A model generated the notes under the pieces. The model ran no database searches. It was not told where the DNA came from and saw only the letters and a list, made by a program, of their open reading frames with translations. This document shows, piece by piece, positions 1 through 64,000 of a stretch of 64,000 bases of DNA. Numbering within the stretch: the stretch's first letter is position 1; each line of letters starts with the position of its first letter. Both the position numbers and the translations under genes were made by a program. The stretch is taken from sequence record NC_105514.1. One strand, written 5' to 3'. The DNA comes from Escherichia phage JLBYU40.

Positions 1-15
1 TTTCAACTTTAATTA

Positions 16-750
16 TTACGCAACTTTTAATTTCTCAATATATTGTTGCGGGCTGCAACTATATTCTGCGCGTTCTTCTTCGGTCATACCTTCCCAACAT
101 AATTGCAGGCGGTCGGCTAGGAACTGATAATCATTATCATCCTCAAGAGATTCATCAATAAAGGTTTCACCTATCAATGTCACGCCGATTGATAGAATAT
201 CGTTAACGGCTTGCGCATCCAGCGTTTTAAATCCGTATGATGCCGCCGCTGATAGCACGCCTTTATGATCATCAATCATTGTAAAATCAGCGTTCGGATA
301 TAATTGTTTAAATAATTCAAAATAATAAGATTTATATACTGCGTCCTTGCTGTGGTATATTTCGCTAACCTTATCAGCTTCAAAATATTTGTGTAGTGTA
401 TCGCGGGAAAATACACGGATATTACTATCCCCACGCCCTCGCAATCCTTGTTTACGCAAATAATAATAATCCGACTTGCTCATCAGTCGAGCGGTACAGA
501 TAATGTTTAACGTGTTAACATCATTCATGCACTGGCGCATATATGTAACAAGGGGCAATAGTGTATCTTGCATTATTAAATCATGTTTGCAGGCTTCATT
601 TTTATACTTATTTAAATCTAAATTGCCCTCGCTATCAAAGCAAGGCGCTACACGATGAAACGAATTAATGATAGTGCCGTCCAGATCCCAAATCATGACG
701 CGGGAAATATGCGGGAAATTACGGGTAATATTCGTTTTAACTTGATTCAT
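16..750 (-). CDS. dmp: HAD-superfamily phosphatase, likely 5'-deoxyribonucleotidase (T5 Dmp-like)
   Basis: 244 aa; N-terminal IWDLDGTI (HAD DxDGT motif); first gene of a dmp-A1-A2-like array. Confidence 0.6.
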   Translation of the reverse strand: MNQVKTNITRNFPHISRVMIWDLDGTIINSFHRVAPCFDSEGNLDLNKYKNEACKHDLIMQDTLLPLVTYMRQCMNDVNTLNIICTARLMSKSDYYYLRKQGLRGRGDSNIRVFSRDTLHKYFEADKVSEIYHSKDAVYKSYYFELFKQLYPNADFTMIDDHKGVLSAAASYGFKTLDAQAVNDILSIGVTLIGETFIDESLEDDNDYQFLADRLQLCWEGMTEEERAEYSCSPQQYIEKLKVA

Positions 751-830
751 TTTGTTACGTTCTCCATTTAAGGGATTAGATTAATTCAGCATTACCCGCT
801 ATTTATAAGCGGGTAATAATAAATTAACTA

Positions 831-1223
831 TTAAAGACCATAAGCCAACGCATCAGCGATAAAACTAACATCTTCACCCGATACACTGGAACGAATCCCC
901 GCACAAGTATATACTTTTGCGCTGATCAATTGATCATCAAGACAAGCGGGGCAAGGCGCGACAACTGCAAAGGCTAGGCCGGATTTTACGGCGTCGATGA
1001 TAATCGTTTCTTGTTTCACCGTGTCAACATAAACGCCTGCGGCCTTAATGTAACTACTTGCGCGGCCTTGCGTATAGGCAAAGGTAGTAACCTGCAAAGC
1101 GTCATTAAAGTCTAGTAGTTCATCAATAACGTGCCCTGCCTCGACGTGGTAACGTTCGCCGTTAGAATAAACCAGAACAATTGAGGACTGAGCGCGATCG
1201 AATGGAATATTTTGCTTTTTCAT
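831..1223 (-). CDS. hypothetical pre-early protein
   Basis: 130 aa ORF, co-oriented and tightly packed with neighbours. Confidence 0.45.
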   Translation of the reverse strand: MKKQNIPFDRAQSSIVLVYSNGERYHVEAGHVIDELLDFNDALQVTTFAYTQGRASSYIKAAGVYVDTVKQETIIIDAVKSGLAFAVVAPCPACLDDQLISAKVYTCAGIRSSVSGEDVSFIADALAYGL

Positions 1224-1261
1224 ATTTATATAACTCCAATTAGTTTAATAAGGGGTTTAAT

Positions 1262-1519
1262 TTATTTGATAATAATCTGCATCTGGTACGGCGTTAATTC
1301 ACCGTTTACGGGTAAATTATTATCGCTTAGCCACTCATAAAAAGCACCATCATCATCAAAAGGGACAATATCGTTATCACGGGAATCGACGGAAATAATA
1401 CCATCCGTATTAGTTTTGGCGGCTAGGATAGGCCCGAAGCTGTAAACTTTATCAGATTCCATTTCATCCGGTGAAATGAATACTTTTTCGTCCAATGTTT
1501 TGGGAAGAGTAACTTTCAT
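1262..1519 (-). CDS. hypothetical pre-early protein
   Basis: 85 aa ORF, acidic. Confidence 0.4.
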   Translation of the reverse strand: MKVTLPKTLDEKVFISPDEMESDKVYSFGPILAAKTNTDGIISVDSRDNDIVPFDDDGAFYEWLSDNNLPVNGELTPYQMQIIIK

Positions 1520-1536
1520 TTAATTTAGCTCCTATA

Positions 1537-1562
1537 ATAGCGGCTATATTTCAAGCCGCTAG
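1537..1562 (-). terminator. intergenic hairpin after the A1-like gene
   Basis: 8-bp stem TAGCGGCT/AGCCGCTA with 8-nt loop. Confidence 0.35.
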
Positions 1563-1575
1563 GGGAATAATTTAA

Positions 1576-3330
1576 TTACGCGAAAAATTTACCGTTTTTA
1601 AAGTCAATCAAAGTACGCTGACCGTTTGCATAGGTAATTAAATGCGTTTGCGTCCAGCTTGACGCGCCAACGTTGTAACCCATATCCAGACTACCAGCTA
1701 CGCCAGCGGTATAAACGCCGCCATAAATGCTTGCCGTATGAGTATGCCCTGTGTTTAATTTGCCCAATTTCTTAAATTGTTTCGGGTTGCCACGGCTGCC
1801 GTTAATGCCATTGTGACCGTGTACGCCGCATTCAATGCCTGCAATTTTAAATGATTGGTCAGTTGTTAGAAAAATGGCGTTAAACTCGCAACCTGCAACC
1901 TTACGCAGCGCATAATCTAGCACGTTGAAAGTATCGTCTTTTTCTGCAATAGCTCCATAAATCGCGGCATTTAGGCGGTGATATAGTTCCGCGTTTGCGG
2001 GGTCGTCTTTAATGTTAGCATTACGATCATCCAGCCAACGGGATAGCGCCAAATCGTGATTCGATTCAACAATGATCGTTTGACTAAAATCACGTTCCAT
2101 CGATTCCAGCACGCGCCCCGTATCGATAAGATCATCCAGAACTTTATCACGTCCGGCGGCATACTGTTTTGCTAGGAATACACCCGAAGCGCGGTTGTGA
2201 TGGTTGCGTGATGTAAAGTCGTGAACGTCATGGATAAACTGATATTTTGGTTTAAGAATATCAAGCAAGCTATTTTCGCCAGCCCATGACGCGGCGGCGC
2301 AATCGTCATCTAATTTTTCAGCGTGAATATCACCATATTGCAAGCCTAAAACATGCCCCGATGTTTCATAACATCCGGCGGGAGTGGCGCAAACATTCAG
2401 ATCATAAAACACGCCGCTTTCGTCCATTGTTTCAAGCTGGCGAACAAAAAATTCCCCGTCGTCGTCGAACTCAACAATCAGCGCCCCGAAATTATGCAGT
2501 GCTTCCGCTTTCTGCCCTGCTTTCTGCTGAATGTAATTTTTGAGCGTTGCCGTTCCGGTTGAATACATGCGGCGCACAATTTCACCTTTTAAAGCTGGCA
2601 CGCTTTCGGCGGTGATTTTAGCGTGACCAATTGCCAGACCTTCAAGATTAAGCGCGGTTGCAGTTTCAGCGAATCCAGATAGCGGATAGTCTGCGGTTGG
2701 CAAAACATTAATTTCAGCCATGAAAGCAAAACGGCGATTATTCAAAAACACGTTTTTGCTGCAAATATATTTATCGAACGCGGAATCATATTTTATTCCA
2801 TCCGCGCCCTCGCCATTTTGGAATCCGTTTTTATTATAAATATACTTAGAAACAAGCAAATCAGCGCCACAATATTTAGCATATTGTTCGAGCGAGGACA
2901 AAAAGTTTTTATGCGGGAACGTATTATTCTGAATCGATGTAATAATAAAGCGTTTACCCTGCTTTACTTCCCATTGTTCAACCGTGCTAGAAACAATCCC
3001 CGCCGCTTCTGGGCGCTCATCGTTTTTAATGGCTTTTGCTGCTTTCGCCGCTTTCGGTTTAGCTGGTTTATTTGCTTCCAACCAATCACAAATGGCGGTC
3101 GAGTGTTTTGTTGTATCGTAGACCGCTTTTGATATATCGTCGCAGACCTCCAGTTTAGTGGCGCGCAGACGTTTACCATAGAAATTAAAGTCAGCGGCCA
3201 TTTTCAGGATAGCGGTTTGTTTTTCTGCGGAAATAATCATAGTATAAAACTCCATTAAAGGGACTAGGTTAATAACGGCAATATTGCCAAATATAACGCC
3301 TATTATTTGAGGCGTTATAATTTGCAACAT
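1576..3330 (-). CDS. A1: pre-early A1-like protein with C-terminal metallophosphoesterase motifs
   Basis: 584 aa; C-terminal GVHGHNGINGS...GHTHT calcineurin-like motifs; size and position match T5 A1. Confidence 0.55.
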   Translation of the reverse strand: MLQIITPQIIGVIFGNIAVINLVPLMEFYTMIISAEKQTAILKMAADFNFYGKRLRATKLEVCDDISKAVYDTTKHSTAICDWLEANKPAKPKAAKAAKAIKNDERPEAAGIVSSTVEQWEVKQGKRFIITSIQNNTFPHKNFLSSLEQYAKYCGADLLVSKYIYNKNGFQNGEGADGIKYDSAFDKYICSKNVFLNNRRFAFMAEINVLPTADYPLSGFAETATALNLEGLAIGHAKITAESVPALKGEIVRRMYSTGTATLKNYIQQKAGQKAEALHNFGALIVEFDDDGEFFVRQLETMDESGVFYDLNVCATPAGCYETSGHVLGLQYGDIHAEKLDDDCAAASWAGENSLLDILKPKYQFIHDVHDFTSRNHHNRASGVFLAKQYAAGRDKVLDDLIDTGRVLESMERDFSQTIIVESNHDLALSRWLDDRNANIKDDPANAELYHRLNAAIYGAIAEKDDTFNVLDYALRKVAGCEFNAIFLTTDQSFKIAGIECGVHGHNGINGSRGNPKQFKKLGKLNTGHTHTASIYGGVYTAGVAGSLDMGYNVGASSWTQTHLITYANGQRTLIDFKNGKFFA

Positions 3331-3528
3331 TTAACTAATCGGCATTAGACTAGAACTAACACCACAAACAACGGCGGCAATAAAGCAAAGTAAGCCTAAA
3401 CGCTTTGCCAATTTAGATTTACGTTTAAAATAATATGAATCTAAATCATTTTGAAAATAAGCGAATAGTAATGAGGCCGCCATAATAAATAAACCTAGAA
3501 TTAACGATTCAGTAGGGTAAAAGATCAT
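3331..3528 (-). CDS. small membrane protein
   Basis: 65 aa, two hydrophobic segments; start abuts A1 stop. Confidence 0.4.
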   Translation of the reverse strand: MIFYPTESLILGLFIMAASLLFAYFQNDLDSYYFKRKSKLAKRLGLLCFIAAVVCGVSSSLMPIS

Positions 3529-3582
3529 TTTAATAACTCCTGATTTAAGGGAAGAAAATAACTATCGCTAAACAGTTATATT

Positions 3583-3609
3583 CTTGCCCCCTCACTAGAA
3601 GGGGGCAAG
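3583..3609 (-). terminator. strong hairpin after the A2-like gene
   Basis: 9-bp G/C stem CTTGCCCCC/GGGGGCAAG. Confidence 0.45.
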
Positions 3610-3618
3610 GTATAACTA

Positions 3619-4026
3619 TTATTCGCCTGCGGCTTGTTTCACTTCATCGGCAACGCCTAACAGTTGCGCTACGGCGTCCAGCGTTTCAAGTTTTGCACTT
3701 TCCAGACTTGCCAGATCGTCGGCGTCTTTAATAATGCCGGAATCGATAGCATGTTTAGCAATAACGCGCACGTAATGCGCTTTGCGGATTGAGCTACCGC
3801 CGCCAACTTTACGCGGCTTATCGCTTTTCTGATACGCTTTTGCGCTGGTCAATTTTGACCGAACGGATACGGGAGAAGCCGCGCCAACTGCTTTTGCAAT
3901 TTCTTTTAAACCGTCGCTATTTGCGAAATCTAAACCGTTTTCATTGATTAACTGCTGGTACATAGAAACAGCTTTCTGAGTGTTTTCTTCATTCCATGAG
4001 AATTTTGCGGTTTTAACGTTAGTCAT
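3619..4026 (-). CDS. A2: pre-early A2-like protein
   Basis: 135 aa; synteny downstream of A1-like gene; strong hairpin terminator follows at 3583-3609. Confidence 0.45.
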   Translation of the reverse strand: MTNVKTAKFSWNEENTQKAVSMYQQLINENGLDFANSDGLKEIAKAVGAASPVSVRSKLTSAKAYQKSDKPRKVGGGSSIRKAHYVRVIAKHAIDSGIIKDADDLASLESAKLETLDAVAQLLGVADEVKQAAGE

Positions 4027-4124
4027 GGTAAAAACTCCTATTAGTTTAATTTAAGGGATAAGATTAACATAATGTTAATCATTATATTCCCCATATTTCA
4101 GAGGAATATAAAGTTAACACTAAA

Positions 4125-4376
4125 TTATAAAACAGCTTCCCATTTTTCGTTGCGTTGAACAACCTTTACAACGTCGCCGGATTTAACGCGAACGCTAAAA
4201 ACGGTTTTGCCGTTGTTACTACGTTCATTTTCAGCGTATACCGCGTCGATTGTATCAAACGGCATAAGCGCCGCACCTTTAATACGTTCGGCTTTTCCGG
4301 TTAATTCATCCGTTTTAGTAACGAAAGGAATAAAAACGGATTGACCAATTTTTGGCGCGGTAATAACGTTTTTCAT
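4125..4376 (-). CDS. hypothetical protein
   Basis: 83 aa ORF. Confidence 0.4.
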   Translation of the reverse strand: MKNVITAPKIGQSVFIPFVTKTDELTGKAERIKGAALMPFDTIDAVYAENERSNNGKTVFSVRVKSGDVVKVVQRNEKWEAVL

Positions 4377-4412
4377 AGTATAAACTCCGAGTTATTTGGT
4401 GGATTGTTCCGC

Positions 4413-4439
4413 ATTACCTGCTGGAAAGTAGCAGGTAAT
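4413..4439. terminator. intergenic hairpin
   Basis: 10-bp stem ATTACCTGCT/AGCAGGTAAT with 7-nt loop. Confidence 0.4.
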
Positions 4440-4574
4440 AAGTAACAATCCGCTCGCCAGTATAATCGATTTAAAGAACTCCACGTAGGCCGCTATATCC
4501 CAGTTAGGGGGCGGGATGCATTATGGTAAGCACCGACCGTCAAATTTTATCAAGTTATCGCTCTTATCGAACTG

Positions 4575-4598
4575 GGTACATCTTAAAACCTATCGGCT
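4575..4598. repeat. left arm of 24-bp inverted repeat
   Basis: GGGTACATCTTAAAACCTATCGGC; 23/24 match to the reverse complement of 4841-4864. Confidence 0.7.
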
Positions 4599-4604
4599 AG
4601 GTTG

Positions 4605-4808
4605 TCAAACTATTTTTTGCAGTTTTTTATGATTTTCTTTCAGGTCAATCATAATATTGCGCCAGATCATTTCCAGACCTTGCTGGCGGCCTTTCTTGTA
4701 CTGCTTAAATCGCCATTTTACCGATCTTTGCGCTACTGTCAACAATTTTTTAGTTTCGCTATCCAGTGCCTTGCTAGGTTTACCAGTGATCAATAAAGTT
4801 TGTTTCAT
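4605..4808 (-). CDS. small basic protein flanked by 24-bp inverted repeats
   Basis: 67 aa, K/R-rich; bracketed by near-perfect inverted repeats at 4575-4598 and 4841-4864. Confidence 0.35.
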   Translation of the reverse strand: MKQTLLITGKPSKALDSETKKLLTVAQRSVKWRFKQYKKGRQQGLEMIWRNIMIDLKENHKKLQKIV

Positions 4809-4840
4809 ATCGTCGATTCCTTATATTATATAAGTTTACC

Positions 4841-4864
4841 GCCGATAGGCTTTAAGATGTACCC
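4841..4864. repeat. right arm of 24-bp inverted repeat
   Basis: GCCGATAGGCTTTAAGATGTACCC. Confidence 0.7.
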
Positions 4865-5581
4865 AATTTTTAAAGAGCGTGGCGGTAAACTTCCCGCCGT
4901 GTAGTTCGTCATTGCCGCCCTACGAGGTAAATACTAGCAAATACCAAAAATGGCGCAACCTTATTTTTGTAAAGAAACGTAAAGACACGATTCACCGGAT
5001 GGCGTGCGGCGACCTGGGCGCGGCGCATTAAAATTAAAGGAAACGGGCGCGCGAATACCACAAAACATAGCAGATAGGCAAGTAATTTTTTCATTTATAT
5101 TTGCTTTGCCCTACTTGACAAAATCTAAAAAGCTCAGGGTAGCGATAAACGGGCTATCCCTTTATGATGGGATGCCTGAAAAATTTACCGCGTCAGAAAG
5201 CGTTTTAGGCGGCTTATTTTCGATTTAACAAATATTTAACAAAAGCAAAATTGAAAAATAGTTGAAAAAGGTCTTGACTTTTAAAAATCAAGACTAAACG
5301 AGTTATTTTATAAAATTAATTAATTGACTTTTGTTTGTTGTTGTGTATTAGAAAGATAGCAGACTAATAATTACTAGAATGATAATCATGCTGGTGGATT
5401 GTAACAGCCTGAACCATTAGCAGACTATTAATCACGGAAAATCTCATTAGCCAACTAACTATTTCATGATATATAATATACTTATAAATTAATGAGAAAT
5501 AATAAGTATAATAAATAATAACTACAGTAAATAATAACTATAAGAAATTATCGGCCTAAGTGAGAACCACTATCATTTAAG

Positions 5582-5689
5582 TTATCCACAAGTTTATTAA
5601 CAGCACAAAATGATTTGACACGATAGGCGGCGATATAAAGACTTATCTACAGACTTATCCACAGGTTATCCTACTGTATAAATATACAG
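5582..5689. repeat. left arm of ~110-bp imperfect inverted repeat with DnaA boxes
   Basis: TTATCCACA at 5582-5590 and 5655-5663, TTATCTACA at 5643, palindrome CTGTATAAATATACAG at 5674-5689. Confidence 0.65.
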
Positions 5690-5956
5690 GGTAAATGGGT
5701 AGTATATTATAAGGATGTCGATTTTAAGCGGCCTAAAACGCTTTCTAACGAGCTAAATGCGGTGGGGTAATATTAAAGTAAAGCCTTCACCCGTCGCCCT
5801 GGTGGCTTCGCCGTGTTTTGCTCTTTATTACACCGCTGCGCGGTTATCATAAAAATATGCGCTAGGCAAGGAAAATAAAAAGGTAAAATAATCTTTGCCT
5901 ATGCTAGAAAATTACCTTTATCATTCACTCACCGATTAACGAGGGAGGCTGAACAA

Positions 5957-6967
5957 ATGAGGCTTTATAAACCTGATAATGCCACCGTTTTAAAAGGTGC
6001 ATTGCGCAACCTGCTGGACGGTAGCAAGTCAACCAGCATTAAACATTTTATTAACAAGGTTGAAACTATTCATCAAAACTTTTTTGATGAATATGACGCC
6101 TATGATATGGATAGTTTTCTACCCTTATATAAGCAAGGGGCAACGCTAGTTTTATATAATCGGGATTGCCATATCTTTACAGGCAGGGGAGCGGGACCGG
6201 ATACCGATTTTATTGTTGCGCAGGGCAATACTATTGTTGCGTATCATAGCAATTCAGGCCGTCAATCATTTAATATAAATGCTTTTGAGCTTATTGGGCT
6301 TGATCTTATAAACGGGCTTTCTAGCATTGAGGGATTTTTAGATGTTATCTGGAAGTATTTACCCGCTGGATGGTATAAGCCGGATAATGACGGATCTCAA
6401 TATACCGCTATAATGGCTTTTGATGGCGATGGTAATTTTTTGTTACCTTCGAAATTATACCCTTATGTATATAATGATCTAATAGAAGAGGCTGGTTTTT
6501 CTTTCTGGAAAGATGATGATCAGCCCATTGACAATATAGAAAACCATGCTGTAAATTCTAACACTCAAAGCGTTAACACTCAAACTACTGAAAACAAAGG
6601 AAAAAATACCATGACCAAGATCGCTAATATCGTTGCCGCTAATAAATCCGCCGTTGTAAATGCTGCAAAACTGGAAGCGGGTAAAATTGCACTGACTCAA
6701 ATTACGAAAGTAGCGGCTAAAAAAGCACCGTTCATGATTAAAGGTTATATTGATACACCTATCGGTCGAGTAGTGATTGCCAACCTGCTGAGCGTAGCGG
6801 TTGACCAGTATGCCCCGAACAACCAGAAAGCGAAAGCGGTAGCAGGTGCAGCTATGGAAGCGGCTATGTTAGAAATGGTACAAAGTTTCAATATTGCTGA
6901 AATGATTGATGAAATGGTAAAAGGTATTGATATTTCTACTTTTACTACTAACACTGAAAGCGAGTAA
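5957..6967 (+). CDS. hypothetical pre-early protein (336 aa)
   Basis: RBS GAGGGAGG upstream of ATG; first gene of plus-strand cassette between inverted-repeat arms. Confidence 0.55.
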   Translation: MRLYKPDNATVLKGALRNLLDGSKSTSIKHFINKVETIHQNFFDEYDAYDMDSFLPLYKQGATLVLYNRDCHIFTGRGAGPDTDFIVAQGNTIVAYHSNSGRQSFNINAFELIGLDLINGLSSIEGFLDVIWKYLPAGWYKPDNDGSQYTAIMAFDGDGNFLLPSKLYPYVYNDLIEEAGFSFWKDDDQPIDNIENHAVNSNTQSVNTQTTENKGKNTMTKIANIVAANKSAVVNAAKLEAGKIALTQITKVAAKKAPFMIKGYIDTPIGRVVIANLLSVAVDQYAPNNQKAKAVAGAAMEAAMLEMVQSFNIAEMIDEMVKGIDISTFTTNTESE

Positions 6968-7084
6968 TAAATAATCTAATGTAAAGTTTTGTAAAGGCCG
7001 CCTTTTATGGTGGCCTTTTTTGTTATAATGCCTTTACACCGTTTGAGGACGGTTGAAAATTTCCCAAAAAATTGGAGGCTTAAA

Positions 7085-7315
7085 ATGGTTGCATATTCTT
7101 CTTCTGACGCTCTTTTCACTGGAAAAGGCTGGGTATCAAATCGCTGGATCATTCAAGAAATGGTGCAAGAATACGGCATTGCTAAAACTTACACTACCAT
7201 TCAGGCGCTTTATGATAATGATCAAATCGATCAGCAAACGGCTGGCTTTTTGCTGGATACCCTGAAGGCGGAACATTGCACCAAAAAACAAGCCGCTAAA
7301 ATTATTTTAATGTAA
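7085..7315 (+). CDS. hypothetical protein
   Basis: in-frame ATG at 7085 preceded by RBS TGGAGG; the longer 7007 start lacks an RBS. Confidence 0.45.
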   Translation: MVAYSSSDALFTGKGWVSNRWIIQEMVQEYGIAKTYTTIQALYDNDQIDQQTAGFLLDTLKAEHCTKKQAAKIILM

Positions 7316-7513
7316 TTAATAACGGGGCGTTACTTTCGCCCCACTAACTAGGAGAATGAAAATGGTTATTTTTCGAGCTATTTTAGCGGGTATCTTGGGC
7401 GCTATTTTATCGTTGTTTGCAATAGCTTTCGGTGTTCACGCCGTTATTATCGGCGCGGGGATTGCCATTTTTTCTTATTTGCTGGGCTGCATGACTAGTA
7501 AAGGAGAATAAAA

Positions 7514-7726
7514 ATGATCCGCAACGTTTCTCTTGCTCGTTCGAAAGGCTTTAAGCTGGTGGACGTTAACACGTTCGAGCGTGAAGATTGTAAAATCGAA
7601 TATGTAGCGCGGAATAAAAACGCTTTTCGTGTTACCGAGAAAAAATTCGATAAGCGCGGCAACGTGATAGCTGAAACAGTTAAACATTTTGCCACCTTTT
7701 ACGCTGCGTTTCGTGGGGTACTATGA
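7514..7726 (+). CDS. hypothetical protein
   Basis: 70 aa; RBS AAGGAGA upstream. Confidence 0.45.
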   Translation: MIRNVSLARSKGFKLVDVNTFEREDCKIEYVARNKNAFRVTEKKFDKRGNVIAETVKHFATFYAAFRGVL

Positions 7727-7849
7727 AAAGCGTTATCATTATTATCCTTGCAATGGTTGGCGGTTTTACCGCCACCTTATTTAAAAATGATCCCCTTTTA
7801 CTGGGGATTTTTATGCTTTTATCTGGCTATCTGATTGGGAGGTTATAAA

Positions 7850-8194
7850 ATGGTAATTTATGAAGGCAATCGTTTTGTTGCTAATTGCCGTCCTGCATTG
7901 CTAGCAAATTACTTAAATCAGCTTTCACCAGCTTATAAGGGCGTCATTAATATTTACGAGGGCAAAGCGCATTATAAGATTAATGCGGTCGTTGCCCGTG
8001 AACTAGCGTTTCAATTTTTGACCTTTGCATCTTGTGACGTTCAGGTCATGGGTGAGGCGTTAATTGCAGAAAATGATGATGATTTTATTAACATTTTTCG
8101 CAAGGTATGCACCGAGCGCCTGATAATGAAAGGCGCATATATTCAATCCACTGCGGATAGTATTGAAACAGCGTTTCGAAAGGTGGCGCAATGA
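7850..8194 (+). CDS. hypothetical protein
   Basis: ATG at 7850 preceded by RBS GGGAGG; internal start of the 7835 ORF. Confidence 0.45.
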   Translation: MVIYEGNRFVANCRPALLANYLNQLSPAYKGVINIYEGKAHYKINAVVARELAFQFLTFASCDVQVMGEALIAENDDDFINIFRKVCTERLIMKGAYIQSTADSIETAFRKVAQ

Positions 8195-8367
8195 AAAAGT
8201 TTTTAATAGCTGGCATGTTTCCCTTGTTGCCTTATGTAATTTGCTGGGCTTTATATGCTCATGGTGCTAGTGTTCCCGGTGTGGTGTCATTTGGTGTATC
8301 GGCGGGCTTTCTAGCTGGACTATTGGCAAGCGTATATTTACGCAAATAATTAATAACGGGGGTTATT

Positions 8368-8562
8368 ATGAGCAATAAAATTATTGTAACCAAAACTACC
8401 ACAATGGTTGACGTTTTTTATGTGCCCGATACGCCGGAAAACCGGCAAGCGGTCGAGCGTGGCGAGTATGATAAAGTGATTTATGATCACGATGGTTATT
8501 ATCAGCATTTGGTCGATTCCTACGGGGAGGAGGAGAAGATCACGCATCAATTACCTGACTGA
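8368..8562 (+). CDS. hypothetical protein
   Basis: 64 aa; RBS-like GGGGG upstream; last gene of the cassette. Confidence 0.45.
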   Translation: MSNKIIVTKTTTMVDVFYVPDTPENRQAVERGEYDKVIYDHDGYYQHLVDSYGEEEKITHQLPD

Positions 8563-8705
8563 TAACAAGCGGGGAGCAGATCCCCGTTTTTCACGCCTCC
8601 AGATAAATACCCCTCTGTTTTAGTATCCCCACCAAAATTAAACGCGTTAGAATGCGATTCAGGACGGTTTAGCGGTATATTAGAATTATTCACTACATAG
8701 GAATA

Positions 8706-8813
8706 CTGTATAAATATACAGTAGGATAAGCTGTGGATAAGTCTGTTAATAATGCCTCAAAATGGCTAGGATTTTGTCAAGTCAAATCGTGCTGTTGATA
8801 AGTCTGTGGATAA
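8706..8813. repeat. right arm of ~110-bp imperfect inverted repeat with DnaA boxes
   Basis: same 16-bp palindrome at 8706-8721; TGTGGATAA at 8732-8740 and 8805-8813; shared AACAGCAC...GATTTGAC blocks. Confidence 0.65.
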
Positions 8814-8829
8814 CTTAAATAGCAGTGTT

Positions 8830-8876
8830 TCTCACTTCCATTTTTAAATGCGAGTCATTATCATTTGCATTTCACT
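8830..8876. repeat. 47-bp direct repeat, copy 1
   Basis: TCTCACTTCCATTTTTAAATGCGAGTCATTATCATTTGCATTTCACT. Confidence 0.7.
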
Positions 8877-8933
8877 ATCTAACCGATAATCATTCCACTT
8901 TTTAAATGAGAATCATTTCACTTCCTGAATAGT

Positions 8934-8980
8934 TCTCACTTCCATTTTTAAATGCGAATCATTATCATTTGCATTTCACT
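8934..8980. repeat. 47-bp direct repeat, copy 2
   Basis: identical to copy 1 except one base. Confidence 0.7.
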
Positions 8981-9046
8981 TTTTAAATGAGATTGATTCT
9001 CATTATCATTCGCATTCAAGCGGGCAGGGCAATTGCCCTGCGCTTT

Positions 9047-9647
9047 TGTGCAAATCCGACATTGCTCCACTGGTGTTACGTGTGGGCATGTATGTGCGAA
9101 TCCGACAATTTTTGGTAGTGTGCAAATCCGACCCGAAAAATTTTTATAGTGTGCAAATCCGACAATGAATTTTCCCAAAAACTCCAGCAATCCGATGCTG
9201 CGCATCAATCCTGTGGAATTAGCTAGAATATGTGCAAATCCGACATGGGTTTATTTGTGCGAATCCGACAAGATTTTTGTGACTTTGATTGGAGGGTGTG
9301 TGATTGTATGGGTTTGAGGAGAAGATGAGAGAGTGAGAGAAATTTGAGGGAACTGTGAGAGGGGCGCAGGATTGGTGCGGAGCACCTGATTTGCGGGGAT
9401 TTTGGGGAAGAGTTGAGAAGATTTGGGTTAATTTGAGATAGGTGCAGAAAAAGCGAAATTTTATTAGCTAAAGGGGGTAAAATAGCTTGACAAGTGAAAA
9501 TTTCTGTGGCTCAAAAAACACAAGCAATCATGGGCCTTCGGCCCGAAATAATGCTGCTATTTTCAGGAGAGTAAGAGTTCCTAAAAACTTAGGCGTTTGT
9601 GCAAATCCGACCATAAATTTCTAGAAATGCAGTGTGCAAATCCGACA
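9047..9647. repeat. iteron array: 8 co-oriented copies of TGTGCRAATCCGACM
   Basis: copies near 9047, 9093, 9118, 9150, 9230, 9256, 9598, 9633. Confidence 0.7.
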
Positions 9648-9690
9648 GTAATTTCTGGAAATGTGTTTTCAAAAAATGTTTCCTAGAAAT

Positions 9691-9763
9691 AACCGCCCTC
9701 CCTATAACCGCCCTGTATTAAACCGCCTAGTATATGTTCCTAGAAACTTAGGAGAACCGCCCT
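9691..9763. repeat. cluster of four AACCGCC(C/T) repeats with CTAGAAA palindromes
   Basis: AACCGCCCT at 9691, 9706, 9755 and AACCGCCTA at 9721. Confidence 0.6.
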
Positions 9764-10110
9764 AGAAAGAGCGGTATCTCGTGAGAACTCTGGAGTTTCT
9801 AGGAAAGTGTTATGCCATCCTAGCAGATGAGCGGCAACAGGTGTATCATCTTGAACACAGATATTGCCTTTAAATATTATAAGGTAAATTAAAAGTAAAG
9901 TAGCCCCCATTACATGTGTGCTTACTCGTGGGGCGCGTGATTAATTACGTAAGTCCTCGACTGTCATACCCCTGTTGCTCGGTCGCAAAGAGTTAACGAA
10001 GTCTCGTGTAATAATCATCGCCCCTAGAGTTCAAAACAAGAGTTGTTTTTAATCTATGTGATTATTATAACATGTGCCGCAATGAGTTGTCAAGAAGATT
10101 TTGTTAACGT

Positions 10111-10338
10111 TTATACATCCTCTTCGAGATTGGTATTGGGATCGTAAATTTTCTTAGCTCCTGTATTTAATAGGAATCGCTCTGCAAGTTGTGGGTGAAT
10201 ATCAAAGAACTCTGTGCATCCTTCGAATCCCTTTAAATTACAGCGGTATTTCTTAAAGTAGATATGTGCAGCGGCTTCTAGATCTCTAGGATTATGGGTT
10301 TCATAGATTCCCATACACGTATAAATCGTCAAAACCAC
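10111..10338 (-). CDS. hypothetical protein
   Basis: 75 aa ORF. Confidence 0.35.
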   Translation of the reverse strand: MVLTIYTCMGIYETHNPRDLEAAAHIYFKKYRCNLKGFEGCTEFFDIHPQLAERFLLNTGAKKIYDPNTNLEEDV

Positions 10339-10454
10339 GATAAACTATCTTATCTAAGTTTAGTGTTTGAATCCTATTATGTGGGTTCATACTAATACTG
10401 ATCTTTGTTCTCTTAGGGATCTTCGTCAGATCCCTATTTGCAAGAATATATACT

Positions 10455-11171
10455 TTATATAGTGACATTCTTTCTAGCCTTGAGTTTGATACCGAGAGAT
10501 GCGAAGTAGATATAAGTTGCTAAATAGGACATAGCAGATCCTGTCTCTTCGTAAGACAGAGTCCCTTTCACGTACCGCTCATATTCTGGCTCTAGATTAA
10601 TAATCGTAGTACTTGGCAATCCTAGCGAATTACATAATGATTTGAATGTTTCTTTATCTCTATGAATCGCATAGTGAATGGCTTTCTCTGTAGGAGTTAG
10701 TTCTAGATCTTTGGTAATGGCTACGTGCAAACTCGCTATAGTCATGCCAATTCCACGATACGTTTCTTCCTTATTAAGGGAAGGTTTCTGTTTCTCTAGC
10801 TCAGGAAGATGTGCAAATTCTCCTTTCTTTCTAGGAATCTTATCATCACTAAGTAATGCTGTTAAGAAATCTGTTTCTTCATAGGCTGGGAGCACTTCAT
10901 CAATCAATACTAGAATAGAACTAGCATTGATACCTTTCGCACTAGGATCTAAAGATTTTAACGCTTTATTAGTTTCAACGTAGGAGCCTGCTAATACTAC
11001 CTTTGAGCTATTCCTATCATATTTAATTTTATTAGCTTCCCAACGTGCAGGACGATAATCAGATAGGAACATTACAGCATACTTCTGTTCATCAGTTAGC
11101 TCAGAGAAACATTTCTGGTTTGATTCTTTTGCTAATGCAATAAGATGCTTTAGTTTTTCTGCTTTATTCAT
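10455..11171 (-). CDS. hypothetical early protein
   Basis: 238 aa ORF. Confidence 0.5.
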   Translation of the reverse strand: MNKAEKLKHLIALAKESNQKCFSELTDEQKYAVMFLSDYRPARWEANKIKYDRNSSKVVLAGSYVETNKALKSLDPSAKGINASSILVLIDEVLPAYEETDFLTALLSDDKIPRKKGEFAHLPELEKQKPSLNKEETYRGIGMTIASLHVAITKDLELTPTEKAIHYAIHRDKETFKSLCNSLGLPSTTIINLEPEYERYVKGTLSYEETGSAMSYLATYIYFASLGIKLKARKNVTI

Positions 11172-11173
11172 TG

Positions 11174-11563
11174 TTAAACCTCTTGAGCTTTATCTTCTGT
11201 ATAGAAATCTTCGGTAGCTTGATAGTGTAATGTAAAGAATTCAAATGACAAGCAATCTGATGCTGTATTTTGAATGTATCTTAATTCATTAATAAAGGAT
11301 TCTTTGAAGATCTTACGGTTAGGTTTTAGTTCTATCAGTTGGTTAATAAGCTCACCGATTAATTCTATTGCATCATCTATATACTCATCCATAAATACTG
11401 GGGATTCATAGATTATTTCCTCAACTCCATTAGTAACTAAAGCTACTACAATTACCTCTCCGGCAGTTTCTTCAGGGTAGAGATAACCTGCATCTATTTT
11501 ACGAACAGTAACACGAGTTTGACTAGTAATTTGACGATTTATAGCAATAATATAATGTAACAT
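11174..11563 (-). CDS. hypothetical early protein
   Basis: 129 aa; 2-nt gap to downstream gene. Confidence 0.5.
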   Translation of the reverse strand: MLHYIIAINRQITSQTRVTVRKIDAGYLYPEETAGEVIVVALVTNGVEEIIYESPVFMDEYIDDAIELIGELINQLIELKPNRKIFKESFINELRYIQNTASDCLSFEFFTLHYQATEDFYTEDKAQEV

Positions 11564-11625
11564 AAATTCTCCTAATATGCCTCCCCCTAATAGAAGGTCT
11601 GGAGAGGCGTAGACCTATAAATTAA

Positions 11626-12246
11626 TTAGTAATCTCTTTTATCCTCATTAATAGCAGCCCCTAACGCCTCCATAATAACATCTTCTAAACTTCCATGTTT
11701 ACTAGGATTATTAAAATGAATAGTGCAAATAGAACTCCTAGAAACTCCAGCATCCGCAGGTGCTACGCTTCGCATATCAGATTCAAAAGCTTCTTGGGTA
11801 TGTTGCAACTGTACAGAAGGGCCGTAATCTTCACCAAACTTATATGACTTCGTACTACTTACCACACCCCCACAAGGAACATTGTGCATATCCGACATTA
11901 ATCTTTTATCGGAGTTACTCAGCATTGAGATTGGCCCTGACTGCCACGGATCTCGAATAGTCACAGGAGTACTAGGACGGTTAACCTCAGTCTTCACAAG
12001 TTTATAACCAGCATCTATTAATGTGTTAATAAGGTTATCAGCTGGAATGCGAGCCGTGCCAAAAATCTTACGAGCATCTTCGAGCTTACCTTCAAGATCT
12101 TTACAGGCTCTAAGGTCAGTGTGTGCAAATGTTAGCTTCATAGATTTGAACTGTACAGTGGCAGTTAAGTCTTTAAAGCTATAATCCCATGTGTTCAGTT
12201 CATGATCTGGTACTACTTGAATAGCTTGTTGTGTATTAAAAGTCAT
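11626..12246 (-). CDS. hypothetical early protein
   Basis: 206 aa ORF. Confidence 0.5.
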   Translation of the reverse strand: MTFNTQQAIQVVPDHELNTWDYSFKDLTATVQFKSMKLTFAHTDLRACKDLEGKLEDARKIFGTARIPADNLINTLIDAGYKLVKTEVNRPSTPVTIRDPWQSGPISMLSNSDKRLMSDMHNVPCGGVVSSTKSYKFGEDYGPSVQLQHTQEAFESDMRSVAPADAGVSRSSICTIHFNNPSKHGSLEDVIMEALGAAINEDKRDY

Positions 12247-12431
12247 TATTTATTCTCCAGTTTGTCTAACAGTTTATGGGCTGCTAGGTTATATTGTTTA
12301 AGCTCACGATTAAGGATTTGGTTTTCACATTTTAACTCCAAATTCTTATTATTAAGAATATTACAGATTAGTAGAAGTGCTAGTATAACTAGCAGGGAAC
12401 CCACGAGCATTAAAAGAAAAAGAGTTTCCAT
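12246..12431 (-). CDS. small membrane protein
   Basis: 61 aa, one hydrophobic helix. Confidence 0.4.
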   Translation of the reverse strand: METLFLLMLVGSLLVILALLLICNILNNKNLELKCENQILNRELKQYNLAAHKLLDKLENK

Positions 12432-12664
12432 TATTTAATTCCCATATAGCGTTTGAGGTATATGATGAAGTCTTCTGTTGTATGTTCTACGCTACCCTGA
12501 ACCACAAACAACTTTAAAGCCTCTCGCTGTAATTTAAGAGCAGCCAACTCACCACGTAATTTTGTTATATCTTCCGCTAGTTCTCTAGCTCTGCGCATAA
12601 TAGCAAATGATACAAATGTTACAATAAATAACATAACTGCTAAAATAATTACTATGATCTCCAT
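12431..12664 (-). CDS. small membrane protein
   Basis: 77 aa, N-terminal hydrophobic helix. Confidence 0.4.
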   Translation of the reverse strand: MEIIVIILAVMLFIVTFVSFAIMRRARELAEDITKLRGELAALKLQREALKLFVVQGSVEHTTEDFIIYLKRYMGIK

Positions 12665-12942
12665 ATTAACATCCAGCTCTTATCGTATATTTGGGCATGT
12701 TCTACTAATTCATTTATCGATATAGAATTATCGTAGATACCCTCTAGTAAACGTTTTCTGTCAAATTTATCAACCAAATACTCTGTGCCATTTATCACTA
12801 CCCTATACAGCTCTGGAACTAAGGAGTGTTTGTTTGGTATTGGGCGACTACCTAAGTCTATTTCATTATATCCCCACGTTGTTTTAAATAGTTTGTTACT
12901 AAGTGCTGCTAGTGGGTTTGACCATACAATATAGCTACTCAC
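12652..12942 (-). CDS. hypothetical protein
   Basis: 96 aa ORF. Confidence 0.4.
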   Translation of the reverse strand: MSSYIVWSNPLAALSNKLFKTTWGYNEIDLGSRPIPNKHSLVPELYRVVINGTEYLVDKFDRKRLLEGIYDNSISINELVEHAQIYDKSWMLIWRS

Positions 12943-13423
12943 TACTTATCTCCATTCTTAGCTTTGAAAACTTATTATACCAAACTATATGATTATCGTC
13001 AATTACAAATTTATGGTAACATGCTGGTACGGTATAAGTTCCATAATCCGTGACACGCTGCACAACCTTGTGTGCACACAGTCGACAACCATGCCCTTCT
13101 AAATGAGATCTAGCAGTCTGCCAGTAATAACCATCGTGATCTGGACAATAGATCTCGACTTGCTGTTGCATTGTCTTATAATTTACACGCTCATATCCGA
13201 AGAAAGCCCCGTGAGCTGCAACGGCTTTCTTGATAAATATAAGGTTTAGTGCTTCTTGCTGGAAGTCGGGATGTAGCTGCTTAATCTTAGTTCTATTAAT
13301 AGATCCATCCGATTTAATGAACCTATTTATTGGAAAGTTGTTAGCTTCCTCGATTAATAATTCATTTACTTTCTCTCTCATATTAGATACTCTCACAACT
13401 AAGATGGAAACATTCGTAAGCAT
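12935..13423 (-). CDS. hypothetical Cys/His-rich protein
   Basis: 162 aa; CPDHDG...HLEGHGCRLCAHK suggests metal binding. Confidence 0.45.
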   Translation of the reverse strand: MLTNVSILVVRVSNMREKVNELLIEEANNFPINRFIKSDGSINRTKIKQLHPDFQQEALNLIFIKKAVAAHGAFFGYERVNYKTMQQQVEIYCPDHDGYYWQTARSHLEGHGCRLCAHKVVQRVTDYGTYTVPACYHKFVIDDNHIVWYNKFSKLRMEISSE

Positions 13424-13661
13424 CCCCAGTAAACTCTTTATCTAGTAGTATACACTTAGCCTGGTCTTCGGGTACTCCAGCATCTAATAATTGTTGTTTA
13501 CTTGGCTTTTCAGCGAATACTTTTACAAAATACTCACCATCCTGATTATACTCATTTATATCTCTGGTAAGGACATATACTTGCATTTGAAGTTCCTTGA
13601 AAACATAAAAGGCCAGAACAATTAAGTCCTGGCCTCTAGAATTAGTGAAGTTGTTTACCAC
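13383..13661 (-). CDS. hypothetical protein
   Basis: 92 aa ORF. Confidence 0.4.
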   Translation of the reverse strand: MVNNFTNSRGQDLIVLAFYVFKELQMQVYVLTRDINEYNQDGEYFVKVFAEKPSKQQLLDAGVPEDQAKCILLDKEFTGDAYECFHLSCESI

Positions 13662-14079
13662 TTCGTAACATAGTGGCCGTTTCCATAAGACCTAGTGTAG
13701 TATCACGCTTATTGATCTGTTTACCGAGTTCATCGGTACGTTTACCGATGTAAGCGTTAATAGCCATATTCATAGCTGAGGCGAGATCTTCTTTGGTTAT
13801 CTCTTCGTCATCTAAGGCTAATTTAGCCAAAGAATCAAATGTGCTAGAGAGTCCTATAAGATCGGAGGTTTCTTTGGCCAAAATAGGATTAATATTATCT
13901 ACTGTTACTTCTAGCATGGAGTTAACAATATCTTCTCCGTCTACTAGACCAGATTCAATATTACTCTCCCACTCCTTCATCTGCTCCAATAATGGATTTT
14001 TCTTTTCTGTCATGGTAGAGGTTTCCTGTGTCAGTTGGTAAGAAGGATGATTGAGCTTTAGGCGGATGTTGTTTAGCAA
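13642..14079 (-). CDS. hypothetical protein
   Basis: 145 aa ORF; true start may be an internal Met. Confidence 0.4.
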   Translation of the reverse strand: MLNNIRLKLNHPSYQLTQETSTMTEKKNPLLEQMKEWESNIESGLVDGEDIVNSMLEVTVDNINPILAKETSDLIGLSSTFDSLAKLALDDEEITKEDLASAMNMAINAYIGKRTDELGKQINKRDTTLGLMETATMLRSGKQLH

Positions 14080-14422
14080 TCCAGTTAAGAATCAGTACAC
14101 GACTAGGAACAATATCAGTGTTGTACCAGAAATCATGAACCCATTGACGAGCATCCTCAAACTTACCAAATTTATATTCTTTCTTAAACAATTCAAACCC
14201 AAAACAATCTGGTGTAAAGTCTACTTCACGATATTGAACTACTTTAGAACCAGTTAGGTCTTGGATCGCTGCATTAATTTCTGTATGCGAGAATTTTGTT
14301 TCGTGAAACTTATTAAAGAATCGGTAGTTGAAGCGTCCGTTCGTTTCGACAAACAACTGGATGAAAAGATCGTTAAATTGGTTATCAAACCAGTAATTCT
14401 GTAGTTGTTGTAGTGCTGTCAT
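13961..14422 (-). CDS. hypothetical protein
   Basis: 153 aa ORF. Confidence 0.45.
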   Translation of the reverse strand: MTALQQLQNYWFDNQFNDLFIQLFVETNGRFNYRFFNKFHETKFSHTEINAAIQDLTGSKVVQYREVDFTPDCFGFELFKKEYKFGKFEDARQWVHDFWYNTDIVPSRVLILNWIAKQHPPKAQSSFLPTDTGNLYHDRKEKSIIGADEGVGE

Positions 14423-14619
14423 TTACGAACTCCGTTAATTGCCACGATGATGCCTTCATACATAAAAGGAAGTAGTTCAGAAGTGTAGAAGATATTTTCC
14501 GTTATTCCTAGATGTCGAAAAAGTATATTAAATAATGCTGTTAGAAATACAATCTGGGGCAGTAATACAAAATACTCAGTTACAATCTTTGGTGCCCGAT
14601 AAACAAGACGTTTTATCAT
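14419..14619 (-). CDS. small membrane protein
   Basis: 66 aa, hydrophobic. Confidence 0.35.
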   Translation of the reverse strand: MIKRLVYRAPKIVTEYFVLLPQIVFLTALFNILFRHLGITENIFYTSELLPFMYEGIIVAINGVRK

Positions 14620-14718
14620 TGTTTTTAAGTCTCCTTATTACTTTGGCCTGCTCCACAATAATGAAAACTGCGAGCACTAATAGTGCTATTAGCCCCGCAG
14701 TAATTGGTACTAAATCAA

Positions 14719-15096
14719 TCATGGGAGACGCCATACGTAATTAGCTGTCTGTAGAACCTTAGGTGTGTCATCATGATACATTACTACAGACTTTGGTGAA
14801 TAGCTATCAGCTAGCTCTTTACGAATCATCTTACATTCTTCACCAGTATCGATATTTTTAACTATCACTTTCATATTAAGAGGTGTTAATACAGAAAGCG
14901 GTTTCCAGAAGTCCTCAATCTCAATTCCTACCTTTTTCTCGATTACCATGAGGACTTCTAGTGTATCATCTGGAATACTAATATTATTATTCACAAACTG
15001 TAATATCTCATGTAAGGTATTTAATTCATTAAAATTAAGCTTCATCTTTAAGAATATCCTCAACCATATCACAGGACTGTTGCAATTCGTCAGCAA
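14719..15096 (-). CDS. hypothetical protein
   Basis: 125 aa ORF. Confidence 0.45.
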   Translation of the reverse strand: MLTNCNSPVIWLRIFLKMKLNFNELNTLHEILQFVNNNISIPDDTLEVLMVIEKKVGIEIEDFWKPLSVLTPLNMKVIVKNIDTGEECKMIRKELADSYSPKSVVMYHDDTPKVLQTANYVWRLP

Positions 15097-15280
15097 TGCG
15101 CTTAATATCGGTCTTCGTCACTCTACCGATTAACATCACCAGTAACATAGAAAGTATAATAAGTGGGACTGGAATAACAAATAAAGCTACCTTAACAACA
15201 TTCTTTGGCGTCCATGTGTGGTACTTAGTAACCAGTACACCAACCACAATTAGATAAAACGCTAGAATAAACATCATCAT
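15035..15280 (-). CDS. small membrane protein
   Basis: 81 aa, two hydrophobic helices. Confidence 0.4.
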   Translation of the reverse strand: MMMFILAFYLIVVGVLVTKYHTWTPKNVVKVALFVIPVPLIILSMLLVMLIGRVTKTDIKRIADELQQSCDMVEDILKDEA

Positions 15281-15558
15281 TTTTTAATCTCCGTAATTAT
15301 CTGAGCACGCATTACTTTATTAGGTAGTTTTGTATTCCCAGCAATTGCTTCAATATTGTTTAGTTTTTCTTTTAGAATATCTGAGCGTCTCTGTGCTAGT
15401 TCAATATCTTGTTCTTGTTCTATTAAGCGGCAGTGAAGTCCACTATTAGTAGTAAGCATACTCTCTATATTTTTTCGCATGCTTACAATACCAATAACCC
15501 CACCAATCGCTACTAGTGTCATAAGCACTAGCAATCCAATGAGAATTTCAGTTAACAT
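15277..15558 (-). CDS. small membrane protein
   Basis: 93 aa, N-terminal TM helix. Confidence 0.4.
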   Translation of the reverse strand: MLTEILIGLLVLMTLVAIGGVIGIVSMRKNIESMLTTNSGLHCRLIEQEQDIELAQRRSDILKEKLNNIEAIAGNTKLPNKVMRAQIITEIKK

Positions 15559-15721
15559 TAAATGCCCCTACATTTTTCGTTATTTGGCGTTACTTTGCAA
15601 ATCTCTACGTTTAGCTCATGAAGAGACTTGTCTACTTCAGTTAAGCGTATGTTAAGAGAAACCATATTATATATTAGTATTCCTATAAGGAATGACAGTA
15701 TTGAAATTGATACTCTTTCCA

Positions 15722-16018
15722 TTATTTCTTACCTTTCAGTTGCTTAACTTCACGCTCAAAAGATGCTGCACGACGTTCGGCAGTCGCTTGATGCTCTTTA
15801 GCAAAACGTGCTTCCTGTTTTGCAAGGTTGAATGCCATAGCATTCTTATTCAGAGAATCATACATCTTTTTCATTGCCGGAATAGACATCTTCATGAGCT
15901 GACCCTCAAATCCTTGCATGTCGAGGAGAATTGCTAATACATTGGCCATTTCAGTCTTGGTAAGGTTAGAGGCGTCGAAGTCTTTAGTCATGTTTTCCAT
16001 TAGAATTTCCTCTCTCAT
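15722..16018 (-). CDS. hypothetical protein
   Basis: 98 aa; directly downstream of early promoter 16033-16061. Confidence 0.5.
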   Translation of the reverse strand: MREEILMENMTKDFDASNLTKTEMANVLAILLDMQGFEGQLMKMSIPAMKKMYDSLNKNAMAFNLAKQEARFAKEHQATAERRAASFEREVKQLKGKK

Positions 16019-16032
16019 TAATTTATGAACTT

Positions 16033-16061
16033 ATTATACAGAATTTTAAGGCTTAAAGCAA
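16033..16061 (-). promoter_or_regulatory. early promoter (TTGCTT-17-TATAAT family)
   Basis: minus-strand -35 TTGCTT (plus AAGCAA 16056-16061), 17-bp spacer, -10 TATAAT, conserved A/T leader. Confidence 0.55.
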
Positions 16062-16078
16062 CTGAATTTTTTAATTAC

Positions 16079-16510
16079 TTACCAATCGTTAACAACGCCG
16101 GAGAACTCAGAAGCAAAAACTTTTTCAAATTTCTCTGCAATTTCAGGATGATCTTTGCAGATCAGCTCAATACATGCTTCTGGAGTCATTCCTTCATCTT
16201 CAGGATCACCATAGTATTTATCCCAAAGATCATCGGGAATGATATGCTCCGCCAAATCTTGGAAAGAGACTAACTGATAACGTTCTGCCTCCTCAGCGAT
16301 AAGAATTTCGCACAGATCTTTATCTATATCGCTACGATAATCCGCAATTAATAAGGCATTGCAAGCATGACACTCCCAAACCATCAAGCGTTCAGAAATA
16401 GGATTAGACTTATCCTGTACGTAAGACTGAAACAGGGTTCGGAAAGTTGCCTTAACTTGTTCAAACTTATCTGCTGCTGCGAAAACTAGAGCTTTATCAA
16501 CTTTGTTCAT
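16079..16510 (-). CDS. hypothetical acidic protein
   Basis: 143 aa; downstream of early promoter 16541-16569. Confidence 0.5.
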   Translation of the reverse strand: MNKVDKALVFAAADKFEQVKATFRTLFQSYVQDKSNPISERLMVWECHACNALLIADYRSDIDKDLCEILIAEEAERYQLVSFQDLAEHIIPDDLWDKYYGDPEDEGMTPEACIELICKDHPEIAEKFEKVFASEFSGVVNDW

Positions 16511-16540
16511 TTTGATTCCTTCTCATCAATTTATAAAGTA

Positions 16541-16569
16541 ATTATACAGAAACTTAAGCATTTTAGCAA
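16541..16569 (-). promoter_or_regulatory. early promoter
   Basis: -35 TTGCTA, 17-bp spacer, -10 TATAAT; leader ATAAATTGATGAGAAGG. Confidence 0.55.
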
Positions 16570-16677
16570 ATAAAACTTTTAATTAAAATGCCTAATCCTG
16601 TGCCAATAGCAATACAAATGATTATAAGTATTGCTATCGCCTGTATGATTCGTTTAATAATAACCTCAGCTATATAC

Positions 16678-17271
16678 TTAGACATTTATATCGCCACGCA
16701 ATACAGCAGCTACGTCTTCTCCTATTTGTAATACCTCGCCGGTAGTACAATTAACCACTCTATCGTAACTAGTAAACTTACCAGACACAATATCCTCTAG
16801 TGGAATTGGAGTTCTACTCATTTCAAATGAGACATTAATATAACGTGGATCACGTAAAGAAGTAGTATGTACATGTCCGTGAATATTTAGTTTGCCACGA
16901 AGTTCATTGGGATGCAAAGGGCAGTGAGATAGCCAAAACTTTTTGCCACCTCCAGTCTGTTTGCCTAGAGCTTGAATATCGTCATAAACTTCCGCTAAGT
17001 CCCTAATACTCAGTCCTTGACGCTCCGCATCATGATTACCCATAATGAGTTGATTAGGGACATTGTGGATAACCGACTTTAATTTGGCCAGACCTTCACG
17101 ACCTACTGCAATATCTCCTAGCAAAATAAGTTTTGTTCGTTTACCAATATGCTTGGATAAAGTATCTAGAATATACTCATCGTGCTCTTTCATGTTCTTA
17201 AACCACGGACGGAAACGTAGTGCTCCAGGGTGGTCTAAGTGCAAGTCTGACCAGAATTTAACCTTCATCAC
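16678..17271 (-). CDS. metallophosphoesterase (calcineurin-like)
   Basis: 197 aa; motifs DLHLD, GDIAVGREG, GNHD, GHVHT. Confidence 0.6.
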   Translation of the reverse strand: MMKVKFWSDLHLDHPGALRFRPWFKNMKEHDEYILDTLSKHIGKRTKLILLGDIAVGREGLAKLKSVIHNVPNQLIMGNHDAERQGLSIRDLAEVYDDIQALGKQTGGGKKFWLSHCPLHPNELRGKLNIHGHVHTTSLRDPRYINVSFEMSRTPIPLEDIVSGKFTSYDRVVNCTTGEVLQIGEDVAAVLRGDINV

Positions 17272-17555
17272 TTACTCCTTTTTTGTATTAAATTATCAAC
17301 CCAGGTAGTTAATACTCTAGTTTTAAACTCCTCGGGAGTCTCTCCTTCCTTAAGGTCTACCTCATTAAGGTAGGTAGTAAGCCTTGTTTCTATCTCTATT
17401 TCAGCAGGAGAATTAAAACAAAAATTGACTGCTATTCCAGAATATATTACTCCGGTATCCCCTTTGACGAAAGCATTAACTAATGCTCTCCAACGAAGGG
17501 CATCAATACGCATTGCTCGTAATTCTTCTCGTACTTCTTTCATTCTATCATTCAT
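17268..17555 (-). CDS. hypothetical protein
   Basis: 95 aa ORF. Confidence 0.4.
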   Translation of the reverse strand: MNDRMKEVREELRAMRIDALRWRALVNAFVKGDTGVIYSGIAVNFCFNSPAEIEIETRLTTYLNEVDLKEGETPEEFKTRVLTTWVDNLIQKRSK

Positions 17556-18430
17556 TAAAGAATCCTCTGTACACCGCAGCTATCAATTTTGTCTGTGGTA
17601 AATGTGGTGATTTTGCCAGTTTCATCGTTAACTTGCGCAACCGTCAACTGCCCGTTGAAAACACCGCCAGTATCAAGATAAACACGGTTCTGGTATAAAA
17701 TCGGGTAGGGTACTCCAGTATGCCCATGAAATACAAAGTCTACTCCATTAACTGGGGGTACTTCTACCATGTATTTTTCCTTAAATCCTGCATAACGCTG
17801 GAAATACGGGTGTTCCTCCCCATTTTTGGACAAGTAGAAGCCTATTTCTTGGATTACATCTCGATCCCATAAATATGGTTCAATATGGTATCCAGGATGG
17901 TCATGTGGGTCTTCCTTAGCTGCTTCTACTTGTGCAATAAGATTATCCCATACTGGGGTTTCTACTTCATTACCACATTCTTTGTACGTAAAAGGTACAC
18001 CACCATGAACAACACCAAACTTCTTACCACGATGTCTAACAGTTAGGAATACTGGCATTTTTTCAGCCATATCTTCGGCAATATTTTTAATTGTGTCTGC
18101 ATCTAGTTCATTCATGGCCCACATACCCCCATTATACATCCAATTAGTCCAATCTCCCACAATCATAAATTGATCATGATTACCACGGACACTGATAAAA
18201 CGTGGATTATATAGGAATTTGGCTAAAACTTGTAGGTTTTGTGTGCCTCGGTCAATTAAGTCACCAACACATACTACGCAATCTTTTTTGCTATTATAGC
18301 CAGCCAATTTCAACGCATCTTCTAGCAAATCATTGCATCCATGAATATCACCAACGAAAAACAAGTTGGCATCATCCGGCACTACTAGAGTTTTATGTAC
18401 ATTAAATTCTTTTTTCATAATTATTCCCAA
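17555..18430 (-). CDS. Ser/Thr protein phosphatase (PPP family)
   Basis: 291 aa; GDIHG, GDLIDRG, RGNHD motifs. Confidence 0.7.
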   Translation of the reverse strand: MGIIMKKEFNVHKTLVVPDDANLFFVGDIHGCNDLLEDALKLAGYNSKKDCVVCVGDLIDRGTQNLQVLAKFLYNPRFISVRGNHDQFMIVGDWTNWMYNGGMWAMNELDADTIKNIAEDMAEKMPVFLTVRHRGKKFGVVHGGVPFTYKECGNEVETPVWDNLIAQVEAAKEDPHDHPGYHIEPYLWDRDVIQEIGFYLSKNGEEHPYFQRYAGFKEKYMVEVPPVNGVDFVFHGHTGVPYPILYQNRVYLDTGGVFNGQLTVAQVNDETGKITTFTTDKIDSCGVQRIL

Positions 18431-18666
18431 ATAACAGTTAAAATAGTTGTGCCATAATCATTAGATAGTTGGAGAGTATAACCCTCTTTATAGAGGGCTT
18501 TTATAGCTTCATAACTAATTTCATCACGATTAAACTGCACAAAAGAACCCCCAATTCCCACAGAAGAAACTATTCTCTTTTTAACATACTTATATGGTTT
18601 CTTTCTGCTATTAAGGAGTGCAGCTCTATTTATCCTGGCTAAACATTTTGCTTGTTCCGCTAACAT
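18421..18666 (-). CDS. hypothetical protein
   Basis: 81 aa ORF. Confidence 0.4.
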   Translation of the reverse strand: MLAEQAKCLARINRAALLNSRKKPYKYVKKRIVSSVGIGGSFVQFNRDEISYEAIKALYKEGYTLQLSNDYGTTILTVIWE

Positions 18667-18670
18667 TTAA

Positions 18671-19075
18671 TTATCTCCAGTGGTTAGTATGCTTCTCAGC
18701 TTCTGTATCATTTGGCTCAAAGACAACATGACAATCAATAGCTTCCCAGAAAGCTTCACGGATTAAAGAGTTTTTAGCTATAATATCCAACTCTTCCCAT
18801 TCTTCTAATGTTTCTAGATCTGTATCAACTTCGGTATCACAGCCAACCAGCCCCAAAGAAACAACAATAGTAACGCGATCTTCACGTTGTTCGGGATAAA
18901 CATCAGCATATTCCCAAGCAGCTTCTTCAACATAATATTGTTGTTCCTTTTCTGGAAGTGACTTATACTTTTCTTCTGTAATACCCATCTCAACGGCGCG
19001 AGTACCACAAACTACATTGTTATTAATAATTAGATATGCATAGTTCATCGTAATACTCCTATTTCTTGGGGGCAA
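18671..19075 (-). CDS. hypothetical acidic protein
   Basis: 134 aa ORF. Confidence 0.45.
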   Translation of the reverse strand: MPPRNRSITMNYAYLIINNNVVCGTRAVEMGITEEKYKSLPEKEQQYYVEEAAWEYADVYPEQREDRVTIVVSLGLVGCDTEVDTDLETLEEWEELDIIAKNSLIREAFWEAIDCHVVFEPNDTEAEKHTNHWR

Positions 19076-19126
19076 AGATAGTCATTAATATGACTAAAAT
19101 CCGTACAAAGATAGATGATGTAATCA

Positions 19127-19345
19127 TTATCTCCACCGTGGATAGTCATTACAGGTATATTTAAATTCAATTTTCTGAGTAGGAGTAAATATCATATCAC
19201 CATTGGTGCTAATAGATGTAAGAGTAGTAGATACTGTTCGCATTTCTTGCGTTTGTACACAGTTCTGGGCTGCCATTTCTTGGGCATCCTTAGCTTTATA
19301 ATAGGCTTGTACCACTACCTTACCCAAGTGATTATATAATATCAT
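19127..19345 (-). CDS. hypothetical protein
   Basis: 72 aa ORF. Confidence 0.4.
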   Translation of the reverse strand: MILYNHLGKVVVQAYYKAKDAQEMAAQNCVQTQEMRTVSTTLTSISTNGDMIFTPTQKIEFKYTCNDYPRWR

Positions 19346-19445
19346 TAATTAATCCTCCCATCAATTTATATAAGTATTATACCAAAATTTTTAGCAAAAA
19401 GCAAGTAAAATAAAAGCCTGATCAGCTAAGATCAGGCTTTGTTTA

Positions 19446-19736
19446 TTAGTCCTCTGGATTATCATCCAGGAAATTTTTAATAGCTTCGTGCATAGTTTCT
19501 TTACGAAGCTGACGTCCAATCAGAATATGATTAGCTTCTACTCGACCATTAGGTAAGCGATCCGCCAGAACTACTACAGGAACTTGGCGTACGCCAAATT
19601 TCTGCATTAATTCTGTATTATCAGTCTCTTTATGGACTTCCAAATTATATTCATTGACTACTTTATCAAATACTGGCTCAAACATTTTGCAAGGATTGCA
19701 AGTAGAACCTTTCAATAGATATACTAATTTACTCAT
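19446..19736 (-). CDS. thioredoxin/glutaredoxin-like protein
   Basis: 96 aa; CNPC (CxxC) near N-terminus. Confidence 0.5.
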   Translation of the reverse strand: MSKLVYLLKGSTCNPCKMFEPVFDKVVNEYNLEVHKETDNTELMQKFGVRQVPVVVLADRLPNGRVEANHILIGRQLRKETMHEAIKNFLDDNPED

Positions 19737-20160
19737 AGTTATTAATGGCCTCTAAGAAGTTTTTCATAGTTTTTACGGTTGCGGTGCTCAGATCAAGATT
19801 TACACCCAAACACTCGGTTAATGCTTCCTGATAAGGAGCCTTTAATCTGCCTTCTGGGACTTCTACCTTCTTATATTCTTTATTTTTGACCTTTTTAATC
19901 ATAGTCTCTAGTACAAGAAGCGGTAATTTAGCACCTTCAATATCAGTACCCAAAAGTTCAGTTAAAATTTTATTAAGATCAAGACGAGTTAACTTTTTGC
20001 CCTTAGACATAGATGCACCTACCTTTGTATCAATAGATTTTTCCGCTTTCTTTTCGAGCTTTTTGTACTCAGGAGAGTCATGATCACGGAGTGCAATGTT
20101 TAGCTCGTAATGTGGTATACGAAAATGTTCCGCCATTTGAGTATAGAAACGATCAGACAT
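19729..20160 (-). CDS. hypothetical protein
   Basis: 143 aa ORF. Confidence 0.45.
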   Translation of the reverse strand: MSDRFYTQMAEHFRIPHYELNIALRDHDSPEYKKLEKKAEKSIDTKVGASMSKGKKLTRLDLNKILTELLGTDIEGAKLPLLVLETMIKKVKNKEYKKVEVPEGRLKAPYQEALTECLGVNLDLSTATVKTMKNFLEAINNYE

Positions 20161-20235
20161 AATATATACCTCTCTTAACTAATTTATGTATATATTATAT
20201 AATAACTGGGGCTAAAAGTCAACTACTTTTTTATC

Positions 20236-20652
20236 TTAATCTACTGCATGTATAAATCTTTTCCTAACTAGATACATAGTTATTGGGTAAATTGAGTACA
20301 TAAGTATCGGGGAGAAAAGGGTGAAATACGCTGTAACTCCCCCAGCTAACATCAAAGGTATTAATGCTAGAGTAAGGGCCATAAGAATCATGCCGAATGA
20401 AACAGCCAAAGCTATGGATATGGGATTCTCTAGTTCCATCCATAACCAACAATATTTCGTATCTCTATGGCAATTGCATTTACAAACGCCGAATGAACCC
20501 ATAATTATATACTCTAGTCCGTGAATAACCTTTACTAATAAGCTATTTCGGGTAGTTAATGCAATGATAGTAAAGACTATCATTAAAACGAATACTACTA
20601 GACTTATTTTCCAGATACCTAGCAGCATCATAGTGAATAGTTCTGCAAACAT
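20236..20652 (-). CDS. multi-pass membrane protein
   Basis: 138 aa with about four hydrophobic helices. Confidence 0.45.
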   Translation of the reverse strand: MFAELFTMMLLGIWKISLVVFVLMIVFTIIALTTRNSLLVKVIHGLEYIIMGSFGVCKCNCHRDTKYCWLWMELENPISIALAVSFGMILMALTLALIPLMLAGGVTAYFTLFSPILMYSIYPITMYLVRKRFIHAVD

Positions 20653-20729
20653 GGCTTTCTCCTATCTTCAAAAATTATTAAAGCCCCCTTTGCCTAAAAA
20701 GGCGGGAATATTCCCGCCTCAGTTATTAA

Positions 20730-21143
20730 TTAAACTAGTTCGACATGACCGCCATCATAGGTACCACGTTTTATTTCGTCGTGATAATCTCCTGAAGCAT
20801 TCCAATCAGCACCAAAACGAAGTTTAATGCCTAGTTCTTTACCAGCTTGTTCAAAAGCCTTTTTAACTGCCCAAAATGCTTCTAAGTCATTCCAATCAAT
20901 TTTGCCATTAATGTATGGAGCAAAATCAAGGGCATCCCCAGTAATATGCTTGCTTTTACTAGGATCTTTTAAAAATGAAGTACCATTAGCAATATTCTGG
21001 GCACTTTGTGCTACTGTACGAATACCCTGTACGATCGTGAAATCATATGGAGATAATTCTAAAGCTCTACGAGCTACTTTTTGTAGCTCTGGCTTAACGG
21101 TAGCTAATTGTTTTTCGCTATTTTTACCAAATTTAAAACTCAT
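20730..21143 (-). CDS. lys: endolysin, likely L-alanyl-D-glutamate peptidase (T5 Lys-like)
   Basis: 137 aa; H..D...H-type zinc peptidase residues; immediately downstream of putative holin. Confidence 0.65.
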   Translation of the reverse strand: MSFKFGKNSEKQLATVKPELQKVARRALELSPYDFTIVQGIRTVAQSAQNIANGTSFLKDPSKSKHITGDALDFAPYINGKIDWNDLEAFWAVKKAFEQAGKELGIKLRFGADWNASGDYHDEIKRGTYDGGHVELV

Positions 21144-21796
21144 ATTGATCTACCTAAAGATCTCTGTTGTGGAGAACAGAGCTTTGTTAAATACTCGTTA
21201 AATTTCTCAGAATCGGCCGCATCTACAGGATTATCTTTCCAAGCAATACCAATATATCCAGCATAGATATTGTTTAGATTGAAATACGGACAAGTGTATA
21301 TGTAATTAAAAGTAACGTTCTTAAACGCAGGTATATTTAACCCCATGTATTTATTTACTTTTACACTTAAATCCGATGCGTAGTTAAAGCCCTCTAAGTG
21401 ACGTCTATATAGCTCAGACGTTTTATTTACCGCTTTATCGGCCAAGTCAGCCCTATCTAATTGCGCATTGCTTTCCCATGCAATAATGTTAGAATAATCA
21501 TTAATGGCATCGGGTTTATACTTGACGACAAAAACAGCATCCGCACCCGTTTGAGAAAAGAGTACCATGCTCTTTTCTCTAGCTACATTAGGAAAGTTAT
21601 CTATCCTTTGAGTTTGAACATCCTGTAGAACCGCAGACGTGGAGAAAGTCTTTAAGAATGACATCACCTCGCTAGTATTACTAACAAATAAGAAAATAAT
21701 GACAGCAACTAAGATAGTTAGCAGACGTTTAAGAAGCGATGCTGGATCTTTCGCTTCTTGGAGCAGTACCGTTAATAATTGTAAGAACTTTTCCAA
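21140..21796 (-). CDS. putative holin
   Basis: 218 aa with one N-terminal TM helix; 4-nt overlap with endolysin start. Confidence 0.45.
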   Translation of the reverse strand: MEKFLQLLTVLLQEAKDPASLLKRLLTILVAVIIFLFVSNTSEVMSFLKTFSTSAVLQDVQTQRIDNFPNVAREKSMVLFSQTGADAVFVVKYKPDAINDYSNIIAWESNAQLDRADLADKAVNKTSELYRRHLEGFNYASDLSVKVNKYMGLNIPAFKNVTFNYIYTCPYFNLNNIYAGYIGIAWKDNPVDAADSEKFNEYLTKLCSPQQRSLGRSI

Positions 21797-21952
21797 TTGT
21801 AACCTCCTCTAACCAGTACCATTATACTAATTTTGGAGGAAAATTACAATGTGTTTTTAAAGATCACTTCTGGAGCATAAAATTTTGTCGTTGTCAAGAA
21901 GAATTTTAGATAAAAGAAAAGCCAGGGTCGTTAAACCCTGGCTTAAAACTAC

Positions 21953-22552
21953 TTACTCTTCGTTGTACCCATCGAATTGAGGTAACTGGGCTTTATTATA
22001 TTGCTCAGATCGATATTTTGCCAAGATTTCAATACGCTTATGGATTTCTTTGCTATCTAGATAGATATTTTTGTTGTCTTTTACCATCTCGTCGATTTCA
22101 TCTATTGAGAAGAATGGATAGTAGACATCTAGCATCATATCTTCTACGAACTTGTTGTAAGATTCATAGGCTTTCTTGATTTCTTGACCTTTCTCACAGA
22201 ATCCGCCAGAGAACGTGTGTCCCATTAACGTAGCATGTGGATGTACTACCCATCCATGACAGGATAGGAAAATTGTGCAGTAAGCAGAAGCACTAGGACC
22301 AATCAGATGTCCTATAACTGTTCCACGGCAATTAGCAATTAAGTTAGATAACTGTGCAGCAGTATCAACATAACCACCCGGGCCATTGATCATCAGATTA
22401 ATTTCGTCGTCCTCATTTGCCTGCATAAGTACCATTGATAAATCACGGTATTCATCCGGCGGGCCTAATTCTTCATCAAAGAAAAAGGTATACTCATTAG
22501 ATTGGCGAATGGAGTGAAACAGGTTAGTCTTTTCTTCTTTTTTATTAGTCAT
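21953..22552 (-). CDS. ClpP-like serine peptidase
   Basis: 199 aa; INGPGG (cf ClpP INSPGG) and GPSASAY Ser-motif-like segment. Confidence 0.45.
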   Translation of the reverse strand: MTNKKEEKTNLFHSIRQSNEYTFFFDEELGPPDEYRDLSMVLMQANEDDEINLMINGPGGYVDTAAQLSNLIANCRGTVIGHLIGPSASAYCTIFLSCHGWVVHPHATLMGHTFSGGFCEKGQEIKKAYESYNKFVEDMMLDVYYPFFSIDEIDEMVKDNKNIYLDSKEIHKRIEILAKYRSEQYNKAQLPQFDGYNEE

Positions 22553-22564
22553 AGCGATCCTTGA

Positions 22565-23317
22565 TTATCCAACTAGTGGTTCTAGCTCTAAGTCACAGAA
22601 GTTATAAACTTCTAGTTTAAGGTTATTGATACCATCGAATTTATTAACTAATTCGTGAGTAATATATTTTGCAGGAATACCACTTTCAGATGGATGATCT
22701 GATTTAATAGTGAACTTCTGCTCAGCGGGTACTACATTTACTATCAAAGAATCCATATCTAAATGGTTTGTTTCTCTTAGTAACTCTCCTTCATTGGGGA
22801 ATCTAACATCTGTTATTACGGCGACGTCTGGGTCGTCTTTAGCGATGGATTGCTCCAGAATTATGAGCCAAATGCGTTCATGCACCAGCTGCCTTCCTAG
22901 CTCTGTTCCTACGAGCTGTAACATTTTTCTCGGAGAAATAAATAAACTATAAAGACCATCTTCTTTACTCTCTGAGATAAGTTGTTGAGGATTAAGATAT
23001 TTTTCCTCAAAAATAGGCCAAACGTACGAGAAGTCTTCAAACTTATCGATACCATACTTAACCCACACATCTCTGGCTCGCTCCAATTGAGATTGTGTGA
23101 CTGTAAACCATTGGTCAATCTCTTTTCCCTTGCGCTCTCCTAGAAACTCTGGAGTTACACCGAGGATTACGGATGCAAGTTCATAAACGGGCTTAGCAAA
23201 ACTATAACGACGAGAAAAACACGTTGGATACGTGTCATTACACCAATCGATAATTAATTTTGCAACGGTATCTTTTCCCGAACCAGCTTCACCATGTAAA
23301 CCGACTAATACTGACAT
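22565..23317 (-). CDS. dnk: deoxynucleoside monophosphate kinase
   Basis: 250 aa; P-loop GEAGSGKDT; T5-like position. Confidence 0.6.
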   Translation of the reverse strand: MSVLVGLHGEAGSGKDTVAKLIIDWCNDTYPTCFSRRYSFAKPVYELASVILGVTPEFLGERKGKEIDQWFTVTQSQLERARDVWVKYGIDKFEDFSYVWPIFEEKYLNPQQLISESKEDGLYSLFISPRKMLQLVGTELGRQLVHERIWLIILEQSIAKDDPDVAVITDVRFPNEGELLRETNHLDMDSLIVNVVPAEQKFTIKSDHPSESGIPAKYITHELVNKFDGINNLKLEVYNFCDLELEPLVG

Positions 23318-23670
23318 TAATCTTTCCTATTTGTAATGGGTGGATAGTAAACTAAGCAACGTTTTTCTTGTAAACCTTGACGATAGAAGCAGACCATACC
23401 AGTCAGTCGTGAAATGTAAGAGTAAACTGCTTCCTCACATTTTGCTTTTGCATTCCAATCTTTGTATGGTATAACAACTACTACGCCGTCTTCTCCATTT
23501 GTAGCTAATTTCTTTTCAAACCTAAAGTTAAAGCTACAAGGTTGAAGTCCTTTAGGCCAGTCTACATGAGCTTGCTTTAACTCATGAGATGGCTCTGGTT
23601 TTATTTCTTCTGCACAGCCTGTGATTGTGATTGCGGCTGCGAGCAGTATTCCAAGTTTCCAGTTAAACAT
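23317..23670 (-). CDS. lipoprotein, candidate o-spanin
   Basis: 117 aa; signal peptide ending ITGC (lipobox-like); start overlaps the upstream gene by 70 nt. Confidence 0.4.
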   Translation of the reverse strand: MFNWKLGILLAAAITITGCAEEIKPEPSHELKQAHVDWPKGLQPCSFNFRFEKKLATNGEDGVVVVIPYKDWNAKAKCEEAVYSYISRLTGMVCFYRQGLQEKRCLVYYPPITNRKD

Positions 23671-24050
23671 GCTAATCTTTCCTCGAACTCTTTATTCTGC
23701 TTTTTAGCAATTAATGTTACCAATCCAGGCTTTGCAGCGATAACATCTTGACGACTAAGAGCTTTATCTAGCTGCTTAATCTTTTTGTCTAGATCTGCTT
23801 GCGAAATATTATTCATTGTGAAATACTGATTCATTCTAGTCTCACGAAGTTCGCTTTCAGCTTTCACCTTGTTAAGGGAAGTCTCTAGAGAAGAAATCTT
23901 TTTAGTAGCTACCGCAAGATCTCCCGCCAAAGTCTCCACTTTATTTACTAAGTGATAAGCACCGAACCCGATGCCTATCGCTAGACCTGCTCCCAGGATA
24001 TACCACTTACCGTGCCATATTCCTGAAAGAAGTTTTTGTATCAAATCCAT
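23601..24050 (-). CDS. N-terminal-anchored coiled-coil protein, candidate i-spanin
   Basis: 149 aa; N-terminal TM then coiled-coil; overlapped Rz/Rz1-like arrangement. Confidence 0.4.
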   Translation of the reverse strand: MDLIQKLLSGIWHGKWYILGAGLAIGIGFGAYHLVNKVETLAGDLAVATKKISSLETSLNKVKAESELRETRMNQYFTMNNISQADLDKKIKQLDKALSRQDVIAAKPGLVTLIAKKQNKEFEERLACLTGNLEYCSQPQSQSQAVQKK

Positions 24051-24705
24051 GCGCTGCTAACCTGTCTTTATCTGATACTTTAATTATATCAGGCTCACCA
24101 GTTCCTAGTACACCAAAGATATACTGTTCGAGAACTTGGTGTAAACGGTATAAGTTACTTTCAATTTCCTGCCACGGAATACCGGACTGATGGAAACGAA
24201 TGTTAGTCTGAATTACGAAGTTACGAACATCATCGTTATCGTTCTTTTTAATACCTTTCACATATGCAATCGGTACACGCAGTTCGGATAAGATACGTTC
24301 TGCTTTAGGTTTTGCTTCAGCTAGTAGATCACGCATTGTTTCACGAACATCTCCACGACTCTTATCCATTAAGTAAGAGCGAGCATGTAACCCCATCTCT
24401 TCCATTTTATCAAACATAGTGTCGAGATTAAACGTTTTGAAGCTAAATGCTGGATGCCAGCAGTACAGCTCGTGTAACCAGTAAACTTCACCTGCAACAA
24501 ATAGGGGGTTTACGAAGTATTCGAAATCACCACGGAAAGATAGCGAACCATCACGAAATACCTGGCGAGTATGCACAATGTTCTTTTCTGCATCATCGGT
24601 TACTTTAACCAGTAACTCCTCAGTTTTACGTTCCCACACACGATCTGGGTCGAACAAACTGTTCTGCAAATCATACACATCGGCGAACTTAGAAATAATC
24701 CTCAT
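24007..24705 (-). CDS. hypothetical protein
   Basis: 232 aa ORF. Confidence 0.5.
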   Translation of the reverse strand: MRIISKFADVYDLQNSLFDPDRVWERKTEELLVKVTDDAEKNIVHTRQVFRDGSLSFRGDFEYFVNPLFVAGEVYWLHELYCWHPAFSFKTFNLDTMFDKMEEMGLHARSYLMDKSRGDVRETMRDLLAEAKPKAERILSELRVPIAYVKGIKKNDNDDVRNFVIQTNIRFHQSGIPWQEIESNLYRLHQVLEQYIFGVLGTGEPDIIKVSDKDRLAAHGFDTKTSFRNMAR

Positions 24706-24859
24706 ATTTAATCCTCTTGCCTCAATCTATAAACATATTATACAAAAGTTTGGGCATCTAAGCAACTAAAATTTTATTATAAAAATAGCCCAGTCGCAAA
24801 AGTGCAGGCTGGGCTTTGTCATTATTTGCTTTTGCTAGTAAGTTGATTTAGTATCAATC

Positions 24860-25240
24860 TTATGTAATATTAGTTTCTCTAGCTTTACGCAGTACCCCTG
24901 CATTTCTCCACAATTTGATGTCAGCAACTGTTTCCTTATATGGGGCAATGGTAGAACCAATTGGGCCAGCAACTAATAGTCCAAAGAACCCTACAATACG
25001 CATGTAGAACAAGCATTCTTTGGCTGTCATATTATTTACTGCTTTTTTCTGCTTTTCATCTTTAAACTTCTGTTCTTGATCATCAATACGTAGATACTTA
25101 ATAAACCATTCAGCAGAATATTCGTCCAAATGTCTAATAATAGCTATCGCATATCCAGCACCGATTAAAAACCAAGTTGTAACAAGAATTAGTAATATAG
25201 TCATATTATCTCCAGTTAGGGCTAGCAGCCACCTCACCAC
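24860..25240 (-). CDS. membrane protein
   Basis: 126 aa, several hydrophobic helices. Confidence 0.45.
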   Translation of the reverse strand: MVRWLLALTGDNMTILLILVTTWFLIGAGYAIAIIRHLDEYSAEWFIKYLRIDDQEQKFKDEKQKKAVNNMTAKECLFYMRIVGFFGLLVAGPIGSTIAPYKETVADIKLWRNAGVLRKARETNIT

Positions 25241-25314
25241 TTACCGCACTAAGGGGCACGACTCCCTTATCCGTAACAGTTGCAGGTGACGCAACTCGGT
25301 CCTACGCGAGTTCT

Positions 25315-25599
25315 TTAAGTATTCTGCATTTCAGCTTTAAATTTTTTCATATTACGAGTTTTTCTATAAAAGAAAAACACAGATGTTGGGCCTAGAAGAA
25401 TATCCACAATAAATATCACAGATCTAGCACATCTGAGTAATGTTTTATCATCAAGAGGTGGCAGATCTAACGGTCGAGTTTTATGTATAACGTATAATAT
25501 TACATCTCTATTCTTAGAAATATACAGATCATCAACCAAGCTGTAAATAGCAACCACAGACCCAATGACGAACCAAAGAGCAAACGGAGAAATAATCAT
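25315..25599 (-). CDS. membrane protein
   Basis: 94 aa, two hydrophobic helices. Confidence 0.4.
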   Translation of the reverse strand: MIISPFALWFVIGSVVAIYSLVDDLYISKNRDVILYVIHKTRPLDLPPLDDKTLLRCARSVIFIVDILLGPTSVFFFYRKTRNMKKFKAEMQNT

Positions 25600-25892
25600 T
25601 TCAGATCCTTTTCATTAATTAGAATATTAGTAAACAGTGGAGTAACTCCTAGACTCATAGTGGGTCCAAACGTATTCATGGCTACCCACATTTGCATTGT
25701 GATCATCCCATCTTTAATCTCTGGATCTTTATATTCTTCGATACGTTTTTTGGCAAAGGCAACTACATCTGGGTTATTTTTATTTTCCTGGATATAGGCA
25801 TGCCAAAACTGGGTATTCTCACTACGTAGGAATGTTAAAATATCCTTAGTTGCTGGGATCTGTACTGTGCTATTGATGTTTAGTCTTTTCAC
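25596..25892 (-). CDS. hypothetical protein
   Basis: 98 aa ORF. Confidence 0.4.
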   Translation of the reverse strand: MKRLNINSTVQIPATKDILTFLRSENTQFWHAYIQENKNNPDVVAFAKKRIEEYKDPEIKDGMITMQMWVAMNTFGPTMSLGVTPLFTNILINEKDLK

Positions 25893-26289
25893 GTTCTTCT
25901 CTCCGACGTTTGCGTTCTTTCATCATATGAGCTGCTACAACTTCATGGTAGTAGTCATTAATGTTATCTTCTGGCAAGAAATGCTTAATAGTCATTAGCT
26001 GACAAATAACTCGATGAAGATGGTTATTTGGTAGACACAATTTTATACCTGCAACAAATCCAGAGAAGCCGGGAACACTAAACATGGGTTGGGCTTCTAC
26101 TCTACCTTCAGAGTTGATATTAAGCTCAATTGAGATACCCATTTTCATACTATAAAGCTGGCAATATTCTCCATTACCAGACCTTGACCAAACAGTAAAA
26201 TCCTCATCAATTTGATCTTGGATTTCTGTAATTGCAAATTTAATTCTAGGGTCTAAATTATTCATCTTCACCTTCAAAGTCGCAATCAT
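25870..26289 (-). CDS. hypothetical protein
   Basis: 139 aa; basic C-terminus. Confidence 0.45.
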   Translation of the reverse strand: MIATLKVKMNNLDPRIKFAITEIQDQIDEDFTVWSRSGNGEYCQLYSMKMGISIELNINSEGRVEAQPMFSVPGFSGFVAGIKLCLPNNHLHRVICQLMTIKHFLPEDNINDYYHEVVAAHMMKERKRRREEREKTKHQ

Positions 26290-26623
26290 AACGACAAGTA
26301 AAAGAATCAGAACTATTAGTACGTTGAGTGGTTATTTCACCGCGTTTGCTAATAGTAACGGCTGGAGTAGAAAAGTTTTTGTTAGTATAGATTTCTACTT
26401 TACCATTACGTTCTTTAACATCACGAACTTTACCATACTCGGTAATAATGCCGTTCTGTTGGACTTTAACACTGCCATTTTTCATAGAAACTTTGGTAGA
26501 TGCCAGAGAACCGAAACTAACTGCGGAGATCATCAGTGCAATAATAAACTTATTCATCTTCATCCTCCCCACTACAATCACGACATACATCATAATCGTT
26601 GAAAGAACGTTCGTGAGCTTCAC
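26258..26623 (-). CDS. secreted/periplasmic protein
   Basis: 121 aa with signal-peptide-like N-terminus. Confidence 0.4.
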   Translation of the reverse strand: MKLTNVLSTIMMYVVIVVGRMKMNKFIIALMISAVSFGSLASTKVSMKNGSVKVQQNGIITEYGKVRDVKERNGKVEIYTNKNFSTPAVTISKRGEITTQRTNSSDSFTCRYDCDFEGEDE

Positions 26624-26831
26624 ACCACCAAGAACAAGAATCGCAGAGGAACATTTCGGTTTTCTCCAGTGCTTGACCTAAAAGATCATCAGCTTCCTCA
26701 GCAGTAATCTTCAATCCGCACACATCTGCCACACGTTCTTTAATTAAACGACCTGCTTCGTGGTAAGACATACAGGTTCCCGCAACATCATGTTCAAGAA
26801 CATGAATGGCACAGTCTAGGCGATTTTTCAT
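26550..26831 (-). CDS. Cys-rich protein
   Basis: 93 aa; several Cys pairs; downstream of early promoter 26862-26890. Confidence 0.45.
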   Translation of the reverse strand: MKNRLDCAIHVLEHDVAGTCMSYHEAGRLIKERVADVCGLKITAEEADDLLGQALEKTEMFLCDSCSWWCEAHERSFNDYDVCRDCSGEDEDE

Positions 26832-26861
26832 TTCAAACCTCTCTCATCAATTTATAAATAT

Positions 26862-26890
26862 ATAATAGCAAGAAAAGAGAGGTTTAGCAA
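26862..26890 (-). promoter_or_regulatory. early promoter
   Basis: -35 TTGCTA, 17-bp spacer, -10 TATTAT; leader ATAAATTGATGAGAGAGG. Confidence 0.5.
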
Positions 26891-26907
26891 ATGAATTATT
26901 TCAGAAT

Positions 26908-27255
26908 TTAGTCATAGCACCACCATAATCCACGCTTACGCATGTCATGATCGCGATTATAGTCGTAATTTTCTGGATCTTTCATCACGCGATGTAGTTC
27001 TTGGCGATTCCCTTGACGAACCATTTTATTAGAATGCCACTTAACATTCTTACTAATAGAATTCCAGTTATAACCATCCTTTTTCTCATTACGAATGGTT
27101 GCTTCCTTCATTTCCTGTTCTACATCATCCCAGGATTTAGCATAAATAACACGAATCCAGTAGCCATTTTCTTTTAGGAAAGAATATTCTTGAGAGAATT
27201 GCTCTTTAGACTTCCACCACTGATCACCAGATTGTCTACGATAAGTACGGCTCAT
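26908..27255 (-). CDS. hypothetical Trp/basic-rich protein
   Basis: 115 aa ORF. Confidence 0.45.
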   Translation of the reverse strand: MSRTYRRQSGDQWWKSKEQFSQEYSFLKENGYWIRVIYAKSWDDVEQEMKEATIRNEKKDGYNWNSISKNVKWHSNKMVRQGNRQELHRVMKDPENYDYNRDHDMRKRGLWWCYD

Positions 27256-27376
27256 ATTACCTCCATTAAGTCTTTTAAATTAACCTAATGTGGATGAATT
27301 TTATTATACATAAACTATCTCCCTGTATACAGAAAAACCCCAGACTACTTATTCAATAGCTGGGGTTTGTTATTAA

Positions 27377-27691
27377 TTACAGATCGGGGCGTTCATCTTC
27401 GAAACAGCCTGAGCTGATTCCTTCTCCGAATCCTACAAAGCCATCAAATTCATCATTTGAGATGCCAATAATCATTGCTTCCATTTTCCTGATCTCCGAG
27501 GTTTTCATACCTGCTTTACTATTCTTATAGTATTTGCGAGGGTTCCCACACATCCAACAAGAACAGATGCAAGGAGTAGTAGTGACAATACCTAACCGCT
27601 TGGGGCTTTCTTCATGTGGGAAGACTGTCCAATACTTCTTGCGATTGTTCTTCACACGTTGCCGGTGATGGCGTCTTAATGCTCGATCCAC
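27377..27691 (-). CDS. Cys-rich basic protein
   Basis: 104 aa; CICSCWMC cluster. Confidence 0.4.
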   Translation of the reverse strand: MDRALRRHHRQRVKNNRKKYWTVFPHEESPKRLGIVTTTPCICSCWMCGNPRKYYKNSKAGMKTSEIRKMEAMIIGISNDEFDGFVGFGEGISSGCFEDERPDL

Positions 27692-27772
27692 ACATTTCTC
27701 CTAAAACTTGGGAGATAAATGGAGTTTGCTCGACTACCTTGCGTAGCTGGGAGAAATCGTATCCAAACCCCA

Positions 27773-28141
27773 TTACATCGCCTGAGTAAATGTACGACTA
27801 ATAACGTCGTTCTGTTGTTCACGAGTCAGTGCGTTAAATCGAACAGCGTAGCCAGATACACGGATAGTTAATTGAGGGTATTTTTCAGGATGTTTCTGTG
27901 CGTCTAAAAGCTGATCACGACTTAACACATTGACATTTAGGTGCTGACCGCCTTCGATTTGAGGGGCGACTTCCACTTTGACTTCACGGAAGGCTTCGGG
28001 ATCGAATTGTGGTGTGATACCTTCTAGATCTTCAACTAGAACTTTCTGTTTAAGTTCACCGTTATCGGAGTATAGCTGAATGATCTGATTTTCATGAACG
28101 AGATTGATTACGCCAGATTTAAGATTTTGATATGCTTTCAT
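27773..28141 (-). CDS. autonomous glycyl-radical cofactor (GrcA/YfiD-like)
   Basis: 122 aa; C-terminal RVSGYAVRF glycyl-radical motif. Confidence 0.6.
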
Positions 28142-28183
28142 TAGATCTCCCTGATGTTAGAATTTGGCTCAGCTCTTTATTCT

Positions 28184-28378
28184 CTATAGTTTACCACGAT
28201 ATACAGAAACTGTCTTACCAGTTTGGTTCATAACGTATGCTACTTCATCTTCTTTTAAGAAGATTGCTTGATCTATTCCAGAAATAGCTATGCTTTTATT
28301 TCTGGGATTAAACCCTACGCTTTTACCAACATGGATCTGCTCACCACCATCAGTGGACATTATTTTAACTGTTAACAT
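28184..28378 (-). CDS. hypothetical protein
   Basis: 64 aa ORF. Confidence 0.35.
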   Translation of the reverse strand: MLTVKIMSTDGGEQIHVGKSVGFNPRNKSIAISGIDQAIFLKEDEVAYVMNQTGKTVSVYRGKL

Positions 28379-28415
28379 AATTGCTCCTATATTTAGCTAT
28401 CTCTAGCTCTTTTAA

Positions 28416-28491
28416 TGGTAGTTAGTAGTGGATTTGAACCACTGTAGTCGCTCCGTATGAAGGAGGTGCATAACCACTCTGCCAACTAACT
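28416..28491 (-). tRNA. tRNA (anticodon CAT; Met, fMet or Ile2)
   Basis: hand-folded: 7-bp acceptor AGTTAGT/ACTAACT, T-arm, encoded CCA, anticodon loop TTCATAC. Confidence 0.55.
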
Positions 28492-28587
28492 GTTATGTTT
28501 TACTAGACTAAGTAAGTATTCTTTATACTCTTTAGACCAATTAGCTTTTTTAAACTTTCCTGGACGCATAGTCTTAATTCCTAAATT

Positions 28588-28664
28588 TGGTACTCCGGGA
28601 GGGATTTAAACCCCCGATCTCTCGGTTATCAGCCGAGTGCTTTAGATCGCTAAGCTACCGAAGC
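28588..28664 (-). tRNA. tRNA-Ile (GAT)
   Basis: acceptor with two G-U pairs, T-arm, CCA, anticodon loop CTGATAA. Confidence 0.55.
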
Positions 28665-28665
28665 A

Positions 28666-28893
28666 TTAACATTTTACAGCAGAACGTTTGCCATTTCTAG
28701 GTGCACCTGGAAGTCGTGCACGTTCTGCCATTCTTCGCTTAATCTTTGAGATATCTTCTAGTGTTTGTTCTTCAGGCTTAATACCTGAAACACTACACCA
28801 CTGATTACCATCCCATGCGGTAATGATCATAACACCGTTACTCATGATCTTTTCTGTGAAAGTAATCCTCATTATAGCAACTCGTCTAAGCAA
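28666..28893 (-). CDS. hypothetical protein
   Basis: 75 aa ORF. Confidence 0.35.
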   Translation of the reverse strand: MLRRVAIMRITFTEKIMSNGVMIITAWDGNQWCSVSGIKPEEQTLEDISKIKRRMAERARLPGAPRNGKRSAVKC

Positions 28894-29165
28894 GAGGTAT
28901 ATTTAAGTTTACCATCTTTATCTACTTTGATTTCGACTTCCGCTCGTGGTACTTGACGAACTACACCATGAATCATCTTATAGTTAATAGACTTAGACGG
29001 TTCATAATCTTTTGTGAAGACTTGCTTAATCGTTACTACCTTGTACCCATCACGCGGTGTTAACACAACAACTTGATCACCTTCTTTGATCTTCCAAGAG
29101 CTAGGAAATTCATAGGTATAGCGTTGACCACCAGTTTGGAACACAACAGAAAGATAACGTTTCAT
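28872..29165 (-). CDS. hypothetical protein
   Basis: 97 aa; downstream of early promoter 29195-29223. Confidence 0.45.
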   Translation of the reverse strand: MKRYLSVVFQTGGQRYTYEFPSSWKIKEGDQVVVLTPRDGYKVVTIKQVFTKDYEPSKSINYKMIHGVVRQVPRAEVEIKVDKDGKLKYTSCLDELL

Positions 29166-29194
29166 TTGGTTTCCCTCTCATTAATTTATATAAA

Positions 29195-29223
29195 TATTAT
29201 AACAAGAAATAAGAGAGAAAGCA
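29195..29223 (-). promoter_or_regulatory. early promoter
   Basis: -35 TTGCTT, 17-bp spacer, -10 TATAAT; leader ATATAAATTAATGAGAGGG. Confidence 0.55.
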
Positions 29224-29232
29224 AATGAATTT

Positions 29233-29427
29233 TTAATAAAGTTTAGTCACTTCATAAACTATACTACGAGATTCTTTATTTCGTTCTATTAAATTAGTAT
29301 ATGCTTTTTCAGCTTCATTTTTAGTATTAAAGTCTATAACGTGGGAGGTATTCGCTCTATTTGATTGACTATACCAGATAACTACTAACAGTTTAAACAT
29401 AATAGTCCTTAAATTGGTGCTGGGCAC
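29233..29427 (-). CDS. hypothetical protein (start uncertain)
   Basis: 64 aa ORF; listed start overlaps a tRNA 3' end, so the internal Met near 29400 is more likely. Confidence 0.3.
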   Translation of the reverse strand: MPSTNLRTIMFKLLVVIWYSQSNRANTSHVIDFNTKNEAEKAYTNLIERNKESRSIVYEVTKLY

Positions 29428-29501
29428 AGGATTCGAACCTGCAGCGGGATTACTCCTCCTGATTACAAATCAGGTGCATTCAACCATTCTGCCAACCCAG
29501 C
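29415..29501 (-). tRNA. type II tRNA, anticodon unresolved (canonical register TGT)
   Basis: perfect acceptor, GGTTCGAATCC T-arm, CCA, ~15-nt variable arm; anticodon stem CCTGA/TCAGG with loop TTTGTAA. Confidence 0.45.
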
Positions 29502-29666
29502 AGAACCCGTTATTTCAACGGGATTTCTTTTTCAATAACAGGAGACTTATCAGTCATAACTGCCATTGCCATTTGTTGTAGAAATTCAAAGGTGAAGGCT
29601 ACACGTTCTTCACCAATCTCTACTTCTACACGTTTCTTTTGTTTGTCGATCTTGACTTTTAGGTTA

Positions 29667-29918
29667 TCAGCCATTAGATAGTACAGTACTGGTAGTTGGC
29701 AATACTACAGATGAAGCAACAGTATTTAAATGCTTTCTCCAGTCTAGGTTAAATTGTTTTCGAAACTCTTCATAAGGTTCTTCTGGATAAAAGCTAAAAC
29801 CTCCTTTCTCATCATTCAGGATAACAGTGCCGTCAGTTTGTTCGTATGCTCGGTATGTTTCTCCAATAACAATAACTCGTTTATCAGTACTTTTATTACG
29901 GAACTCAAAAACGTGCAT
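29667..29918 (-). CDS. hypothetical protein
   Basis: 83 aa ORF. Confidence 0.4.
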   Translation of the reverse strand: MHVFEFRNKSTDKRVIVIGETYRAYEQTDGTVILNDEKGGFSFYPEEPYEEFRKQFNLDWRKHLNTVASSVVLPTTSTVLSNG

Positions 29919-29934
29919 AACGTTTCCTTAAAGT

Positions 29935-30010
29935 TGGAGCGGCTAGAGGGAATCGAACCCTACTCAGCGAGGCTTGGAAGGCCTGCGGCACAACCCGTAT
30001 GCTTAACCGC
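29935..30010 (-). tRNA. tRNA-Gly (TCC)
   Basis: acceptor GCGGTTA/TAGCCGC, T-arm GGTTCGATTCC, CCA, anticodon loop CTTCCAA. Confidence 0.55.
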
Positions 30011-30018
30011 TTATTATT

Positions 30019-30094
30019 TGGCTGGAGAAGGAGGAATCGAACCTACCATTAACGGAGTCAAAGGCCGTTGTGCTAACCGTTACACTACTCTCCA
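30019..30094 (-). tRNA. tRNA-Gln (TTG)
   Basis: U1-A72 acceptor, anticodon loop CTTTGAC, CCA. Confidence 0.55.
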
Positions 30095-30100
30095 ATTATT

Positions 30101-30176
30101 TGGCTGGGATGCCACGGATCGAACGTGGAACCTTCGGAGTCAGAGGCCGACGATCTGCCAATTGATCTACATCCCA
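30101..30176 (-). tRNA. tRNA-Gln (CTG)
   Basis: U1-A72 acceptor, anticodon loop CTCTGAC, CCA; close paralog of the previous tRNA. Confidence 0.55.
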
Positions 30177-30188
30177 ATAATTTTTATT

Positions 30189-30383
30189 CTACGGAAAAAT
30201 TGTTGTTGGCTCAGATTCTTCCAAACGTTTGCCTTCATGATCTACTCGAATAACTCCGCATCCCTCGCAAATCACAACAGCACCGTAGCCTTCTTTAACT
30301 TCAGCTTCTGTAATCAAACCAGAAAGATCACCAGTATCTCTGCCCCACATATCAATGGAGCATTGTTTGCAGAAATCAGCCAT
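30189..30383 (-). CDS. hypothetical Cys-containing small protein
   Basis: 64 aa ORF. Confidence 0.4.
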   Translation of the reverse strand: MADFCKQCSIDMWGRDTGDLSGLITEAEVKEGYGAVVICEGCGVIRVDHEGKRLEESEPTTIFP

Positions 30384-30408
30384 ATTTTATTTCCTATTTA
30401 AGTTAATT

Positions 30409-30485
30409 TGGGGTGGCTAGTGGAATTCGAATCCACATAGGCCTGATTCACAATCAGGATCATTAACCAATTATGATATAGCCAC
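30409..30485 (-). tRNA. tRNA-His (GTG)
   Basis: perfect acceptor, D, anticodon (loop TTGTGAA) and T stems; discriminator C; CCA. Confidence 0.65.
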
Positions 30486-30853
30486 AATTGAAAACTCGCA
30501 GGGTTAGCGAAACCATCCTCAATTAGCATGTTCTAGAATACTAATCAAGTTATCTCCTATTGCACGCAGCTCAAGACGAGTACGAATTTTCAATTGTGGC
30601 GGCTCTCCGAAACTCTTCTACTCTAGCCTTAGCAGCTTACTCCCGAACGCATGTCGGGAAAGTCTTACTAAGAGCATCAAATAGCACCGTTACACTTTGA
30701 GCCATTGATGTATCAAGGAATAGAAGGACTTGAACCTTCATGAGTTAGACCATTTAACTCAACCGCTTTTAAGGTATATTTCTAGGAGTGGATGTTCCTA
30801 GTAAACCTATTGGGCAGTCCCGTCTACCAATTCCGGCATATTCCAAGAATTAT

Positions 30854-31105
30854 TTAAAACTTATAGCCTTCAGGAACCTTATCTTTAACACCGTCATACT
30901 TAGCCTGAATGTAGTAGTCTGGTACATGATCTTTTGGCAGATTTTTATTAGTATCATGAACCTCAGCTCTAGCTTCTTCTTCAGAATCAAAGCCACGATA
31001 CCAGATTTCACCGCCCCACCCACGTTCACTTTCAGTATACTTAACAATATGTTTCATAAGGTTTTCCTTATAAGTTGGAGGAAGGTAATGGAGTCGAACC
31101 ATCAC
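30854..31105 (-). CDS. hypothetical protein
   Basis: 83 aa ORF between tRNA blocks. Confidence 0.45.
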   Translation of the reverse strand: MMVRLHYLPPTYKENLMKHIVKYTESERGWGGEIWYRGFDSEEEARAEVHDTNKNLPKDHVPDYYIQAKYDGVKDKVPEGYKF

Positions 31106-31165
31106 CGTATCACTACAGCGGGCTAGTTTTCAAGACTAGTTGCGTACCACTACGCCCTACCTTCC
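31076..31165 (-). tRNA. tRNA-Ser (TGA), type II
   Basis: acceptor GGAAGGT/ACCTTCC, anticodon loop CTTGAAA, long variable arm, CCA. Confidence 0.55.
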
Positions 31166-31172
31166 ATTTGTT

Positions 31173-31263
31173 TGGCGGAAGAGGAGAGATTTGAACTCTC
31201 AAGCCGTTTTACCAGTCAGCCACTTTCCAAGCGGTTTTCGTCGCCAATTCGATTTGCTCTTCC
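31173..31263 (-). tRNA. tRNA-Ser (GGA), type II
   Basis: perfect acceptor, T-arm GAGAG-TTCAAAT-CTCTC, CCA, long variable arm; 4-bp anticodon stem with one G-U, loop TTGGAAA. Confidence 0.45.
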
Positions 31264-31299
31264 AATAATAAGATGATGCCTCTATCACACCAGGCAGTT

Positions 31300-31372
31300 A
31301 CGCCTCGCTGGGATTCGAACCCATTAAAACAGCTCAACCGAGATAGTAGGTTTAGTTTACTCTGACCATCAA
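31300..31372 (-). other. tRNA-like element (T-arm only)
   Basis: canonical T-arm (rc of CTGGGATTCGAACCC) in a slot between two tRNAs, but no complementary acceptor or anticodon stem found. Confidence 0.2.
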
Positions 31373-31375
31373 ATT

Positions 31376-31452
31376 TGGTGCGTGACAAGGGATTCGAACC
31401 CTCAAAACCCGACTTCTAAGGACGGTATGTATGCCAATTCCATCAATCACGC
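31376..31452 (-). tRNA. tRNA (anticodon TAG, Leu-type; short variable loop)
   Basis: good acceptor, T-arm, CCA; anticodon stem has one U-U mismatch, loop CTTAGAA. Confidence 0.4.
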
Positions 31453-31457
31453 GTATT

Positions 31458-31531
31458 TGGTGGAGAAAGAGGGAGTTGAACCCTCGTCTTCTGCGTGCAA
31501 AGCAGATGTTCTACCATTAAACTATATCCCC
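31458..31531 (-). tRNA. tRNA-Ala (TGC)
   Basis: G3-U70 pair in acceptor, anticodon stem TCTGC/GCAGA, loop TTTGCAC, CCA. Confidence 0.6.
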
Positions 31532-31769
31532 AAATTCTTTAGTTTACTAAGGCTATTAGCTCGGCGTAACTACAGCACCTTCGCTTCGAGCGGAAGTAAC
31601 CGCGTCATCTCGCAAACCCGATACACTATTCAGTTGCCGCTGAATCTAGTGGACTAATCTAGAACCTCTCCCAAATCGTAGGGATCGTGCTTTTTGGCAG
31701 CCAGTCCTAGGTCGAGCTAATACCTTAGTGAACTATGATGAGGATTTCTCCTCATCAATTTATATAAAT

Positions 31770-31798
31770 ATTATAACAAGAAATTAAGCATCAAGCAA
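31770..31798 (-). promoter_or_regulatory. early promoter driving a noncoding leader plus tRNA block
   Basis: -35 TTGCTT, 17-bp spacer, -10 TATAAT; about 200 nt without a plausible ORF before tRNA-Ala. Confidence 0.5.
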
Positions 31799-31816
31799 AT
31801 GAGTTTTTCTTGAAAT

Positions 31817-31895
31817 TGGTAGATCGCCTGGGACTCGAACCCAGAACCTTCCGATTAAAAGTCGGATGCTACTAAACCTATTGAGCTAGCGATCT
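31817..31895 (-). tRNA. tRNA-Lys (TTT)
   Basis: perfect acceptor, anticodon stem TCCGA/TCGGA, loop CTTTTAA, CCA. Confidence 0.6.
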
Positions 31896-32084
31896 ATTAA
31901 TAACTATTGTATACTTCTTTAATAGAGTGAACTTTCAAGTAAGGGTGATTAGTACTAAACTCTATCATTACTTCATCCCAATTTTTACCATAATGAGCAA
32001 GTAAGGATTTTGATGTATTCTTACCTAAACGTTTGTCACTTACTACTAATCGAAATACTTTCATTTCGAAATCCTCTATTAAAG

Positions 32085-32162
32085 TGGAAGCGGGTGCAGG
32101 AATCGAACCTACCTCTTTCTAGCTTATGAGACTAGCGATCTCTACCAGAGATCTAACCCGCA
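32085..32162 (-). tRNA. tRNA (anticodon CAT; Met, fMet or Ile2)
   Basis: unpaired 1-72 (U-U), D-stem GATC/GATC, anticodon loop CTCATAA, CCA. Confidence 0.45.
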
Positions 32163-32168
32163 ATTGTT

Positions 32169-32246
32169 TGGTCTCCGTGGGAGGATTTGAACCCCCGACC
32201 CTATCGCCCCAAACGAAACGCTCTGGCCAAACTGAGCTACACGGAG
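32169..32246 (-). tRNA. tRNA-Pro (TGG)
   Basis: perfect acceptor, D-arm GCTC/GAGC, anticodon loop TTTGGGG (stem with one U-U), CCA. Confidence 0.5.
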
Positions 32247-32619
32247 AATATTATTTCTTTAACCACAGCAAAGATAAGCCCAGCATACTAAAACCGCTAA
32301 CTAATCCGATACATTTTTCTTCTATAGTAAAAGTATCTAGATTAAATGCTGTTATAGCTATTGGCATACACCATAATGCCATAAAAACTTGAGATATCTT
32401 GTGTTTCATTTTGCTTTCCTTCTCTTCACTTTATAAAATATATTATACAGATAATAAAGCAGAATAGCAAATGAATTTTTAATAAATTTACTTATTGTGT
32501 AGGCCACCTGGAGGCTACCAACCCCACGGCTGACAAAGAAGTTTGCGAGACCTCTCTTAAATGCCAGAATAGACCCGCCGGTCTATCGGAACCTACATAA
32601 TAAGTAAACTTTATAGTGT

Positions 32620-32740
32620 CATTCTAGACAGGACTCGAACCTGTTATCACTTGTGCGGACTTACGAGAACCATTCTTTCACTCGAATCGAACGAGCTTCT
32701 GCCCCCGCCAAGCTGGTTTCCCCATCAACCACGCTAGAAT
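32620..32740 (-). other. oversized tRNA-like element (~120 nt)
   Basis: canonical T-arm (rc of ACAGGACTCGAACCTGT) but the only complementary acceptor partner lies ~115 nt away; no CCA. Confidence 0.2.
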
Positions 32741-32862
32741 GTTTGATTGTTTTCAGTGCAAGAGTCCGAGTCTTGGACACGACCGCTTCGCAAGTACATA
32801 GGCGGCTTATCATGAGTCAGCACTTCCGAATTGCTAGCTTCGTGTTCTGCACTGAAATTTTG

Positions 32863-33210
32863 TTAATTTAATAGTAAAGTACGATCTACTTCACCATTAA
32901 TTGTTCGGCATTCTTCTGGGATTGCTGGTGTAGTCTTATATTCCCACCATTCAGAACCATCATATTCACCACGTTCTAACCAAGTTCCATCGGTAAACCA
33001 TACGTTACCATAAAGCAATTGTCCGCCGAAACCAGAATCATATTTAAAGTCTAGATTATCTAGAAAATCTTCAATATCTTTTTCTGTATAACCTACGGGT
33101 AATACCCAAACTTCTTTATCCCCATAATAACCGAATTCTATCTTAATACACTTAACTTCAGAATTAGTATTCTTTAGGGCAAGTAACAATTCTTCTTTAG
33201 CATTAATCAT
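32863..33210 (-). CDS. hypothetical acidic protein
   Basis: 115 aa ORF. Confidence 0.45.
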   Translation of the reverse strand: MINAKEELLLALKNTNSEVKCIKIEFGYYGDKEVWVLPVGYTEKDIEDFLDNLDFKYDSGFGGQLLYGNVWFTDGTWLERGEYDGSEWWEYKTTPAIPEECRTINGEVDRTLLLN

Positions 33211-33236
33211 AGCGTATTTCTCGTGCTAGTTTAGTT

Positions 33237-33313
33237 TGGCGCGACCGATGGGATTCGAACCCACATTCTCTCCCGTGACAGGGGAGTACCATTACCAAGC
33301 CAGCCCCGGTCGC
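33237..33313 (-). tRNA. tRNA-Asp (GTC)
   Basis: perfect acceptor, anticodon stem CTCCC/GGGAG, loop CTGTCAC, CCA. Confidence 0.65.
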
Positions 33314-33322
33314 ATAATTCAT

Positions 33323-33508
33323 TTACTCAGCTTTGAGTTTTTCAATAGCTGCATTAAGTTCCTTAAGAAACTCTTTTCGTACATTAAGACGATTAAGACT
33401 TACTAGTATATCATGTTTAAGTTCTTCGATGTATTTCTTCTCAACTTCAATATTGTTGATAGTGCTATCACGATGAACTTCTAGCTGTGCAATTACGTTC
33501 TTGGACAT
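33323..33508 (-). CDS. hypothetical coiled-coil protein
   Basis: 61 aa ORF. Confidence 0.35.
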   Translation of the reverse strand: MSKNVIAQLEVHRDSTINNIEVEKKYIEELKHDILVSLNRLNVRKEFLKELNAAIEKLKAE

Positions 33509-33610
33509 GCTTGTTTCCTCAGTTATTAATGAAAATGGTATCTGTGGCTGAATTCGATGTCAGCAATGATAGCTGGTTGGCTACCGGTTTACTTAACTCT
33601 ACACAGAATT

Positions 33611-33688
33611 TGGCGGTTCCTGCTGGATTCGAACCAGCAACCCTCAACTTAACAAGATGCCGCTCTAACCAATTAGAGCTAAGGAACC
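33611..33688 (-). tRNA. tRNA-Asn (GTT)
   Basis: perfect acceptor and T-arm, CCA; anticodon loop TTGTTAA but stem has two mismatches. Confidence 0.45.
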
Positions 33689-34183
33689 ATATAAGTCAGA
33701 ACTAGAGTTAATACGTTCTAGATATTTACTAAGATCTCTAGAATTTATACTAAACCACTCATGTTCTTTTAAATCTTTGAAATACTGGTGAATTAGTTTT
33801 TCACCTTTTCGTTTGTCAAACCAAAAAGACCAATGCTCTAACTTATAATCCCTATAAGGGGAATAAGTCTGATATTGAGCTAATCTCTCTTTTGGATTTT
33901 GACTCATACCTATTTTATACTGATTTTTCCATGCAGGATTACTAATACAGTATACAAAACCTTCAGAAATAGGAAGTTTATTTTCCTGCTTAAACTTTAT
34001 AAAGGAAAGTGCAGCAAGTTTTCTCGAATACATAGTATTTGTATTCTTTTTGGTATTACCATTGGTTCCTGAAAGATTTATATATTCTTCCATAAATCTT
34101 TGGATTAGTTCTGCGGTTATATAGAAGGGCTCATTAGTAACAATACCTTTCTTTACCAAACTATCAAAAACTCTTGTATGCAC
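33665..34183 (-). CDS. T5orf172-domain (GIY-YIG-like) protein
   Basis: 172 aa; GFVYCISNP...YKIGMSQNPKERLAQY resembles the T5orf172 motif; 3' end overlaps tRNA-Asn by ~24 nt. Confidence 0.55.
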   Translation of the reverse strand: MHTRVFDSLVKKGIVTNEPFYITAELIQRFMEEYINLSGTNGNTKKNTNTMYSRKLAALSFIKFKQENKLPISEGFVYCISNPAWKNQYKIGMSQNPKERLAQYQTYSPYRDYKLEHWSFWFDKRKGEKLIHQYFKDLKEHEWFSINSRDLSKYLERINSSSDLYGSLALIG

Positions 34184-34204
34184 TACTTCTTTCCTTTAGT
34201 AATT

Positions 34205-34280
34205 TGGACGACCGCATGAGATTTGAACTCACATAAAAAGGATTTGCAATCCTTCGCCTAAGCCATTCAGCCAACGGTCG
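34205..34280 (-). tRNA. tRNA-Cys (GCA)
   Basis: acceptor with terminal G-U, anticodon stem AAGGA/TCCTT, loop TTGCAAA, CCA. Confidence 0.55.
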
Positions 34281-34357
34281 GTTTATCTTGTTCTGTCATG
34301 TTGCTTCTCCAGTTCAATTTATGTAATTATTATACAGAACTTTTGGAAACTAAGCAA

Positions 34358-34627
34358 CTACATTTTTAAGAATTTGATGCCTTTCTTTTTCTTCTTATAT
34401 TTCCACGTTAATGGATTCTGCCGATTGTGAACGCTTGAGATCTTCGTCTCGTCAAAGTTCTTCAATATCATGTAATCACAAGATAATTGTTCTAATGGAA
34501 TGTGATCACCGTCAAAAGCATATACATAAGGCTGTTGACTAACACGATAATGATAGACTTTGTTAATTCTACGTTTTAGCGACTTATCAGCGCAGTAAAT
34601 AAAGAAGTTTTCAGGATGCATCAGCAT
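34358..34627 (-). CDS. hypothetical basic protein
   Basis: 89 aa ORF. Confidence 0.4.
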   Translation of the reverse strand: MLMHPENFFIYCADKSLKRRINKVYHYRVSQQPYVYAFDGDHIPLEQLSCDYMILKNFDETKISSVHNRQNPLTWKYKKKKKGIKFLKM

Positions 34628-34638
34628 CTCCTTCGATT

Positions 34639-34713
34639 TGGTGCACCCTGTTCGTATCGAACGAACCTCTCAAGCTCTTCAGGCAAGCGCTAATCCATCT
34701 CAGCTAAAGGTGC
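34639..34713 (-). tRNA. tRNA, probably Phe (GAA)
   Basis: good acceptor, T-arm, CCA; anticodon loop CTGAAGA but stem has two U-U mismatches. Confidence 0.4.
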
Positions 34714-34719
34714 AAATTT

Positions 34720-34796
34720 TGGCAAACCTACTAGGACTCGAACCTAGACCGTACGGTTTTGGAGACCGACATGCTGTCCAGTAACACTCTAGGAAT
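34720..34796 (-). tRNA. tRNA-Trp (CCA)
   Basis: anticodon arm CGGTCTCCAAAACCG as in bacterial tRNA-Trp; perfect T-arm; acceptor has two U-U mismatches; CCA. Confidence 0.5.
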
Positions 34797-34804
34797 GCAG
34801 AAAT

Positions 34805-34881
34805 TGGCGTCCTGTGCGGGGATCGAACCCGCAAATCCTACCTTGAAAGGGTAGTGACTTTACCAGTTTGTCTAACAGGAC
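34805..34881 (-). tRNA. tRNA-Glu (TTC)
   Basis: perfect acceptor, anticodon stem CTACC/GGTAG, loop CTTTCAA, CCA. Confidence 0.65.
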
Positions 34882-34888
34882 TTAAATT

Positions 34889-34979
34889 TGGTGTTGGATG
34901 ATGGAGTCGAACCACCCGAGACCCTTCCGAGTCGGCAGATTTACAGTCTGCTTCGCTACCTCTACGATACTAATCCAAC
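34889..34979 (-). tRNA. tRNA-Tyr (GTA), type II
   Basis: anticodon arm GCAGACTGTAAATCTGC, long variable arm, CCA. Confidence 0.65.
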
Positions 34980-35107
34980 ATATTTAAAAGTATTCAAATA
35001 CTAGTTTAAACACTTTTAAATATGTTTCCGAATTAGATAACTATTATATCAAGTTTTAAGGCACTGAGCAAGTCAAATTTTAAAGAACTTGCTCAGTGCT
35101 GTATTAG

Positions 35108-35383
35108 TTAGTCGAACTTAGGAGTGACAGTTAAGGAGAACGGAAGTTCGAAAACTTCTTCGCCCTCATTACTAACGGTAACTACACGACCTTTAAGTTC
35201 AGACATTAAAATATCAATATCAGCTTTTGCATCTGGAGCCATGCCAGCTTCAATACATTTAGCTTTAACTTCCGGTAAAAGCTCTACGTTATAGAGATAG
35301 AGCCACTCAATCTCACCTTCCCAGTCTTCCCAGGATTTGCAGATTGCACTTTCAATACCAGTTGCTACAACACGATTTTGCAT
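35108..35383 (-). CDS. hypothetical acidic protein
   Basis: 91 aa ORF with early promoter upstream. Confidence 0.45.
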   Translation of the reverse strand: MQNRVVATGIESAICKSWEDWEGEIEWLYLYNVELLPEVKAKCIEAGMAPDAKADIDILMSELKGRVVTVSNEGEEVFELPFSLTVTPKFD

Positions 35384-35473
35384 TAATTAACTCCTTCATC
35401 AATTTATATAACTATTATACCAGAAATTTAAAGTAAAAGGCAAGTACATTTTTAAAAATTCTGTTTGGAGGAG

Positions 35474-35680
35474 CTAAACTCCAGATTTTTCGGCCAAGTC
35501 TAGACTAATAAGAGTTATAGCCATAATTGCTGCACCGTGTTCTTTTTCTCCGGTGTTTTTAGCAGAGTCTATAATATCCTTAATCTGTTCGTAATAACTT
35601 TTTACTTCTTGTTCAATGCCTGCCTCGGCTATCATGCCTTTAGCCATGAATCGTTGCATGGTAATTTCAGGATTAGCCAT
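35474..35680 (-). CDS. hypothetical protein
   Basis: 68 aa ORF. Confidence 0.4.
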   Translation of the reverse strand: MANPEITMQRFMAKGMIAEAGIEQEVKSYYEQIKDIIDSAKNTGEKEHGAAIMAITLISLDLAEKSGV

Positions 35681-35855
35681 GTTGTTTCTCCAGTTTCATT
35701 TTTAATAGTTTACAGATGAAATCAACGTCTTCATCTGTGCCTAAGTCTCTATCCTCAAGGGTCGCCTTGAAGTTTTTCGTCAATTCCATGAGGATGACTT
35801 CCCTAGAACGACGTGTTGGCGGAGGTGGATGTCTATACATCTTATTTCCTTAATT

Positions 35856-35932
35856 TGGTAGGGGTGGTGGGATTCGAACCCACAAAACCTGAATTTTAAG
35901 TCCAGTACCTATGCCAATTCGATTACACCCCC
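35856..35932 (-). tRNA. tRNA (anticodon TAA, Leu-type; short variable loop)
   Basis: acceptor GGGGGTG/CACCCCT, anticodon stem CTGGA/TTCAG, loop CTTAAAA, CCA. Confidence 0.45.
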
Positions 35933-36148
35933 GTGTAATTTAGTCAATTACTTTTGAAGCTTCAAGGTAGTCGATATAGTGTACGTTTTCTACCGTAATC
36001 ATATAATCTGCCACTTTATCCATAGCTTGGGCTTCAGAGGTAGCTCTGGCTAACCTATATCCTTTTTTATATTCATCAGAGTATTCTCTATCTTGAATAA
36101 ACACAACATAAACTACGTATAATTCCACTTGTAACCCCCTAATTAAGT

Positions 36149-36226
36149 TGGTGGCTCCCCGAGGATTCGAACCTACGTACCTTCCGGTTATGAGCCGGGT
36201 GCTCATACCATATGAGCTTGAGAACC
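36149..36226 (-). tRNA. tRNA (anticodon CAT; Met, fMet or Ile2)
   Basis: acceptor with two G-U pairs, D-arm GCTC/GAGC, anticodon loop CTCATAA, CCA. Confidence 0.5.
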
Positions 36227-36232
36227 AAAATC

Positions 36233-36321
36233 TGGCGGAAGAAGTGGGAATCGAACCCACAAGGCTATATTTCAAACCGACAGATTAGCAATCTGCTGCA
36301 ATACCGTTATGCTATTCTTCC
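36233..36321 (-). tRNA. tRNA-Ser (GCT), type II
   Basis: perfect acceptor, anticodon stem GCAGA/TCTGT, loop TTGCTAA, long variable arm, CCA. Confidence 0.6.
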
Positions 36322-36342
36322 GAATTTATAAGATATATTATA

Positions 36343-36862
36343 TTAGAAATTTAGCTTCATAGCAAGAAAATTTTTCAAGTTTTCGGTAGACATCTCATCT
36401 ACATCTACAGGAGAAACAAAGCCGTTTAATTTTCTAGCAAATTTTTCACCATCGGGATCATTGTCTCCAACAGCTACCAATTTAAAAGGTAGTAATTTCA
36501 GTTGCTTTAATAACGCTTTTCCTGGAGAAGAACCCAACATTGCTAGGGCTGGATAACCAGCGTTATGTAACGCAACTGCCTTAAATACAGATTCAGCAAT
36601 CAATACTACTTTTTCATCTCCATTGAGAGTTTCTAGTCCCCATACACACTGGGTAGTAGAATAAGTAAAGTATTTAGCTTCAAAGGGGCACTTACCATGA
36701 CCTTTTGGAGCAGAAGGATTATAAGTTTGATAGCCCCTCAACATCCCAGAGAAGTCATACAACGGGACTGTTAGCCATCCTTCTGGACTTAACCAGCAAT
36801 GATATTTATCTGTATCAAATCCCCTAGATAAGAGGTGCTGTGTTAGCTCATCAACATTCATA
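36343..36862 (-). CDS. Toprim-domain protein
   Basis: 173 aa from the Met at 36862 beside an early promoter; IAES...VAVGDNDPDGEKFA resembles the Toprim E + DxD signature. Confidence 0.45.
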
Positions 36863-37036
36863 TTTGGTTCCTCTCTCAAATTTATAGATATATTATACAG
36901 AGAATTTAGCATTCAAGCAATCAAATTTTTTAACTTTTTAGAGGAAAATCATAGGGCGCTTAAGGGTAACAGATAAGTGGTGAGGACCAAAATTTGTGAC
37001 CCCACTAAAAATCCGGGGGCAATTTTTAAAGACCCC

Positions 37037-37065
37037 TTGACATTTTCGCTGGGGTAGTGTAAAGT
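37037..37065 (+). promoter_or_regulatory. sigma70-type promoter of the plus-strand island
   Basis: perfect -35 TTGACA (37037-37042), 17-bp spacer, -10 TAAAGT preceded by TG; unlike the phage early promoter family. Confidence 0.5.
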
Positions 37066-37127
37066 ATATGTTATGGATGAGTGATCAAAGAGACACACAT
37101 TTTCTATATACTAGGAGGTGTCAAAAA

Positions 37128-38114
37128 ATGACAGAAGAAGTAGCTAAGAGTCCTGAGACCGTCGCTAGCGTTGCAGCAGAACTGCACCGTCACGAGGAAT
37201 CAGATAAGAAAAAGTGGGAGAAGGTCAGAGCCTACGAAGAAAAACATCGTGAACACGATGATGAAGAAGATGACGATGATGAACATTGTCATAAATATGG
37301 AAAACATAAAATGCAAGAACCAGTAAACGTATTCACTAGTGGCTTCCCTGGCCTACTGGGTGGTTACCCAGCAAACGCAGGTGCTTTCGGTGGTGAAGGT
37401 ATGGGACTATTCGGAGCTATCCTAATCGGTGCTCTATTAACAGGTGGATTCGGTGGTTTCGGTGGATTCGGTGGACGTGGTGTAGTTGGTGAAGGTACCG
37501 CAGTTGATGCAGTACTTCAGAACCAAGATACCGCTAGTATTCTAGCAGCTATTAACACTACTCGTACAGAAGCTAATCAGGGTACTGGGGCTGTGTTAAG
37601 CGCAGTTAACAATGGTTTTAGCCAGACATCCCAAAACCAGAGCCGTGATACTCAGTCTGTACTAACTACGATTTATGGTACAGGTGCTAATCTGTCTAAT
37701 CAGATCTGCCAGGAAACTCGCAACGTTATTCAGGGTCAGTTCGATCTTTCTCGCCAGATTGATCAATCTTTCGCAGCTAACCAGATAGCTCGTGCACAAG
37801 ATAAATTTGATTCTGCACAGATCGCTTTCCAGCAGACTTTACAAACTAATAACCAGTTTGCCGCTGTTCAGGCTCAGATGTGTGCTAACCAGAACTCTCT
37901 GGAACGTCAGATCGCTGAATGTTGCTGTGAACTTCAGACTGCGATCGCTGGTGTAACTACTGCGCGTATCCAGGATGAGTTAGATGCATGTCGCCTACGT
38001 GAGGCAATCGCTGCGGGTAATGGTGCTAACGATCAGGTAATTAATCAAATCGCTGTAAGTCTTGGTGCAATCACTCAGACTCTGGCTGGTCTGCAGGCTA
38101 AACTGCCGGCTTAA
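37128..38114 (+). CDS. glycine-zipper membrane protein with acidic/His-rich N-terminus and Q/N-rich C-terminus
   Basis: 328 aa from ATG 37128 (RBS TAGGAGGTG); GLFGAILIGALLTGGFGGFGGFGG segment; CCC motif; GC visibly above flanks. Confidence 0.55.
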   Translation: MTEEVAKSPETVASVAAELHRHEESDKKKWEKVRAYEEKHREHDDEEDDDDEHCHKYGKHKMQEPVNVFTSGFPGLLGGYPANAGAFGGEGMGLFGAILIGALLTGGFGGFGGFGGRGVVGEGTAVDAVLQNQDTASILAAINTTRTEANQGTGAVLSAVNNGFSQTSQNQSRDTQSVLTTIYGTGANLSNQICQETRNVIQGQFDLSRQIDQSFAANQIARAQDKFDSAQIAFQQTLQTNNQFAAVQAQMCANQNSLERQIAECCCELQTAIAGVTTARIQDELDACRLREAIAAGNGANDQVINQIAVSLGAITQTLAGLQAKLPA

Positions 38115-38135
38115 TATTAAGGGGAGGAGCCCATT

Positions 38136-38552
38136 ATGAGTAAATATGGTTTTGTAAATAACGGACTTAATCAAAGTATGGGCTCCCAGCAGCCCATTCC
38201 GGGTCTGGATAACCCCTACTTACAACAATTGCAACAGCGTTTAGCAGAAGCGCAACAGATGCAGCAACAACTCCAGCAAAACCCTGGAAGTGTGAGTCCT
38301 ATGCAAATGATGCAGCAAATGAGCGGGCAGTCGCAAATGCCTCAACAAATGCAGCAACAGGTGCCTCAGCAGCAAGTTCAGCAACAAACCCAACAACCGC
38401 AGGTTTCTGCGGAAGGACAGGCAGTACTAGCCCTTTTCGAAGACTTCGCAAAGACAGAGGATGGGAAACAGCTTGTATCACTTATGGGTAAGTTTAATAG
38501 CTTCTGCCAAAGCCAGGTTGCAAAAGCTCAAAATAGTGGTAATAACTCCTAA
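38136..38552 (+). CDS. glutamine-rich low-complexity protein
   Basis: 138 aa; RBS GGGGAGGAG; long Q/M/P-rich stretch. Confidence 0.5.
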   Translation: MSKYGFVNNGLNQSMGSQQPIPGLDNPYLQQLQQRLAEAQQMQQQLQQNPGSVSPMQMMQQMSGQSQMPQQMQQQVPQQQVQQQTQQPQVSAEGQAVLALFEDFAKTEDGKQLVSLMGKFNSFCQSQVAKAQNSGNNS

Positions 38553-38561
38553 GGAGGAATT

Positions 38562-38756
38562 ATGTGTTGCAGAAAATCTGTTTCGTGCTGCCCAATGCCT
38601 GTAGCACGTTGTTGCTCTCCAGCAATGTTTACGCAAATACCGGCGTTCAATCCGTTTGCCTTTAAGCCTACTCTTATCCTGCCCCCTAGAGTAGATTTTC
38701 AGTCAAGATTGGCCTCCCGTATGGGTAGTTGCTGTAACAAGAGTATATGGTTCTAA
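38562..38756 (+). CDS. small Cys-rich protein
   Basis: 64 aa; RBS AAGGAGG; four CC doublets. Confidence 0.45.
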   Translation: MCCRKSVSCCPMPVARCCSPAMFTQIPAFNPFAFKPTLILPPRVDFQSRLASRMGSCCNKSIWF

Positions 38757-38769
38757 GGAACCAAACAAT

Positions 38770-38810
38770 AAAGCCCCTAGTCGAAAGACTTAGGGGCTTT
38801 TCTTTTATCT
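38770..38810 (+). terminator. Rho-independent terminator of the plus-strand island
   Basis: ~11-bp GC-rich stem with GAAA loop followed by TTTTCTTTTATCTT. Confidence 0.6.
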
Positions 38811-38851
38811 TAAATACAGAAAAGCCCTGCGCTCTCTAGGAAACGCAGGGC
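38811..38851 (-). terminator. Rho-independent terminator for the SPFH gene
   Basis: 9-bp stem AGCCCTGCG/CGCAGGGCT with a T-run on the minus strand. Confidence 0.55.
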
Positions 38852-38876
38852 TTATTTCAGATGTTACATGCGGGTA

Positions 38877-39824
38877 TTATTTATTACGCATATCCATAAT
38901 CATTTGGCCATCATAGCCAGTGCCAACCACAGTCTGCGGTACACCACCTTGGTATTTCTGAGCACGAATCATTTCAACTTCCAGTTGCTTCCAGCGAATC
39001 ATCTCAGGAGTAATGGTACGTTGCAATGCGGCGTTAGCTTCAGCTTCTTTCTTAGCTGCATATAGTTTAGCATCTGCGTCACGTTCATTGGCAATAGCTT
39101 GGTTGTTGCGAGCTTCACGGTCTGCTTCTGCTTGTTTAACTTTTTGCTGTGCTTCCTGTTCAACGCGAGCCAGTTCAGCTTTCGCAGCATTAACTTGCTC
39201 TTCACGAACTTTGGTATTCTGTACCTGTTCCATGATTACCGGTGGCAAAGTAATATCCTGAAGGAATACCTGCTTAACTGTATAACCATATGGGCGTGCA
39301 TACTCTTCAACTTCCTGTTGAATTGCAGTTTGCAATTGAGCCTGAATTTTAGCATCAAACAAATCTTGTGCTTTAGGTACAGACTTACCAAACTCACGAA
39401 TAGTAGACAGTAATTTTTCAGTTACATACTTGTCTAGTGCCTGATCCTGAGTACCTGCGTTAATACGGTTAATTGGTGCCTTAGAACCATCAAACTGCAA
39501 CATAACAGTCAGGTCAACAGTGGATTTAAACTTATCCTGGCTAGGAACCTGAAGTTTATCTAATTTTACAGCAATATCTTTTGTACTAAAAGTGTCGAAA
39601 GATGCAAATGGGTTTACAAGATGGAAACCTGGTAATACTGGGTTAGGATCTACTTTACCCAGAAATGTTTGGGTTTTAACCGTACCATCAGAAACAATAG
39701 TATATGAATTAAAAGCTAGGATTAAACCTGCTAAACCAACTACAGCACCAATACCCCAACGTTTAATAGTACGAATTACTTTCTGCTCAGAAGTCAGTTC
39801 TTTCATATTTTTAGTATTAAACAT
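38877..39824 (-). CDS. SPFH/band-7 (prohibitin/HflC-like) membrane protein
   Basis: 315 aa; N-terminal TM helix, SPFH-like core, long charged coiled-coil C-terminus. Confidence 0.6.
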   Translation of the reverse strand: MFNTKNMKELTSEQKVIRTIKRWGIGAVVGLAGLILAFNSYTIVSDGTVKTQTFLGKVDPNPVLPGFHLVNPFASFDTFSTKDIAVKLDKLQVPSQDKFKSTVDLTVMLQFDGSKAPINRINAGTQDQALDKYVTEKLLSTIREFGKSVPKAQDLFDAKIQAQLQTAIQQEVEEYARPYGYTVKQVFLQDITLPPVIMEQVQNTKVREEQVNAAKAELARVEQEAQQKVKQAEADREARNNQAIANERDADAKLYAAKKEAEANAALQRTITPEMIRWKQLEVEMIRAQKYQGGVPQTVVGTGYDGQMIMDMRNK

Positions 39825-39858
39825 ATATTTCCTTTGTTTTAGTTACAGTTAATAAAAT

Positions 39859-39933
39859 TGGCCGAGGTGACAGGATTCGAACCTGCATAAAGGAATTTAG
39901 AAGACTCCTGCCTCTCCCTTAGACTACACCCCG
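39859..39933 (-). tRNA. tRNA-Arg (TCT)
   Basis: acceptor CGGGGTG/CACCTCG, anticodon stem GGAGT/ATTCC, loop CTTCTAA, CCA. Confidence 0.5.
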
Positions 39934-40435
39934 TTTAAGTATTTTTAAGAACTCTCGTAAAAACTCTTAAAAATACAGACGATACCGGGAGAGTCATAGG
40001 TCTCACTCATTAAGTATTTCAAGACAAAATACAGTAACGTCTATTATTTTCCAGTTTAAGTCAGGGTGACTTAGTGGTTATGTCCTGCGGTATATTGAGG
40101 ACTCGGTTAGGCTTGGGGTCATGACTTCCCGCCTTTTGCTGCTACTCAACAGGAGTTATCGCGAATTACCTGTGCTATTGTGCACCATTAGTGACATCTC
40201 TCATGCCAGCATTTCCCACTTTGTGGATAGCTTGAAAAACTACTCCGATATGGAGAAAGAACTTCACTATCCTAGAATACCTTCTAAAGTTCTTCTTTAG
40301 CCTGGACATAGTTAAATCGTAATAAAACTATTCAGCAGACCGGTTGGTTAGTCTGGAACCAACTACCGCGTGGTTTAGGCAGTGCGCAACTAACCTCGGA
40401 AGCTTTTACGTTAAAAGCATCAGTTATCCAGTTCT

Positions 40436-40507
40436 TACCGACCGTAGGATTCGAACCTACATCTTCCACCAGTTACGGCTTGATAATACCAATTATACTA
40501 GGACGGC
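40436..40507 (-). tRNA. tRNA, anticodon unresolved
   Basis: perfect T-arm, acceptor with one U-U mismatch, no encoded CCA; no convincing anticodon stem by eye. Confidence 0.3.
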
Positions 40508-40730
40508 AGTGTTACTACATAAGTGATTTCCACACCCCACTATTTATAAATTAGAGAAGAGTTTAGGGAAGAGGTTTCAGACGCCTCATTTTACACGTTC
40601 TAGCCACTAACCGGGATTGCCGCCCCCTGTGTACTAGTTTTACAACTAACCCACCGACTCTATTCAATGCACTCCGGTTGGGATTCTGCACTCAGCGTAA
40701 TCGGCTCGCTGTTCCCTAATTTATGAATAT

Positions 40731-40759
40731 ATTATACAGAATTTATAAGCATTTAGCAA
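40731..40759 (-). promoter_or_regulatory. early promoter
   Basis: -35 TTGCTA, 17-bp spacer, -10 TATAAT. Confidence 0.5.
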
Positions 40760-40767
40760 ATGAATTT

Positions 40768-41202
40768 TTAGAAAAATTCACTAGCGATCAAAGCAGTTGT
40801 TTTACCGTCATAACGTCCAGGAAATTCTGCCTTAATAGTTTTCATTAATAGAGCTTTGGTAATACCTGGGTTTAATTTAACCAGTTCTGCAAAATACTCA
40901 CGAATTTCAGTTTCAGTCAGTTGACTTGGCTGATACTCTTGCAGCATGGAATAAAGCAGTTGCTCATAGTCTACATCAGTAGGAACTTTCGTACCAACTT
41001 TAATAGCGCGCTGCTTTGCATTTTCTAGAGCCTTAATCTGAGCTTTCAGATAGGCTACAAACTCGGTTCGAGTAACAATGTCTTTATCAATACGTTGCAG
41101 GTCGCCAATCATGGTCTGAAGATTAAGTGCCCGCTCTTTATCACCGTGAGTACGTGCTAGACTAAGCAGTCCACGAAGGGTCATTAGGATATTTTCACCC
41201 AT
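40768..41202 (-). CDS. hypothetical protein
   Basis: 144 aa ORF. Confidence 0.45.
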   Translation of the reverse strand: MGENILMTLRGLLSLARTHGDKERALNLQTMIGDLQRIDKDIVTRTEFVAYLKAQIKALENAKQRAIKVGTKVPTDVDYEQLLYSMLQEYQPSQLTETEIREYFAELVKLNPGITKALLMKTIKAEFPGRYDGKTTALIASEFF

Positions 41203-41440
41203 TATTTCATCCCCAATGCTTGGTTAAAAGATTGTTCTGTCATAACTGCTGAGACTTTGGCGAAATCAAACTTTTTAGGGTTCGTAGTGATTTCAGCAAC
41301 GTTAGAAGTTTTAACAGTTTTCGTAGTACGAATACCGCGAGTGTTAACACCAATAATTACAACTGATTTCATATTTCGCTTCCTCTCATTAATTTATGAA
41401 AGTATTATACAGAAATTTAAGTATTTAAGCAAGTAAATTT

Positions 41441-41908
41441 TTAAGTTTTAGTGACAACAGGTTTATAAAACGTATGTCCCTTAATCTTAGTTGTTTTCTT
41501 AAACTTCTTTGTCCAGTAAGGTTTATCTTTACCACTATGGAAGTATAGTGCTCCATGTGTAGGATCTTGTGGTAAATCAACGTAGTATATCACTCTAGCT
41601 AAATTCTTAGCGGTTTGCCAAGCCTCATCAGTTTTATCAACTTTTGGTCTCTTAGATACCCAAGAGAACTGGTTAGACTGATATACTACTTTACAGTAGG
41701 AATCTGGGAATTTACCGGAGTTTACACGGTTTTTAGTAACATGTGCAATCGCCGTCATTCCCTTTATGCCCTCACCACGACTTTCGAAATAGATATTTTT
41801 AGCAATGCAATCTATTTCTTTTGCATCGTGCGATGCCTGACTACTAAAGCTGAAGGTAAGGGCAGCTACTAAAAGCAAAGCTGCCTTCATTCTTTTTACT
41901 ACTGCCAA
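41441..41908 (-). CDS. secreted cell-wall hydrolase (SleB-like)
   Basis: 155 aa; signal peptide; IAHVTKNRV...FPDSYCKVVYQSNQFSW resembles the SleB hydrolase core. Confidence 0.5.
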   Translation of the reverse strand: MAVVKRMKAALLLVAALTFSFSSQASHDAKEIDCIAKNIYFESRGEGIKGMTAIAHVTKNRVNSGKFPDSYCKVVYQSNQFSWVSKRPKVDKTDEAWQTAKNLARVIYYVDLPQDPTHGALYFHSGKDKPYWTKKFKKTTKIKGHTFYKPVVTKT

Positions 41909-42213
41909 TCATATTCAACACGATTGGGATTTTCTTTATACCCTAAGTCAAGCAAATCATTACGCATATTTTGCTTAGCTACTGGGTTCGAGGTTACTAG
42001 TACCACTTTCTTTGGTCTCTGCCCAAATTCTAAGAGTAAACGAAGAATTTGATAACCTTCCATACCATCTACAGCCAAGTCATTATCCATATAAACGAAA
42101 TGGCCTGTGGTATCAGTTTTATTCAGAAACTCTACAGCGGCTTCTGGGGTTCGAATGATAATGTCCATTCCGTGAAGATTGCGCACGTCATCAATCAAAA
42201 TATGAAAAGTCAT
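41899..42213 (-). CDS. hypothetical protein (possible receiver-like fold)
   Basis: 104 aa; weak resemblance only. Confidence 0.35.
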   Translation of the reverse strand: MTFHILIDDVRNLHGMDIIIRTPEAAVEFLNKTDTTGHFVYMDNDLAVDGMEGYQILRLLLEFGQRPKKVVLVTSNPVAKQNMRNDLLDLGYKENPNRVEYDWQ

Positions 42214-42655
42214 AATAGCCTCGTTTCATCAATTTAAAAATATATTATACACATAATTTAGTAAATTAGCAAATACATTTTTAAATTGTGAAACTAGTAA
42301 ACCGATAAACAGCCTAGAGGCGCCACAGGCCATATCTTATGAGCCATGTACCTTTGATCTAGGGTTTGAATCATCAATGAATACTTTGCATCTTTTAGCT
42401 TTAGAAGTTTAGAAGTTTGAGTTCTTTAAACTTTTCAGCTTTCATACTTAAATGTTGATCTTTGAAGTTGTGTCGGTAATATCAACGACGCTTTGTTTTT
42501 ACGTGTCAGATTAAATGTCTGATGTAATAAACATAATCTCCAATAGATTATACTTTATAGTATGGTCAGCGGTCTTATTTAACCTCGTATTTCAACCGCT
42601 GCTGCGAGGTAAGATGCTTGGGCTTTCGTCTACCGATTTACTAGCTTTTAAATTA

Positions 42656-43294
42656 TTACTCTACTTCAATGAAGGTAGAGGCGTTAGACTCGGACAGAAC
42701 AAAGTCAACATTTGTTGCAAAGTCCTGATATTCCTCGTCATGCTGTTTAATCAGCTTTTCCAGTTCCAGCGGATCAATCAAGAATGGGGTATTCTTGAGT
42801 TCCAGCAGGTTGAGCTGCATTTTAACTTCATCTTCGGAAGTTTTCTTATCGCGGGTAGCCATGCTATCCTGCAAACGCTCATATTTAGCATCAAACTGTG
42901 CTTTCTGCGTATTAAACTTAACCGTAGCGGCATGGAACTGCTTACGCATGTTAGCCAGCAGTTGGGCTTTAAGTTCCATAGAACGCTTAGCTTCAATTGC
43001 TTCCGCAACGGTCATCTTACGAGAGCCAATCTCAACGATTGTTTCAGCATTGCTTTTAATCAGAGCAGCTTTGATACGATCACGCTGGGACATCATATCC
43101 AGGAGAGATTGGAAATCTGCCTTAATACGAGCAGACAGATCGTCTACTTCGATTGCAGCGCCAACTACAACCTTATTTTTATCCTTACCTTCACCAACAG
43201 CGATCAGAAGCTGCTGTTCAGTAGCTTTACGGATTTTAGCTTCCAGAGATTTGATAGTTGCCAGAGCGCGGGTTTTAGAAATACGAGTAGTCAT
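42656..43294 (-). CDS. hypothetical coiled-coil protein
   Basis: 212 aa; plus-strand ORFs here are antisense shadows. Confidence 0.5.
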   Translation of the reverse strand: MTTRISKTRALATIKSLEAKIRKATEQQLLIAVGEGKDKNKVVVGAAIEVDDLSARIKADFQSLLDMMSQRDRIKAALIKSNAETIVEIGSRKMTVAEAIEAKRSMELKAQLLANMRKQFHAATVKFNTQKAQFDAKYERLQDSMATRDKKTSEDEVKMQLNLLELKNTPFLIDPLELEKLIKQHDEEYQDFATNVDFVLSESNASTFIEVE

Positions 43295-43570
43295 TATTTG
43301 CTTCCTTATATGAAGTTTGAGATTTGAATTTGTTTAAAGTTGGTCTATTACAGACCAATTGCCAGCAGAGTGCGCAGAACAGTATCGTTACTGTTATCAA
43401 TTTTAGGATTAGCACGATTTAGCAGATCAAAGATTTTCTGGACACCTGATTGACGTTCAGCCATACGACGGATACCCAGATTACGAGTAGCTTTCTTACC
43501 ATTTTTACGAACATTTTTAGATACTGGCGTATTTGTTTTCCTTTTATTGTTTTCTCAAATTTATGAATAT

Positions 43571-43599
43571 ATTATACAGAATTTTGGGGCCGGAAGCAA
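43571..43599 (-). promoter_or_regulatory. early promoter
   Basis: -35 TTGCTT, 17-bp spacer, -10 TATAAT. Confidence 0.5.
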
Positions 43600-43600
43600 A

Positions 43601-44302
43601 TCAAATTTTCATTTTTTCGATCATAGCTGCAACACAATAGCTTTCAACTAAGGCATCAAATGCAGGATCATGCTTAACCGGATAGATCCCATAACGAATA
43701 GTGTCCATCTTCTCCATTTTAGCTATTGCCCAGCTAATAGCTTCGGTCTCTAGAGCCTTATAACTGTATCCAGCTTGCATCCAGAGATTACGAAGAGATC
43801 GAACATTACCCAAATTCCAGAATTTCCACGGAACTACCTCTTCATTGGTTCCAGCATGGAACGTGTTTGCAGAGTAGATAGTCATATCAAATTCTGGGCC
43901 ATTGCCATAATACAAAGCATTTTCGCCTAGAGCCAACTCCATAATATTTTGAGCCATAGAGAAGGCAGCATAGTTAGAGCCGAGCTTATTAGTACAGTGA
44001 TGTTTACCATTTTGGAAGGCAATCAGTTTTGGATTACGTTCCTTCATAGCTTCCATTATGTGAATAGCAGAGGGGCTATTTTTAGCTTGATCCATCCAGA
44101 ATGCTAGAGTAGATGCTGTAACTTTGGCACCAGAATTAAGCTGATCCTGCACATCCAAAGTAACAAATACTAAGTCAGGGTCTTTGTCAATCCCATGCAT
44201 AGCCACAAAAGCGAAAGAAGGCATTGCGATATGAGTAGTACCACAATCTCCTGGAGTTCCTAGAGATTCAATATCTAGCATACCAAATGGTTTTACTTTC
44301 AT
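43601..44302 (-). CDS. putative DEDD-type 3'-5' exonuclease
   Basis: 233 aa; FGMLDIESLG (DxE) and C-terminal HDPAFDALVESY (H-x4-D). Confidence 0.45.
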   Translation of the reverse strand: MKVKPFGMLDIESLGTPGDCGTTHIAMPSFAFVAMHGIDKDPDLVFVTLDVQDQLNSGAKVTASTLAFWMDQAKNSPSAIHIMEAMKERNPKLIAFQNGKHHCTNKLGSNYAAFSMAQNIMELALGENALYYGNGPEFDMTIYSANTFHAGTNEEVVPWKFWNLGNVRSLRNLWMQAGYSYKALETEAISWAIAKMEKMDTIRYGIYPVKHDPAFDALVESYCVAAMIEKMKI

Positions 44303-44330
44303 AACTTATCCTTTATTGTGTAGAAAACTA

Positions 44331-44567
44331 TTAAAGAGCTGTCTCTTTAATAGACTCCCACTTCTTGGGGTCTTTAAAACCAGGAAGCATATCCTCACTG
44401 ACATCCCAGTTCTCTTCCATAGAGAAGTCGGGCCATTCATTCCAGCTACCTTCCAGCTCTTCATAACAGGCATCCATTACCTCATGAATAGAAAGTCGTG
44501 TATAATCCCTAGCTGACTTATGGGTGCTAGCACGGTTAAAATCATTCTTTGCTACAAAATTACGCAT
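44331..44567 (-). CDS. hypothetical acidic protein
   Basis: 78 aa ORF. Confidence 0.4.
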   Translation of the reverse strand: MRNFVAKNDFNRASTHKSARDYTRLSIHEVMDACYEELEGSWNEWPDFSMEENWDVSEDMLPGFKDPKKWESIKETAL

Positions 44568-44608
44568 AGTTTCTCCAAATAAGAGGGGCCTTCGCCCCCT
44601 GATTTAAA

Positions 44609-44824
44609 TCACTTGCCCAGCAGTTTAAGGATATTTTCCATAATAGTTTGGGCAGATTTTTCACTCTTGTTGGTTTCAGCCAACTTTAAAGCGAGTTCTT
44701 CCTGCTGTTTCTGAATATCCGCAGCAATTTTTTGATCAGCCTCAATACGAGCTTGAAGCTCATCAGTGATAGTGGTAAAGGAAGCAACGATTTCAGTAAC
44801 AGAACGTGGTTTCTTAGAGAACAT
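44609..44824 (-). CDS. hypothetical coiled-coil protein
   Basis: 71 aa ORF. Confidence 0.4.
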   Translation of the reverse strand: MFSKKPRSVTEIVASFTTITDELQARIEADQKIAADIQKQQEELALKLAETNKSEKSAQTIMENILKLLGK

Positions 44825-44887
44825 AAAAATATCCTTGATTAGTTAGAGAATTAGTAGATTGTAGGGGCTTCTGCCCCTATTTATCTA

Positions 44888-45403
44888 TTACTTCGCTTTA
44901 CGCTTGCGAGCTGGTTTAGCAGATTTACGAGCAGAATCACCCGTGAACTTAATGCCTACACCGTAACACAGAGCACGAACGTTATCTTTGCTATACTCTA
45001 CACCGAAGATATTTGGCTTAACAGAACCAAACTGTCCACGAGTATCACGCAATACATCTGCCGTTGGTTTGCGTTTCTGGTTAACTGCTTTCTCGTAATC
45101 TTTCATGGCCATGCCATTACGAGGGAACAATTCTGCTCCAGCATTGAAACTCAGTGCTACTGGAACAGATTTGTGACCGTAACCCTGTACATAGGTCACA
45201 AGGCGGGCTACAGAACGAGTTGCGTTCTTAGCCTTCGGCTTTTGACGAATCGGAGCCGGACGATTCAGTGCCTGTGCAGCTTGAGCATCAGTAGGGTGCT
45301 TGCGCAGGTGGCGTTCCAGACGAGCTTTGCGGTTAGCCTCAGTCTGAGGGAAAGTTTTAACTGTAGTAGCTGCTTGAGTTTTTGCGTTTTTCTGCTTAGC
45401 CAT
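44888..45403 (-). CDS. basic, probably nucleic-acid-binding protein
   Basis: 171 aa, K/R/A-rich termini. Confidence 0.45.
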   Translation of the reverse strand: MAKQKNAKTQAATTVKTFPQTEANRKARLERHLRKHPTDAQAAQALNRPAPIRQKPKAKNATRSVARLVTYVQGYGHKSVPVALSFNAGAELFPRNGMAMKDYEKAVNQKRKPTADVLRDTRGQFGSVKPNIFGVEYSKDNVRALCYGVGIKFTGDSARKSAKPARKRKAK

Positions 45404-45441
45404 TATTTATTTTCCTTTTTGTTTATCAATTTATGAAGTAT

Positions 45442-45470
45442 ATTATACGAGAATTTGAAGCGTTTAGCAA
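45442..45470 (-). promoter_or_regulatory. early promoter
   Basis: -35 TTGCTA, 17-bp spacer, -10 TATAAT. Confidence 0.5.
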
Positions 45471-45486
45471 ATGAATTTTTTAAAAA

Positions 45487-45765
45487 TTATCTACCAACCA
45501 TCTTGGCTTGTTCTGCATCGGAAACATATTGATACGCTCCTTTATTATACGCTGGAGCAGTACACATTTTCTTACGCTCAATCTCTTCTTGAGCTTTTCT
45601 TTCGCGTTCAGCTAATTCTTCGTCCAGATAAACTAAACGTTGTTCTGGAGGGGGTGGAAGACGTGTCTCTGGCTCACCAATATTAGCCTTTCTTATTTGA
45701 CGAGGTGATTGTGCACGTTTTCTCAATGGTTTAAATCCTAATGAATTTGAGTTATAAATCCGCAT
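45487..45765 (-). CDS. hypothetical protein
   Basis: 92 aa ORF. Confidence 0.4.
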   Translation of the reverse strand: MRIYNSNSLGFKPLRKRAQSPRQIRKANIGEPETRLPPPPEQRLVYLDEELAERERKAQEEIERKKMCTAPAYNKGAYQYVSDAEQAKMVGR

Positions 45766-45841
45766 AAAGCCCTCCTCACTTTCAATATGAATATTATACT
45801 AAATTAGAGGGCTTTAAGCAAGAAGATTTTTAATTTATTTA

Positions 45842-46330
45842 TCACATCTCGGCCATTTCAGCTTCAGTAATAACTGTGTTACACAATGCATCTACAGCTT
45901 CATTACCACTAATACCAGAATGTCCTTTAACCTTAATAAAGGTAGGATTAGTATTGTGAAAGTTGATATACTGCTGTGTTAATTTAAATGCTTCCTGCCA
46001 AAGTTCTAGATTAAGAGGGACTTCACCATCTGCTTTCTTCCAGCCTTTCCTTTGCCAAGAAAACATCCAACTTTCCATACCATTTTTGCAATAAGCAGAA
46101 TCAGTATAGATAACAATTGGTCTATTATCTTTTTTAACTGACCAACGTAGAGCCTCTACAATAGCCGTGAGTTCCATCTCATTATTTGTAGTTTTAGGAC
46201 TATATCCAGATTTAGAACCTAAACGATCGTCGTTATCATCATAGACAATAAAACCCCAAGCACCTGGACCTGGATTAGACTTACAAGCACCATCTGTATA
46301 AATGTGGAAAACCGACATTATACCTCCCAA
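45842..46330 (-). CDS. rnh: ribonuclease H
   Basis: 162 aa; YTDGAC...GPGAWG, TNNEMEL, YTDSAY RNase HI motifs. Confidence 0.7.
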   Translation of the reverse strand: MGGIMSVFHIYTDGACKSNPGPGAWGFIVYDDNDDRLGSKSGYSPKTTNNEMELTAIVEALRWSVKKDNRPIVIYTDSAYCKNGMESWMFSWQRKGWKKADGEVPLNLELWQEAFKLTQQYINFHNTNPTFIKVKGHSGISGNEAVDALCNTVITEAEMAEM

Positions 46331-46599
46331 CTAATTTTAAGACCCATGTCTACAAAGGCGGCTTCTCGGTAGTATTGTGAGAGATGATACCCCTTATCCG
46401 ATAAGGTTTTTAGTACCGATTTAGCTGCTCCTGGCATTTCTCTAGGATTATATAGCCATCTAGCGTAAGGATTATCTCGAATAATTACTTCTGTATTTCC
46501 AGACTTAGCAGCTTCTACAATCTTTTCTTCTATAAACTTTAGAAATGCGGGTACTTCTGTTAATCCTGCAAGTTCTTGGGCTTCTTTGGCTGAAATCAT
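46318..46599 (-). CDS. hypothetical protein
   Basis: 93 aa ORF. Confidence 0.45.
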   Translation of the reverse strand: MISAKEAQELAGLTEVPAFLKFIEEKIVEAAKSGNTEVIIRDNPYARWLYNPREMPGAAKSVLKTLSDKGYHLSQYYREAAFVDMGLKISWEV

Positions 46600-46692
46600 T
46601 GTATACCTCCAATTTATAAAATATATTATATTTAAATTTCACTAAATAAGCAAATGAAATTTAAATATAATAGCCCCGAAGGGCTATTTAAG

Positions 46693-47532
46693 TTAAGAGG
46701 ACATTTTAGCTTTAAGAGCCGGATGCGGATCATATCCTTCAAGCTGGAAGGACCAAGCTGCCGTATTATTTTCTAATAAATCGTAAAGATCTACAAACTC
46801 TGGCATTACTAGAGTAGGTAAAGCACGAGGTTTACGTTTTACCTGCTCTTCTACCTGTTCCATGTGGTCATTATAGATATGAGTATCACCGCCACTAAAG
46901 ATAAGATAACGAGGTTTTAATCCTGTCAGTTTTGCTAATATGTGCGTTAATAAAGCATAACTAGCAATATTGAAAGGTAAACCGAGGAAACAATCTACAG
47001 AACGTTGGGTCCATTTAAGATCTAGGTATCCATCGTTACTTACATAGCACTGGAAGCCGTAGTGACATGGTGGTAATGCCATTTTATCAAGTTCAGCTAC
47101 GTTCCATGCAGAAACTAGATGTCTGCGGCCATGAGGATTATTCTTGAGTCCTTCAATAAGTTCTATAATCTGATCTCTCCCACCAAAGTTGCGCCACTGT
47201 TTACCATATACTGGTCCTAGATTACCCTTATCATACCCCATACTTATAGCTTGGTCTTCATAATTTGGAGTCCAGATGGTCCACTGTCCTTCGTCACGAC
47301 CAAATGTGAATACACGTAGATCATGGAGATTTGTGGAACCAGACAAGAACCATAAGAGTTCTCCTACTACTGATTTCCAGGCCAGGCGTTTAGTAGTTAC
47401 AGCCGGGAATCCCTCACGTAGGTCGAACTTAGCATAGGAATCAAAAATCGAAACTGTGCCCGTTCCTGTACGATCGTTACGTGGTTCACCTAGTAAAATT
47501 ACATCTGTCAAAATTTTTAAGTATTGTTGCAT
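46693..47532 (-). CDS. thyA: thymidylate synthase
   Basis: 279 aa; catalytic-Cys motif PPCH and RLAWKSVVGELLWFLSGSTN. Confidence 0.8.
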   Translation of the reverse strand: MQQYLKILTDVILLGEPRNDRTGTGTVSIFDSYAKFDLREGFPAVTTKRLAWKSVVGELLWFLSGSTNLHDLRVFTFGRDEGQWTIWTPNYEDQAISMGYDKGNLGPVYGKQWRNFGGRDQIIELIEGLKNNPHGRRHLVSAWNVAELDKMALPPCHYGFQCYVSNDGYLDLKWTQRSVDCFLGLPFNIASYALLTHILAKLTGLKPRYLIFSGGDTHIYNDHMEQVEEQVKRKPRALPTLVMPEFVDLYDLLENNTAAWSFQLEGYDPHPALKAKMSS

Positions 47533-48065
47533 TAATAAGTAACCAATTCCTGTACAAATCGCAGGCTGTTATCACTGTTTGCGCCAGTTGCGTAAACTAA
47601 ACGAGTAGATTCATAGTTGTAATCTAGAATCGTATTATCCAGATGTACATCTGCCTCTAGTTTTTGATCACTAAAGATTGTGGATACAAAAGCACTTTCA
47701 ATATGTCCATGAATATACATTTCTAGAAGAAGGTTAGCCCCACCTAGAACTACTGTCTGCTGATCTTTCAGAAATGTAGGTAAAGCATCCCCAATCTTAG
47801 AAATTGGAGTGTAAATATCATGTGTAATATCGTCTGGCAGTGGACGATCAGCACGAATAAATAGGTCAGAAGCTCCAATCATACGTTCTCTAACGGCGTA
47901 TGGAAGAGCTAAATAAGTACCCGCACCAATGATGATGTTATCTGGATTCAACACGTCCAGTTGAGAATAGAAAGCATCTAGTTCTTCTTTGAAGGAACCC
48001 CATGGAAGTTTACCGCGGAGGCCGAACTCCCCATTCGGCCCAACTGCATACATTGCTGTAATCAT
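47532..48065 (-). CDS. frd: dihydrofolate reductase
   Basis: 177 aa; GKLPW and N-terminal fold motifs; start overlaps thyA stop. Confidence 0.7.
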   Translation of the reverse strand: MITAMYAVGPNGEFGLRGKLPWGSFKEELDAFYSQLDVLNPDNIIIGAGTYLALPYAVRERMIGASDLFIRADRPLPDDITHDIYTPISKIGDALPTFLKDQQTVVLGGANLLLEMYIHGHIESAFVSTIFSDQKLEADVHLDNTILDYNYESTRLVYATGANSDNSLRFVQELVTY

Positions 48066-49207
48066 AAGAAATCTCCAAATTCATTACCTAGATCTTTCAG
48101 AGTATCAGCAGAGGTCTCAGTTACCTGACCTACACGGTAAGCTGCACCAATCTGGATTTCTTGCGGAGCAGGCTGTAGAGAAGTAGTATCCAACCAGTTC
48201 ATGATCCATGGAATAGGGTTTTTGGTGATTACTGGTAAGTGACTAGGCCATTCTACACCGATGTGCATAAATGCATTACGTCCCACAAAGTACAGATATT
48301 CTTCTAGAAGTTCTGCATTCAAGCCAATCAGACTACGACCTTTGAAAATGAAATGACCCCATTCAATTTCAGTTTTCAGAGTTTTCAGGAGCTGTGCTGG
48401 TGCTTTAGCCACTGCTTCATCTACCAGATCTTTGTCAAACTGCTGAAACATAATCTGGATGATTGCTTTGGACATCTGAGTGTGCAGAGCTTCATCTTTA
48501 GCGATTAATTGCAGATTTTTAGCAATACCTTGCAGAATATCGTTCTCTGCTAATGCAAAGGTACATGCAAAGGATGCGTAAAACTGCATTGCTTCCAGAC
48601 CATAGATAGCAAAGTAAGCGTCTAATAGTTTAGCCTGAGTTTCACGTTTAACTTCAGGGAACTCCGTTTCTGGATATGTATTGTCGCCACGATGATCGCG
48701 TACTGCGATGAAATACTGACCTAACTGGTACAGTTCATCGAATAGTTCAACAGAATCAGCGATGCGTGCGAATGCTTCTTGGTTTTTGGTTACAGAATCA
48801 ATAAATTCTGCTGGGTCAGTCAGCACATTACGAATAATATTGCTATAAGCACGACTATGCAGGTCTTCAAAATAGCTCCACTGTTTGAGCATACCTTCCA
48901 ATTCTGGACGACTTACAAGTGGCATAATAGCTGCTTCAGGGGCACGACTGATAAAGGAATCAGTTTGAGTCTGCCATGCTAGGTTCAGGAGTGTAATTTC
49001 CTGAATTTCCCGTGGGAGGTTAGGCCATTGTTTCTTATCTGCTTCCAGACTGATTTCAGTTTCAGTCCAAAATTGAGAGCGTTGCAGAAGTGCCAGACGT
49101 TCTAGTTCTGGATGTGCTACACGTACATAATCTGCGATACCGAGAGAATCTCCCAGGAAAAGGTCAGCATTAGTATGATCCCAATTCAGGTTTAGTAAAG
49201 TAGTCAT
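48062..49207 (-). CDS. nrdB: ribonucleotide reductase class Ia small subunit
   Basis: 381 aa; di-iron/tyrosyl-radical family signature; 4-nt overlap with frd. Confidence 0.75.
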   Translation of the reverse strand: MTTLLNLNWDHTNADLFLGDSLGIADYVRVAHPELERLALLQRSQFWTETEISLEADKKQWPNLPREIQEITLLNLAWQTQTDSFISRAPEAAIMPLVSRPELEGMLKQWSYFEDLHSRAYSNIIRNVLTDPAEFIDSVTKNQEAFARIADSVELFDELYQLGQYFIAVRDHRGDNTYPETEFPEVKRETQAKLLDAYFAIYGLEAMQFYASFACTFALAENDILQGIAKNLQLIAKDEALHTQMSKAIIQIMFQQFDKDLVDEAVAKAPAQLLKTLKTEIEWGHFIFKGRSLIGLNAELLEEYLYFVGRNAFMHIGVEWPSHLPVITKNPIPWIMNWLDTTSLQPAPQEIQIGAAYRVGQVTETSADTLKDLGNEFGDFL

Positions 49208-49313
49208 TGATTTTCCTCTTTCTCACTATTTCAGGAATATTATAGCAAATCTGGTAGCGATTAGCAAGTAAAATTTCAAAGAAAAAGGAGACCCGAAGAT
49301 CTCCTTATTTTTA

Positions 49314-51644
49314 TTAAATAGTACAACCGCCTGATGCACAACCGGCTGCTTCTTCTCCTGCACCACCACCATTAGCGGTGTTGAAGTTTGCGTAGTAGAA
49401 AGTCTTCCACCCATACTTAACAGCAGTCATGAAATCACGAACTACTACTGGACCAGGAATGATTTCATTCTCAAACTTGGTGTAGTCATAGTACATATTC
49501 GTACTGATAGACTGACTGAAGAATTTCTGCATAGTTGCTACCCATTTGATCCACTCGATACGATCTACATCATAAGCCAGTTTATAGCTCATTAACGTTT
49601 CCCAATCGGTTGCACCCGGAGCAATTGCAATTACTTTATTCACTGCACTACCCTTGATAGATACAATCTTACGAGGCGGTTCAATAGAGTTAGTAACACC
49701 TAACAGAACAGAAGAACTTTCTCCCGGCATCTGAGCAGTCAGAACAGAGTTACGCATACCATATTTCAGAATATCTGCACGTAGAGACTCCCAATCCATT
49801 TCTAGACCTACGGATACCAGTTCATCAACAGTTTTCTTGTACGTGTCGATTACCAGAATTCCTTTAGATGGTTTAGTACGATCAAACCACTCACATGCAC
49901 CCTGTTCTTTAGCTAGGCGTACAGAGGCTTTATGTAGGAAGTAGGACAGTTTTTCAGCCTCACGGTGAATCCAGTTACGGGCTTCAATACCTTCGTAAGC
50001 CAGACCTTCTGCTGCCATTGCACCTGCTGCGTTCATTAGGCCAATACCAACATTACGACGTTTCTTAGCCGTATATTCCATAGTTGGGAACGGATAATCC
50101 TGAATTTCGATAATTGTATCAACGAATTTCAGAAGGATGTAGCAAGTTTTTTCCCACTCAGCTAGAGATTCCATGCGTCCAAGTACAACACCACCTAAGT
50201 TACACAGAGATACTTCACCAATATCCTCCGGCTTCATTTGATCAAGCTGCTCTTTTGTCTTATACAGCTCTGTAATGTGATGGAATGGGCGTGTAGGCTG
50301 AGTAATCTCAACACAAAGGTTTGTCATACGGATCGGATCAAGGAAATTACCGTGACGATTAGATTCCCCGATGTGATGAGCATACATACGTCCTGTTTCC
50401 ATTCGGATACGTAGCCAAGTATCTAGGATTTCTTTTGCAGAGACTTTAGGAGCTGCAGGAACTGTTTTTCCTTCGTGGTCGATCTTTGTAAGAGATGCCA
50501 CACGTTTCTCCGCTGCCACGTAGATTTCTTCAAATTTAGCCTCGTCATCACTATAAAACGCTTCATGAACTTCTGGAGCATAGAAGTATGACATTAGCGT
50601 AATATCTTCATTTTTCAGATAACGTTTTAACAAAAGATTGTTGAAGCTCAGAGAATAATCCATCTTATCGATTTTATTCTCATCTGTAGCACGTTGTTGC
50701 TTAACCTGCATTAATTGAATGATTTCAGGGTCGAAGTATGGATAAGACACTGTAGCAGAACCACCACGAGTTTGCTGAGTATTGGCCTTTACTGAGCGGT
50801 CAATGTGTCGATAATATGGCAGTTTTCCGGAATGCGGGAATGCCCCATTTCGCACCGGATCAGCAATTGATCGGCTTTCAAGATGATACCCGATTCCCGC
50901 TCTGGCTGCGACCATTTTGAAGACGATGTGCTCGGCGGTGTCGATTGAATCCAACGTGTCAGTGGAATCCACGAGGCAGCAACTAGCAAATCCACGGTCA
51001 CTAGAGCGCAGACCAACCAGTGGCGGCGTAGGAACGTTGATTTTGTGGAGCGACATTGCGTTGTAGAGGTCGATTGCATCTAGAATTGTCCAGTTAGGTT
51101 GAGATAACATCGCCATTGCCATACCCATGTAGGCAAACTGCGGGGTTTCGTAAATTTCACCAGTGGCTATGTTACGACGGGAATACTTATCAAAGAACTG
51201 CTTCAGCCCACCACTAGTAAAAAGACGGTCACGATCATGGTCGATAACCTGATTCAGAGCTTCAAATTGCTCATCGGTAATCCATGCACTCATGTCTTCC
51301 CATGCACCTACGCTAACCATGTGGTCATGGAAGAAGCGTAGAGAAGGTGGTTCGAAAGAGTCATAAAGGCGTTTACGCATTTGCGCAAGACGTAATTCCT
51401 TTGCTGGCACATCGTATGCTGGGTTATCTTTGATAAGACTTTCAGCAGCTTTAATTAATGCGTCCATCAGAGTGTCGGAATCTACAACCCCTTTAGGTAG
51501 AGTTTTTTGAGCAGCCATAGTAATGGCTGACCAGCTTACATCAACTGTTTTGCAACCATACTCTGCCCAACCATTGAGTTTTTCAGGAGCAAAGTCTTCT
51601 ACAGTACCGTCACGTTTAATTACTTTTTCAATGCGATGGCTCAT
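49314..51644 (-). CDS. nrdA: ribonucleotide reductase class Ia large subunit
   Basis: 776 aa from the Met at 51644 (RBS AAAGGAAAG); ATP-cone VIKRDGTVEDF; C-terminal Cys pair; the longer 51749 start is probably not used. Confidence 0.75.
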   Translation of the reverse strand: MSHRIEKVIKRDGTVEDFAPEKLNGWAEYGCKTVDVSWSAITMAAQKTLPKGVVDSDTLMDALIKAAESLIKDNPAYDVPAKELRLAQMRKRLYDSFEPPSLRFFHDHMVSVGAWEDMSAWITDEQFEALNQVIDHDRDRLFTSGGLKQFFDKYSRRNIATGEIYETPQFAYMGMAMAMLSQPNWTILDAIDLYNAMSLHKINVPTPPLVGLRSSDRGFASCCLVDSTDTLDSIDTAEHIVFKMVAARAGIGYHLESRSIADPVRNGAFPHSGKLPYYRHIDRSVKANTQQTRGGSATVSYPYFDPEIIQLMQVKQQRATDENKIDKMDYSLSFNNLLLKRYLKNEDITLMSYFYAPEVHEAFYSDDEAKFEEIYVAAEKRVASLTKIDHEGKTVPAAPKVSAKEILDTWLRIRMETGRMYAHHIGESNRHGNFLDPIRMTNLCVEITQPTRPFHHITELYKTKEQLDQMKPEDIGEVSLCNLGGVVLGRMESLAEWEKTCYILLKFVDTIIEIQDYPFPTMEYTAKKRRNVGIGLMNAAGAMAAEGLAYEGIEARNWIHREAEKLSYFLHKASVRLAKEQGACEWFDRTKPSKGILVIDTYKKTVDELVSVGLEMDWESLRADILKYGMRNSVLTAQMPGESSSVLLGVTNSIEPPRKIVSIKGSAVNKVIAIAPGATDWETLMSYKLAYDVDRIEWIKWVATMQKFFSQSISTNMYYDYTKFENEIIPGPVVVRDFMTAVKYGWKTFYYANFNTANGGGAGEEAAGCASGGCTI

Positions 51645-51682
51645 TTGGCTTTCCTTTTTATAGTTATCAGGATTTAAGGAAT

Positions 51683-51711
51683 ATTCTACTTTATTATCGG
51701 TCATTAGGCAA
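51683..51711 (-). promoter_or_regulatory. candidate nrdA promoter
   Basis: -35 TTGCCT, 17-bp spacer, -10 TAGAAT, about 40 nt upstream of the proposed nrdA start. Confidence 0.4.
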
Positions 51712-51786
51712 ATAAAATTTTCTGATAGAAAAGGCCCGAGTATTTTCATACCCAGGCCCTGTATATTACCAGTCTAGCTTTTTAGC

Positions 51787-52008
51787 TTATTCAATTACTT
51801 TAGCTCTAGCTACTTCTTTTAATAGAATATCTATGGAGGTGCTCAGCTCGTTATAATTGAATGGTTTATTTGGATTTGAGGTTACAATTTTCCACGCTAG
51901 GGTTGTCTTAGGACTTTCTTCCCCTTCCTTACGTGTAATCATATTAGCAGCACTCAGTGAAGTACGATGTATTTTAGTTTTACGGCTCAGATGAACGACG
52001 TTTCCCAT
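51787..52008 (-). CDS. hypothetical basic protein
   Basis: 73 aa from internal Met (MGNVVHLSRK) with RBS; the listed longer ORF overlaps phoH. Confidence 0.4.
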   Translation of the reverse strand: MGNVVHLSRKTKIHRTSLSAANMITRKEGEESPKTTLAWKIVTSNPNKPFNYNELSTSIDILLKEVARAKVIE

Positions 52009-52009
52009 A

Positions 52010-52771
52010 TTACACCTTCCCCATGTCTTTAAAAATATCATAGAATGCTTTAGACTCAACAGAACGAACGTTATCAATCAATTCGATCATTGAGAAGGGG
52101 GCATTTTCGTATTTCTCATAGACTTCCATAAGGAGTGCTAGACCTGAGTCGCCTTTAATGTCTTTCTGGGCTATATCTCCGCAGATAATTAAACGGCAGT
52201 CTTGTCCTACACGAGTTAGGAGACAAATCATTGCCTCAACGGAAATATTCTGAGCTTCATCGACAATTACATAGGAGTTGTTGAAAGTTCTGCCACGAGC
52301 ATGTTCGATAGCCAAAAATTTAATTTTCTGACGTTCGACATACCCTTTATATGCATGATCGCCAATGGCCCATTTCATACCATCAGCTATTGGCTCCAAC
52401 CAAGGCTCTAGCTTTTCCGCTAGATCACCAGGAAGCATACCAAGAGACTTACCTAGAGGTTCATTAGGACGTACGAGAATCACTTGCTCAATATCTGAGT
52501 GAATGTCTACTAGTTCCTGAGCTGCAAGAACGGACGGAATAAAGGTTTTACCAGTACCTGGCTCACCGATACCCACAGTCACTGTGTTGTTCTTGATCAT
52601 ATTGATATATGATTTTTGCTCGCGGTTTTTACCTACTAGGGATTTAGCAACTGGGTTAGCGTAATCATTAGAAAAATCAGCCTGAATTACGTTATTCTCA
52701 TATTTGTTGCCACGCTTTCTTGAACCATTGCGGTTCTCTCTTTTTTGACGTGCTTTTCCCATAAATAACAC
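52010..52771 (-). CDS. phoH: PhoH-like ATPase
   Basis: 253 aa; Walker A GEPGTGKT and Walker B VIVDEAQN. Confidence 0.75.
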   Translation of the reverse strand: MLFMGKARQKRENRNGSRKRGNKYENNVIQADFSNDYANPVAKSLVGKNREQKSYINMIKNNTVTVGIGEPGTGKTFIPSVLAAQELVDIHSDIEQVILVRPNEPLGKSLGMLPGDLAEKLEPWLEPIADGMKWAIGDHAYKGYVERQKIKFLAIEHARGRTFNNSYVIVDEAQNISVEAMICLLTRVGQDCRLIICGDIAQKDIKGDSGLALLMEVYEKYENAPFSMIELIDNVRSVESKAFYDIFKDMGKV

Positions 52772-53056
52772 TCCTATAGTGTACTTCGCTAACAGAGGAT
52801 CAACAAAAAGATCTTGTTTATCAACTTACAAATATATTATACCAATATATACAGTAAAAAGCAACTACAATTTTAAATAAGCCTATGATATTGCATTTAA
52901 ATAAAAAATTTGCTTGCTTTTAACGTGAGATGTGTGATACTAGATAATCATTTTATATCGCGTGCACGAGTGCGTGATTATACAATTTTTAATAGAGATT
53001 GGCAAATAAAATTTTTTGACTCAGATCATGTTATAGAACTTTATAGTAAAATATTG

Positions 53057-53085
53057 TTGACATCCGCCCTCGAATGAGTTATAAT
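53057..53085 (+). promoter_or_regulatory. consensus sigma70 promoter upstream of nrdD
   Basis: -35 TTGACA, 17-bp spacer, -10 TATAAT; FNR-like TTGAC-N4-ATCAT at 53016-53029. Confidence 0.55.
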
Positions 53086-53114
53086 AGTAGTCTTAGTTAG
53101 AGAAGGAGGGTGTA

Positions 53115-54989
53115 ATGAATCGTAATGAAGAACTAAAATATAAAGAAATGCAGGCGTTAATTAGAAACTGCAAAGAGATTATCGAAGGGTCAGCAGATGA
53201 AGAGCTGCTGTTTAATAATGCTAATAAACCCTCAGAACGTTTCCCTACACAAAGGGATATGCTTGCAGGTGAATTGAGTAAGTATCTAATTCTAGAAGAA
53301 ATGCCAATTCAGATTCGAAATGCTCATATGATTGGGGATATTCATTTCCATGATGCTGATTATGCTGCATTAGGCATGACTAACTGTTGCCTGGTAGCTC
53401 TGGAAGATATGTTGAAGAATGGTATGAAGGTTGGTAATGCTGAAATTAGCACTCCAAACTCTATCACTACTGCGGCGGCTATTACTGCTCAGATTATCAC
53501 TCAGGTTAGCTCCCATCAGTATGGTGGTACTTCTGTAGATCGCCTTGATGAAGTATTAGCCCCTTATGTTCGTAAATCCTATGACAAAAATCATGCGTTT
53601 GCAAAACGCTGGACTAAGGATGAGGCCAAAGCATCCGTAATGGCTACGGAGATGACTGAAAAAGAAGTCTATGATGCTTGTCAGGGTCTAGAGTATGAGA
53701 TCAATACGATGTTCAACTCTAATGGTCAGAGTCCATTTATTACCTTTGGTTTTGGTCTAGGAACTTCTTGGGAAGCTCGTCTAGTACAGAAAGCAATACT
53801 GAAAGTACGTATGGATGGTTTAGGTATCAATAAACGTACAGCTATCTTCCCGAAACTGGTATTTGTACTTCGTGATGGAGTAAATATGAAACCAGGAGAT
53901 GTTAATTATGACATCAAGAAGTTAGCTATGAAATGTACTGCTGAACGTATGTATCCAGATTATATCAGCTATGACAAAGTTGTAGAAGTTACTGGAGACT
54001 ACAAAGTTTCTATGGGCTGCCGTTCATTCCTAGCTGCTACAGAAGATGGTGAAACTGCAGGTCGTAATAACTTAGGTGTTGTTTCTGTAAACTTGCCTAG
54101 AATTGCTATCGAAGCTGAAGGAAATATTGACCTATTCTTTGATTTGCTTGAGCTACGTGTAGATACAGCATTAAAAGCGTTGGAGTGGAGAGTTGATCGC
54201 TTAAAATACATTCAAGCTAAAGCTGCACCCATCCTCTATATGTCAGGAGCCTTTGGGTTACGCTTAGGGCCTGATGAATATGTATTTGATCATTTCTATA
54301 ACCGTGCTTCTGTATCTCTAGGGTATATTGGTTGCCATGAAATGCTACAGTTCATGTTTGGCAAAGATGTAGACACAATGTCCGAGACCTGCATTAAGTT
54401 TGTTCAGCGTGTATTGCAGTACATGCGAGATAGAGTCGATCAGAAGAAGGAAGAAACTAAGTTAGGTTATAGCCTGTATGCTACACCATCAGAATCCCTA
54501 TGTGATCGTTTTTGTCGTCTAGACCGTGAATATTTCCCGGAGCATGAAGATATTCTGTCTAAAGGATACTACACTAACTCGCACCACCTTGATGTAGAAC
54601 GCAAAGTTGCTCCCAATGTGAAATTTGATTATGAATCTAATTTTACTCCGATTGCTTCTGGTGGGTGCATTTCCTATGTAGAACTACCAGATATGAAACG
54701 ATTCCCAGATGCACTGGAATGGGTTATTAATTATGCTGCTAGTAAAGTTCATTACTTCGGTATTAATACTCCAGTGGATTCTTGTGGTAAATGTGGATTC
54801 TTAGGTGAAACAATAGCATCCGAAGATGGATTTAAGTGCCCTATCTGTGGTAATCATGACCCCGAAACTCTTGAAGTAACTCGTCGAGTTTGTGGGTATC
54901 TTGGAAATCCAGGTGCTCGTCCATTTAACCCGGGCAAACAGCACGAGGTTATGGGCAGAGTGAAACATCAGGATATTCGAGCTAAATAA
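53115..54989 (+). CDS. nrdD: anaerobic ribonucleoside-triphosphate reductase (class III)
   Basis: 624 aa; C-terminal RRVCGYLG glycyl-radical motif and CxxC zinc ribbon. Confidence 0.75.
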   Translation: MNRNEELKYKEMQALIRNCKEIIEGSADEELLFNNANKPSERFPTQRDMLAGELSKYLILEEMPIQIRNAHMIGDIHFHDADYAALGMTNCCLVALEDMLKNGMKVGNAEISTPNSITTAAAITAQIITQVSSHQYGGTSVDRLDEVLAPYVRKSYDKNHAFAKRWTKDEAKASVMATEMTEKEVYDACQGLEYEINTMFNSNGQSPFITFGFGLGTSWEARLVQKAILKVRMDGLGINKRTAIFPKLVFVLRDGVNMKPGDVNYDIKKLAMKCTAERMYPDYISYDKVVEVTGDYKVSMGCRSFLAATEDGETAGRNNLGVVSVNLPRIAIEAEGNIDLFFDLLELRVDTALKALEWRVDRLKYIQAKAAPILYMSGAFGLRLGPDEYVFDHFYNRASVSLGYIGCHEMLQFMFGKDVDTMSETCIKFVQRVLQYMRDRVDQKKEETKLGYSLYATPSESLCDRFCRLDREYFPEHEDILSKGYYTNSHHLDVERKVAPNVKFDYESNFTPIASGGCISYVELPDMKRFPDALEWVINYAASKVHYFGINTPVDSCGKCGFLGETIASEDGFKCPICGNHDPETLEVTRRVCGYLGNPGARPFNPGKQHEVMGRVKHQDIRAK

Positions 54990-55031
54990 GCTAATCAGCT
55001 GGGTTGCTAGTCGACCTGGCTTTTATTTTAT

Positions 55032-55060
55032 TTGCTTTCAGCCAAAAATTTATATATAAT
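55032..55060 (+). promoter_or_regulatory. plus-strand early promoter
   Basis: TTTATTTGCTTTCAG...17...TATAAT then ATAAATTTGAGAGG leader; near-duplicate of the promoter at 62722-62750. Confidence 0.55.
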
Positions 55061-55088
55061 AGATTTATAAATTTGAGAGGAGAAAGCT

Positions 55089-55370
55089 ATGAGCGAGTTG
55101 CTTCCTAAAGTAGATGTCTCCCATCTTGGAGAGCCTAGTGAAGAACGTAAGGCTCTAGATTGGTTGGGTGGATTTGATTATCGTCGTGTTGTTGCAACAT
55201 GGAATGATAAGAAAGTTAAGAAGTTTCGGGTACATTATGTAGGTAAAGACAAGTGGCTCTGGATTGATTATGAAGAATCAAAGGGGTCTACTAAGGCTGT
55301 GAAAATTTATTGTATGTATGGGTATTATTATGCTCACTGTGATAAGAATGAATTTACAGTACAGAACTAA
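55089..55370 (+). CDS. hypothetical protein
   Basis: 93 aa; RBS GAGAGGAGAAAG. Confidence 0.5.
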   Translation: MSELLPKVDVSHLGEPSEERKALDWLGGFDYRRVVATWNDKKVKKFRVHYVGKDKWLWIDYEESKGSTKAVKIYCMYGYYYAHCDKNEFTVQN

Positions 55371-55379
55371 GGAACAAGA

Positions 55380-55583
55380 ATGAAAAACGTAAAACATCTT
55401 AAATATCGCTTAATTTACAACGGACGTATGGAAACAGAAGATCTGGCCCAATTAGCTATTAATTCTAATGAGGTTACGGTGCGTGCTCTGGCAATTGAAA
55501 AGTTGCGTGCCTCTTATGAAAATCGTGTTATGGAACTGGAGGAGAAACTTTATGGACTTCTTGAATCAGAATCTAAAAAGTAA
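55380..55583 (+). CDS. hypothetical protein
   Basis: 67 aa ORF. Confidence 0.4.
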   Translation: MKNVKHLKYRLIYNGRMETEDLAQLAINSNEVTVRALAIEKLRASYENRVMELEEKLYGLLESESKK

Positions 55584-55746
55584 TCCAGAAAACATGCTTA
55601 TTGAGCAATGGAACTTTGGTTATAATGCTGGTGTAGCTACTTGTATTGCTAGATTGGATACGCTTATTAAGCAAGAAAAGGTACGCCCTGAGGAAGCAAT
55701 TTTACTCCAAAATATTATCGAAGGATTTAAGCAAGGAATCGTATAG
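55552..55746 (+). CDS. hypothetical protein
   Basis: 64 aa from ATG 55552 with RBS GGAGGAGAAA; internal start of the longer listed ORF. Confidence 0.4.
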   Translation: MDFLNQNLKSNPENMLIEQWNFGYNAGVATCIARLDTLIKQEKVRPEEAILLQNIIEGFKQGIV

Positions 55747-56582
55747 TGCGTAGATTAGTTATTATTAGCGGTGCAGGTTTGAGTGTTGAAAGTGGTGTAC
55801 GAGCTTTTCGTACTGATACTGCTAGTGGTAAAGCATTGTGGGATGATTATGATCTAGAAGAAGTATGTAATATTCATGCCTTTCGTGGTAATTTTTATCA
55901 TAAAACCCATATGTTTTACAACAAACGTCGTGAAGAGCTAAAAACTGTTGAACCCAATCTTGCACATTTGCGTATTGGTGAATGGTATAAACAATATCCA
56001 GGTCAAGTAGTAAACTTGACTACCAACGTTGATGACCTTATTGAGCGTGCTGGCGTTCCACATAGTGACATTCTGCACATTCACGGATATTTAAAAGAGG
56101 TTGTTGTAGCTGATAGCTACAATAGTAGCAATAAACGGATTATTGATGTAGGGTATAATTCTATTGATCCAGATGATTATAAATGGGTTAAACCTAATGT
56201 AATCTTCTTTGGAGAACATGCTCCTGCATACGCAGAAATGTATAATGTTTTTGATGGTATTACCAGTCAAGATATGATCATTGTGGTTGGTTGCTCTAAT
56301 CAAGTAATTAACTTCTACTGGGAATTATTTCCTGTTCTTAATTTGACTGCTGCCAAACTAATGGTAGTTAACTACTATGATAGTGCCATAGCAGCAGAGC
56401 CAGGCTATCAAGGTATGACTCGTAGTGAGATGTACCAACTGGAAGATCGTGGTATTCCTTACTGGAGTAAAGGTGCAGTAGATGCTTTTAGTGACCCTGA
56501 TTTTATTGCTCGTGTGGAAGCCCATTTAGAGGGTAGACCTTATGTGCCGGAGAGAAGGGGAAACAGATATGTCCATAGTTAA
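55746..56582 (+). CDS. Sir2-like (sirtuin-family) NAD-binding protein
   Basis: 278 aa; GAGLSVESGVRAFR, TTNVDDLIERAG and HIHGYL sirtuin-type motifs. Confidence 0.6.
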   Translation: MRRLVIISGAGLSVESGVRAFRTDTASGKALWDDYDLEEVCNIHAFRGNFYHKTHMFYNKRREELKTVEPNLAHLRIGEWYKQYPGQVVNLTTNVDDLIERAGVPHSDILHIHGYLKEVVVADSYNSSNKRIIDVGYNSIDPDDYKWVKPNVIFFGEHAPAYAEMYNVFDGITSQDMIIVVGCSNQVINFYWELFPVLNLTAAKLMVVNYYDSAIAAEPGYQGMTRSEMYQLEDRGIPYWSKGAVDAFSDPDFIARVEAHLEGRPYVPERRGNRYVHS

Positions 56583-56751
56583 ATCTGTTTATACACATCC
56601 CGATGATATATTTGTATGGGCGGACGGTAGTTGGTGCTATCGCTGTGAGCTGTGGGAAATGGACTATAAATCCGATGACTATGGTGTCATATATGTTGAT
56701 ACGGCTGAGTATGATACGTTCTTAGAAAGGAACAAAAATGGAAATAAGTAA
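56569..56751 (+). CDS. hypothetical acidic protein
   Basis: 60 aa from ATG 56569 with RBS AGAAGGGGA. Confidence 0.35.
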   Translation: MSIVKSVYTHPDDIFVWADGSWCYRCELWEMDYKSDDYGVIYVDTAEYDTFLERNKNGNK

Positions 56752-57244
56752 TACTCCAATTATTTTTCTAGATATTGATGGGGTGCTCAATTCGAGCATC
56801 TCCCACCATCATGCGCCTGATCATGAAAAGATTTTCTTTGGAAGTGACTGGGTTTTCAAACCGCTTCTCAAGGCTTTTCAGGACTTTATTCGTCCTTCTC
56901 CGATAATGATTGTTGGAGTATCCTCATGGTTCCCTGTCAGGAATGAGATGGAGAACGTTCAGATTATGACCGGATTAGGTCTTATCGATCGTTTTCTTGG
57001 TACAACGGATTTTACTGGTGGTGGGCTATCTAGGGGTAATTCTGTTCTTCGCTTCGTTGAAAAGCATAAGCTCAAACATTGGTGTGTGCTGGATGATGCT
57101 GGTGCTATGATGTACCAGTATCCAACGGTTATAGTCAACGGTAGAACTGGAATAAATCTTCAAGATTTAAGAGCTGTTAGCTATATGCTAGAATTTAGCC
57201 CAGATCTTGAAATGTGTAAATCCTTACAACAATTTAAGGTGTAA
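56738..57244 (+). CDS. HAD-like hydrolase
   Basis: 168 aa; N-terminal IIFLDIDGVLN (DxDGV). Confidence 0.45.
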   Translation: MEISNTPIIFLDIDGVLNSSISHHHAPDHEKIFFGSDWVFKPLLKAFQDFIRPSPIMIVGVSSWFPVRNEMENVQIMTGLGLIDRFLGTTDFTGGGLSRGNSVLRFVEKHKLKHWCVLDDAGAMMYQYPTVIVNGRTGINLQDLRAVSYMLEFSPDLEMCKSLQQFKV

Positions 57245-57246
57245 AT

Positions 57247-57675
57247 ATGTTCAATAATGTATTCTCTAAAGAAGCTAACCCAATTTTGGTTAACTTTTGG
57301 CGTACTCTCCCGGCTAGCCTGTATAATGAGGCTATTAACTCCTTGAAAATATGGTGTGAAAATAATGAAATCTCCTTTGCTTTTAAAGATGATATTGATG
57401 AGGCCCCCTGTATTGGTTTAGTTGTGCAGGTAGAGGATGGTCTTGAAGAGATTGTGGGCTGGAAAGAGTTAGACGAAATGGGCTTAGTTTTTGCGTTAAA
57501 TTATAAGCTGTTTATGCCTGCTAAGCATCGCCTCGTTGTTAACCATAAAACTAGTGAATCTCCTGGTTTTCAGGTTAATGAACGTTATGGTTGGTCTTAC
57601 TCACCGGAAGAAGTAAATGAGGGGATTCAGAAACTTCGCCGTTTTGGTTATCAGATTCCGGGTTTAACTGCTTAA
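57247..57675 (+). CDS. hypothetical protein, paralog A
   Basis: 142 aa; shares D(D/E)PCIG...W(K/N)EL(D/S)(E/A)MGL(V/I)(F/V)ALN(Y/F)(K/S)LF(M/H)P and ...Y(Q/V)(I/P)PGL(T/N) with the next ORF. Confidence 0.5.
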   Translation: MFNNVFSKEANPILVNFWRTLPASLYNEAINSLKIWCENNEISFAFKDDIDEAPCIGLVVQVEDGLEEIVGWKELDEMGLVFALNYKLFMPAKHRLVVNHKTSESPGFQVNERYGWSYSPEEVNEGIQKLRRFGYQIPGLTA

Positions 57676-57684
57676 GGAGGCAGA

Positions 57685-58077
57685 ATGGAACAAGTATATT
57701 GGCGTCAGATTGATCCTAGTTTGGTGAAGCGTGCGGAGAAGCTGCTACAACGTTGGTTGGGGGTAAGACAAGCCTCCTTCACTTTTCCGGAGCAGCAAAT
57801 AGACGATCCCTGTATTGGTGTTTTCCTATCAGGCTACGCTAGGGAATGGGAATTGGATTGGAATGAATTGTCTGCTATGGGCTTGATTGTTGCCCTAAAC
57901 TTCTCTTTGTTCCATCCACGTGGTTTGGCCATATGTCGTGTGCCTGATGACGGTTGTTCGCCCCATCTTTTACAGGTGGAAGATGATATTTGGGAGTACA
58001 CTCCAGATATTCTCACAGAAGCTAAAGAACAATTAAATCGTGTTGGGATTTATGTTCCGGGCTTAAATGATGAATGA
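57685..58077 (+). CDS. hypothetical protein, paralog B
   Basis: 130 aa; tandem paralog of 57247-57675; RBS AGGAGG. Confidence 0.5.
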   Translation: MEQVYWRQIDPSLVKRAEKLLQRWLGVRQASFTFPEQQIDDPCIGVFLSGYAREWELDWNELSAMGLIVALNFSLFHPRGLAICRVPDDGCSPHLLQVEDDIWEYTPDILTEAKEQLNRVGIYVPGLNDE

Positions 58078-58168
58078 TTTTTATTAGCTGAAATTTGTAA
58101 TCCGGGCTATTAGTGCTCGGATTATTACATAATCTTTCCAGTCGATTGACAGTCAAAATAAATTGTCG

Positions 58169-58197
58169 TTGACAATTTGGATGGATTATGTAATAAT
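58169..58197 (+). promoter_or_regulatory. candidate promoter with palindromic TTGACA repeats
   Basis: GATTGACAGTCAA...GTTGACAAT with an A/T-rich -10-like AATAAT at 17 bp. Confidence 0.3.
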
Positions 58198-58216
58198 ATA
58201 TGTATTGGAGGTGAGG

Positions 58217-58669
58217 ATGTCATTCACACAGCAAGAACTTTTAGATAACTTCCGATATGAAGATGGTAAGTTATTTAGAACTACAGGAAGAAATGCAGGG
58301 AAAGAATGTTGTGTTTCTACGGGTAACGGATATTATCGTATATCTCTAGGGAATAGGACTATGCTTCGGCATAGAGCAATATTTTTAATGCATCATGGAT
58401 ACTTACCTGATTTAGTAGATCATGTGAATACTATAAAAGGTGATGATCGTATTGAAAATCTTAGAGAGCAGACAGTGTCCGGTAATCTAAGAAATATCAA
58501 ATATAAGAAAGGAATGCATGTTTACCCTTCTGGTAGTAAGAACTGGCAAGTAGTATTTACTATTAACCGTAAACGTATAGTTAAAGGAACATATGACAAC
58601 TATGAGGTTGCATGTTCTATGGCCAAGATGTTTAGAGGTCAATTATACGGTAGGGAATCAATCCAGTAA
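58217..58669 (+). CDS. HNH homing-endonuclease-like protein
   Basis: 150 aa from ATG 58217 (RBS GGAGGTGAGG); HRAIFLMHHGYLP...VDHVNTIKGDDRIENLR. Confidence 0.55.
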   Translation: MSFTQQELLDNFRYEDGKLFRTTGRNAGKECCVSTGNGYYRISLGNRTMLRHRAIFLMHHGYLPDLVDHVNTIKGDDRIENLREQTVSGNLRNIKYKKGMHVYPSGSKNWQVVFTINRKRIVKGTYDNYEVACSMAKMFRGQLYGRESIQ

Positions 58670-59204
58670 AATTTCATTTGCAAGGGAGTATTATTTTATA
58701 GTATAATATTCCCATAAATGAGAGACATTAGTAAAAATTGATTTTGCTAATTTTTCTTGTTTACAATCCGCGATACGGAACAGTTAGGCTGCCCCATTAA
58801 GGGTTGTTTTAACTGTTACGTGTTAGTTTTTAAACAAATAGTTAATAGAATACTTAGCGATCTGCGTCCCATAGGAACCCTGGTAAGGCCTCGAAGCAAC
58901 CTAGTATGAGGTGGTTGTGAAGTGAGATGGGAGGAGTGAAAAACTCCGAGACGTGATTCTGTAAGTTATATTGCATCTAGTATGAGCTAGTATATGAAGC
59001 ATTAGGTGAGCAAATCTGGCTTAGCGGCCATCCTCAAGGATTTGTGCGGTATAACAAAGCAGCAGCGCAGCGTGAAAGTGGAAGTTGCCACCCCACTTCA
59101 GTATTTGCGATTAATTTGTTGAGAAATTGACAGTAACAGTTGTTCTATTCTTTCTGAATAGTCCTAAAGAAAACTTATTTCATTTCCAACACAGGAGTAT
59201 TGTT

Positions 59205-61991
59205 GTGTTTTCAATCCTACAAGGTCATGCAGGATTTCATCGCGATTTAGCCACAGGCAATTGGCGAGAAGTTAAAGCAGAAGACTATCTTTTTGCTAAA
59301 AGATTTTCCTCAAAGCATCCTGAAGGTAAACCAGCTTCAATGCCCTTCAAGTTTGATGTAATTGATGAAGTTGATCCTCAAACCCTAGTAGAAATGCTTC
59401 CTCTTATGAGACGTTTAACGTCTGACCCTCATATCGTTGCGGTACGAGGTCGATGTCTTGCACCTAAAAATAATGTGCGACGTAAGAAGGGCAACTTTAA
59501 TGTATCTAACCCAAGTCATATAATTGCAATGGACGTGGATGGTATTGTAGATACAGGTGGTTGTAACAAGTTTGATCTTGTTGGCATGGCCCGACATATT
59601 ATTAGGATGTTAAATAGTATTAGTGAGGATATGTTTCCTCTTGATGCAGGGTTTATCGCTCATGCATCATCTTCGGCTGGGCTAAAACCAGGTATCCGAA
59701 TGCACTTAATACTAGAATCTAATGTTAAAGTAACTCAGGGTCAAATCAAGTTCTTATTTACATCTATCAATGAAAGTAGTAGACAAAAGTATGGCTTTGA
59801 TATTGCCGACTTAGCTTATTACTCTTCCGTACAGCTCCATTATTTTGCAGATCCGTTATTTACAGATGGTATAGTAGATCCGTTTAAAGCGGAGGGTGCT
59901 TCACGTCTGGTATTTGTTAAGGGTTCTAAAGTAAATTTACCCAATAATCTGGTTGACTATGAAACAACTAGAGGCGAGTTTAAAGAGGAGTTTTACTCTT
60001 TACTCGATCAAATTAAAGGTAAAAAAGCCGCCTCCGATAAAGTAGAGGAAACTATCAGCGAACTAGAAGAAGCTGAGGATGGAGTGTATCTACGTATTAT
60101 TCCTAAACTCTATCACAGGGCTTTAGAGGATGGTGTTGATTTTGCATGGCTAGAAAAAGAAATCCGTCCAGCCTTATCAGAGTATATTGCAACTAAAGAT
60201 AATAGTCGTAATATTCAAGACTACTTTAACAACGGTCGTAAGCAGGCTCTGAAAGCGTTTGTTAATAATTCTAAACGTGATATACCGGATGTTTTAAAAG
60301 GTATTCCACTTAAAAAGCTAGAAACTAACTCTCTAGAGACTGATAACTTCTTGAAATTAAATACTGTACCACCAGAAGGTTATATGACTTTTGTAAAAGC
60401 AAGTCTAGGTACAGGTAAAACTACGGCGGTTGTGCGTTGGCTGGATTCAGGAGTTATTAAGGGTAATTTCTTAGCAATTACCAATACTAGGGCACTAGTG
60501 TCTTCAAATGCTAAGAAATTTAGTGCAGGACAATATGATAAGTCTGTAGATATGCTTAATTTTAAGCGCGGTGCTATTGACCGTATGTCCACAACTATTC
60601 ACTCTTTACATAAGTTCAAGAGTTTTATTGGTCAAATTGATGCAATCTTTATCGATGAATGTGATGCTGTAATGAATGACCTATTATTCGCCCCGGTTGT
60701 TAAGCAACGTCGCGAGTGTATTCAGGTTCTTCGGGATATTCTTGCAACTGCAAAAATCATTATATTATCTGATGGTGATATTAGTGCTGAAACAATTGAA
60801 GCATATGGTTCTTTGATTGAGTTTGATAAACCGGTTGCATTTTATAATCATCACCGTAAGATGCTGTCAAAAGCTCATGCTTATGAGTTCCCTGATGAAT
60901 CTAGTATTTGGGTTGCACTTCAGACTTCTCTAGAGATGGGTGAGAAATCTATTCTGGTATCTGACTGTGGGCCGGATGAGCTGAATGAGAAGGGCATGGC
61001 ATTGCGTCATAATACGGGTGCATTAGTTAAGGAAATCCACTCAAACTCTACGTCTGATGTAGATATTAGACGTATCCTGGATTACACAACTAATGAGTTA
61101 ATTGACCAACAAATTGATTGCTTATTATGTAGTCCATCCGTAACGAGTGGTGTTGACTTCAACTATTTTGATAACGTATTCGTTATTACTAGAACCAGTA
61201 ATCAGGCGCCAAACATGCGTTTCCAAGCAATCAGGCGCGACCGTGGTGCTCAGAACATCTATTATTTTATTGATAAATCCACTAGTGGATTCTCCGCAGG
61301 TTCCGAACAATATAATATTGATGAAGGTTGGCTGGAGTTAGCACAGCAATTATACGCACGTCGCAGAGAGCTAGAATCTAGGAACTATACTAGTACTTTA
61401 CGTTATTACTTGCTTGATCAGGGTGCAACTATTGATATTTTCAGCGAAAGCTGGGGAACTATTGAAGGTGCTGGTAAAGAGTACACAGAAGAGCGAATTA
61501 AAGCTATTCTACATTCAACTCCGGATTATTGTGCTCCACGTCATGCGGATGCGTATGAAGCTAAACTACTTCTTGTTCGCTATTATCATCTCGAGTCTAT
61601 TAAAGATGTAACAGTTGAGCATGTTGAACAATATATCAAAGATAAACCAAATGATCGAGCTGCATTCTTCCATAAGATGCATGAGATGTTCTGGGAAGAT
61701 ATTAAGAAGTGTTCAAATGTGACCATTAAACCATTCATAGAAGCTCTGAAAGGTAAGAAGAAGGATTTCTTCCTTAAAACAGGTCAGAGTGCTAACCCAA
61801 AATATGCTAGAATGTATCTTGGTATGATGGGTATTGGTAAGGATATGAACACTGAAAATATTGTAGACTGGTACAGAACCTATTGTAAAATCGAGTGTAT
61901 GCCAATTCCTTTCAAATTCATGACAGAGGAAGAGAAGGCTATGGCAGAAGAAGTAATGTCCGAACTTGGAGCAACCAATGAAGATGCATAA
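59205..61991 (+). CDS. large Walker A/B NTPase, helicase/replication-initiator-like
   Basis: about 928 aa from GTG 59205 (RBS AGGAG); ORF track gives 954 aa from a TTG; Walker A GTGKT, Walker B FIDECD. Confidence 0.5.
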   Translation: MFSILQGHAGFHRDLATGNWREVKAEDYLFAKRFSSKHPEGKPASMPFKFDVIDEVDPQTLVEMLPLMRRLTSDPHIVAVRGRCLAPKNNVRRKKGNFNVSNPSHIIAMDVDGIVDTGGCNKFDLVGMARHIIRMLNSISEDMFPLDAGFIAHASSSAGLKPGIRMHLILESNVKVTQGQIKFLFTSINESSRQKYGFDIADLAYYSSVQLHYFADPLFTDGIVDPFKAEGASRLVFVKGSKVNLPNNLVDYETTRGEFKEEFYSLLDQIKGKKAASDKVEETISELEEAEDGVYLRIIPKLYHRALEDGVDFAWLEKEIRPALSEYIATKDNSRNIQDYFNNGRKQALKAFVNNSKRDIPDVLKGIPLKKLETNSLETDNFLKLNTVPPEGYMTFVKASLGTGKTTAVVRWLDSGVIKGNFLAITNTRALVSSNAKKFSAGQYDKSVDMLNFKRGAIDRMSTTIHSLHKFKSFIGQIDAIFIDECDAVMNDLLFAPVVKQRRECIQVLRDILATAKIIILSDGDISAETIEAYGSLIEFDKPVAFYNHHRKMLSKAHAYEFPDESSIWVALQTSLEMGEKSILVSDCGPDELNEKGMALRHNTGALVKEIHSNSTSDVDIRRILDYTTNELIDQQIDCLLCSPSVTSGVDFNYFDNVFVITRTSNQAPNMRFQAIRRDRGAQNIYYFIDKSTSGFSAGSEQYNIDEGWLELAQQLYARRRELESRNYTSTLRYYLLDQGATIDIFSESWGTIEGAGKEYTEERIKAILHSTPDYCAPRHADAYEAKLLLVRYYHLESIKDVTVEHVEQYIKDKPNDRAAFFHKMHEMFWEDIKKCSNVTIKPFIEALKGKKKDFFLKTGQSANPKYARMYLGMMGIGKDMNTENIVDWYRTYCKIECMPIPFKFMTEEEKAMAEEVMSELGATNEDA

Positions 61992-62496
61992 ACCAATGCC
62001 TCCTATGGCATTTATCCTAGAAAAGCTTAGGTATGACGAAAGTACTGGGGACTTAATTTGGTTATCTGGCCCAAGGAAGGGAAAGATAGCGGGCTCCAAA
62101 ATGAAAACTGGGAGACAGTTAGAGTTTATGATAAATGGAGAGCATACAGCTTACTTAGCCCATAGAATAATCTGGTTTATAAAGACAGGCGAAGATCCTG
62201 GAGATAAAACTATCGACCACAAAGACGGTGATAGTTTAAACAACTTGTGGGATAATTTACGTAAGGCTACCTATTCCGAAAATGGAAAGAATAAGAAGTG
62301 TTCTACTAATTCTACCGGATTCACTGGAGTTGTAAAACGAGGTAATAGGTATATGGCCTACGCTTACTGCAATGGAAAACAGCATATTTTTGGTAGACGA
62401 GATACCCCGGAAGAAGCCCATCAGCTATACCTTAGGGGAGTTAAAGAACTGTTTGGTGAATTTAATCCCTCGGAGAGATATGACAGTGAAGAATAA
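61966..62496 (+). CDS. HNH endonuclease with AP2-like domain
   Basis: 176 aa; IDHKDGDSLNNLWDNLR then GFTGVVKRGNRYMAYAYCNGKQHIFGRRDTPEEAH; start overlaps upstream stop. Confidence 0.55.
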   Translation: MEQPMKMHKPMPPMAFILEKLRYDESTGDLIWLSGPRKGKIAGSKMKTGRQLEFMINGEHTAYLAHRIIWFIKTGEDPGDKTIDHKDGDSLNNLWDNLRKATYSENGKNKKCSTNSTGFTGVVKRGNRYMAYAYCNGKQHIFGRRDTPEEAHQLYLRGVKELFGEFNPSERYDSEE

Positions 62497-62713
62497 AAAA
62501 TGGGAAACAAGGAAGTTCCCCGTAAAAGAGCGTAAAGTTCCTGTTTACGATACTTCGGAAAAGCTATGTAGGGTGGTACCGCACAGATTAGCTGGCATCC
62601 CTAACATATCCGAATGGTTACTTAAACAACGGAAAACAAACGTGTCTCTTCGCATCGGCTTTGAGTTAGATAAAGTCTATGCTGAACTTGCTTCTTTGCT
62701 CAAGGAATCGTAA
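62480..62713 (+). CDS. hypothetical basic protein
   Basis: 77 aa from ATG 62480; the longer listed ORF overlaps the HNH gene. Confidence 0.35.
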   Translation: MTVKNKKWETRKFPVKERKVPVYDTSEKLCRVVPHRLAGIPNISEWLLKQRKTNVSLRIGFELDKVYAELASLLKES

Positions 62714-62721
62714 AAATTTAT

Positions 62722-62750
62722 TTGCTTTCAGGAAAATTTTTCTGTATAAT
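62722..62750 (+). promoter_or_regulatory. plus-strand early promoter
   Basis: -35 TTGCTT, 17-bp spacer, -10 TATAAT, then ATAGATTCATAAATTTGAGAGAGAGGAG leader. Confidence 0.6.
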
Positions 62751-62783
62751 AGATTCATAAATTTGAGAGAGAGGAGTTTAAAT

Positions 62784-63488
62784 ATGGCTGGTTCTCGCAG
62801 AAAGAAACATATCCATGAAATCCCGGATGAAGTCTTTAAAAAAGTTATAGAGCATCTGGAGAACGGTGGTACTAAGAAAGCAGCATGTGAAATGCTTGGC
62901 GTATCATCCAATCCAACTATGGAAAGGATGATTGAAGAATGGCAAGACCGCCAGATTCAAGTTGCCGAGATGAAGAAAAAGAAACGTGGTACACTCATTG
63001 AAGGTATTGAGTTGGCCAACGTTATTGAACAGTATCTATCTGGCGATTCTTTTGAAGAAATTGCCGACCGTAATTACCGCTCTGTAGCAATGGTTAAATC
63101 TGTTCTGGAACGCTATGGTGCTTTGCTTCGTTTGAACGATATTGTAGACCCATTGAATCCTCCAATTATTCCTGATGATGCTGTGGCAGAAGAATTTGAA
63201 GTTGGTGAGCTTGTTTGGGTTCCTGGATACCAGTGTATTGGTGAAATCAAAAAAGCAATGGATAATCCTGTTGGTTGTTACCGTGTTTGGCTTCTATCAG
63301 AAGGCAAACAACAGAACGTCCATTATATGAATTACGAGCTGGCTTCTGTTAAACATCTGGAAAAGTTAGGGGTAGACGTAAAATCTCTAGGGTATAAATG
63401 GACTCGTGAAGAAATTATCACACTGATTAATGAAGCTGTTAAGGCTGCCTTGAAACTTGATAAAGAAAAAGGAAAACGCCGTGAGTAG
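62784..63488 (+). CDS. hypothetical protein, possibly DNA-binding
   Basis: 234 aa from ATG 62784 (RBS GAGGAG); the longer 62679 start lies within the promoter. Confidence 0.5.
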   Translation: MAGSRRKKHIHEIPDEVFKKVIEHLENGGTKKAACEMLGVSSNPTMERMIEEWQDRQIQVAEMKKKKRGTLIEGIELANVIEQYLSGDSFEEIADRNYRSVAMVKSVLERYGALLRLNDIVDPLNPPIIPDDAVAEEFEVGELVWVPGYQCIGEIKKAMDNPVGCYRVWLLSEGKQQNVHYMNYELASVKHLEKLGVDVKSLGYKWTREEIITLINEAVKAALKLDKEKGKRRE

Positions 63489-63732
63489 ACTAACTGATTT
63501 ACTTAAAGATGGAGAAGTAAAAACTCTGTATCGTAGAAGCTGGGATAATGATAATAATGGCTTAGTGTTACTAACTTTAGATGCTGACTCAGATGTAGCT
63601 ACTCAGCATACCTGGGTAGCCGGTAACTATCCATATAGCGAGGTTGTTTCATTAACAGTATGCGAAGCTATTGCTGACGATTGGGAGGTTGCCAGCATTG
63701 ATGATATGCTCGCTGTTGGCCTGGTGGAGTAA
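63481..63732 (+). CDS. hypothetical acidic protein
   Basis: about 83 aa from in-frame GTG 63481; the ORF-track start is a TTG. Confidence 0.35.
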   Translation: MSRLTDLLKDGEVKTLYRRSWDNDNNGLVLLTLDADSDVATQHTWVAGNYPYSEVVSLTVCEAIADDWEVASIDDMLAVGLVE

Positions 63733-63835
63733 CTACTTAAAAATTTCAGTTGCTTAATCCTACAATTCTTGATATAATATTCTCATAGTTTGAAAGAACT
63801 ATTCTGTTTAATTCTTAATTAAGGAAATATAAAAT

Positions 63836-64000
63836 ATGACTACTCCAACTCAGTGGACTGATGAACTGTTCGAAAAAATGTCTTCCGAATACGTTGCTCG
63901 TATGGAGCAATTCCCAGAGGATGAACGTCCGGGTGTTAGCATGGAAATTGTTAGCGAAATTGCCCAGGAAAATGGTGTAACTCCGAACGGTTTTCGTATG
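63836..64000 (+). CDS. hypothetical protein, 5' partial (runs off window)
   Basis: ATG 63836 with RBS AAGGAAAT; open to the window end. Confidence 0.45.
   Translation, partial: MTTPTQWTDELFEKMSSEYVARMEQFPEDERPGVSMEIVSEIAQENGVTPNGFRM

Follow-up and report, generated by a model that had tools for sequence, protein, structure and literature searches.

The closest described relatives of the locus studied here belong to phage T5. The T5 reference record (NC_005859) already catalogues the genes of RNA2 (rna2, T5s06, 125 nt, 32959-33083), labelled "tRNA-like stable RNA with unknown functions", and RNAIV (rnaIV, T5s05, 103 nt, 32838-32940), labelled "stable RNA with unknown functions"; that both are stable RNAs rests on the wording of this annotation. 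A paper of 1982 on the stable RNAs of T5 is among the references of PMC8084836. We found no open paper describing RNA2 or RNAIV in the literature, and no Rfam family covers either of them. Most T5-like GenBank records and the second T5 record (AY587007) leave both unannotated. T5 has another oversized tRNA-like stable RNA, RNA1 (rna1, T5s03, 144 nt). In T4, the species 1 and 2 RNAs (rnaC, 139 nt, and rnaD, 119 nt) are small stable RNAs of the tRNA cluster (PMC3014915, PMC9697503), with roles given as unknown (PMC3014915).

The window analyzed here, a stretch of 64,000 nt from Escherichia phage JLBYU40 (NC_105514.1), comes from a T5-like phage to which the Salmonella phage SPLA5b is 99% identical. 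The segment 32484-32857 of the window is not a spacer. It encodes three consecutive structured RNA modules, named here A, B and C (Table 1), all on the minus strand, which is also the strand of every tRNA gene in this region and of all repeat stems. The modules are real, and two of them, B and C, have the order, strand and neighbors of T5 RNA2 and RNAIV. They lie between a 115-aa ORF, on their 5' side, and the next promoter, which follows directly and, according to the T5 annotation, drives a 52-aa ORF, tRNA-Pro and tRNA-Met. The synteny with T5 runs through the T5.067 homologue, A, RNA2, RNAIV, promoter P13a, the T5.066 homologue and tRNA-Pro, and the full-region alignment is 97% identical. 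A single RNA of 370 nt was considered and rejected, since the modules occur separately and an ORF or a tRNA-Gly interrupts them in relatives.

Table 1. Features of the RNA locus and their coordinates in the window.
Feature	Position	Strand	Remarks
Sigma-70-type promoter TTGCTA-17-TATAAT	32442..32470	-	10/12 consensus match; P13a in the T5 annotation
Module C with full closing stem	32484..32611	-	10 bp, 2x2 internal loop, 9 bp; inverted repeat I1
Module C, mature part	32496..32598	-	orthologue of T5 RNAIV (rnaIV, T5s05), 103-nt stable RNA
Module C, arm 1, AUAGACC-GGCG-GGUCUAU	32569..32586	-	inverted repeat I8
Module B	32617..32741	-	orthologue of T5 RNA2 (rna2, T5s06), 125-nt tRNA-like stable RNA
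Module B, acceptor 3' strand CUAGAAUG and 3' tail ACA	32617..32627	-	
Module B, canonical T-arm ACAGG-UUCGAGU-CCUGU	32628..32644	-	98.5% paired, 3/5 pairs compensatory
Module B, extended arm replacing the anticodon arm	32650..32712	-	CUUG/CAAG, GC/GC, GGGC/GUCC; inner hairpin and conserved strand as cap
Module B, conserved single strand UGAAAGAAUGGUUCUCGUAA	32661..32680	-	20 nt; D-loop-like AAUGGUU, and CGUAA abutting the stem
Module B, inner T-arm look-alike CUCG-UUCGAUU-CGAG	32681..32695	-	T-loop consensus G-UUCRAUU-C
Module B, D-arm UGGUU-GAUGGGGA-AACCA	32714..32731	-	loop with GG
Module B, acceptor 5' strand C-AUUCUAG	32734..32741	-	pairs with 32620-32627; inverted repeat I6, perfect 8 nt
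Module A, branched hairpin UUUCAGUGCAGAA...UUGCACUGAAA	32751..32857	-	107 nt; closing stem is inverted repeat I4
Spurious GTG ORF of 72 aa	32653..32871	+	antisense to A and B; 'hypothetical protein' in many GenBank records

A structured noncoding RNA had been predicted in this segment from three sequence features, and this claim holds, with repeats beyond chance, a score of 143.6 bits for B under its covariance model and covarying stems. All three features are present, although their positions were off by 1-3 nt. The 7-bp hairpin ATAGACC/GGTCTAT lies at 32569-32575/32580-32586 with a 4-nt loop (CGCC), not at 32566-32584 with a loop of 5 nt, and corresponds to arm 1 of C. The distant acceptor partner of the T-arm was recovered as the perfect 8-nt inverted repeat CATTCTAG/CTAGAATG (32620-32627 and 32734-32741). 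The long-range repeat, TTTCAGTGCA/TGCACTGAAA (32751-32760 and 32848-32857), is perfect over 10 nt, or reaches 13 nt with one mismatch, and is the closing stem of A. The strongest repeat of the segment, which had been missed, is the closing stem of C (20 nt, 90% complementary, 32484-32503 and 32592-32611).

The suggestion of a tmRNA or a group I intron did not stand: ARAGORN called no tRNA or tmRNA in the segment, and an Rfam scan of 27000-41000 with E up to 1 returned nothing there, including tmRNA, RNase P RNA, group I intron, ribozyme, Y RNA (YrlA) and viral tRNA-like structure models. The Rfam tRNA model had no hit in 32490-32870 at the same threshold.

Module B is the orthologue of T5 RNA2. 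In a BLAST search with the T5 RefSeq misc_RNA, RNA2 aligned over all its 125 nt with 96.0% identity (32741..32617), and B occupies the position of RNA2, between the T5.067 homologue and RNAIV/P13a on the minus strand of the tRNA region. The tRNA-like RNA containing an insertion that had been envisaged is therefore found, in the form of a cloverleaf with a 7-8-bp acceptor stem, a GG-bearing D-arm, a 5-nt variable loop and a canonical T-arm, where a 63-nt arm replaces the anticodon arm. This arm is an irregular rod of about 10 bp with a second T-arm look-alike at its tip, and it contains, beside this hairpin, an invariant strand, UGAAAGAAUGGUUC-N-CGUAA. The window and T5 differ by a few substitutions, for example in the arm, which changes from GCGGGGG to GCGAGGG (T5), and in a T-stem pair, from A-U to G-U (T5).

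The covariance model separates B from ordinary tRNAs, which reach 15-40 bits, while true homologues range from 78 to 145 bits. In the refined structure, 96.0% of the cells are paired and 23 of the 31 pairs show compensatory double changes; the alignment used for these counts was fitted to the model, so the pairing is somewhat inflated, which is mitigated by RNAalifold, since this program, independently of the model, recovered the acceptor, D-arm, extended arm, inner hairpin and T-arm with 24 of 31 pairs compensatory. Controls with slid partners are paired at 32-44%, and none of 500 shuffles reaches the level of B. The acceptor, D- and T-arm helices (1, 2 and 5) are about 94-98% paired, with compensatory changes in 15 of 17 pairs. 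These include all 7 modelled pairs of the acceptor and all 5 of the D-arm, for example UGACU/AGUCA in Erwinia KEY and AGCUC/GAGCU in L005.

Half of the pairs in the extended arm (5/10) are also compensatory, and the closing pair of its GGGY/RUCC helix covaries, being C-G in 18 sequences and U-A in 7. The inner hairpin is 100% paired, with compensatory changes in 3 of 4 pairs, and its stem occurs as CUCG/CGAG, UUGG/CCAA, AUGG/CCAU, ACGG/CCGU or CCCG/CGGG. This covariation-supported secondary structure of RNA2, with an unexpected second T-arm module, is new. The identity and the fold of the RNA modules are very likely correct as given here.

Other foldings of the extended arm were tried and discarded. 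Our first model had an anticodon-stem-loop-like hairpin, UGG(UU)/(RU)CCR, in which changes were one-sided only, and it was replaced by GGGY/RUCC with its covarying closing pair. Alternative partners for the UGGUU strand (with the D-stem) or for CUCG (with the inner stem) are present in T5-like sequences only and are not conserved. A hammerhead-like core and local UAA/GAN or GAA/UUC hairpins in the insert are not conserved in the Klebsiella and Yersinia phage versions. A mini-ORF or tmRNA-like tag was also rejected, as the AUG-to-UAA frame is not conserved and is offset by 9, 10 or 12 nt depending on the lineage.

The resemblance of B to tRNA (RF00005) involves the 7-bp acceptor, the GG of the D-arm, the 5-nt variable loop, the T-arm with G53-UUCRA-C61, the location in a tRNA cluster and a CCA encoded in some lineages. 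This CCA follows the acceptor stem in Erwinia KEY, Klebsiella GlastoCabaret, Providencia PSTCR5 and a metagenome contig (L043). The 3' tail of T5-like copies reads ACA or ACU instead of CCA, and the addition of CCA to B is therefore an assumption of ours. Unlike a tRNA, B has the 63-nt arm instead of a 5-bp anticodon stem with a 7-nt loop, and its position 8 is C, not U, in T5-like copies.

The RNA1 orthologue of the window (30704-30847) shares with B the acceptor stem, D-arm, T-arm, a long rod replacing the anticodon arm, and the loop motifs AAUGGUC and AUCCGC. However, it cannot be aligned with B, its variable arm is long and the inner T-loop hairpin is missing, and the B model did not pick RNA1 out above tRNAs. 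The T4 rnaC and rnaD are, like B, small stable RNAs at the end of a phage tRNA cluster and are similar to it in size, and rnaC also has a canonical T-arm and an ACA 3' end. Homology, which had seemed visible by eye, was rejected: rnaC scores 17 bits (E about 0.1), within the tRNA range, and rnaD gives no hit, while blastn of B against both found T-loop words only.

Non-decoding RNAs such as the tRNA-like domain of tmRNA and YrlA reuse the acceptor/T-arm or the elbow to engage tRNA-binding proteins. B differs from tmRNA in having no tag ORF and no conserved G3-U70, its acceptor pair 3-70 being U-A. The two ends of YrlA RNA lie in its Ro-binding stem, not in an acceptor stem.

Homologues of B are found across Demerecviridae and, as a new result, beyond this family, in T4-like Acinetobacter phages and metagenomic phages. 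Phages 133 and Acj9 of Acinetobacter carry a copy, while T4 itself has none. B lies inside tRNA clusters and directly adjoins tRNAs in several phages. Among T5-like phages, its 3' end is followed by C, an ORF, a tRNA-Gly or another small RNA. No match to B turned up in 5,426 complete E. coli genomes even at E = 10, for which reason host-derived or prophage copies were rejected. Among 185,579 species genomes there was one genuine match, in a contig of 167 kb binned as 'bacterium', which has a cluster of 14 tRNAs and a size that points to a T4-like phage genome. Some matches in pattern scans of IMG/VR and metagenomes were chance matches (L033, L035, L036, L039, L044, L046, L048 and L052).

In this family, the insert is more conserved than its flanks. 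Invariant columns are concentrated in the insert, whereas the scaffold stems vary and compensate. The most conserved part is the strand 32661..32680, whose columns change little or not at all between T5-like and T4-like phages. The T4-like versions keep the insert and the T-arm, with the D-arm and acceptor stem decayed. Since conservation is highest in the insert, and the T4-like copies retain it with the T-arm, we suggest that the insert is probably the functional part of B. Some T4-like copies (Acj133, L061) have a weak acceptor stem or none, therefore processing of B by RNase P would not be universal.

The mature part of C is the orthologue of T5 RNAIV, with 97.1% identity over 103 nt in BLAST (32598..32496), and it lies directly upstream of the P13a-type promoter. 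It folds into a four-way junction, for which RNAalifold gives 46 consensus pairs, 10 of them with compensatory changes; this covariation-supported structure of RNAIV is also new. In Salmonella phage 1-29 and in SmurfNell, arm 1 is ACACAUC-GGCG-GGUGUGU, with two compensatory pairs. When aligned to the T5 annotation, the ends of RNAIV coincide with the internal loop of the closing stem, so maturation probably removes the lower part of this stem.

Module A is a further conserved element of 107 nt, predicted to fold as a branched hairpin (-32.9 kcal/mol, z = -2.0). It immediately follows the stop codon of the 115-aa ORF, and 9 nt separate it from B downstream. Copies with at least 91% identity were found in 218 phage records, differing by scattered single substitutions only, and this degree of identity makes a covariation test impossible. 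We found no RNA annotation for A in the records inspected, including that of T5 (NC_005859), where its counterpart is an unannotated gap of 121 nt between T5.067 and RNA2. In some related phages a tRNA-Lys stands in place of A. T5 RNAI, 107 nt long, was considered as a candidate for A and rejected: it is a separate locus (30597-30703 in the window) that happens to be of equal length.

The explanation that we favor, and consider likely as a whole, is that the segment encodes three minus-strand RNA modules that are matured from the tRNA-operon transcript, with B as a possible tRNA mimic. The host tRNA-maturation machinery would cut them from the polycistronic transcript, RNase P acting at the 5' end of B, followed by 3' trimming and CCA repair, and C being cleaved within its long stem. 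Such processing as a tRNA-like precursor is reasonably probable. B would then accumulate as a stable RNA unable to decode, lacking both a 7-nt anticodon loop and a conserved counterpart of U33.

The inner T-loop may dock on the GG of the conserved strand to form a second tRNA-like 'elbow'; those nucleotides never vary, so covariation does not bear on this modelled contact. As a tRNA mimic, B might bind in trans some tRNA-recognizing protein of the host or the phage. We put forward this trans-acting role tentatively, at somewhat less than even chances, and any specific target named for it would be doubtful.

Recent work has shown that phage tRNA clusters act in counter-defence against immune systems that cleave tRNA (PMC12409363, PMC13096335, PMC13056530), and because of this B is a candidate counter-defence RNA. 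A strongly conserved non-decoding tRNA mimic within such clusters is a testable candidate for a new counter-defence or host-takeover RNA. The most elaborate form of this idea, which is unlikely as a whole, is that RNA2 and its homologues form a 'double-elbow' tRNA mimic, a tRNA body in which the anticodon arm was remodelled into a rod with a second, T-loop/D-loop-like elbow at its tip, and which presents the 3' half of an anticodon loop (N-GUAA-RUCC). It would have been exchanged horizontally between Demerecviridae and T4-like phages, and would serve as a decoy or inhibitor of a tRNA-recognizing host factor, most attractively a tRNA-cleaving defence nuclease (PARIS AriB, retron-Eco7, Septu or Schlafen). 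If this were true, it would be the first non-decoding RNA in the counter-defence arsenal of phage tRNA clusters, and would assign a role to stable phage RNAs that are still listed without one.

Instead of acting in trans, B, C and perhaps A could be purely cis-acting elements for processing and 3'-end formation in the operon, the tRNA-like parts being 'punctuation' for RNase P and the long stems serving RNase III or shielding against exonucleases, so that the upstream mRNA is separated from the next unit. The layout agrees with this, since the modules lie between the last ORF of one unit and the next promoter, an interval in which no intrinsic terminator was found, and C is always just upstream of the promoter, even with an ORF or tRNA-Gly between B and C. 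The closing stem of C, which measures about 21 bp and has its internal loop at the annotated ends of RNAIV, and the absence of A from the list of T5 stable RNAs point in the same direction. However, conservation is highest in single-stranded loops and in the insert of B rather than in the stems that processing enzymes need. Moreover, B is kept in unrelated contexts, including the tRNA arrays of T4-like phages where punctuation is needless, and the T5 record calls RNA2 and RNAIV stable RNAs. For these reasons we regard a purely cis-acting role as improbable. If B were only a processing element, the practical value of these results would be a better annotation of about 470 phage genomes.

It is far less likely that B is a real tRNA gene, such as one similar to tRNA-Thr(CGU), with a short intron whose splicing yields a decoding tRNA. 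The scaffold is tRNA-like, the contig L043 has a canonical D-arm, and deleting positions 41-73 of B leaves GGGC-CUCGUAA-GUCC with a 7-nt loop (C32 U33 CGU A37 A38). However, the arm would still be about twice the length of an anticodon arm after this deletion, and the supposed intron is better conserved than any other part of the molecule, with 'exons' that vary freely. Depending on the lineage, any of the four bases (U, A, C or G) stands at the counterpart of U33, in loops of variable length, and the spacing from UGG to CGUAA, 5' of the latter, varies by 2-6 nt. The insert, of about 33-55 nt, compares with more than about 200 nt for a group I catalytic core (P3-P9), and neither Intron_gpI nor another Rfam model matched, nor did ARAGORN find a tRNA. 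The stable RNA annotated in T5 has 125 nt, the unspliced length. The intron reading is disfavored by these comparisons.

Slightly less credible still is a function of the inverted repeats as DNA, whether as a recombination hotspot, a target of homing endonucleases, or a signal for replication or packaging. T5-like phages are mosaic in this region, with four alternative modules after B and a tRNA-Lys replacing A in some, and the tRNA region of T5 has annotated HNH endonuclease genes. The recombination hotspot of the original prediction survives in this weak sense only, as the module borders are mosaic junctions among related phages, while the inverted repeats are RNA helices and not recombination sites. 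The breakpoints fall between modules, not within repeats. The repeats covary as RNA, including G-U pairs that are valid only on the minus strand, and form cloverleaf-type junctions with the T-loop consensus.

Finally, the statement that the segment has no ORF of at least 60 aa does not strictly hold, since the 72-aa ORF exists. Many records have 'hypothetical protein' features at the match, but a coding role is already refuted, judging from close relatives: in-frame stops (T5, L015, L026, L027, L009, L013) and frameshifts (L028, L049) break the frame, so it is not a gene, and furthermore it starts with GTG, runs opposite to every neighboring gene, matches no PHROG family and is impossible in phages that have no module A. 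Almost all T5-like genome annotations miss the RNA2 and RNAIV genes and often show this spurious antisense 'hypothetical protein' instead.

Judging by sequence, the window belongs to a T5-like phage. A 501-base stretch surrounding the finding matches about 500 phage records, with 99.4% identity to both Salmonella phage SPLA5b and Escherichia phage Baret. All 22 tRNA genes called by ARAGORN are on the minus strand (28416-39933), so that the segment under study, 32490-32870, is to be read on this strand. Read in that direction, 32484-32857 consists of three independently folding modules, A, B and C, which are structured, conserved, non-coding RNAs on the tRNA strand. The promoter downstream is followed by a 52-aa ORF (phrog_18174), tRNA-Pro and tRNA-Met. 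In the tRNA region of T5 (RefSeq NC_005859), eight misc_RNA features are annotated. Their identity with the window, together with the same order and neighbors in both phages, indicates that B is RNA2 and that the core of C is RNAIV. By this sequence comparison they are orthologous to annotated stable RNAs, which are the closest known systems, and the finding is already catalogued.

Features of the segment and T5 stable RNA orthologues in the window
Feature	Position	Strand	Length	Identity to T5	Remarks
RNA3 orthologue	33536-33608	minus	73 nt	100%	'putative tRNA-like RNA'
ORF, phrog_3972	33210..32863	minus	115 aa		upstream of segment
Module A	32857..32751	minus	107 nt
Module B	32741..32617	minus	125 nt	96%	T5 RNA2 (rna2, T5s06), 'tRNA-like stable RNA with unknown functions'
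Module C	32611..32484	minus
RNAIV in module C	32598..32496	minus	103 nt	97%	T5 RNAIV (rnaIV, T5s05), 'stable RNA with unknown functions'
Promoter	32470..32442	minus			sigma-70-type, TTGCTA-17-TATAAT; downstream of segment
RNA2H orthologue	31551-31722	minus	172 nt	98%
RNA1 orthologue	30847..30704	minus	144 nt	94%	tRNA-like; long rod replacing anticodon arm
RNAI orthologue	30703..30597	minus		92%	GCCA end
RNAIII orthologue	30592..30487	minus		100%

The original prediction of a structured RNA concerned a real feature and interpreted it correctly, although it had been catalogued before. Its three features were all found, displaced by 1-3 nt: a 7-bp hairpin (ATAGACC/GGTCTAT, 32569-32575 and 32580-32586, with a 4-nt loop), a distant acceptor partner of a canonical T-arm (perfect 8-nt pair CATTCTAG/CTAGAATG, 32620-32627 and 32734-32741, flanking the T-arm) and a long-range inverted repeat (10-nt perfect pair TTTCAGTGCA/TGCACTGAAA, 32751-32760 and 32848-32857). 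The strongest repeat, 20 nt with 90% complementarity (32484-32503 and 32592-32611), had been overlooked. In the literature, the sole trace of RNA2 and RNAIV that we found is a citation of Ksenzenko et al. In the T5 record AY587007 the annotation there consists of a promoter and a repeat, with no RNA, and these RNAs are likewise unannotated in nearly every T5-like record. Many GenBank records place one to five 'hypothetical proteins' over the RNA-coding stretch of the A/B region. This gap in annotation is systematic and concerns several hundred genomes.

Module B is tRNA-shaped. The 5' strand of the acceptor stem (AUUCUAG/CUAGAAU; 8 bp counting a flanking C-G pair) is followed by a linker of two nucleotides, a D-arm (UGGUU-GAUGGGGA-AACCA), a long arm of 63 nt, a 5-nt variable loop (UGAUA), a T-arm (ACAGG-UUCGAGU-CCUGU) and a 3' tail (G-ACA). 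ARAGORN made no call at this module and the Rfam scan, proposed with the original prediction, gave no match there even at E up to 1. Homologues were gathered by BLAST and by scanning IMG/VR, metagenomes and species genomes for patterns. A covariance model built from ten diverse sequences gave 78-145 bits to true homologues (143.6 bits for the window copy) and 15-40 bits to every ordinary tRNA of the same loci. RNAalifold, independently of this model, recovered the acceptor, D, long arm, inner hairpin and T-arm, with compensatory changes in 24 of the 31 predicted pairs. In the refined structure, counted on an alignment fitted to the model, which favors the structure somewhat, 96.0% of cells are paired and both partners change in 23/31 pairs. 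Sliding the partners by 1-3 columns lowers the covariation score from 0.494 to 0.04-0.09, and none of 500 shuffles reached the observed values. RNAalifold agrees with these counts, as do compensations seen by eye in the acceptor (AUUCUAG, AGACAAU, GACUUUG, ACUGACC and GGUCAUC, each with a matching 3' strand) and D-stem (UGGUU/AACCA, UGACU/AGUCA, AGCUC/GAGCU). Covariation thus supports a tRNA-like fold with a conserved insert, and this tested fold of RNA2, including its second T-arm module, is new here.

The long arm opens with a covarying stem of 4-6 bp (CUUG/CAAG in the window), followed by GC/GC, a 1-2-nt bulge and GGGY/RUCC, whose closing Y-R pair is C-G in 18 sequences and U-A in 7. Two elements cap this rod. 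One is a hairpin that matches the T-arm consensus G-UUCRAUU-C exactly and has a 4-bp stem, 100% paired and covarying (CUCG/CGAG, UUGG/CCAA, AUGG/CCAU, ACGG/CCGU, CCCG/CGGG). The other is an invariant strand, UGAAAGAAUGGUUC-N-CGUAA, where AAUGGUU resembles a D-loop and CGUAA abuts the RUCC strand, like anticodon-loop positions 34-38. The invariant columns of the family cluster in the insert, and the tRNA scaffold varies and compensates. Since the nucleotides concerned never vary, and hence give no covariation, we only infer a contact in which the inner T-loop would dock onto the conserved strand at its GG and form a second tRNA-like elbow at the arm tip. Any of the four nucleotides can occupy the U33-equivalent position, depending on lineage, and the UGG-to-CGUAA spacing ranges from 2 to 6 nt, so that the arm is no decoding anticodon loop. 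A first model of the arm, with a UGG/CCR hairpin resembling an anticodon stem-loop, was dropped, its changes being one-sided only.

Homologues of B are found in T5 and relatives (Tequintavirus and Epseptimavirus, including Yersinia phage phiR2-01), Erwinia phage KEY, Klebsiella Sugarlandvirus and Providencia Priunavirus. Outside Demerecviridae, the T4-like Acinetobacter phages 133 and Acj9 and an unclassified partial record, Acinetobacter phage AB1I1P, have copies of 77-84 bits; the extension of the family into T4-like phages is new here. Other copies are in a 164-kb IMG/VR contig (L005), a 167-kb contig binned as 'bacterium' (L061) and two metagenome contigs, one of them GC-rich. No copy or partial match was found in 5,426 complete E. 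coli genomes. In these phages, B is always within a tRNA cluster, often abutting tRNAs directly. An encoded CCA follows the acceptor stem in metagenome contig L043 and in the phages of Erwinia, Klebsiella and Providencia; T5-like copies have ACA or ACU at this place. The T4-like copies have decayed D-arm and acceptor stem, with insert and T-arm retained.

The junction right after the last base of B is mosaic (loci L008, L009, L011, L012, L015, L018 and L029), and what comes next depends on the phage: module C, tRNA-Gly, a small ORF that has a ribosome-binding site of its own or, in L015, a different small RNA whose end is of the CCA type (GCGGGUG...AACCCGCUACCA). Upstream of B, L011 and L018 have a tRNA in place of A (tRNA-Lys, according to matching records).

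Module C was found in 405 phage records with identity down to 75%, always just upstream of the promoter, even with an ORF or tRNA-Gly between B and C. Its consensus fold, which gives RNAIV a predicted structure that is new here, is a four-way junction closed by a stem of 10 bp, a 2x2 internal loop and 9 bp. Arm 1 is the 7-bp hairpin of the original prediction (AUAGACC-GGCG-GGUCUAU in the window, ACACAUC-GGCG-GGUGUGU in Salmonella phage 1-29), arm 2 is long and tipped by the invariant 7-nt loop CUCGCAA, and arm 3 is variable, its stem rebuilt among lineages. Compensatory changes occur in 10 of 46 pairs. The annotated ends of RNAIV coincide with the internal loop, suggesting loss of the lower stem on maturation. 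Module A has a predicted fold with a 12-bp closing stem and occurs in 218 records, all with at least 91% identity, too little variation to test this fold. It falls in an unannotated 121-nt gap between T5.067 and RNA2, and may serve as a leader or in processing instead of being a stable RNA. Similar 7-nt loops are seen in RNAIV arm 2 (CUCGCAA, 32534-32540) and RNA2 (CUCGUAA, 32661-32667), and the loops of T5 RNA1 repeat the short motifs AAUGGUC and AUCCGC. These recurring motifs may reflect a shared ligand, or chance.

We suggest that tRNA-processing enzymes would release the modules from a polycistronic transcript, and that B would gain or retain a tRNA-type 3' end. Probably unable to decode, B would act in trans as a tRNA mimic through its conserved insert; its target could, speculatively, be a tRNA-recognising host factor. 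T5 tRNAs rescue infection from PARIS (PMC12409363) and, as cited in PMC13096335, from retron-Eco7, and a tRNA-cleaving Schlafen also targets T5 (PMC13056530), making a non-decoding decoy within the tRNA cluster an attractive, if speculative, idea. Against it, three T5 tRNAs sufficed for PARIS escape (PMC12409363) and GUAA-R-UCC only weakly resembles the AriB site UAAUC|A. A role solely as cis-acting processing signals is plausible for the modules, above all for A and for C's outer stem. The data contradict B as an intron-containing tRNA and the segment as a DNA-level recombination site.

A protein-coding segment is likewise contradicted. The claim of no ORF of 60 aa or more was not strictly right, since a 72-aa GTG ORF lies on the plus strand (32653-32871). 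However, it matches no PHROG family, and in T5 as well as several close relatives its frame is interrupted by stops or frameshifts, so it is no gene. Many GenBank records have a 'hypothetical protein' over this stretch; the demonstration that this antisense annotation is spurious is new here.

Functional analogues are the T4 species 1 and 2 RNAs (rnaC and rnaD), small stable RNAs encoded where the T4 tRNA cluster ends, with roles likewise unknown (PMC3014915, PMC9697503). No homology to them was detectable with the B covariance model or blastn. Every T5 small stable RNA tested is conserved in the window phage, the 719-nt RNAX being outside the mapped set. RNA1 is a third example of the design of B, an oversized tRNA-like stable RNA. 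Its orthologue, where a weak Rfam tRNA match falls (30715-30783), lies with those of RNAI and RNAIII in a second 'noncoding' block of about 360 nt (30487-30847, minus strand), between tRNA-His and a small ORF. In L005, two tandem elements of about 130 nt (8968-9097 and 9102-9232) each combine a canonical T-arm and a D-arm-like sequence with some 55 nt of inserted sequence, and carry motifs resembling the conserved strand of B (CGCUCGUAAAUCG; GAAAAUGGUUAUCG); ARAGORN made no tRNA call anywhere in the 10-kb locus. Among large phages, RNAs of this oversized tRNA-like kind may form a broader class.

Three minus-strand Rfam tRNA matches in the window have no ARAGORN call: 36152-36226 (40.3 bits) and 40436-40507 (35.5 bits), both above the gathering score, and a sub-threshold tRNA-Sec-like match at 29938-30011. 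At the site equivalent to the first, T5 has an annotated tRNA-Ile2(CAU), and close to that of the second a pseudo-tRNA. In L061, a tRNA with the amber-reading anticodon CUA (7053-7127; 'tRNA-Pyl' in the finders' label) adjoins the B homologue, and another CUA-anticodon tRNA (L054, 231-303) is annotated in Acinetobacter phage Acj9.

Follow-up and report, generated by a model that had tools for sequence, protein, structure and literature searches.

The 172-aa ORF between the tRNA-Cys and tRNA-Asn genes of Escherichia phage JLBYU40 probably encodes a free-standing homing endonuclease of the T5orf172 type (GIY-YIG clan), one that would be copied into empty tRNA junctions and whose level would be limited by tRNA processing. 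The ORF, found in a stretch of 64,000 nucleotides (sequence record NC_105514.1, termed here as the window), is the orthologue of gene T5.069 of phage T5, carries a T5orf172/MUG113 domain and is under purifying selection. It is present at one tRNA junction in some related phages and cleanly missing from the same junction in others, and its paralogues occupy further tRNA junctions and have recombined with one another. The gene as such is already known, as a T5 reference-genome gene of a catalogued family that is sometimes labelled as a putative homing endonuclease.

Gene location and overlap with tRNA-Asn

The 172-aa ORF claimed in the original prediction is confirmed on the minus strand at 33665..34183 of the window, with a GTG start in the ORF list, and the motif quoted there, GFVYCISNP...YKIGMSQNPKERLAQY, is located at residues 75-104. 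Its upstream neighbor is tRNA-Cys(GCA) (34205..34280, minus strand), identified by ARAGORN, Rfam and the sequence itself, whose 3′ CCA lies 21 nt ahead of the ORF start. The initial AATT of this 21-nt spacer (34184..34204, minus strand; AATTACTAAAGGAAAGAAGTA) is part of the ancestral 7-nt inter-tRNA spacer and the remainder holds the ribosome-binding site, an AAGGA Shine-Dalgarno at 34192-34196, 8-12 nt 5′ of the GTG. The start position is further backed by orthologues that carry ATG at the corresponding codon.

On the other side, the ORF runs into tRNA-Asn(GTT), a 78-nt gene of the allele that we call ‘A’ (33611..33688, minus strand; ARAGORN and Rfam). The Rfam tRNA model RF00005 places it at 33614..33688 with 55.4 bits, in agreement with ARAGORN at the 5′ end; the CCA is not part of this model. 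The overlap, predicted to be about 24 nt, is exactly 24 nt by coordinates and sequence (33665..33688, minus strand), with the 5′ end of the tRNA agreed on by these two independent callers, and consists of the last seven sense codons plus the TAG stop. Codon 165 (GGT) of the ORF corresponds to tRNA-Asn nucleotides 1-3 and the TAG to nucleotides 22-24; the C-terminus GSLALIG is encoded by the acceptor and D arms of the tRNA. These tRNA-encoded residues are identical in all five aligned alleles, whose overall identity is 78-98%.

Identity with T5.069 of phage T5

A 2.3 kb region around the ORF matches 525 phage records, nearly all from T5-like Demerecviridae, at up to 97% identity, and the window is that of a T5-like phage. 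The ORF is identical to T5.069 (YP_006897.1; ORF065 / AAX12002.1 in AY587007) at 169 of 172 residues, and the two share equal length, the identical 24-nt overlap and the position between tRNA-Cys and tRNA-Asn. At the DNA level, the 516-nt insert region is 99.2% identical between the window and T5. The three amino-acid changes all fall in the N-terminal domain, and T5 differs further by a small ORF upstream of T5.069, T5.070, which the window does not have.

T5.069 is without assigned function both in RefSeq and in the 2025 re-annotation of T5. Annotations of other orthologues vary from ‘putative homing endonuclease’ (DaisyDussoix bas31_0099), ‘T5orf172 domain-containing protein’ (8sent1748) and ‘putative GIY-YIG nuclease family protein’ to ‘hypothetical protein’, and several GenBank records leave the ORF unannotated. 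A six-frame scan of the T5 genome with an HMM of the ORF family gave T5.069 as the sole strong match and one weak match, T5.154, which according to Pfam is a 277-aa protein consisting of a CapR zinc finger and a T5orf172 domain and adjoins the terminase gene. The T5orf172 family was reportedly named by Iyer et al. in 2002; in the other literature that we searched, we found no statement of which T5 ORF the name refers to. Because T5.069 has 172 aa and the only other domain-bearing protein of T5 has 277 aa, T5.069 is very probably the eponymous ORF, as judged from these lengths. The exact length and the motif had been taken as signs of T5-like ancestry; the ancestry holds, given the orthology with T5.069, but the length of 172 aa is not diagnostic because paralogues span 157-181 aa.

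Family assignment and predicted structure

The ORF product is a member of the T5orf172/MUG113 family. It matches Pfam MUG113 (PF13455) with 5.4e-16 and 59.4 bits against a gathering cut-off of 22.3, and Pfam T5orf172 (PF10544) with 2.6e-12 and 47.6 bits (cut-off 20), aligned over positions 1-100 of the 101 in the profile; the profile match expected by the original prediction is thus found well above threshold. By Pfam match and motifs, the domain occupies residues 75-158 (33710..33961, minus strand), and of the 27 homologues found in databases, 25 have precomputed matches to these two families. The ORF also matches PHROG 5032 (function unassigned) at 1e-63, and a search of NCBIfam gave no match. 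The GIY-YIG-like core that had been proposed is borne out as to its motifs, which follow the GIY-YIG order, but not as to the canonical profile PF01541, which stays at 13.6 bits (cut-off 22.6; E = 0.087) over residues 75-108 alone, that is the GIY...YIG...R half. A sequence-profile search of the PDB with the ORF found nothing, and hhalign of the ORF family alignment against I-TevI residues 1-97 (the I-TevI sequence being approximate) gave a probability of 0.3. Because these three comparisons are all without a match, we file the product as a GIY-YIG relative at the clan level only. Published work regards T5orf172 homing endonucleases as a subfamily of GIY-YIG with many members in T5-like phages (PMC10448857).

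The nuclease domain carries the motifs GFVY (75-78), YKIG (89-92), R100, YQTYSPxRDY (104-113), E128 and E142-W143. In an alignment of 32 homologues reaching down to 24% identity, the invariant residues are G75, Y78, I80, N82, A84, K90, G92, R100, L101, Q105-P109, R111, E128, E142 and W143, while position 89, the second Tyr of the YIG-like motif, may be Y, F, V or L. Judging from motif order rather than structural superposition, Y78, R100 and E142 may be the equivalents of the GIY-YIG catalytic residues.

An AlphaFold model based on a 27-sequence alignment (pLDDT 88, pTM 0.83) predicts two domains, with N-terminal helices at 2-11, 24-38 and 48-67 (pLDDT above 90) followed by a beta-beta-alpha-beta-alpha core. 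Confidence drops to about 53 at the tRNA-encoded C-terminal end and is low nowhere else. The predicted core has the three-stranded beta-sheet with flanking helices of the GIY-YIG fold, and the best solved-structure matches of the model are GIY-YIG nucleases (SLX1) with modest scores; Foldseek against the PDB returned no match at E below 0.001. Among predicted viral structures, full-length matches come from T5-like phages and from T4-like Aeromonas phages, with E of 1e-14 to 1e-7.

The N-terminal domain (residues 1-72; 33968..34183, minus strand), with its three helices in the AlphaFold model, is presumed to be the DNA-recognition module. Because it has no Cys, it is not the CapR-type zinc finger of most T5orf172 homing endonucleases, and neither Pfam nor structure searches matched it to a known DNA-binding family. 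Its dN is 0.19-0.30, compared with 0.06-0.085 in the nuclease domain, which makes its evolution 3-4 times faster.

One may ask whether the product is instead a non-catalytic DNA-binding or regulatory protein in which the nuclease-like motifs are structural only. This was the original sense of the ‘T5 Orf172 DNA-binding domain’, and the InterPro entry is still called ‘Bacteriophage T5 Orf172 DNA-binding’ (as cited in PMC4619093; also in BFVD descriptions); moreover, PLE CapR, which is related to T5orf172 homing endonucleases, has become a regulator through domestication (PMC10448857). We regard this reading as improbable, given that Y78, R100 and E142 are invariant even in homologues as low as 24% identical, that by the dN values above conservation within the gene is highest in the nuclease domain, and that a patchy distribution among phages is ill-suited to a core regulator. 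Furthermore, nuclease activity dependent on a conserved Glu has been shown for one other T5orf172 member (PMC10448857).

Purifying selection

We compared the alleles at the Cys/Asn locus from the window, Kenya-K18, P0002, P0003 and T5, all of them encoding 172 aa. Among the diverged alleles, dN/dS by the Nei-Gojobori method is 0.02-0.10; set against the allele of the window, the three diverged ones give 0.04-0.07, with dS of 1.65-2.8 being at or near saturation, whereas the window and T5 have too few differing sites for an informative dN/dS. The ORF is functional and under purifying selection, and together with the Pfam and PHROG matches and the T5 counterpart, the low dN/dS marks it as a genuine gene and not a chance ORF. 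An AT-rich genome, a GTG start, the lack of an own stop codon and the gaps in GenBank annotation are what one would expect if the ORF were a product of chance or decay and the overlap an annotation artefact, but such an origin is next to inconceivable in view of profile matches above threshold, a confident fold, dN/dS far below 1, ATG starts in the orthologues and two tRNA callers agreeing on the 5′ end of the tRNA.

Insertion polymorphism at the Cys/Asn junction

As far as presence and absence in related phages are concerned, the orthologue is patchily distributed, being carried by about 78-80 of the about 525 T5-like records with the region, and the Cys/Asn junction occurs in at least four states. 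tRNA-Cys is followed by AATTTTA and a second tRNA-Asn allele, ‘B’, in GreteKellenberger; by 152 nt and AsnB in Th1 and in total about 186 records; by 21 nt, the ORF and AsnA in the window and T5; and by the 7-nt spacer AATTTAT and AsnA in Salmonella phage smaug and in S124. Because smaug and S124 have the same two tRNAs without the gene, the gene can be read as a clean insert of 509 nt, AATT[...]TAT, within the 7-nt spacer. Comparison of empty and filled junctions places this insert at 33692..34200 (minus strand) relative to the empty smaug site (TCCA-AATT^TAT-GGTTCC), and it consists of the ribosome-binding site and the ORF without its own stop codon. In agreement with this, the flanks of the ORF in the window and in Kenya-K18 are 97-100% identical and identity falls to 55-89% only between the two tRNAs, with a sharp change at the flanking tRNAs. 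The clean insertion polymorphism and the patchy presence at a tRNA junction support the original suggestion that the gene is a selfish element.

The two tRNA-Asn alleles, A (78 nt) and B (83 nt), are 64% identical, and B is the one found in most T5-like phages without the ORF. The A allele, which 132 records contain at an identity of at least 95%, almost always follows an upstream family member; in Klebsiella phages this is a paralogue with 41% identity, and otherwise it is the orthologue. The B allele, which 285 records contain at an identity of at least 90%, has no family member ahead of it in the loci examined. Such a pattern would fit co-conversion of a linked, presumably cleavage-immune allele. 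We also considered an obligate mobile cassette of two genes, the ORF plus tRNA-Asn A, and rejected it, as smaug and S124 have AsnA right after tRNA-Cys without the gene, and the tRNA-Asn genes found 3′ of distant homologues are unrelated alleles with 54-72% identity. On these sequence comparisons, the linkage between the ORF and tRNA-Asn A is strong, though not absolute.

Paralogues in other inter-tRNA spacers

Paralogues that are 41-58% identical to the ORF occupy other inter-tRNA spacers in T5-like phages (Demerecviridae). Their junctions include Tyr/Glu, with overlaps into the downstream tRNA of 15 and 10 nt, one upstream of tRNA-Lys (10 nt), Tyr/Asn (10 nt) and Leu/Ser (43 nt). In an alignment-based scan of viral contigs, the tRNA-cluster paralogues start 15-21 nt past the previous tRNA or after a small ORF, and each terminates within the next tRNA. 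Their layout is the same as that of the ORF (CCA-AATT-A/G-rich-ATG, with a gap of 15-21 nt) and their C-terminal tails are unrelated to its tail; in GreteKellenberger, a family insert sits within an intact AATT...AATTTAA spacer. At P0002 and P0003, the locus holds an allele of the orthologue, with the overlap of 24 nt retained. Six more diverged homologues from metagenome or run assemblies are evenly divided, three overlapping the downstream tRNA (by 5, 13, and 22 nt) and three not. Termination inside a tRNA as a universal rule of the family was rejected, since three of the eight fetched loci stop before the tRNA or before another ORF. Within T5, the ORFs located directly 5′ of a tRNA overlap it in three of three cases when they are nuclease genes, against one of eight for the others (Fisher p = 0.024).

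The family extends to T4-like phages: in IME13, a homologue situated between tRNA-Asn and tRNA-Tyr reaches 15 nt into tRNA-Tyr. Nearly all close family members are located within tRNA clusters, in two unrelated phage families, and tRNA-Asn is immediately downstream in 5 of the roughly 13 junction types seen, which could suggest a product that acts on RNA, such as a nuclease or chaperone for tRNA precursors. This is very improbable in our view, because neither Pfam nor NCBIfam matched the ORF to an RNA-binding or RNase family, the gene is absent from phages with the same tRNAs, and the GIY-YIG clan members in the papers and matches that we used are DNA nucleases. The association with tRNAs is equally well explained if conserved tRNA genes act as targets for homing and as arms for recombination, as in the case of the homing endonuclease SegB.

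In Salmonella phage PK7, an intact ORF of 173 aa is located between tRNA-Tyr and tRNA-Asn-A. Over the initial ~180 nt, this ORF shares 97-98% identity with the Th1-type Tyr/Glu gene, and from about nt 180 on it is 92-100% identical to the gene of the window, with the crossover in or beside the shared FIKFKQENKLPI linker. By these identities, the PK7 ORF is a chimera of two paralogues in which the N-terminal domain was swapped as a unit, and the chimera bears out the predicted two-domain modularity. The event deleted tRNA-Glu, -Trp, -Phe, and -Cys. Both parental genes coexist in some genomes, e.g., NBEco002. Domain shuffling of this kind has been described among T5orf172 homing endonucleases (PMC10448857).

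With PK7 showing a tRNA-cluster rearrangement mediated by these genes, another reading becomes relevant, namely that of an accessory nuclease kept for the benefit of the phage, which would cut competing phages, satellites or host DNA, or would remodel or amplify the tRNA cluster as an anti-defence locus. The best argument for it is the very strong and long-lasting purifying selection, with dS saturated. In addition, the conflict between ICP1 and PLE has seen T5orf172 nucleases co-opted, e.g., ICP1 Odn (PMC10448857), SegB was shown to amplify tRNA loci in T6 to escape Septu (PMC13096335), and PADLOC gave a weak match of the ORF to the candidate defence family PDC-S57 (6.5e-8). On the other hand, about 85% of the related records are without the gene, and T5.069 was ‘Not Fit’ in a CRISPRi-ART screen of T5, that is, its knock-down had no fitness effect and the gene is dispensable for laboratory growth (PMC11879866 supplement). 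Moreover, a gene cleanly inserted into a spacer of 7 nt, with paralogues that have spread to other junctions, is what mobility predicts. We consider a role as accessory nuclease unlikely, albeit less so than the regulatory and RNA-directed functions discussed above, and it overlaps with homing rather than opposing it.

Proposed mechanism

For a homing endonuclease, which we prefer, the mechanism that we infer, from DNA cleavage and its target site to homing and the control of the ORF by RNA processing, would proceed as follows. Because promoter-like sites show no excess (5, against 5.5 ± 2.5 in shuffled sequence) that would indicate a promoter of its own, the ORF would be co-transcribed as part of the early tRNA operon. 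During co-infection, the helical N-terminal domain would recognise a site at or near the empty Cys/Asn junction of a related phage, and the T5orf172 domain would cut this empty junction, or the B-type allele, using Tyr78, Arg100 and Glu142 as a GIY-YIG-like catalytic set. Recombinational repair would then copy the cassette, usually together with the linked tRNA-Asn A, into the recipient genome. Translation of the ORF would end at the TAG within tRNA-Asn, and because this stop codon lies inside the tRNA, the cut of RNase P at the tRNA-Asn 5′ end would leave a non-stop mRNA, by which the nuclease may be kept low.

A wider proposal, which we put forward as a possibility but would not favour at present, is that PHROG 5032 represents an endonuclease lineage specialised for tRNA-tRNA junctions in Demerecviridae and T4-like Straboviridae, whose synthesis competes with RNase P maturation and whose breaks and recombination reshape the tRNA repertoires of phages. 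Most members would then be without their own stop codon and end in the downstream tRNA, which may act as a built-in dosage limiter, and breaks together with paralogue recombination could drive allele replacement (tRNA-Asn A versus B), deletion (PK7) and possibly amplification.

Comparison with known systems

A close parallel is SegB of phage T4. Both are small free-standing genes of the GIY-YIG clan within a phage tRNA cluster (PMC2330249; PMC13096335), both are patchy among relatives and belong to a family tied to tRNA genes, and in both the ORF ends directly at, or within, the tRNA that follows, which means that 5′ processing of the tRNA would remove the stop codon. However, SegB is of the canonical PF01541 type with proven cleavage and marker exclusion, whereas the ORF belongs to the T5orf172/MUG113 branch and is a putative nuclease, with a helical N-terminal domain that is unrelated to SegB; the literature that we searched contained no report on site-specific cleavage by its product. 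The processing cut in segB falls between the last codon and the stop, while in the ORF seven sense codons are inside the tRNA. The idea that RNA processing restrains such nuclease genes is not new; limiting of segB and of the T5 F-Tfl genes through tRNA processing was already proposed (PMC2330249).

The T5orf172 homing endonucleases of ICP1 and other phages (Gp53, Gp121, Gp130, Gp174, and Odn) share the catalytic domain family of the ORF (PMC10448857; PMC8263062). These enzymes and the ORF family are alike in combining a DNA-binding module, presumed in the case of the ORF, with a T5orf172 domain, in paralogue expansion and in recombinational domain swaps. In the survey of the ICP1-type enzymes, 87% use CapR, DUF723 or DUF4397 zinc fingers and most are near terminase, nrd or capsid genes (PMC10448857); the other copy in T5, T5.154, is likewise of the zinc-finger type and adjoins the terminase gene. 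The PHROG 5032 subfamily differs from them in its Cys-free three-helix N-terminus and its location in tRNA spacers.

In the same tRNA region as T5.069, T5 carries hegC (T5.064), which overlaps tRNA-Ser2 by 14 nt, and hegD (T5.061), which overlaps tRNA-Gln2 by 23 nt; both have the HNH catalytic fold and are unrelated to T5.069. For the F-Tfl (HNH) endonucleases encoded in the tRNA cluster of T5, activity was reportedly described by Akulenko in 2004.

Significance

T5orf172 genes in T5-like phages, surveyed in 2023 (PMC10448857), and endonuclease/tRNA overlaps, discussed in 2008 (PMC2330249), are already published, and the value of the ORF lies in its context, which explains the mosaic tRNA region of T5-like phages with its four Cys/Asn states, two non-homologous tRNA-Asn alleles and a deletion by paralogue recombination. 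Modestly useful leads are the four junction states, the A and B alleles, the chimera in PK7 and the way in which the family keeps to tRNA spacers in two phage families. The ORF product is a candidate T5orf172 enzyme lacking a zinc finger, a type that would here be characterised biochemically for the first time, and the ORF is also a candidate case for the old idea of endonuclease genes in tRNA operons being throttled by tRNA processing. Phage tRNAs are recognised as a counter-defence against tRNA-cleaving immune systems, and since they are counter-defence genes, their reshuffling by endonuclease genes may have an effect on host range.

Nuclease Genes Ending Inside tRNA Genes

Termination of an endonuclease gene within the adjacent tRNA gene is also seen for the HNH endonuclease genes of T5 (NC_005859; regions 29344-29978 for hegD and 30942-31606 for hegC of T5 locus L049), where hegD overlaps the downstream tRNA-Gln2, which is marked pseudo, by 23 nt and hegC overlaps the downstream tRNA-Ser2 by 14 nt. 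Within the T5 tRNA region, a stop inside the next tRNA is thus common to two nuclease families that are unrelated to each other. In the T4-like Stenotrophomonas phage IME13 (Straboviridae), a homologue from the two-domain family of the window gene (region 594-1346 of its locus, L054) lies in the interval between tRNA-Asn, which precedes it, and tRNA-Tyr, which it overlaps by 15 nt. The habit of occupying tRNA spacers therefore spans more than one phage family.

T5 itself carries T5.154 (18974-19807 of T5 locus L051), which adjoins the large terminase gene, is annotated as “endonuclease” and combines a DUF4379/CapR zinc finger with a T5orf172 domain. In T5.141 (8978-9730 of the same locus), CapR and DUF4379 zinc fingers are present and no nuclease domain was detectable, so that this protein is possibly a relative that has degenerated or been domesticated.

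Variable Intervals and RNA Features of the tRNA Region

Many T5-like phages without the window-type gene hold in their Cys|Asn spacer, the junction between tRNA-Cys and tRNA-Asn, a conserved 152-nt element (2443-2594 of the Salmonella phage Th1 locus, L004; about 186 phage records). It lacks a notable ORF and receives no tRNA call from ARAGORN, and may represent either a remnant or a small RNA. The neighboring tRNA-Asn(GTT) occurs among T5-like phages as two alleles described as non-homologous, with an identity of only 64%: the 78-nt A allele of the window (33611-33688) and T5, and the more frequent 83-nt B allele (L006, 2830-2912; about 285 vs. 132 records for A), which has an unusually long variable region. 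Directly downstream of tRNA-Asn, window positions 33519-33610 are the counterpart of a segment annotated in T5 as “RNA3, putative tRNA-like RNA”; this segment is near-identical among phages with and without the window-type gene and received no call from ARAGORN or Rfam.

The interval from tRNA-Phe to tRNA-Cys (window 34281-34638) measures 358 nt, compared with 474 nt in T5, and in the window both the 129-nt T5 ORF T5.070 and promoter P14b, which the T5 annotation places around this small ORF, are apparently missing or rearranged. Among the relatives examined its length ranges from 94 to 748 nt, making this interval another indel hotspot. The tRNA-Thr(TGT) at 29415-29501 is 87 nt long by ARAGORN, whereas 75 nt are annotated in T5; a mis-called boundary or an insertion could account for the difference.

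A Chimeric Endonuclease Gene in Salmonella Phage PK7

Salmonella phage PK7 (PV611632.1) has an intact chimeric endonuclease gene (region 677-1297 of its locus, L052). The Tyr|Glu paralogue supplied its N-terminal domain (97-98% nucleotide identity to Th1 L004 1501-2046), and its nuclease domain derives from the Cys|Asn gene of the window type (92-100% identity to window 33665-34183). From between the two parental gene positions, tRNA-Glu, -Trp, -Phe, and -Cys have been lost. The tRNA cluster is thus made smaller by recombination between paralogous endonuclease genes.

What the first reader, a model, noticed from the sequence alone, without database searches (positions are those of the whole stretch)
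37020..38860. Self-contained three-gene island (glycine-zipper membrane protein, Q-rich protein, Cys-rich peptide) inside the tRNA/early region
Seen: the only plus-strand unit in a ~27-kb minus-strand block. It has a perfect TTGACA -35, unlike every phage early promoter here, its own strong terminator, and visibly higher GC than its flanks. Gene 1 has an acidic/His-rich N-terminus, a GxxxG-type glycine-zipper helix and a Q/N-rich C-terminus; gene 2 is a poly-Q/M/P protein; gene 3 is a 64-aa peptide with four CC doublets. Inference: this is moron-like architecture, and the composition suggests a membrane-acting module (exclusion, toxin/immunity or envelope remodelling). I recognise none of the three as a described family.
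Basis: partly seen in the sequence, partly recalled or inferred. Interest (0 to 1): 0.8.

Follow-up and report, generated by a model that had tools for sequence, protein, structure and literature searches.

The report
Dispensable three-gene T5 accessory operon
This is the long-annotated but uncharacterised T5.077–T5.079 operon of T5-like phages. It is a self-contained, dispensable unit encoding a membrane-anchored coiled-coil protein and two small cysteine-bearing partners, and its large protein belongs to a widespread, unnamed phage family marked by an "ECCCE" motif.

Summary
Window 37037–38809 is an autonomous plus-strand unit: a TTGACA-17-TAAAGT promoter, three tightly spaced genes with strong ribosome-binding sites, and a −20 kcal/mol intrinsic terminator. 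It sits inside a minus-strand early/tRNA block.

It is not new as an object. In phage T5 it is promoter P12, T5.077, T5.078, T5.079 and an annotated bidirectional terminator, all three genes "hypothetical".

The "foreign island" reading fails on composition. Gene 1 has GC3 0.33, like its neighbours, and codon usage given amino-acid content is normal for all three genes. The unit is also ancestral: unit-less Epseptimaviruses are deletion derivatives that keep the last ~32 nt of gene 3.

The "moron-like accessory module" reading holds:
- It has its own promoter and terminator.
- It is removed by the viable T5 st0 deletion.
- All three genes score "Not Fit" in a genome-wide T5 knock-down screen.
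- It lies beside the anti-retron gene rad.
- The same trio occurs in an unrelated 62-kb Pseudomonas-type phage.

Points not found in the databases and papers searched:
- Gene 3, mostly unannotated, appears to be a real gene.
- Gene 1 belongs to a large Pfam-less family that also occurs in crAss-like and gut siphophages.
- The unusual promoter is conserved across distant T5-like lineages.

Function remains inferred. The best guess is a membrane-tethered, cysteine-linked complex acting in phage–host or phage–phage conflict.

The parts
37020..37065 (+). Promoter, the homolog of T5 promoter P12: A/T block TTTTTAAAG, -35 TTGACA (37037-37042), 17-nt spacer, -10 TAAAGT (37060-37065).
   Evidence: Consensus scan. 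The T5 record annotates 'promoter P12' at the equivalent place. The pattern TTTTAAAG-N5-TTGACA-17-TA[AG]AGT is conserved in T5, two Epseptimaviruses and two distant T5-like contigs. It lacks the TTGCTA / TATAAT / ATATT..ATAAATTTGAGAG signature of T5 early promoters.
37066..37127 (+). 5' untranslated leader, invariant among T5-like phages. It contains the AGGAGG ribosome-binding site.
   Evidence: Nucleotide diversity is 0.000-0.005 over 37060-37120 in 25 unique sequences, while the flanks show 0.05-0.15. The predicted fold is no better than shuffled sequence (z -0.9).
37128..38114 (+). Gene 1 (T5.077 homolog, 328 aa). It has a charged acidic/His N-domain, one Gly-zipper hydrophobic segment (aa ~89-116) and a long Q/N/A-rich helix. 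Invariant residues are C252 and the triplet C265-C267 within 'IAECCCELQ'.
   Evidence: ORF and translation. Alignment of 17 homologs gives the invariant residues. Hydropathy and heptad analysis. The AF2 model gives one long helix 125-325 at low confidence. It matches phrog_8119. The profile search finds a superfamily that shares the CCC motif.
38136..38552 (+). Gene 2 (T5.078 homolog, 138 aa). It has a conserved N-terminal helix (YLQQLQQRL..AQ), a Q/M/P-rich linker of variable length, and a conserved C-terminal helical hairpin (EGQAVLALFE.FAKTEDGKQLVS..GKFNS.CQS) with one invariant Cys. No export signal is present.
   Evidence: Alignment A4. AF2 places helices at 27-48, 92-105 and 108-134, with pLDDT 80-89 in the C-terminal hairpin. 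It matches phrog_7894. pN/pS is 0.24.
38562..38756 (+). Gene 3 (T5.079 homolog, 64 aa). A cationic Pro/Phe/Cys-rich peptide that starts MCC and carries four CC doublets. It has a strong AAGGAGG ribosome-binding site and is left unannotated in most T5-like genomes.
   Evidence: tblastn finds it in 220 phage records at 86-98% aa identity, mostly with no annotated feature. An ORF of 60-69 codons starting MCC, with CC doublets, directly follows gene 2 in three very distant loci, L005, L006 and L007. pN/pS is 0.43 in frame against 0.92 and 0.71 off frame.
38770..38809 (+). Intrinsic terminator of the unit, annotated in T5 as an 'efficient bidirectional rho-independent terminator'.
   Evidence: Fold energy is -20.2 kcal/mol with z -4.7, followed by a U tract. 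The reverse strand folds at -19.9 kcal/mol. T5 annotation.
38822..38853 (-). Terminator hairpin of the convergent SPFH gene. It marks the right boundary and is not part of the operon. It carries the GCGC nick-site consensus.
   Evidence: Terminator scan. Fold energy is -22.9 kcal/mol. T5 annotates a major nick at the equivalent place.
36985..38724 (.). Window equivalent of the 1,753-bp segment that is missing in unit-less Epseptimaviruses such as SH9 and phagemcphageface.
   Evidence: BLAST and local alignment of SH9 against IrmaTschudi show L011 911-2663 deleted, while the last ~32 nt of gene 3 and both terminators are retained.

Best explanation
Identity (shown). The region is the T5.077-T5.078-T5.079 operon. 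It is an old, autonomous and dispensable accessory transcription unit of T5-like phages, lying in their deletable tRNA-rich / anti-defence region.

Expression (shown in part). A sigma-70 promoter that is not of the T5 early type drives three genes with strong ribosome-binding sites. Its sequence is TTGACA-17-TAAAGT and it is conserved across distant lineages. A strong intrinsic terminator ends the unit.

Products (shown).
1. A protein with one glycine-zipper hydrophobic anchor and a ~200-residue Q/N/A-rich coiled-coil-like helix. The helix carries a near-invariant CCC triplet, with C265 on the predicted core face.
2. A protein without an export signal, with two conserved helical ends joined by a variable Q-rich linker, and one invariant Cys.
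3. A cationic 64-aa peptide that starts MCC and carries CC doublets.

Mechanism (inferred). The three products assemble through their conserved cysteines, by interchain disulfides or by a shared metal-thiolate cluster. The result would be an oligomeric scaffold tethered to the inner membrane of the infected cell. This scaffold would serve phage-host or phage-phage conflict rather than virion production or lysis. Candidate roles are exclusion of competitors and countering an envelope-linked or other defence.
For: Identity with the T5 P12/T5.077-079/terminator unit comes.

Evidence that it is dispensable:
- The st0 deletion joins T5p066 to T5p079, so the unit is missing in a viable lab strain.
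- T5.077, T5.078 and T5.079 are all 'Not Fit' in the CRISPRi-ART screen (PMC11879866 supplements).
- About half of the records carrying the SPFH neighbour lack the unit. The loss is by a clean 1.75-kb deletion.

Conflict context:
- The adjacent gene is Rad/T5.076, a retron anti-defence gene.
- The ~8-kb deletable region was named an 'anti-defense island', and its loss lowers plating on retrons and, for T5n, on AVAST2.
- In Epseptimaviruses the same slot holds a NadR-like gene and PnuC.

Module coherence:
- Gene 1, gene 2 and an MCC peptide are kept together, with the same promoter pattern, in two distant T5-like contigs. The trio also occurs in an unrelated 62-kb phage.
- All three genes are under purifying selection, with pN/pS of 0.21, 0.24 and 0.43.

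Cysteine theme:
- Invariant residues are C252 and C265-267 in gene 1, C124 in gene 2, and MCC plus CC doublets in gene 3.
- 188 of 226 family members held carry CCC. In 115 of the 120 that also have a hydrophobic segment, that segment lies N-terminal to the CCC.

Membrane anchor and helix.

In other phages the family sits in small cassettes at varying genome positions, next to an integrase, after tail-fibre genes, or inside a head module. This is the behaviour of accessory cassettes.
Against: - No experiment or homolog gives a function, so the conflict role rests on neighbourhood and dispensability only.
- In the retron study, rescue mapped to fragments F6, F7 and F8 only. ORF76/77 are not mentioned there, and which of the nine fragments carried the unit was not established here.
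- Topology is undecided, so the choice between disulfides and metal binding is open (and the family N-tails).
- Assembly of the three proteins into one complex is inferred from co-conservation alone.
- In crAss-like phages and some siphophages the family lies beside lysis or structural genes. This would fit other roles.
- The AF2 models are of low confidence.
Confidence: 0.4

Rival explanations
1. Recently acquired foreign island, a classical moron. On this view the unit was inserted into the T5 early region from another genome and still carries a foreign composition.
For: The unit has opposite orientation, its own host-like promoter and its own terminator. GC is higher than in the flanks. Presence is variable. 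The trio also occurs in an unrelated phage, and there the C-terminal half of gene 1 is 59% identical. That is more than the 37-43% seen in distant T5-like contigs.
Against: GC3 and codon usage given amino-acid content match the rest of the genome. The unit, with the same promoter, occurs in T5-like lineages whose gene 1 is only 37-43% identical. Absence is a secondary deletion that leaves gene 3 remnants.
Confidence: 0.1
2. Metal-handling module. The His/Asp/Glu-rich N-domain, the CCC triplet and the CC-doublet peptide would bind Ni, Zn or Cu as thiolate/imidazole clusters, for storage, sequestration or detoxification in the infected cell. From memory, Helicobacter Hpn and Hpn-like proteins show a similar composition (His-rich, EEGCC, Gln-rich).
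For: Some variants carry HHYHHHHHEHYEED..EHEHH tracts. Each of the three proteins has invariant cysteines, and genes 2 and 3 lack export signals, so their thiols would sit in the reducing cytoplasm. TM-less family members without signal peptides keep the ECCCE core. C265 falls on the predicted coiled-coil core.
Against: His-richness is not conserved in distant members. The Met-rich character of gene 2 is a variable linker that is absent in distant homologs. No match to any metal-binding family was found. The resemblance to Hpn is recalled, not tested.
Confidence: 0.15
3. Auxiliary lysis or membrane-fusion device, like a spanin or disruptin. Gene 1 would act as an i-spanin-like TM plus coiled coil with Cys links. 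Gene 3 would act as a Pro-rich or cationic outer-membrane-active partner.
For: The architecture is a TM segment followed by a long helix with cysteines. Gene 3 is Pro-rich and cationic. The family profile gives weak matches to class I fusion heptad repeats, E 0.15-1. crAss-like homologs lie near holin, endolysin and LysB-like genes.
Against: Gene 3 has no signal peptide or lipobox. The window's holin and endolysin lie ~16 kb away, at 20733-21664. T5-like phages are reported to carry Rz-like spanins near them (PMC11664485). Knock-down and deletion of the unit are tolerated. The fusion-protein matches are not significant.
Confidence: 0.1
4. Non-essential virion-associated protein: a Cys-knotted coiled-coil fibre, or an ejected membrane-inserting protein.
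For: Family members lie between portal/minor-capsid and scaffold genes and after tail-fibre-like genes. crAss homologs have been labelled 'outer capsid protein/viral fiber'. A CC or CCC motif could lock a trimer after release into an oxidising environment (inference).
Against: T5 st0 makes infectious virions without the unit, and knock-down has no fitness cost. In T5 the unit lies in the early/tRNA region, ~44 kb from the start of the late structural block at 82-110 kb. From memory, published T5 virion proteomes do not list these proteins.
Confidence: 0.1
5. Gene 3 is not a protein-coding gene. On this view the conserved segment is an RNA or DNA element, such as a 3' UTR structure or a processing or regulatory site.
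For: Synonymous divergence in gene 3 is a third of that in the flanking genes, 0.11 against 0.32-0.36. Nucleotide diversity reaches a minimum at 38590-38710. The S/P/R/C/F-rich composition with almost no acidic residues resembles off-frame translation. Most annotators skip the ORF.
Against: An ORF of 60-69 codons that starts ATG-TGY-TGY and abuts or overlaps the gene 2 stop is kept in four lineages. Those lineages share no close nucleotide similarity (not matched by megablast) and include a high-GC phage. The window copy has a strong AAGGAGG ribosome-binding site. In-frame pN/pS is lower than off-frame. No Rfam family matches. The two readings are not exclusive.
Confidence: 0.1

Closest known systems
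T5.077-T5.079 with promoter P12 and the bidirectional terminator in phage T5 (NC_005859); PHROGs 8119 and 7894
   Same: It is the same locus, with the same gene order and the same flanks: Rad/T5.076 upstream and SPFH T5.080 downstream. Amino-acid identity is 81% for gene 1, 96% for gene 2 and 98% for gene 3.
   Different: There is nothing functional to compare. All three genes are 'hypothetical', and T5.079 is a PHROG singleton.
Phage morons, autonomous promoter-gene-terminator units as defined in lambdoid phages (established concept)
   Same: The unit has its own sigma-70 promoter and intrinsic terminator, lies opposite to its surroundings, is dispensable, and is found in unrelated phage backbones.
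   Different: It occurs in a virulent phage and has three genes. Its composition is not atypical. It is ancestral to the group and lost by deletion, rather than gained by insertion.
tRNA-rich region / 'anti-defense island' of T5 and SP15 (Azam et al., bioRxiv 10.1101/2023.03.15.532788; Nat Commun 2024, PMC11555353)
   Same: The unit lies beside rad (ORF75). It is also inside the 8.5-kb T5 st0 deletion, which corresponds in size and position to the ~8-kb region lost in T5n and SP15m.
   Different: No anti-defence activity has been assigned to these genes. Only retrons were tested with the cloned fragments.
Two-component spanins (lambda Rz/Rz1)
   Same: Gene 1 has a hydrophobic membrane segment followed by a long helical region with conserved cysteines, though here ~90 residues precede the segment. 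It is followed by a small Pro-rich partner.
   Different: Gene 3 has no lipoprotein signal. The unit is not in the lysis cassette and is not essential, and a third Q-rich protein is present. No sequence similarity was found.
Class I viral fusion protein heptad-repeat regions (coronavirus S2 HR1, influenza HA2)
   Same: Both have a Gly-rich hydrophobic segment followed by a long Q/N/S/A-rich helix. 'GLFGAI' in gene 1 is identical to the start of the HA2 fusion peptide (that identity is from memory). Profile matches are weak, E 0.15-1.
   Different: The matches are not significant. The resemblance is one of composition and architecture only, and there is no second membrane anchor.

Membership tests
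Moron-type autonomous accessory unit | Own promoter and own terminator, separate from the surrounding operons | tested here: met
   TTGACA-17-TAAAGT promoter, annotated as P12 in T5. Hairpin of -20.2 kcal/mol plus a U tract.
Moron-type autonomous accessory unit | Dispensable for lytic growth | tested here: met
   The st0 deletion record lacks the unit. The CRISPRi-ART screen scores T5.077-079 as 'Not Fit'. About half of T5-like records lack it.
Moron-type autonomous accessory unit | Atypical nucleotide composition or codon usage indicating foreign origin | tested here: not met
   Gene 1 GC3 is 0.33, within the spread of the other genes. GC3 given amino acids gives z of 0.5, 1.2 and 1.3 against a background sd of 1.65.
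Moron-type autonomous accessory unit | Present through insertion between conserved neighbours | tested here: not met
   The polymorphism is a deletion. Gene 3's 3' end and the terminators remain in unit-less genomes.
Two-component spanin | i-spanin: N-terminal TM domain plus a periplasmic coiled coil | tested here: inconclusive
   One hydrophobic segment and a long helix are present. However, a ~90-aa charged domain precedes the hydrophobic segment, and topology is unknown.
Two-component spanin | o-spanin: small lipoprotein with a signal peptide and lipobox | tested here: not met
   Gene 3 starts MCCRKS. It has no hydrophobic signal (KD maximum 0.85) and no lipobox.
Two-component spanin | Located in, and required for, the lysis cassette | tested here: not met
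   The holin and endolysin lie at 20733-21664, about 16 kb away. The unit is dispensable.
Glycine-zipper membrane helix | Small-xxx-small ladder on a hydrophobic helix | tested here: met
   G89, G93, A97, G101, T105, G109 and G113 form the ladder. G91, G101, G110 and G112 are conserved or invariant.
'ECCCE' coiled-coil superfamily (PHROGs 8119, 9288, 16490; no Pfam entry) | Core motif [IL][AS][ED]CCC[EATQ], a FAA..LQ.C..N.L stretch upstream and an RL..L stretch downstream, and usually an N-terminal Gly-rich hydrophobic segment | tested here: met
   The profile search gives 108 representative clusters at E<1e-3. Alignment A2 shows the motif. 188 of 226 members carry CCC, and the hydrophobic segment is N-terminal in 115 of 120. 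Cross-matches among the three PHROGs.
Known anti-phage defence or anti-defence protein families | Sequence match to a described family | tested here: not met
   PADLOC gives 0 hits, and NCBIfam and Pfam give nothing significant.

The most novel reading that the evidence does not exclude
The 'ECCCE' proteins would define a new, widespread class of phage-encoded, membrane-tethered, cysteine-locked coiled-coil assemblies. They occur in T5-like phages, a Pseudomonas phage, crAss-like phages and gut siphophages. The T5 trio (anchor protein, Q-linker adaptor, MCC peptide) would be a dedicated conflict device. One example would be the unmapped determinant behind the reduced plating of the 8-kb deletion mutant T5n on AVAST2. 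Another would be an exclusion system against competing phages. It would work by a mechanism with no described counterpart.
Probability: 0.2. Interest if true: 0.75.

Novelty: already known. Interest (0 to 1): 0.42.

Why it matters
The operon has been in the T5 record for about twenty years, so finding it again is not a discovery. It remains one of the clearest "known unknowns" of a model phage. It has strong expression signals, is under purifying selection, is dispensable in the laboratory, and sits beside proven counter-defence genes.

This analysis adds three testable handles.
- A third gene that most annotations omit appears to be real.
- The large protein links T5 to an unnamed family present in crAss-like and other gut phages.
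- Conserved cysteines in all three proteins point to one assembly.

If the unit proves to be a conflict module, T5 genetics would give direct access to a protein family that is abundant in gut viromes and has no assigned function.

Tried and rejected
- **Family searches.** Pfam, NCBIfam, PADLOC and PDB sequence searches of the three proteins and of the family profile gave nothing significant. PHROGs returned only 'unknown function' families.
- **AF2 of gene 1.** With 17 sequences the model had pLDDT 47.7 and was essentially one long helix, so no fold search was justified.
- **AF2 of gene 2.** The model had pLDDT 62.5. Foldseek against BFVD and PDB found only its own ortholog.
- **hhalign of gene 2.** Comparison with the Q-rich and small helical neighbours of family members in gut siphophages showed no homology.
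- **Rfam on 36.3-40.9 kb.** Only tRNAs were found. Nothing matched in gene 3 or the leader.
- **IMG/VR scan with the gene 1 profile.** It returned only 19 close T5-like loci.
- **Full-text search for T5.077/078/079.** There were no hits in main texts. The names occur only in supplements of the CRISPRi-ART paper.
- **Temporal class of P12.** I tried to assign it by comparison with named T5 promoters. It is clearly not the early type, but it shares TTGACA with pre-early P-H22, late P-J5 and P-K28b, so the class stays open.
- **Spanin idea.** Rejected: gene 3 has no lipobox, and the lysis genes lie elsewhere.
- **Met-rich copper-binding idea for gene 2.** Rejected: the Met/Gln tract is a variable linker that distant homologs lack.
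- **MCC-type peptides beside crAss and gut-phage family members.** None were found.
Full report
**What is there**

The window is a T5-like phage (Tequintavirus). A 2-kb megablast query matches 236 phage records at 80-99% identity.

Between 37020 and 38860 the sequence holds the following elements.
- A sigma-70-type promoter: TTGACA at 37037, a 17-nt spacer, then TAAAGT ending at 37065.
- A 62-nt leader.
- Three plus-strand genes with strong ribosome-binding sites: 37128-38114 (328 aa), 38136-38552 (138 aa) and 38562-38756 (64 aa).
- A 13-bp hairpin of -20.2 kcal/mol followed by a U tract, at 38770-38809.
- A second hairpin at 38822-38853, which terminates the convergent SPFH gene.

From about 9 kb to 53 kb every other credible gene is on the minus strand, and 22 tRNA genes surround the unit. 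The one correction is that gene 1 starts at 37128, not at the upstream in-frame ATG at 37068.

**It is an annotated locus**

In the T5 reference genome the same place carries promoter P12, then T5.077, T5.078 and T5.079, all annotated as hypothetical proteins. These are followed by an [quoted passage not shown] and a major nick site. T5.076 lies upstream and the SPFH "lipoprotein" T5.080 lies downstream.

Gene 1 and gene 2 match PHROGs 8119 and 7894, both of unknown function. Gene 3 matches none. Pfam, NCBIfam, PADLOC and PDB sequence searches give nothing significant.

**Composition does not mark it as foreign**

GC is 0.45-0.49 inside the unit against 0.35-0.40 in the upstream flank; the adjacent 3' part of the SPFH gene is 0.44-0.45. 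The excess lies in codon positions 1 and 2. Gene 1 has GC1 0.61 and GC2 0.43, but GC3 is 0.33, close to most other genes in the window.

I computed the GC3 expected from each gene's amino-acid content using the window's own codon table. The three genes deviate by z = 0.5, 1.2 and 1.3, against a background standard deviation of 1.65. Their per-codon likelihoods fall within the background range. The high GC reflects Gly, Ala and Gln content.

**Distribution and history**

tblastn finds gene 1 in 221 phage records, gene 2 in 221 and gene 3 in 220. The neighbouring SPFH protein is present at >=80% identity in about 436 records. About half of T5-like records therefore lack the unit.

In Epseptimaviruses the unit, when present, sits between a NadR-like gene and the SPFH gene. 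In SH9 and phagemcphageface those two genes are adjacent.

Aligning SH9 with IrmaTschudi shows a clean 1,753-bp deletion. It removes the promoter, gene 1, gene 2 and the first 163 nt of gene 3. The last ~32 nt of gene 3 and both terminators remain in place. Absence is therefore secondary loss.

Two metagenomic T5-like contigs carry gene 1 at only 37-43% identity. They have the same plus-strand trio inside minus-strand blocks. They also have the same promoter pattern, TTTTAAAG-N5-TTGACA-17-TA[AG]AGT.

The trio also occurs in a 62-kb high-GC contig with a terminase and a Mu-like portal. This contig matches the unclassified Pseudomonas phage RSP. The module has therefore moved between unrelated phages at some time.

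**Dispensability and neighbourhood**

- In the T5 st0 deletion mutant the deletion junction joins T5p066 to T5p079. This removes about 8.5 kb, including T5.076-T5.080, from a viable laboratory strain.
- In the genome-wide CRISPRi-ART screen of T5, T5.077, T5.078 and T5.079 are each "Not Fit" and listed as "unknown function". T5.076 is listed as anti-defence (PMC11879866 supplements).
- Azam et al. describe ~8-kb deletions of this region in T5n and SP15m. Their preprint calls the region an "Anti-Defense Island".
  - They map retron evasion to tRNA-Tyr, to ORF71/72, and to ORF75 (rad). ORF75 is the 189-aa Toprim protein encoded at 36343-36912 in this window.
  - They also note reduced plating of T5n on AVAST2 without mapping a determinant.
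  - The genes of the present unit are not mentioned.

**The promoter**

The T5 early promoters in this window and in T5 share four features: an A-tract, TTGCTA, a perfect TATAAT, and an ATATT..ATAAATTTGAGAG downstream box. Klimuk et al. also report the ATATT discriminator (PMC7472727).

P12 lacks all of these. It shares a perfect TTGACA with pre-early P-H22, with late P-J5 and with P-K28b. The window's P12 homolog and P-K28b also share the 13-mer TTGACATTTTCGC.

The temporal class cannot be read from the sequence, and I found no published kinetic data for P12. The leader at 37060-37127 is invariant in 25 distinct sequences, but it does not fold better than shuffled controls.

**The proteins**

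*Gene 1.* It has four parts.
- A charged N-domain. Its His-rich tracts vary between lineages.
- One hydrophobic Gly-rich segment, KD 1.72 at aa 94-112. It carries a small-xxx-small ladder: G89/G93/A97/G101/T105/G109/G113.
- About 200 residues of Q/N/A-rich sequence with heptad character.
- Invariant C252 and the triplet C265-C267 in IAECCCELQ. C265 falls on the predicted core face.

AF2 models this region as one long helix at low confidence.

*Gene 2.* It has a conserved N-terminal helix and a conserved C-terminal helical hairpin (pLDDT 80-89) with one invariant Cys. A Q/M/P-rich linker joins them. The linker is long in Tequintaviruses and nearly absent in distant homologs, so the poly-Q tract is a spacer rather than the functional core.

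*Gene 3.* It is cationic (8 K+R, 1 D+E), with 8 Cys as four CC doublets and 8 Pro. It has no hydrophobic signal.

**Is gene 3 real?**

Most genome records leave it unannotated. Four points favour a coding gene.
- An ORF of 60-69 codons beginning ATG-TGY-TGY (MCC) directly follows gene 2 in the window, in L005, in L006 and in the Pseudomonas-type contig. These loci share no close nucleotide similarity: megablast with the window did not recover them.
- Each of those ORFs contains further CC doublets.
- The ribosome-binding site in the window is AAGGAGG.
- pN/pS is 0.43 in frame, against 0.92 and 0.71 in the other frames.

One feature is unexplained. Synonymous divergence in gene 3 is 0.11, against 0.32-0.36 in gene 1, gene 2 and the SPFH gene. 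The segment 38380-38710 is the least diverse part of the unit after the leader. This could reflect an overlapping RNA-level constraint or recombination history. Rfam finds nothing there.

**A wider family**

An exhaustive profile search with the gene 1 alignment found 108 representative clusters at E<1e-3. The members share three features.
- A core motif [IL][AS][ED]CCC[EATQ].
- Conserved flanking stretches, FAA..LQ.C..N.L upstream and RL..L downstream.
- Usually an N-terminal Gly-rich hydrophobic segment followed by an Arg.

Of the 226 members held, 188 carry the CCC triplet. Among the 120 that also have a hydrophobic segment, that segment is N-terminal to the CCC in 115. A minority lack the hydrophobic segment and have no signal peptide.

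The family spans PHROGs 8119, 9288 and 16490, all of unknown function, and has no Pfam model. Members occur in these contexts.
- Crass-like phages (Suoliviridae), beside a DUF7841 gene and near holin, endolysin or LysB-like genes. There they have been labelled "outer capsid protein/viral fiber" or "spike protein".
- 42-58-kb gut phage contigs, in a small conserved cassette. One cassette lies between the portal/minor-capsid genes and the scaffold gene, and others lie next to an integrase.
- A 69-kb contig, after tail-fibre-like genes.

The partners differ between lineages. Gene 2 shows no homology to the neighbours in those cassettes. MCC peptides are confined to the T5-like and RSP-type modules.

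**Interpretation**

Shown:
- The unit is autonomous, strongly signalled and under purifying selection.
- It is dispensable.
- It is ancestral in T5-like phages and repeatedly lost.
- It has been exchanged with at least one unrelated phage.
- It lies beside proven counter-defence genes.
- Only gene 1 has a membrane segment.
- All three proteins keep invariant cysteines.

Inferred:
- The three proteins form one assembly through their cysteines.
- This assembly is tethered to the inner membrane.
- It acts in phage-host or phage-phage conflict rather than in virion production or lysis.

Topology is open. The 90-residue charged N-domain of T5-like members argues for N-in/C-out, which would put the cysteines in the periplasm and favour disulfide knots. 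Three features of the wider family argue the other way, for a cytoplasmic C-domain and metal-thiolate chemistry. These are short acidic N-tails, an Arg after the hydrophobic segment, and TM-less members without export signals.

I rate the conflict-module reading at about 0.4. The metal-handling, auxiliary-lysis, virion-accessory and "gene 3 is an RNA element" readings each rate 0.1-0.15. The recent-foreign-island reading rates 0.1.

**Verdict**

As an object the unit is already known and annotated. Three points were not found in the databases and papers searched here: the evidence that the unannotated third gene is real, the link to a large unnamed phage family that includes crAss-like phages, and the deeply conserved non-early promoter.

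Interest is moderate. This is a well-defined, experimentally accessible unknown in a model phage, but no mechanism is established.

Noticed in passing
window 36343-36912 (-): A 189-aa Toprim-domain protein matching phrog_849 'DNA primase'. It is the homolog of SP15 ORF75 'Rad' / T5.076, reported to neutralise several retrons. It lies divergently upstream of the unit.
   Followed up: partly
window 38877-39824 (-): The SPFH/band-7 protein is 73-78% identical at the amino-acid level to SPFH genes of T4-like myophages (RB16 and Klebsiella, Enterobacter and Cronobacter phages). This suggests gene exchange between T5-like and T4-like phages.
   Followed up: no
window 38380-38710 and 37060-37127: These are the two least diverse stretches of the locus. 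The first spans the gene 2 C-terminal domain and the gene 3 core, where pS is 0.11 against ~0.33 in the neighbours. The second is a 5' leader that is invariant in 25 distinct sequences. No RNA family or stable fold explains either.
   Followed up: partly
window 38822-38853: The SPFH terminator hairpin contains TGCGCT, the consensus annotated for T5 single-strand interruptions. The T5 record places a major nick at the equivalent position.
   Followed up: no
window 40436-40507 (-): Rfam tRNA match of 35.5 bits (E 7e-5) that ARAGORN did not call. It lies in the region corresponding to T5 'RNAX' and may be a degenerate or tRNA-like RNA.
   Followed up: no
L039 4367-4441 (T5 promoter P-K28b) versus window 37037-37049: P-K28b and the window's P12 homolog share the 13-mer TTGACATTTTCGC and a non-consensus -10. 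They may belong to a minor T5 promoter class distinct from the early type.
   Followed up: partly
L003 6208-7942, L004 6216-7950, L008, L009, L011: In Epseptimaviruses the slot upstream of the unit holds a NadR-like nicotinamide-nucleotide adenylyltransferase and a PnuC-like transporter in place of Rad. This makes it a variable accessory-gene slot, possibly involved in NAD+ salvage.
   Followed up: no
window 42515-43327 (+): A 270-aa ORF with GC3 0.52, far above all other genes. It is probably an antisense shadow of the minus-strand T5.085-like gene rather than a real gene.
   Followed up: no
L016 6810-7217, L018 2218-2646: Next to the ECCCE-family genes in gut siphophage contigs lies a 135-142-aa beta-rich protein (phrog_20016) with a CxCC motif. 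Its C-terminal pattern recalls C1q/BclA-type knob domains. That resemblance is from memory and was not tested.
   Followed up: no
L013 3126-3752, L017 8014-8406: DUF7841 proteins co-occur with ECCCE-family genes in crAss-like genomes and in a 175-kb contig.
   Followed up: no
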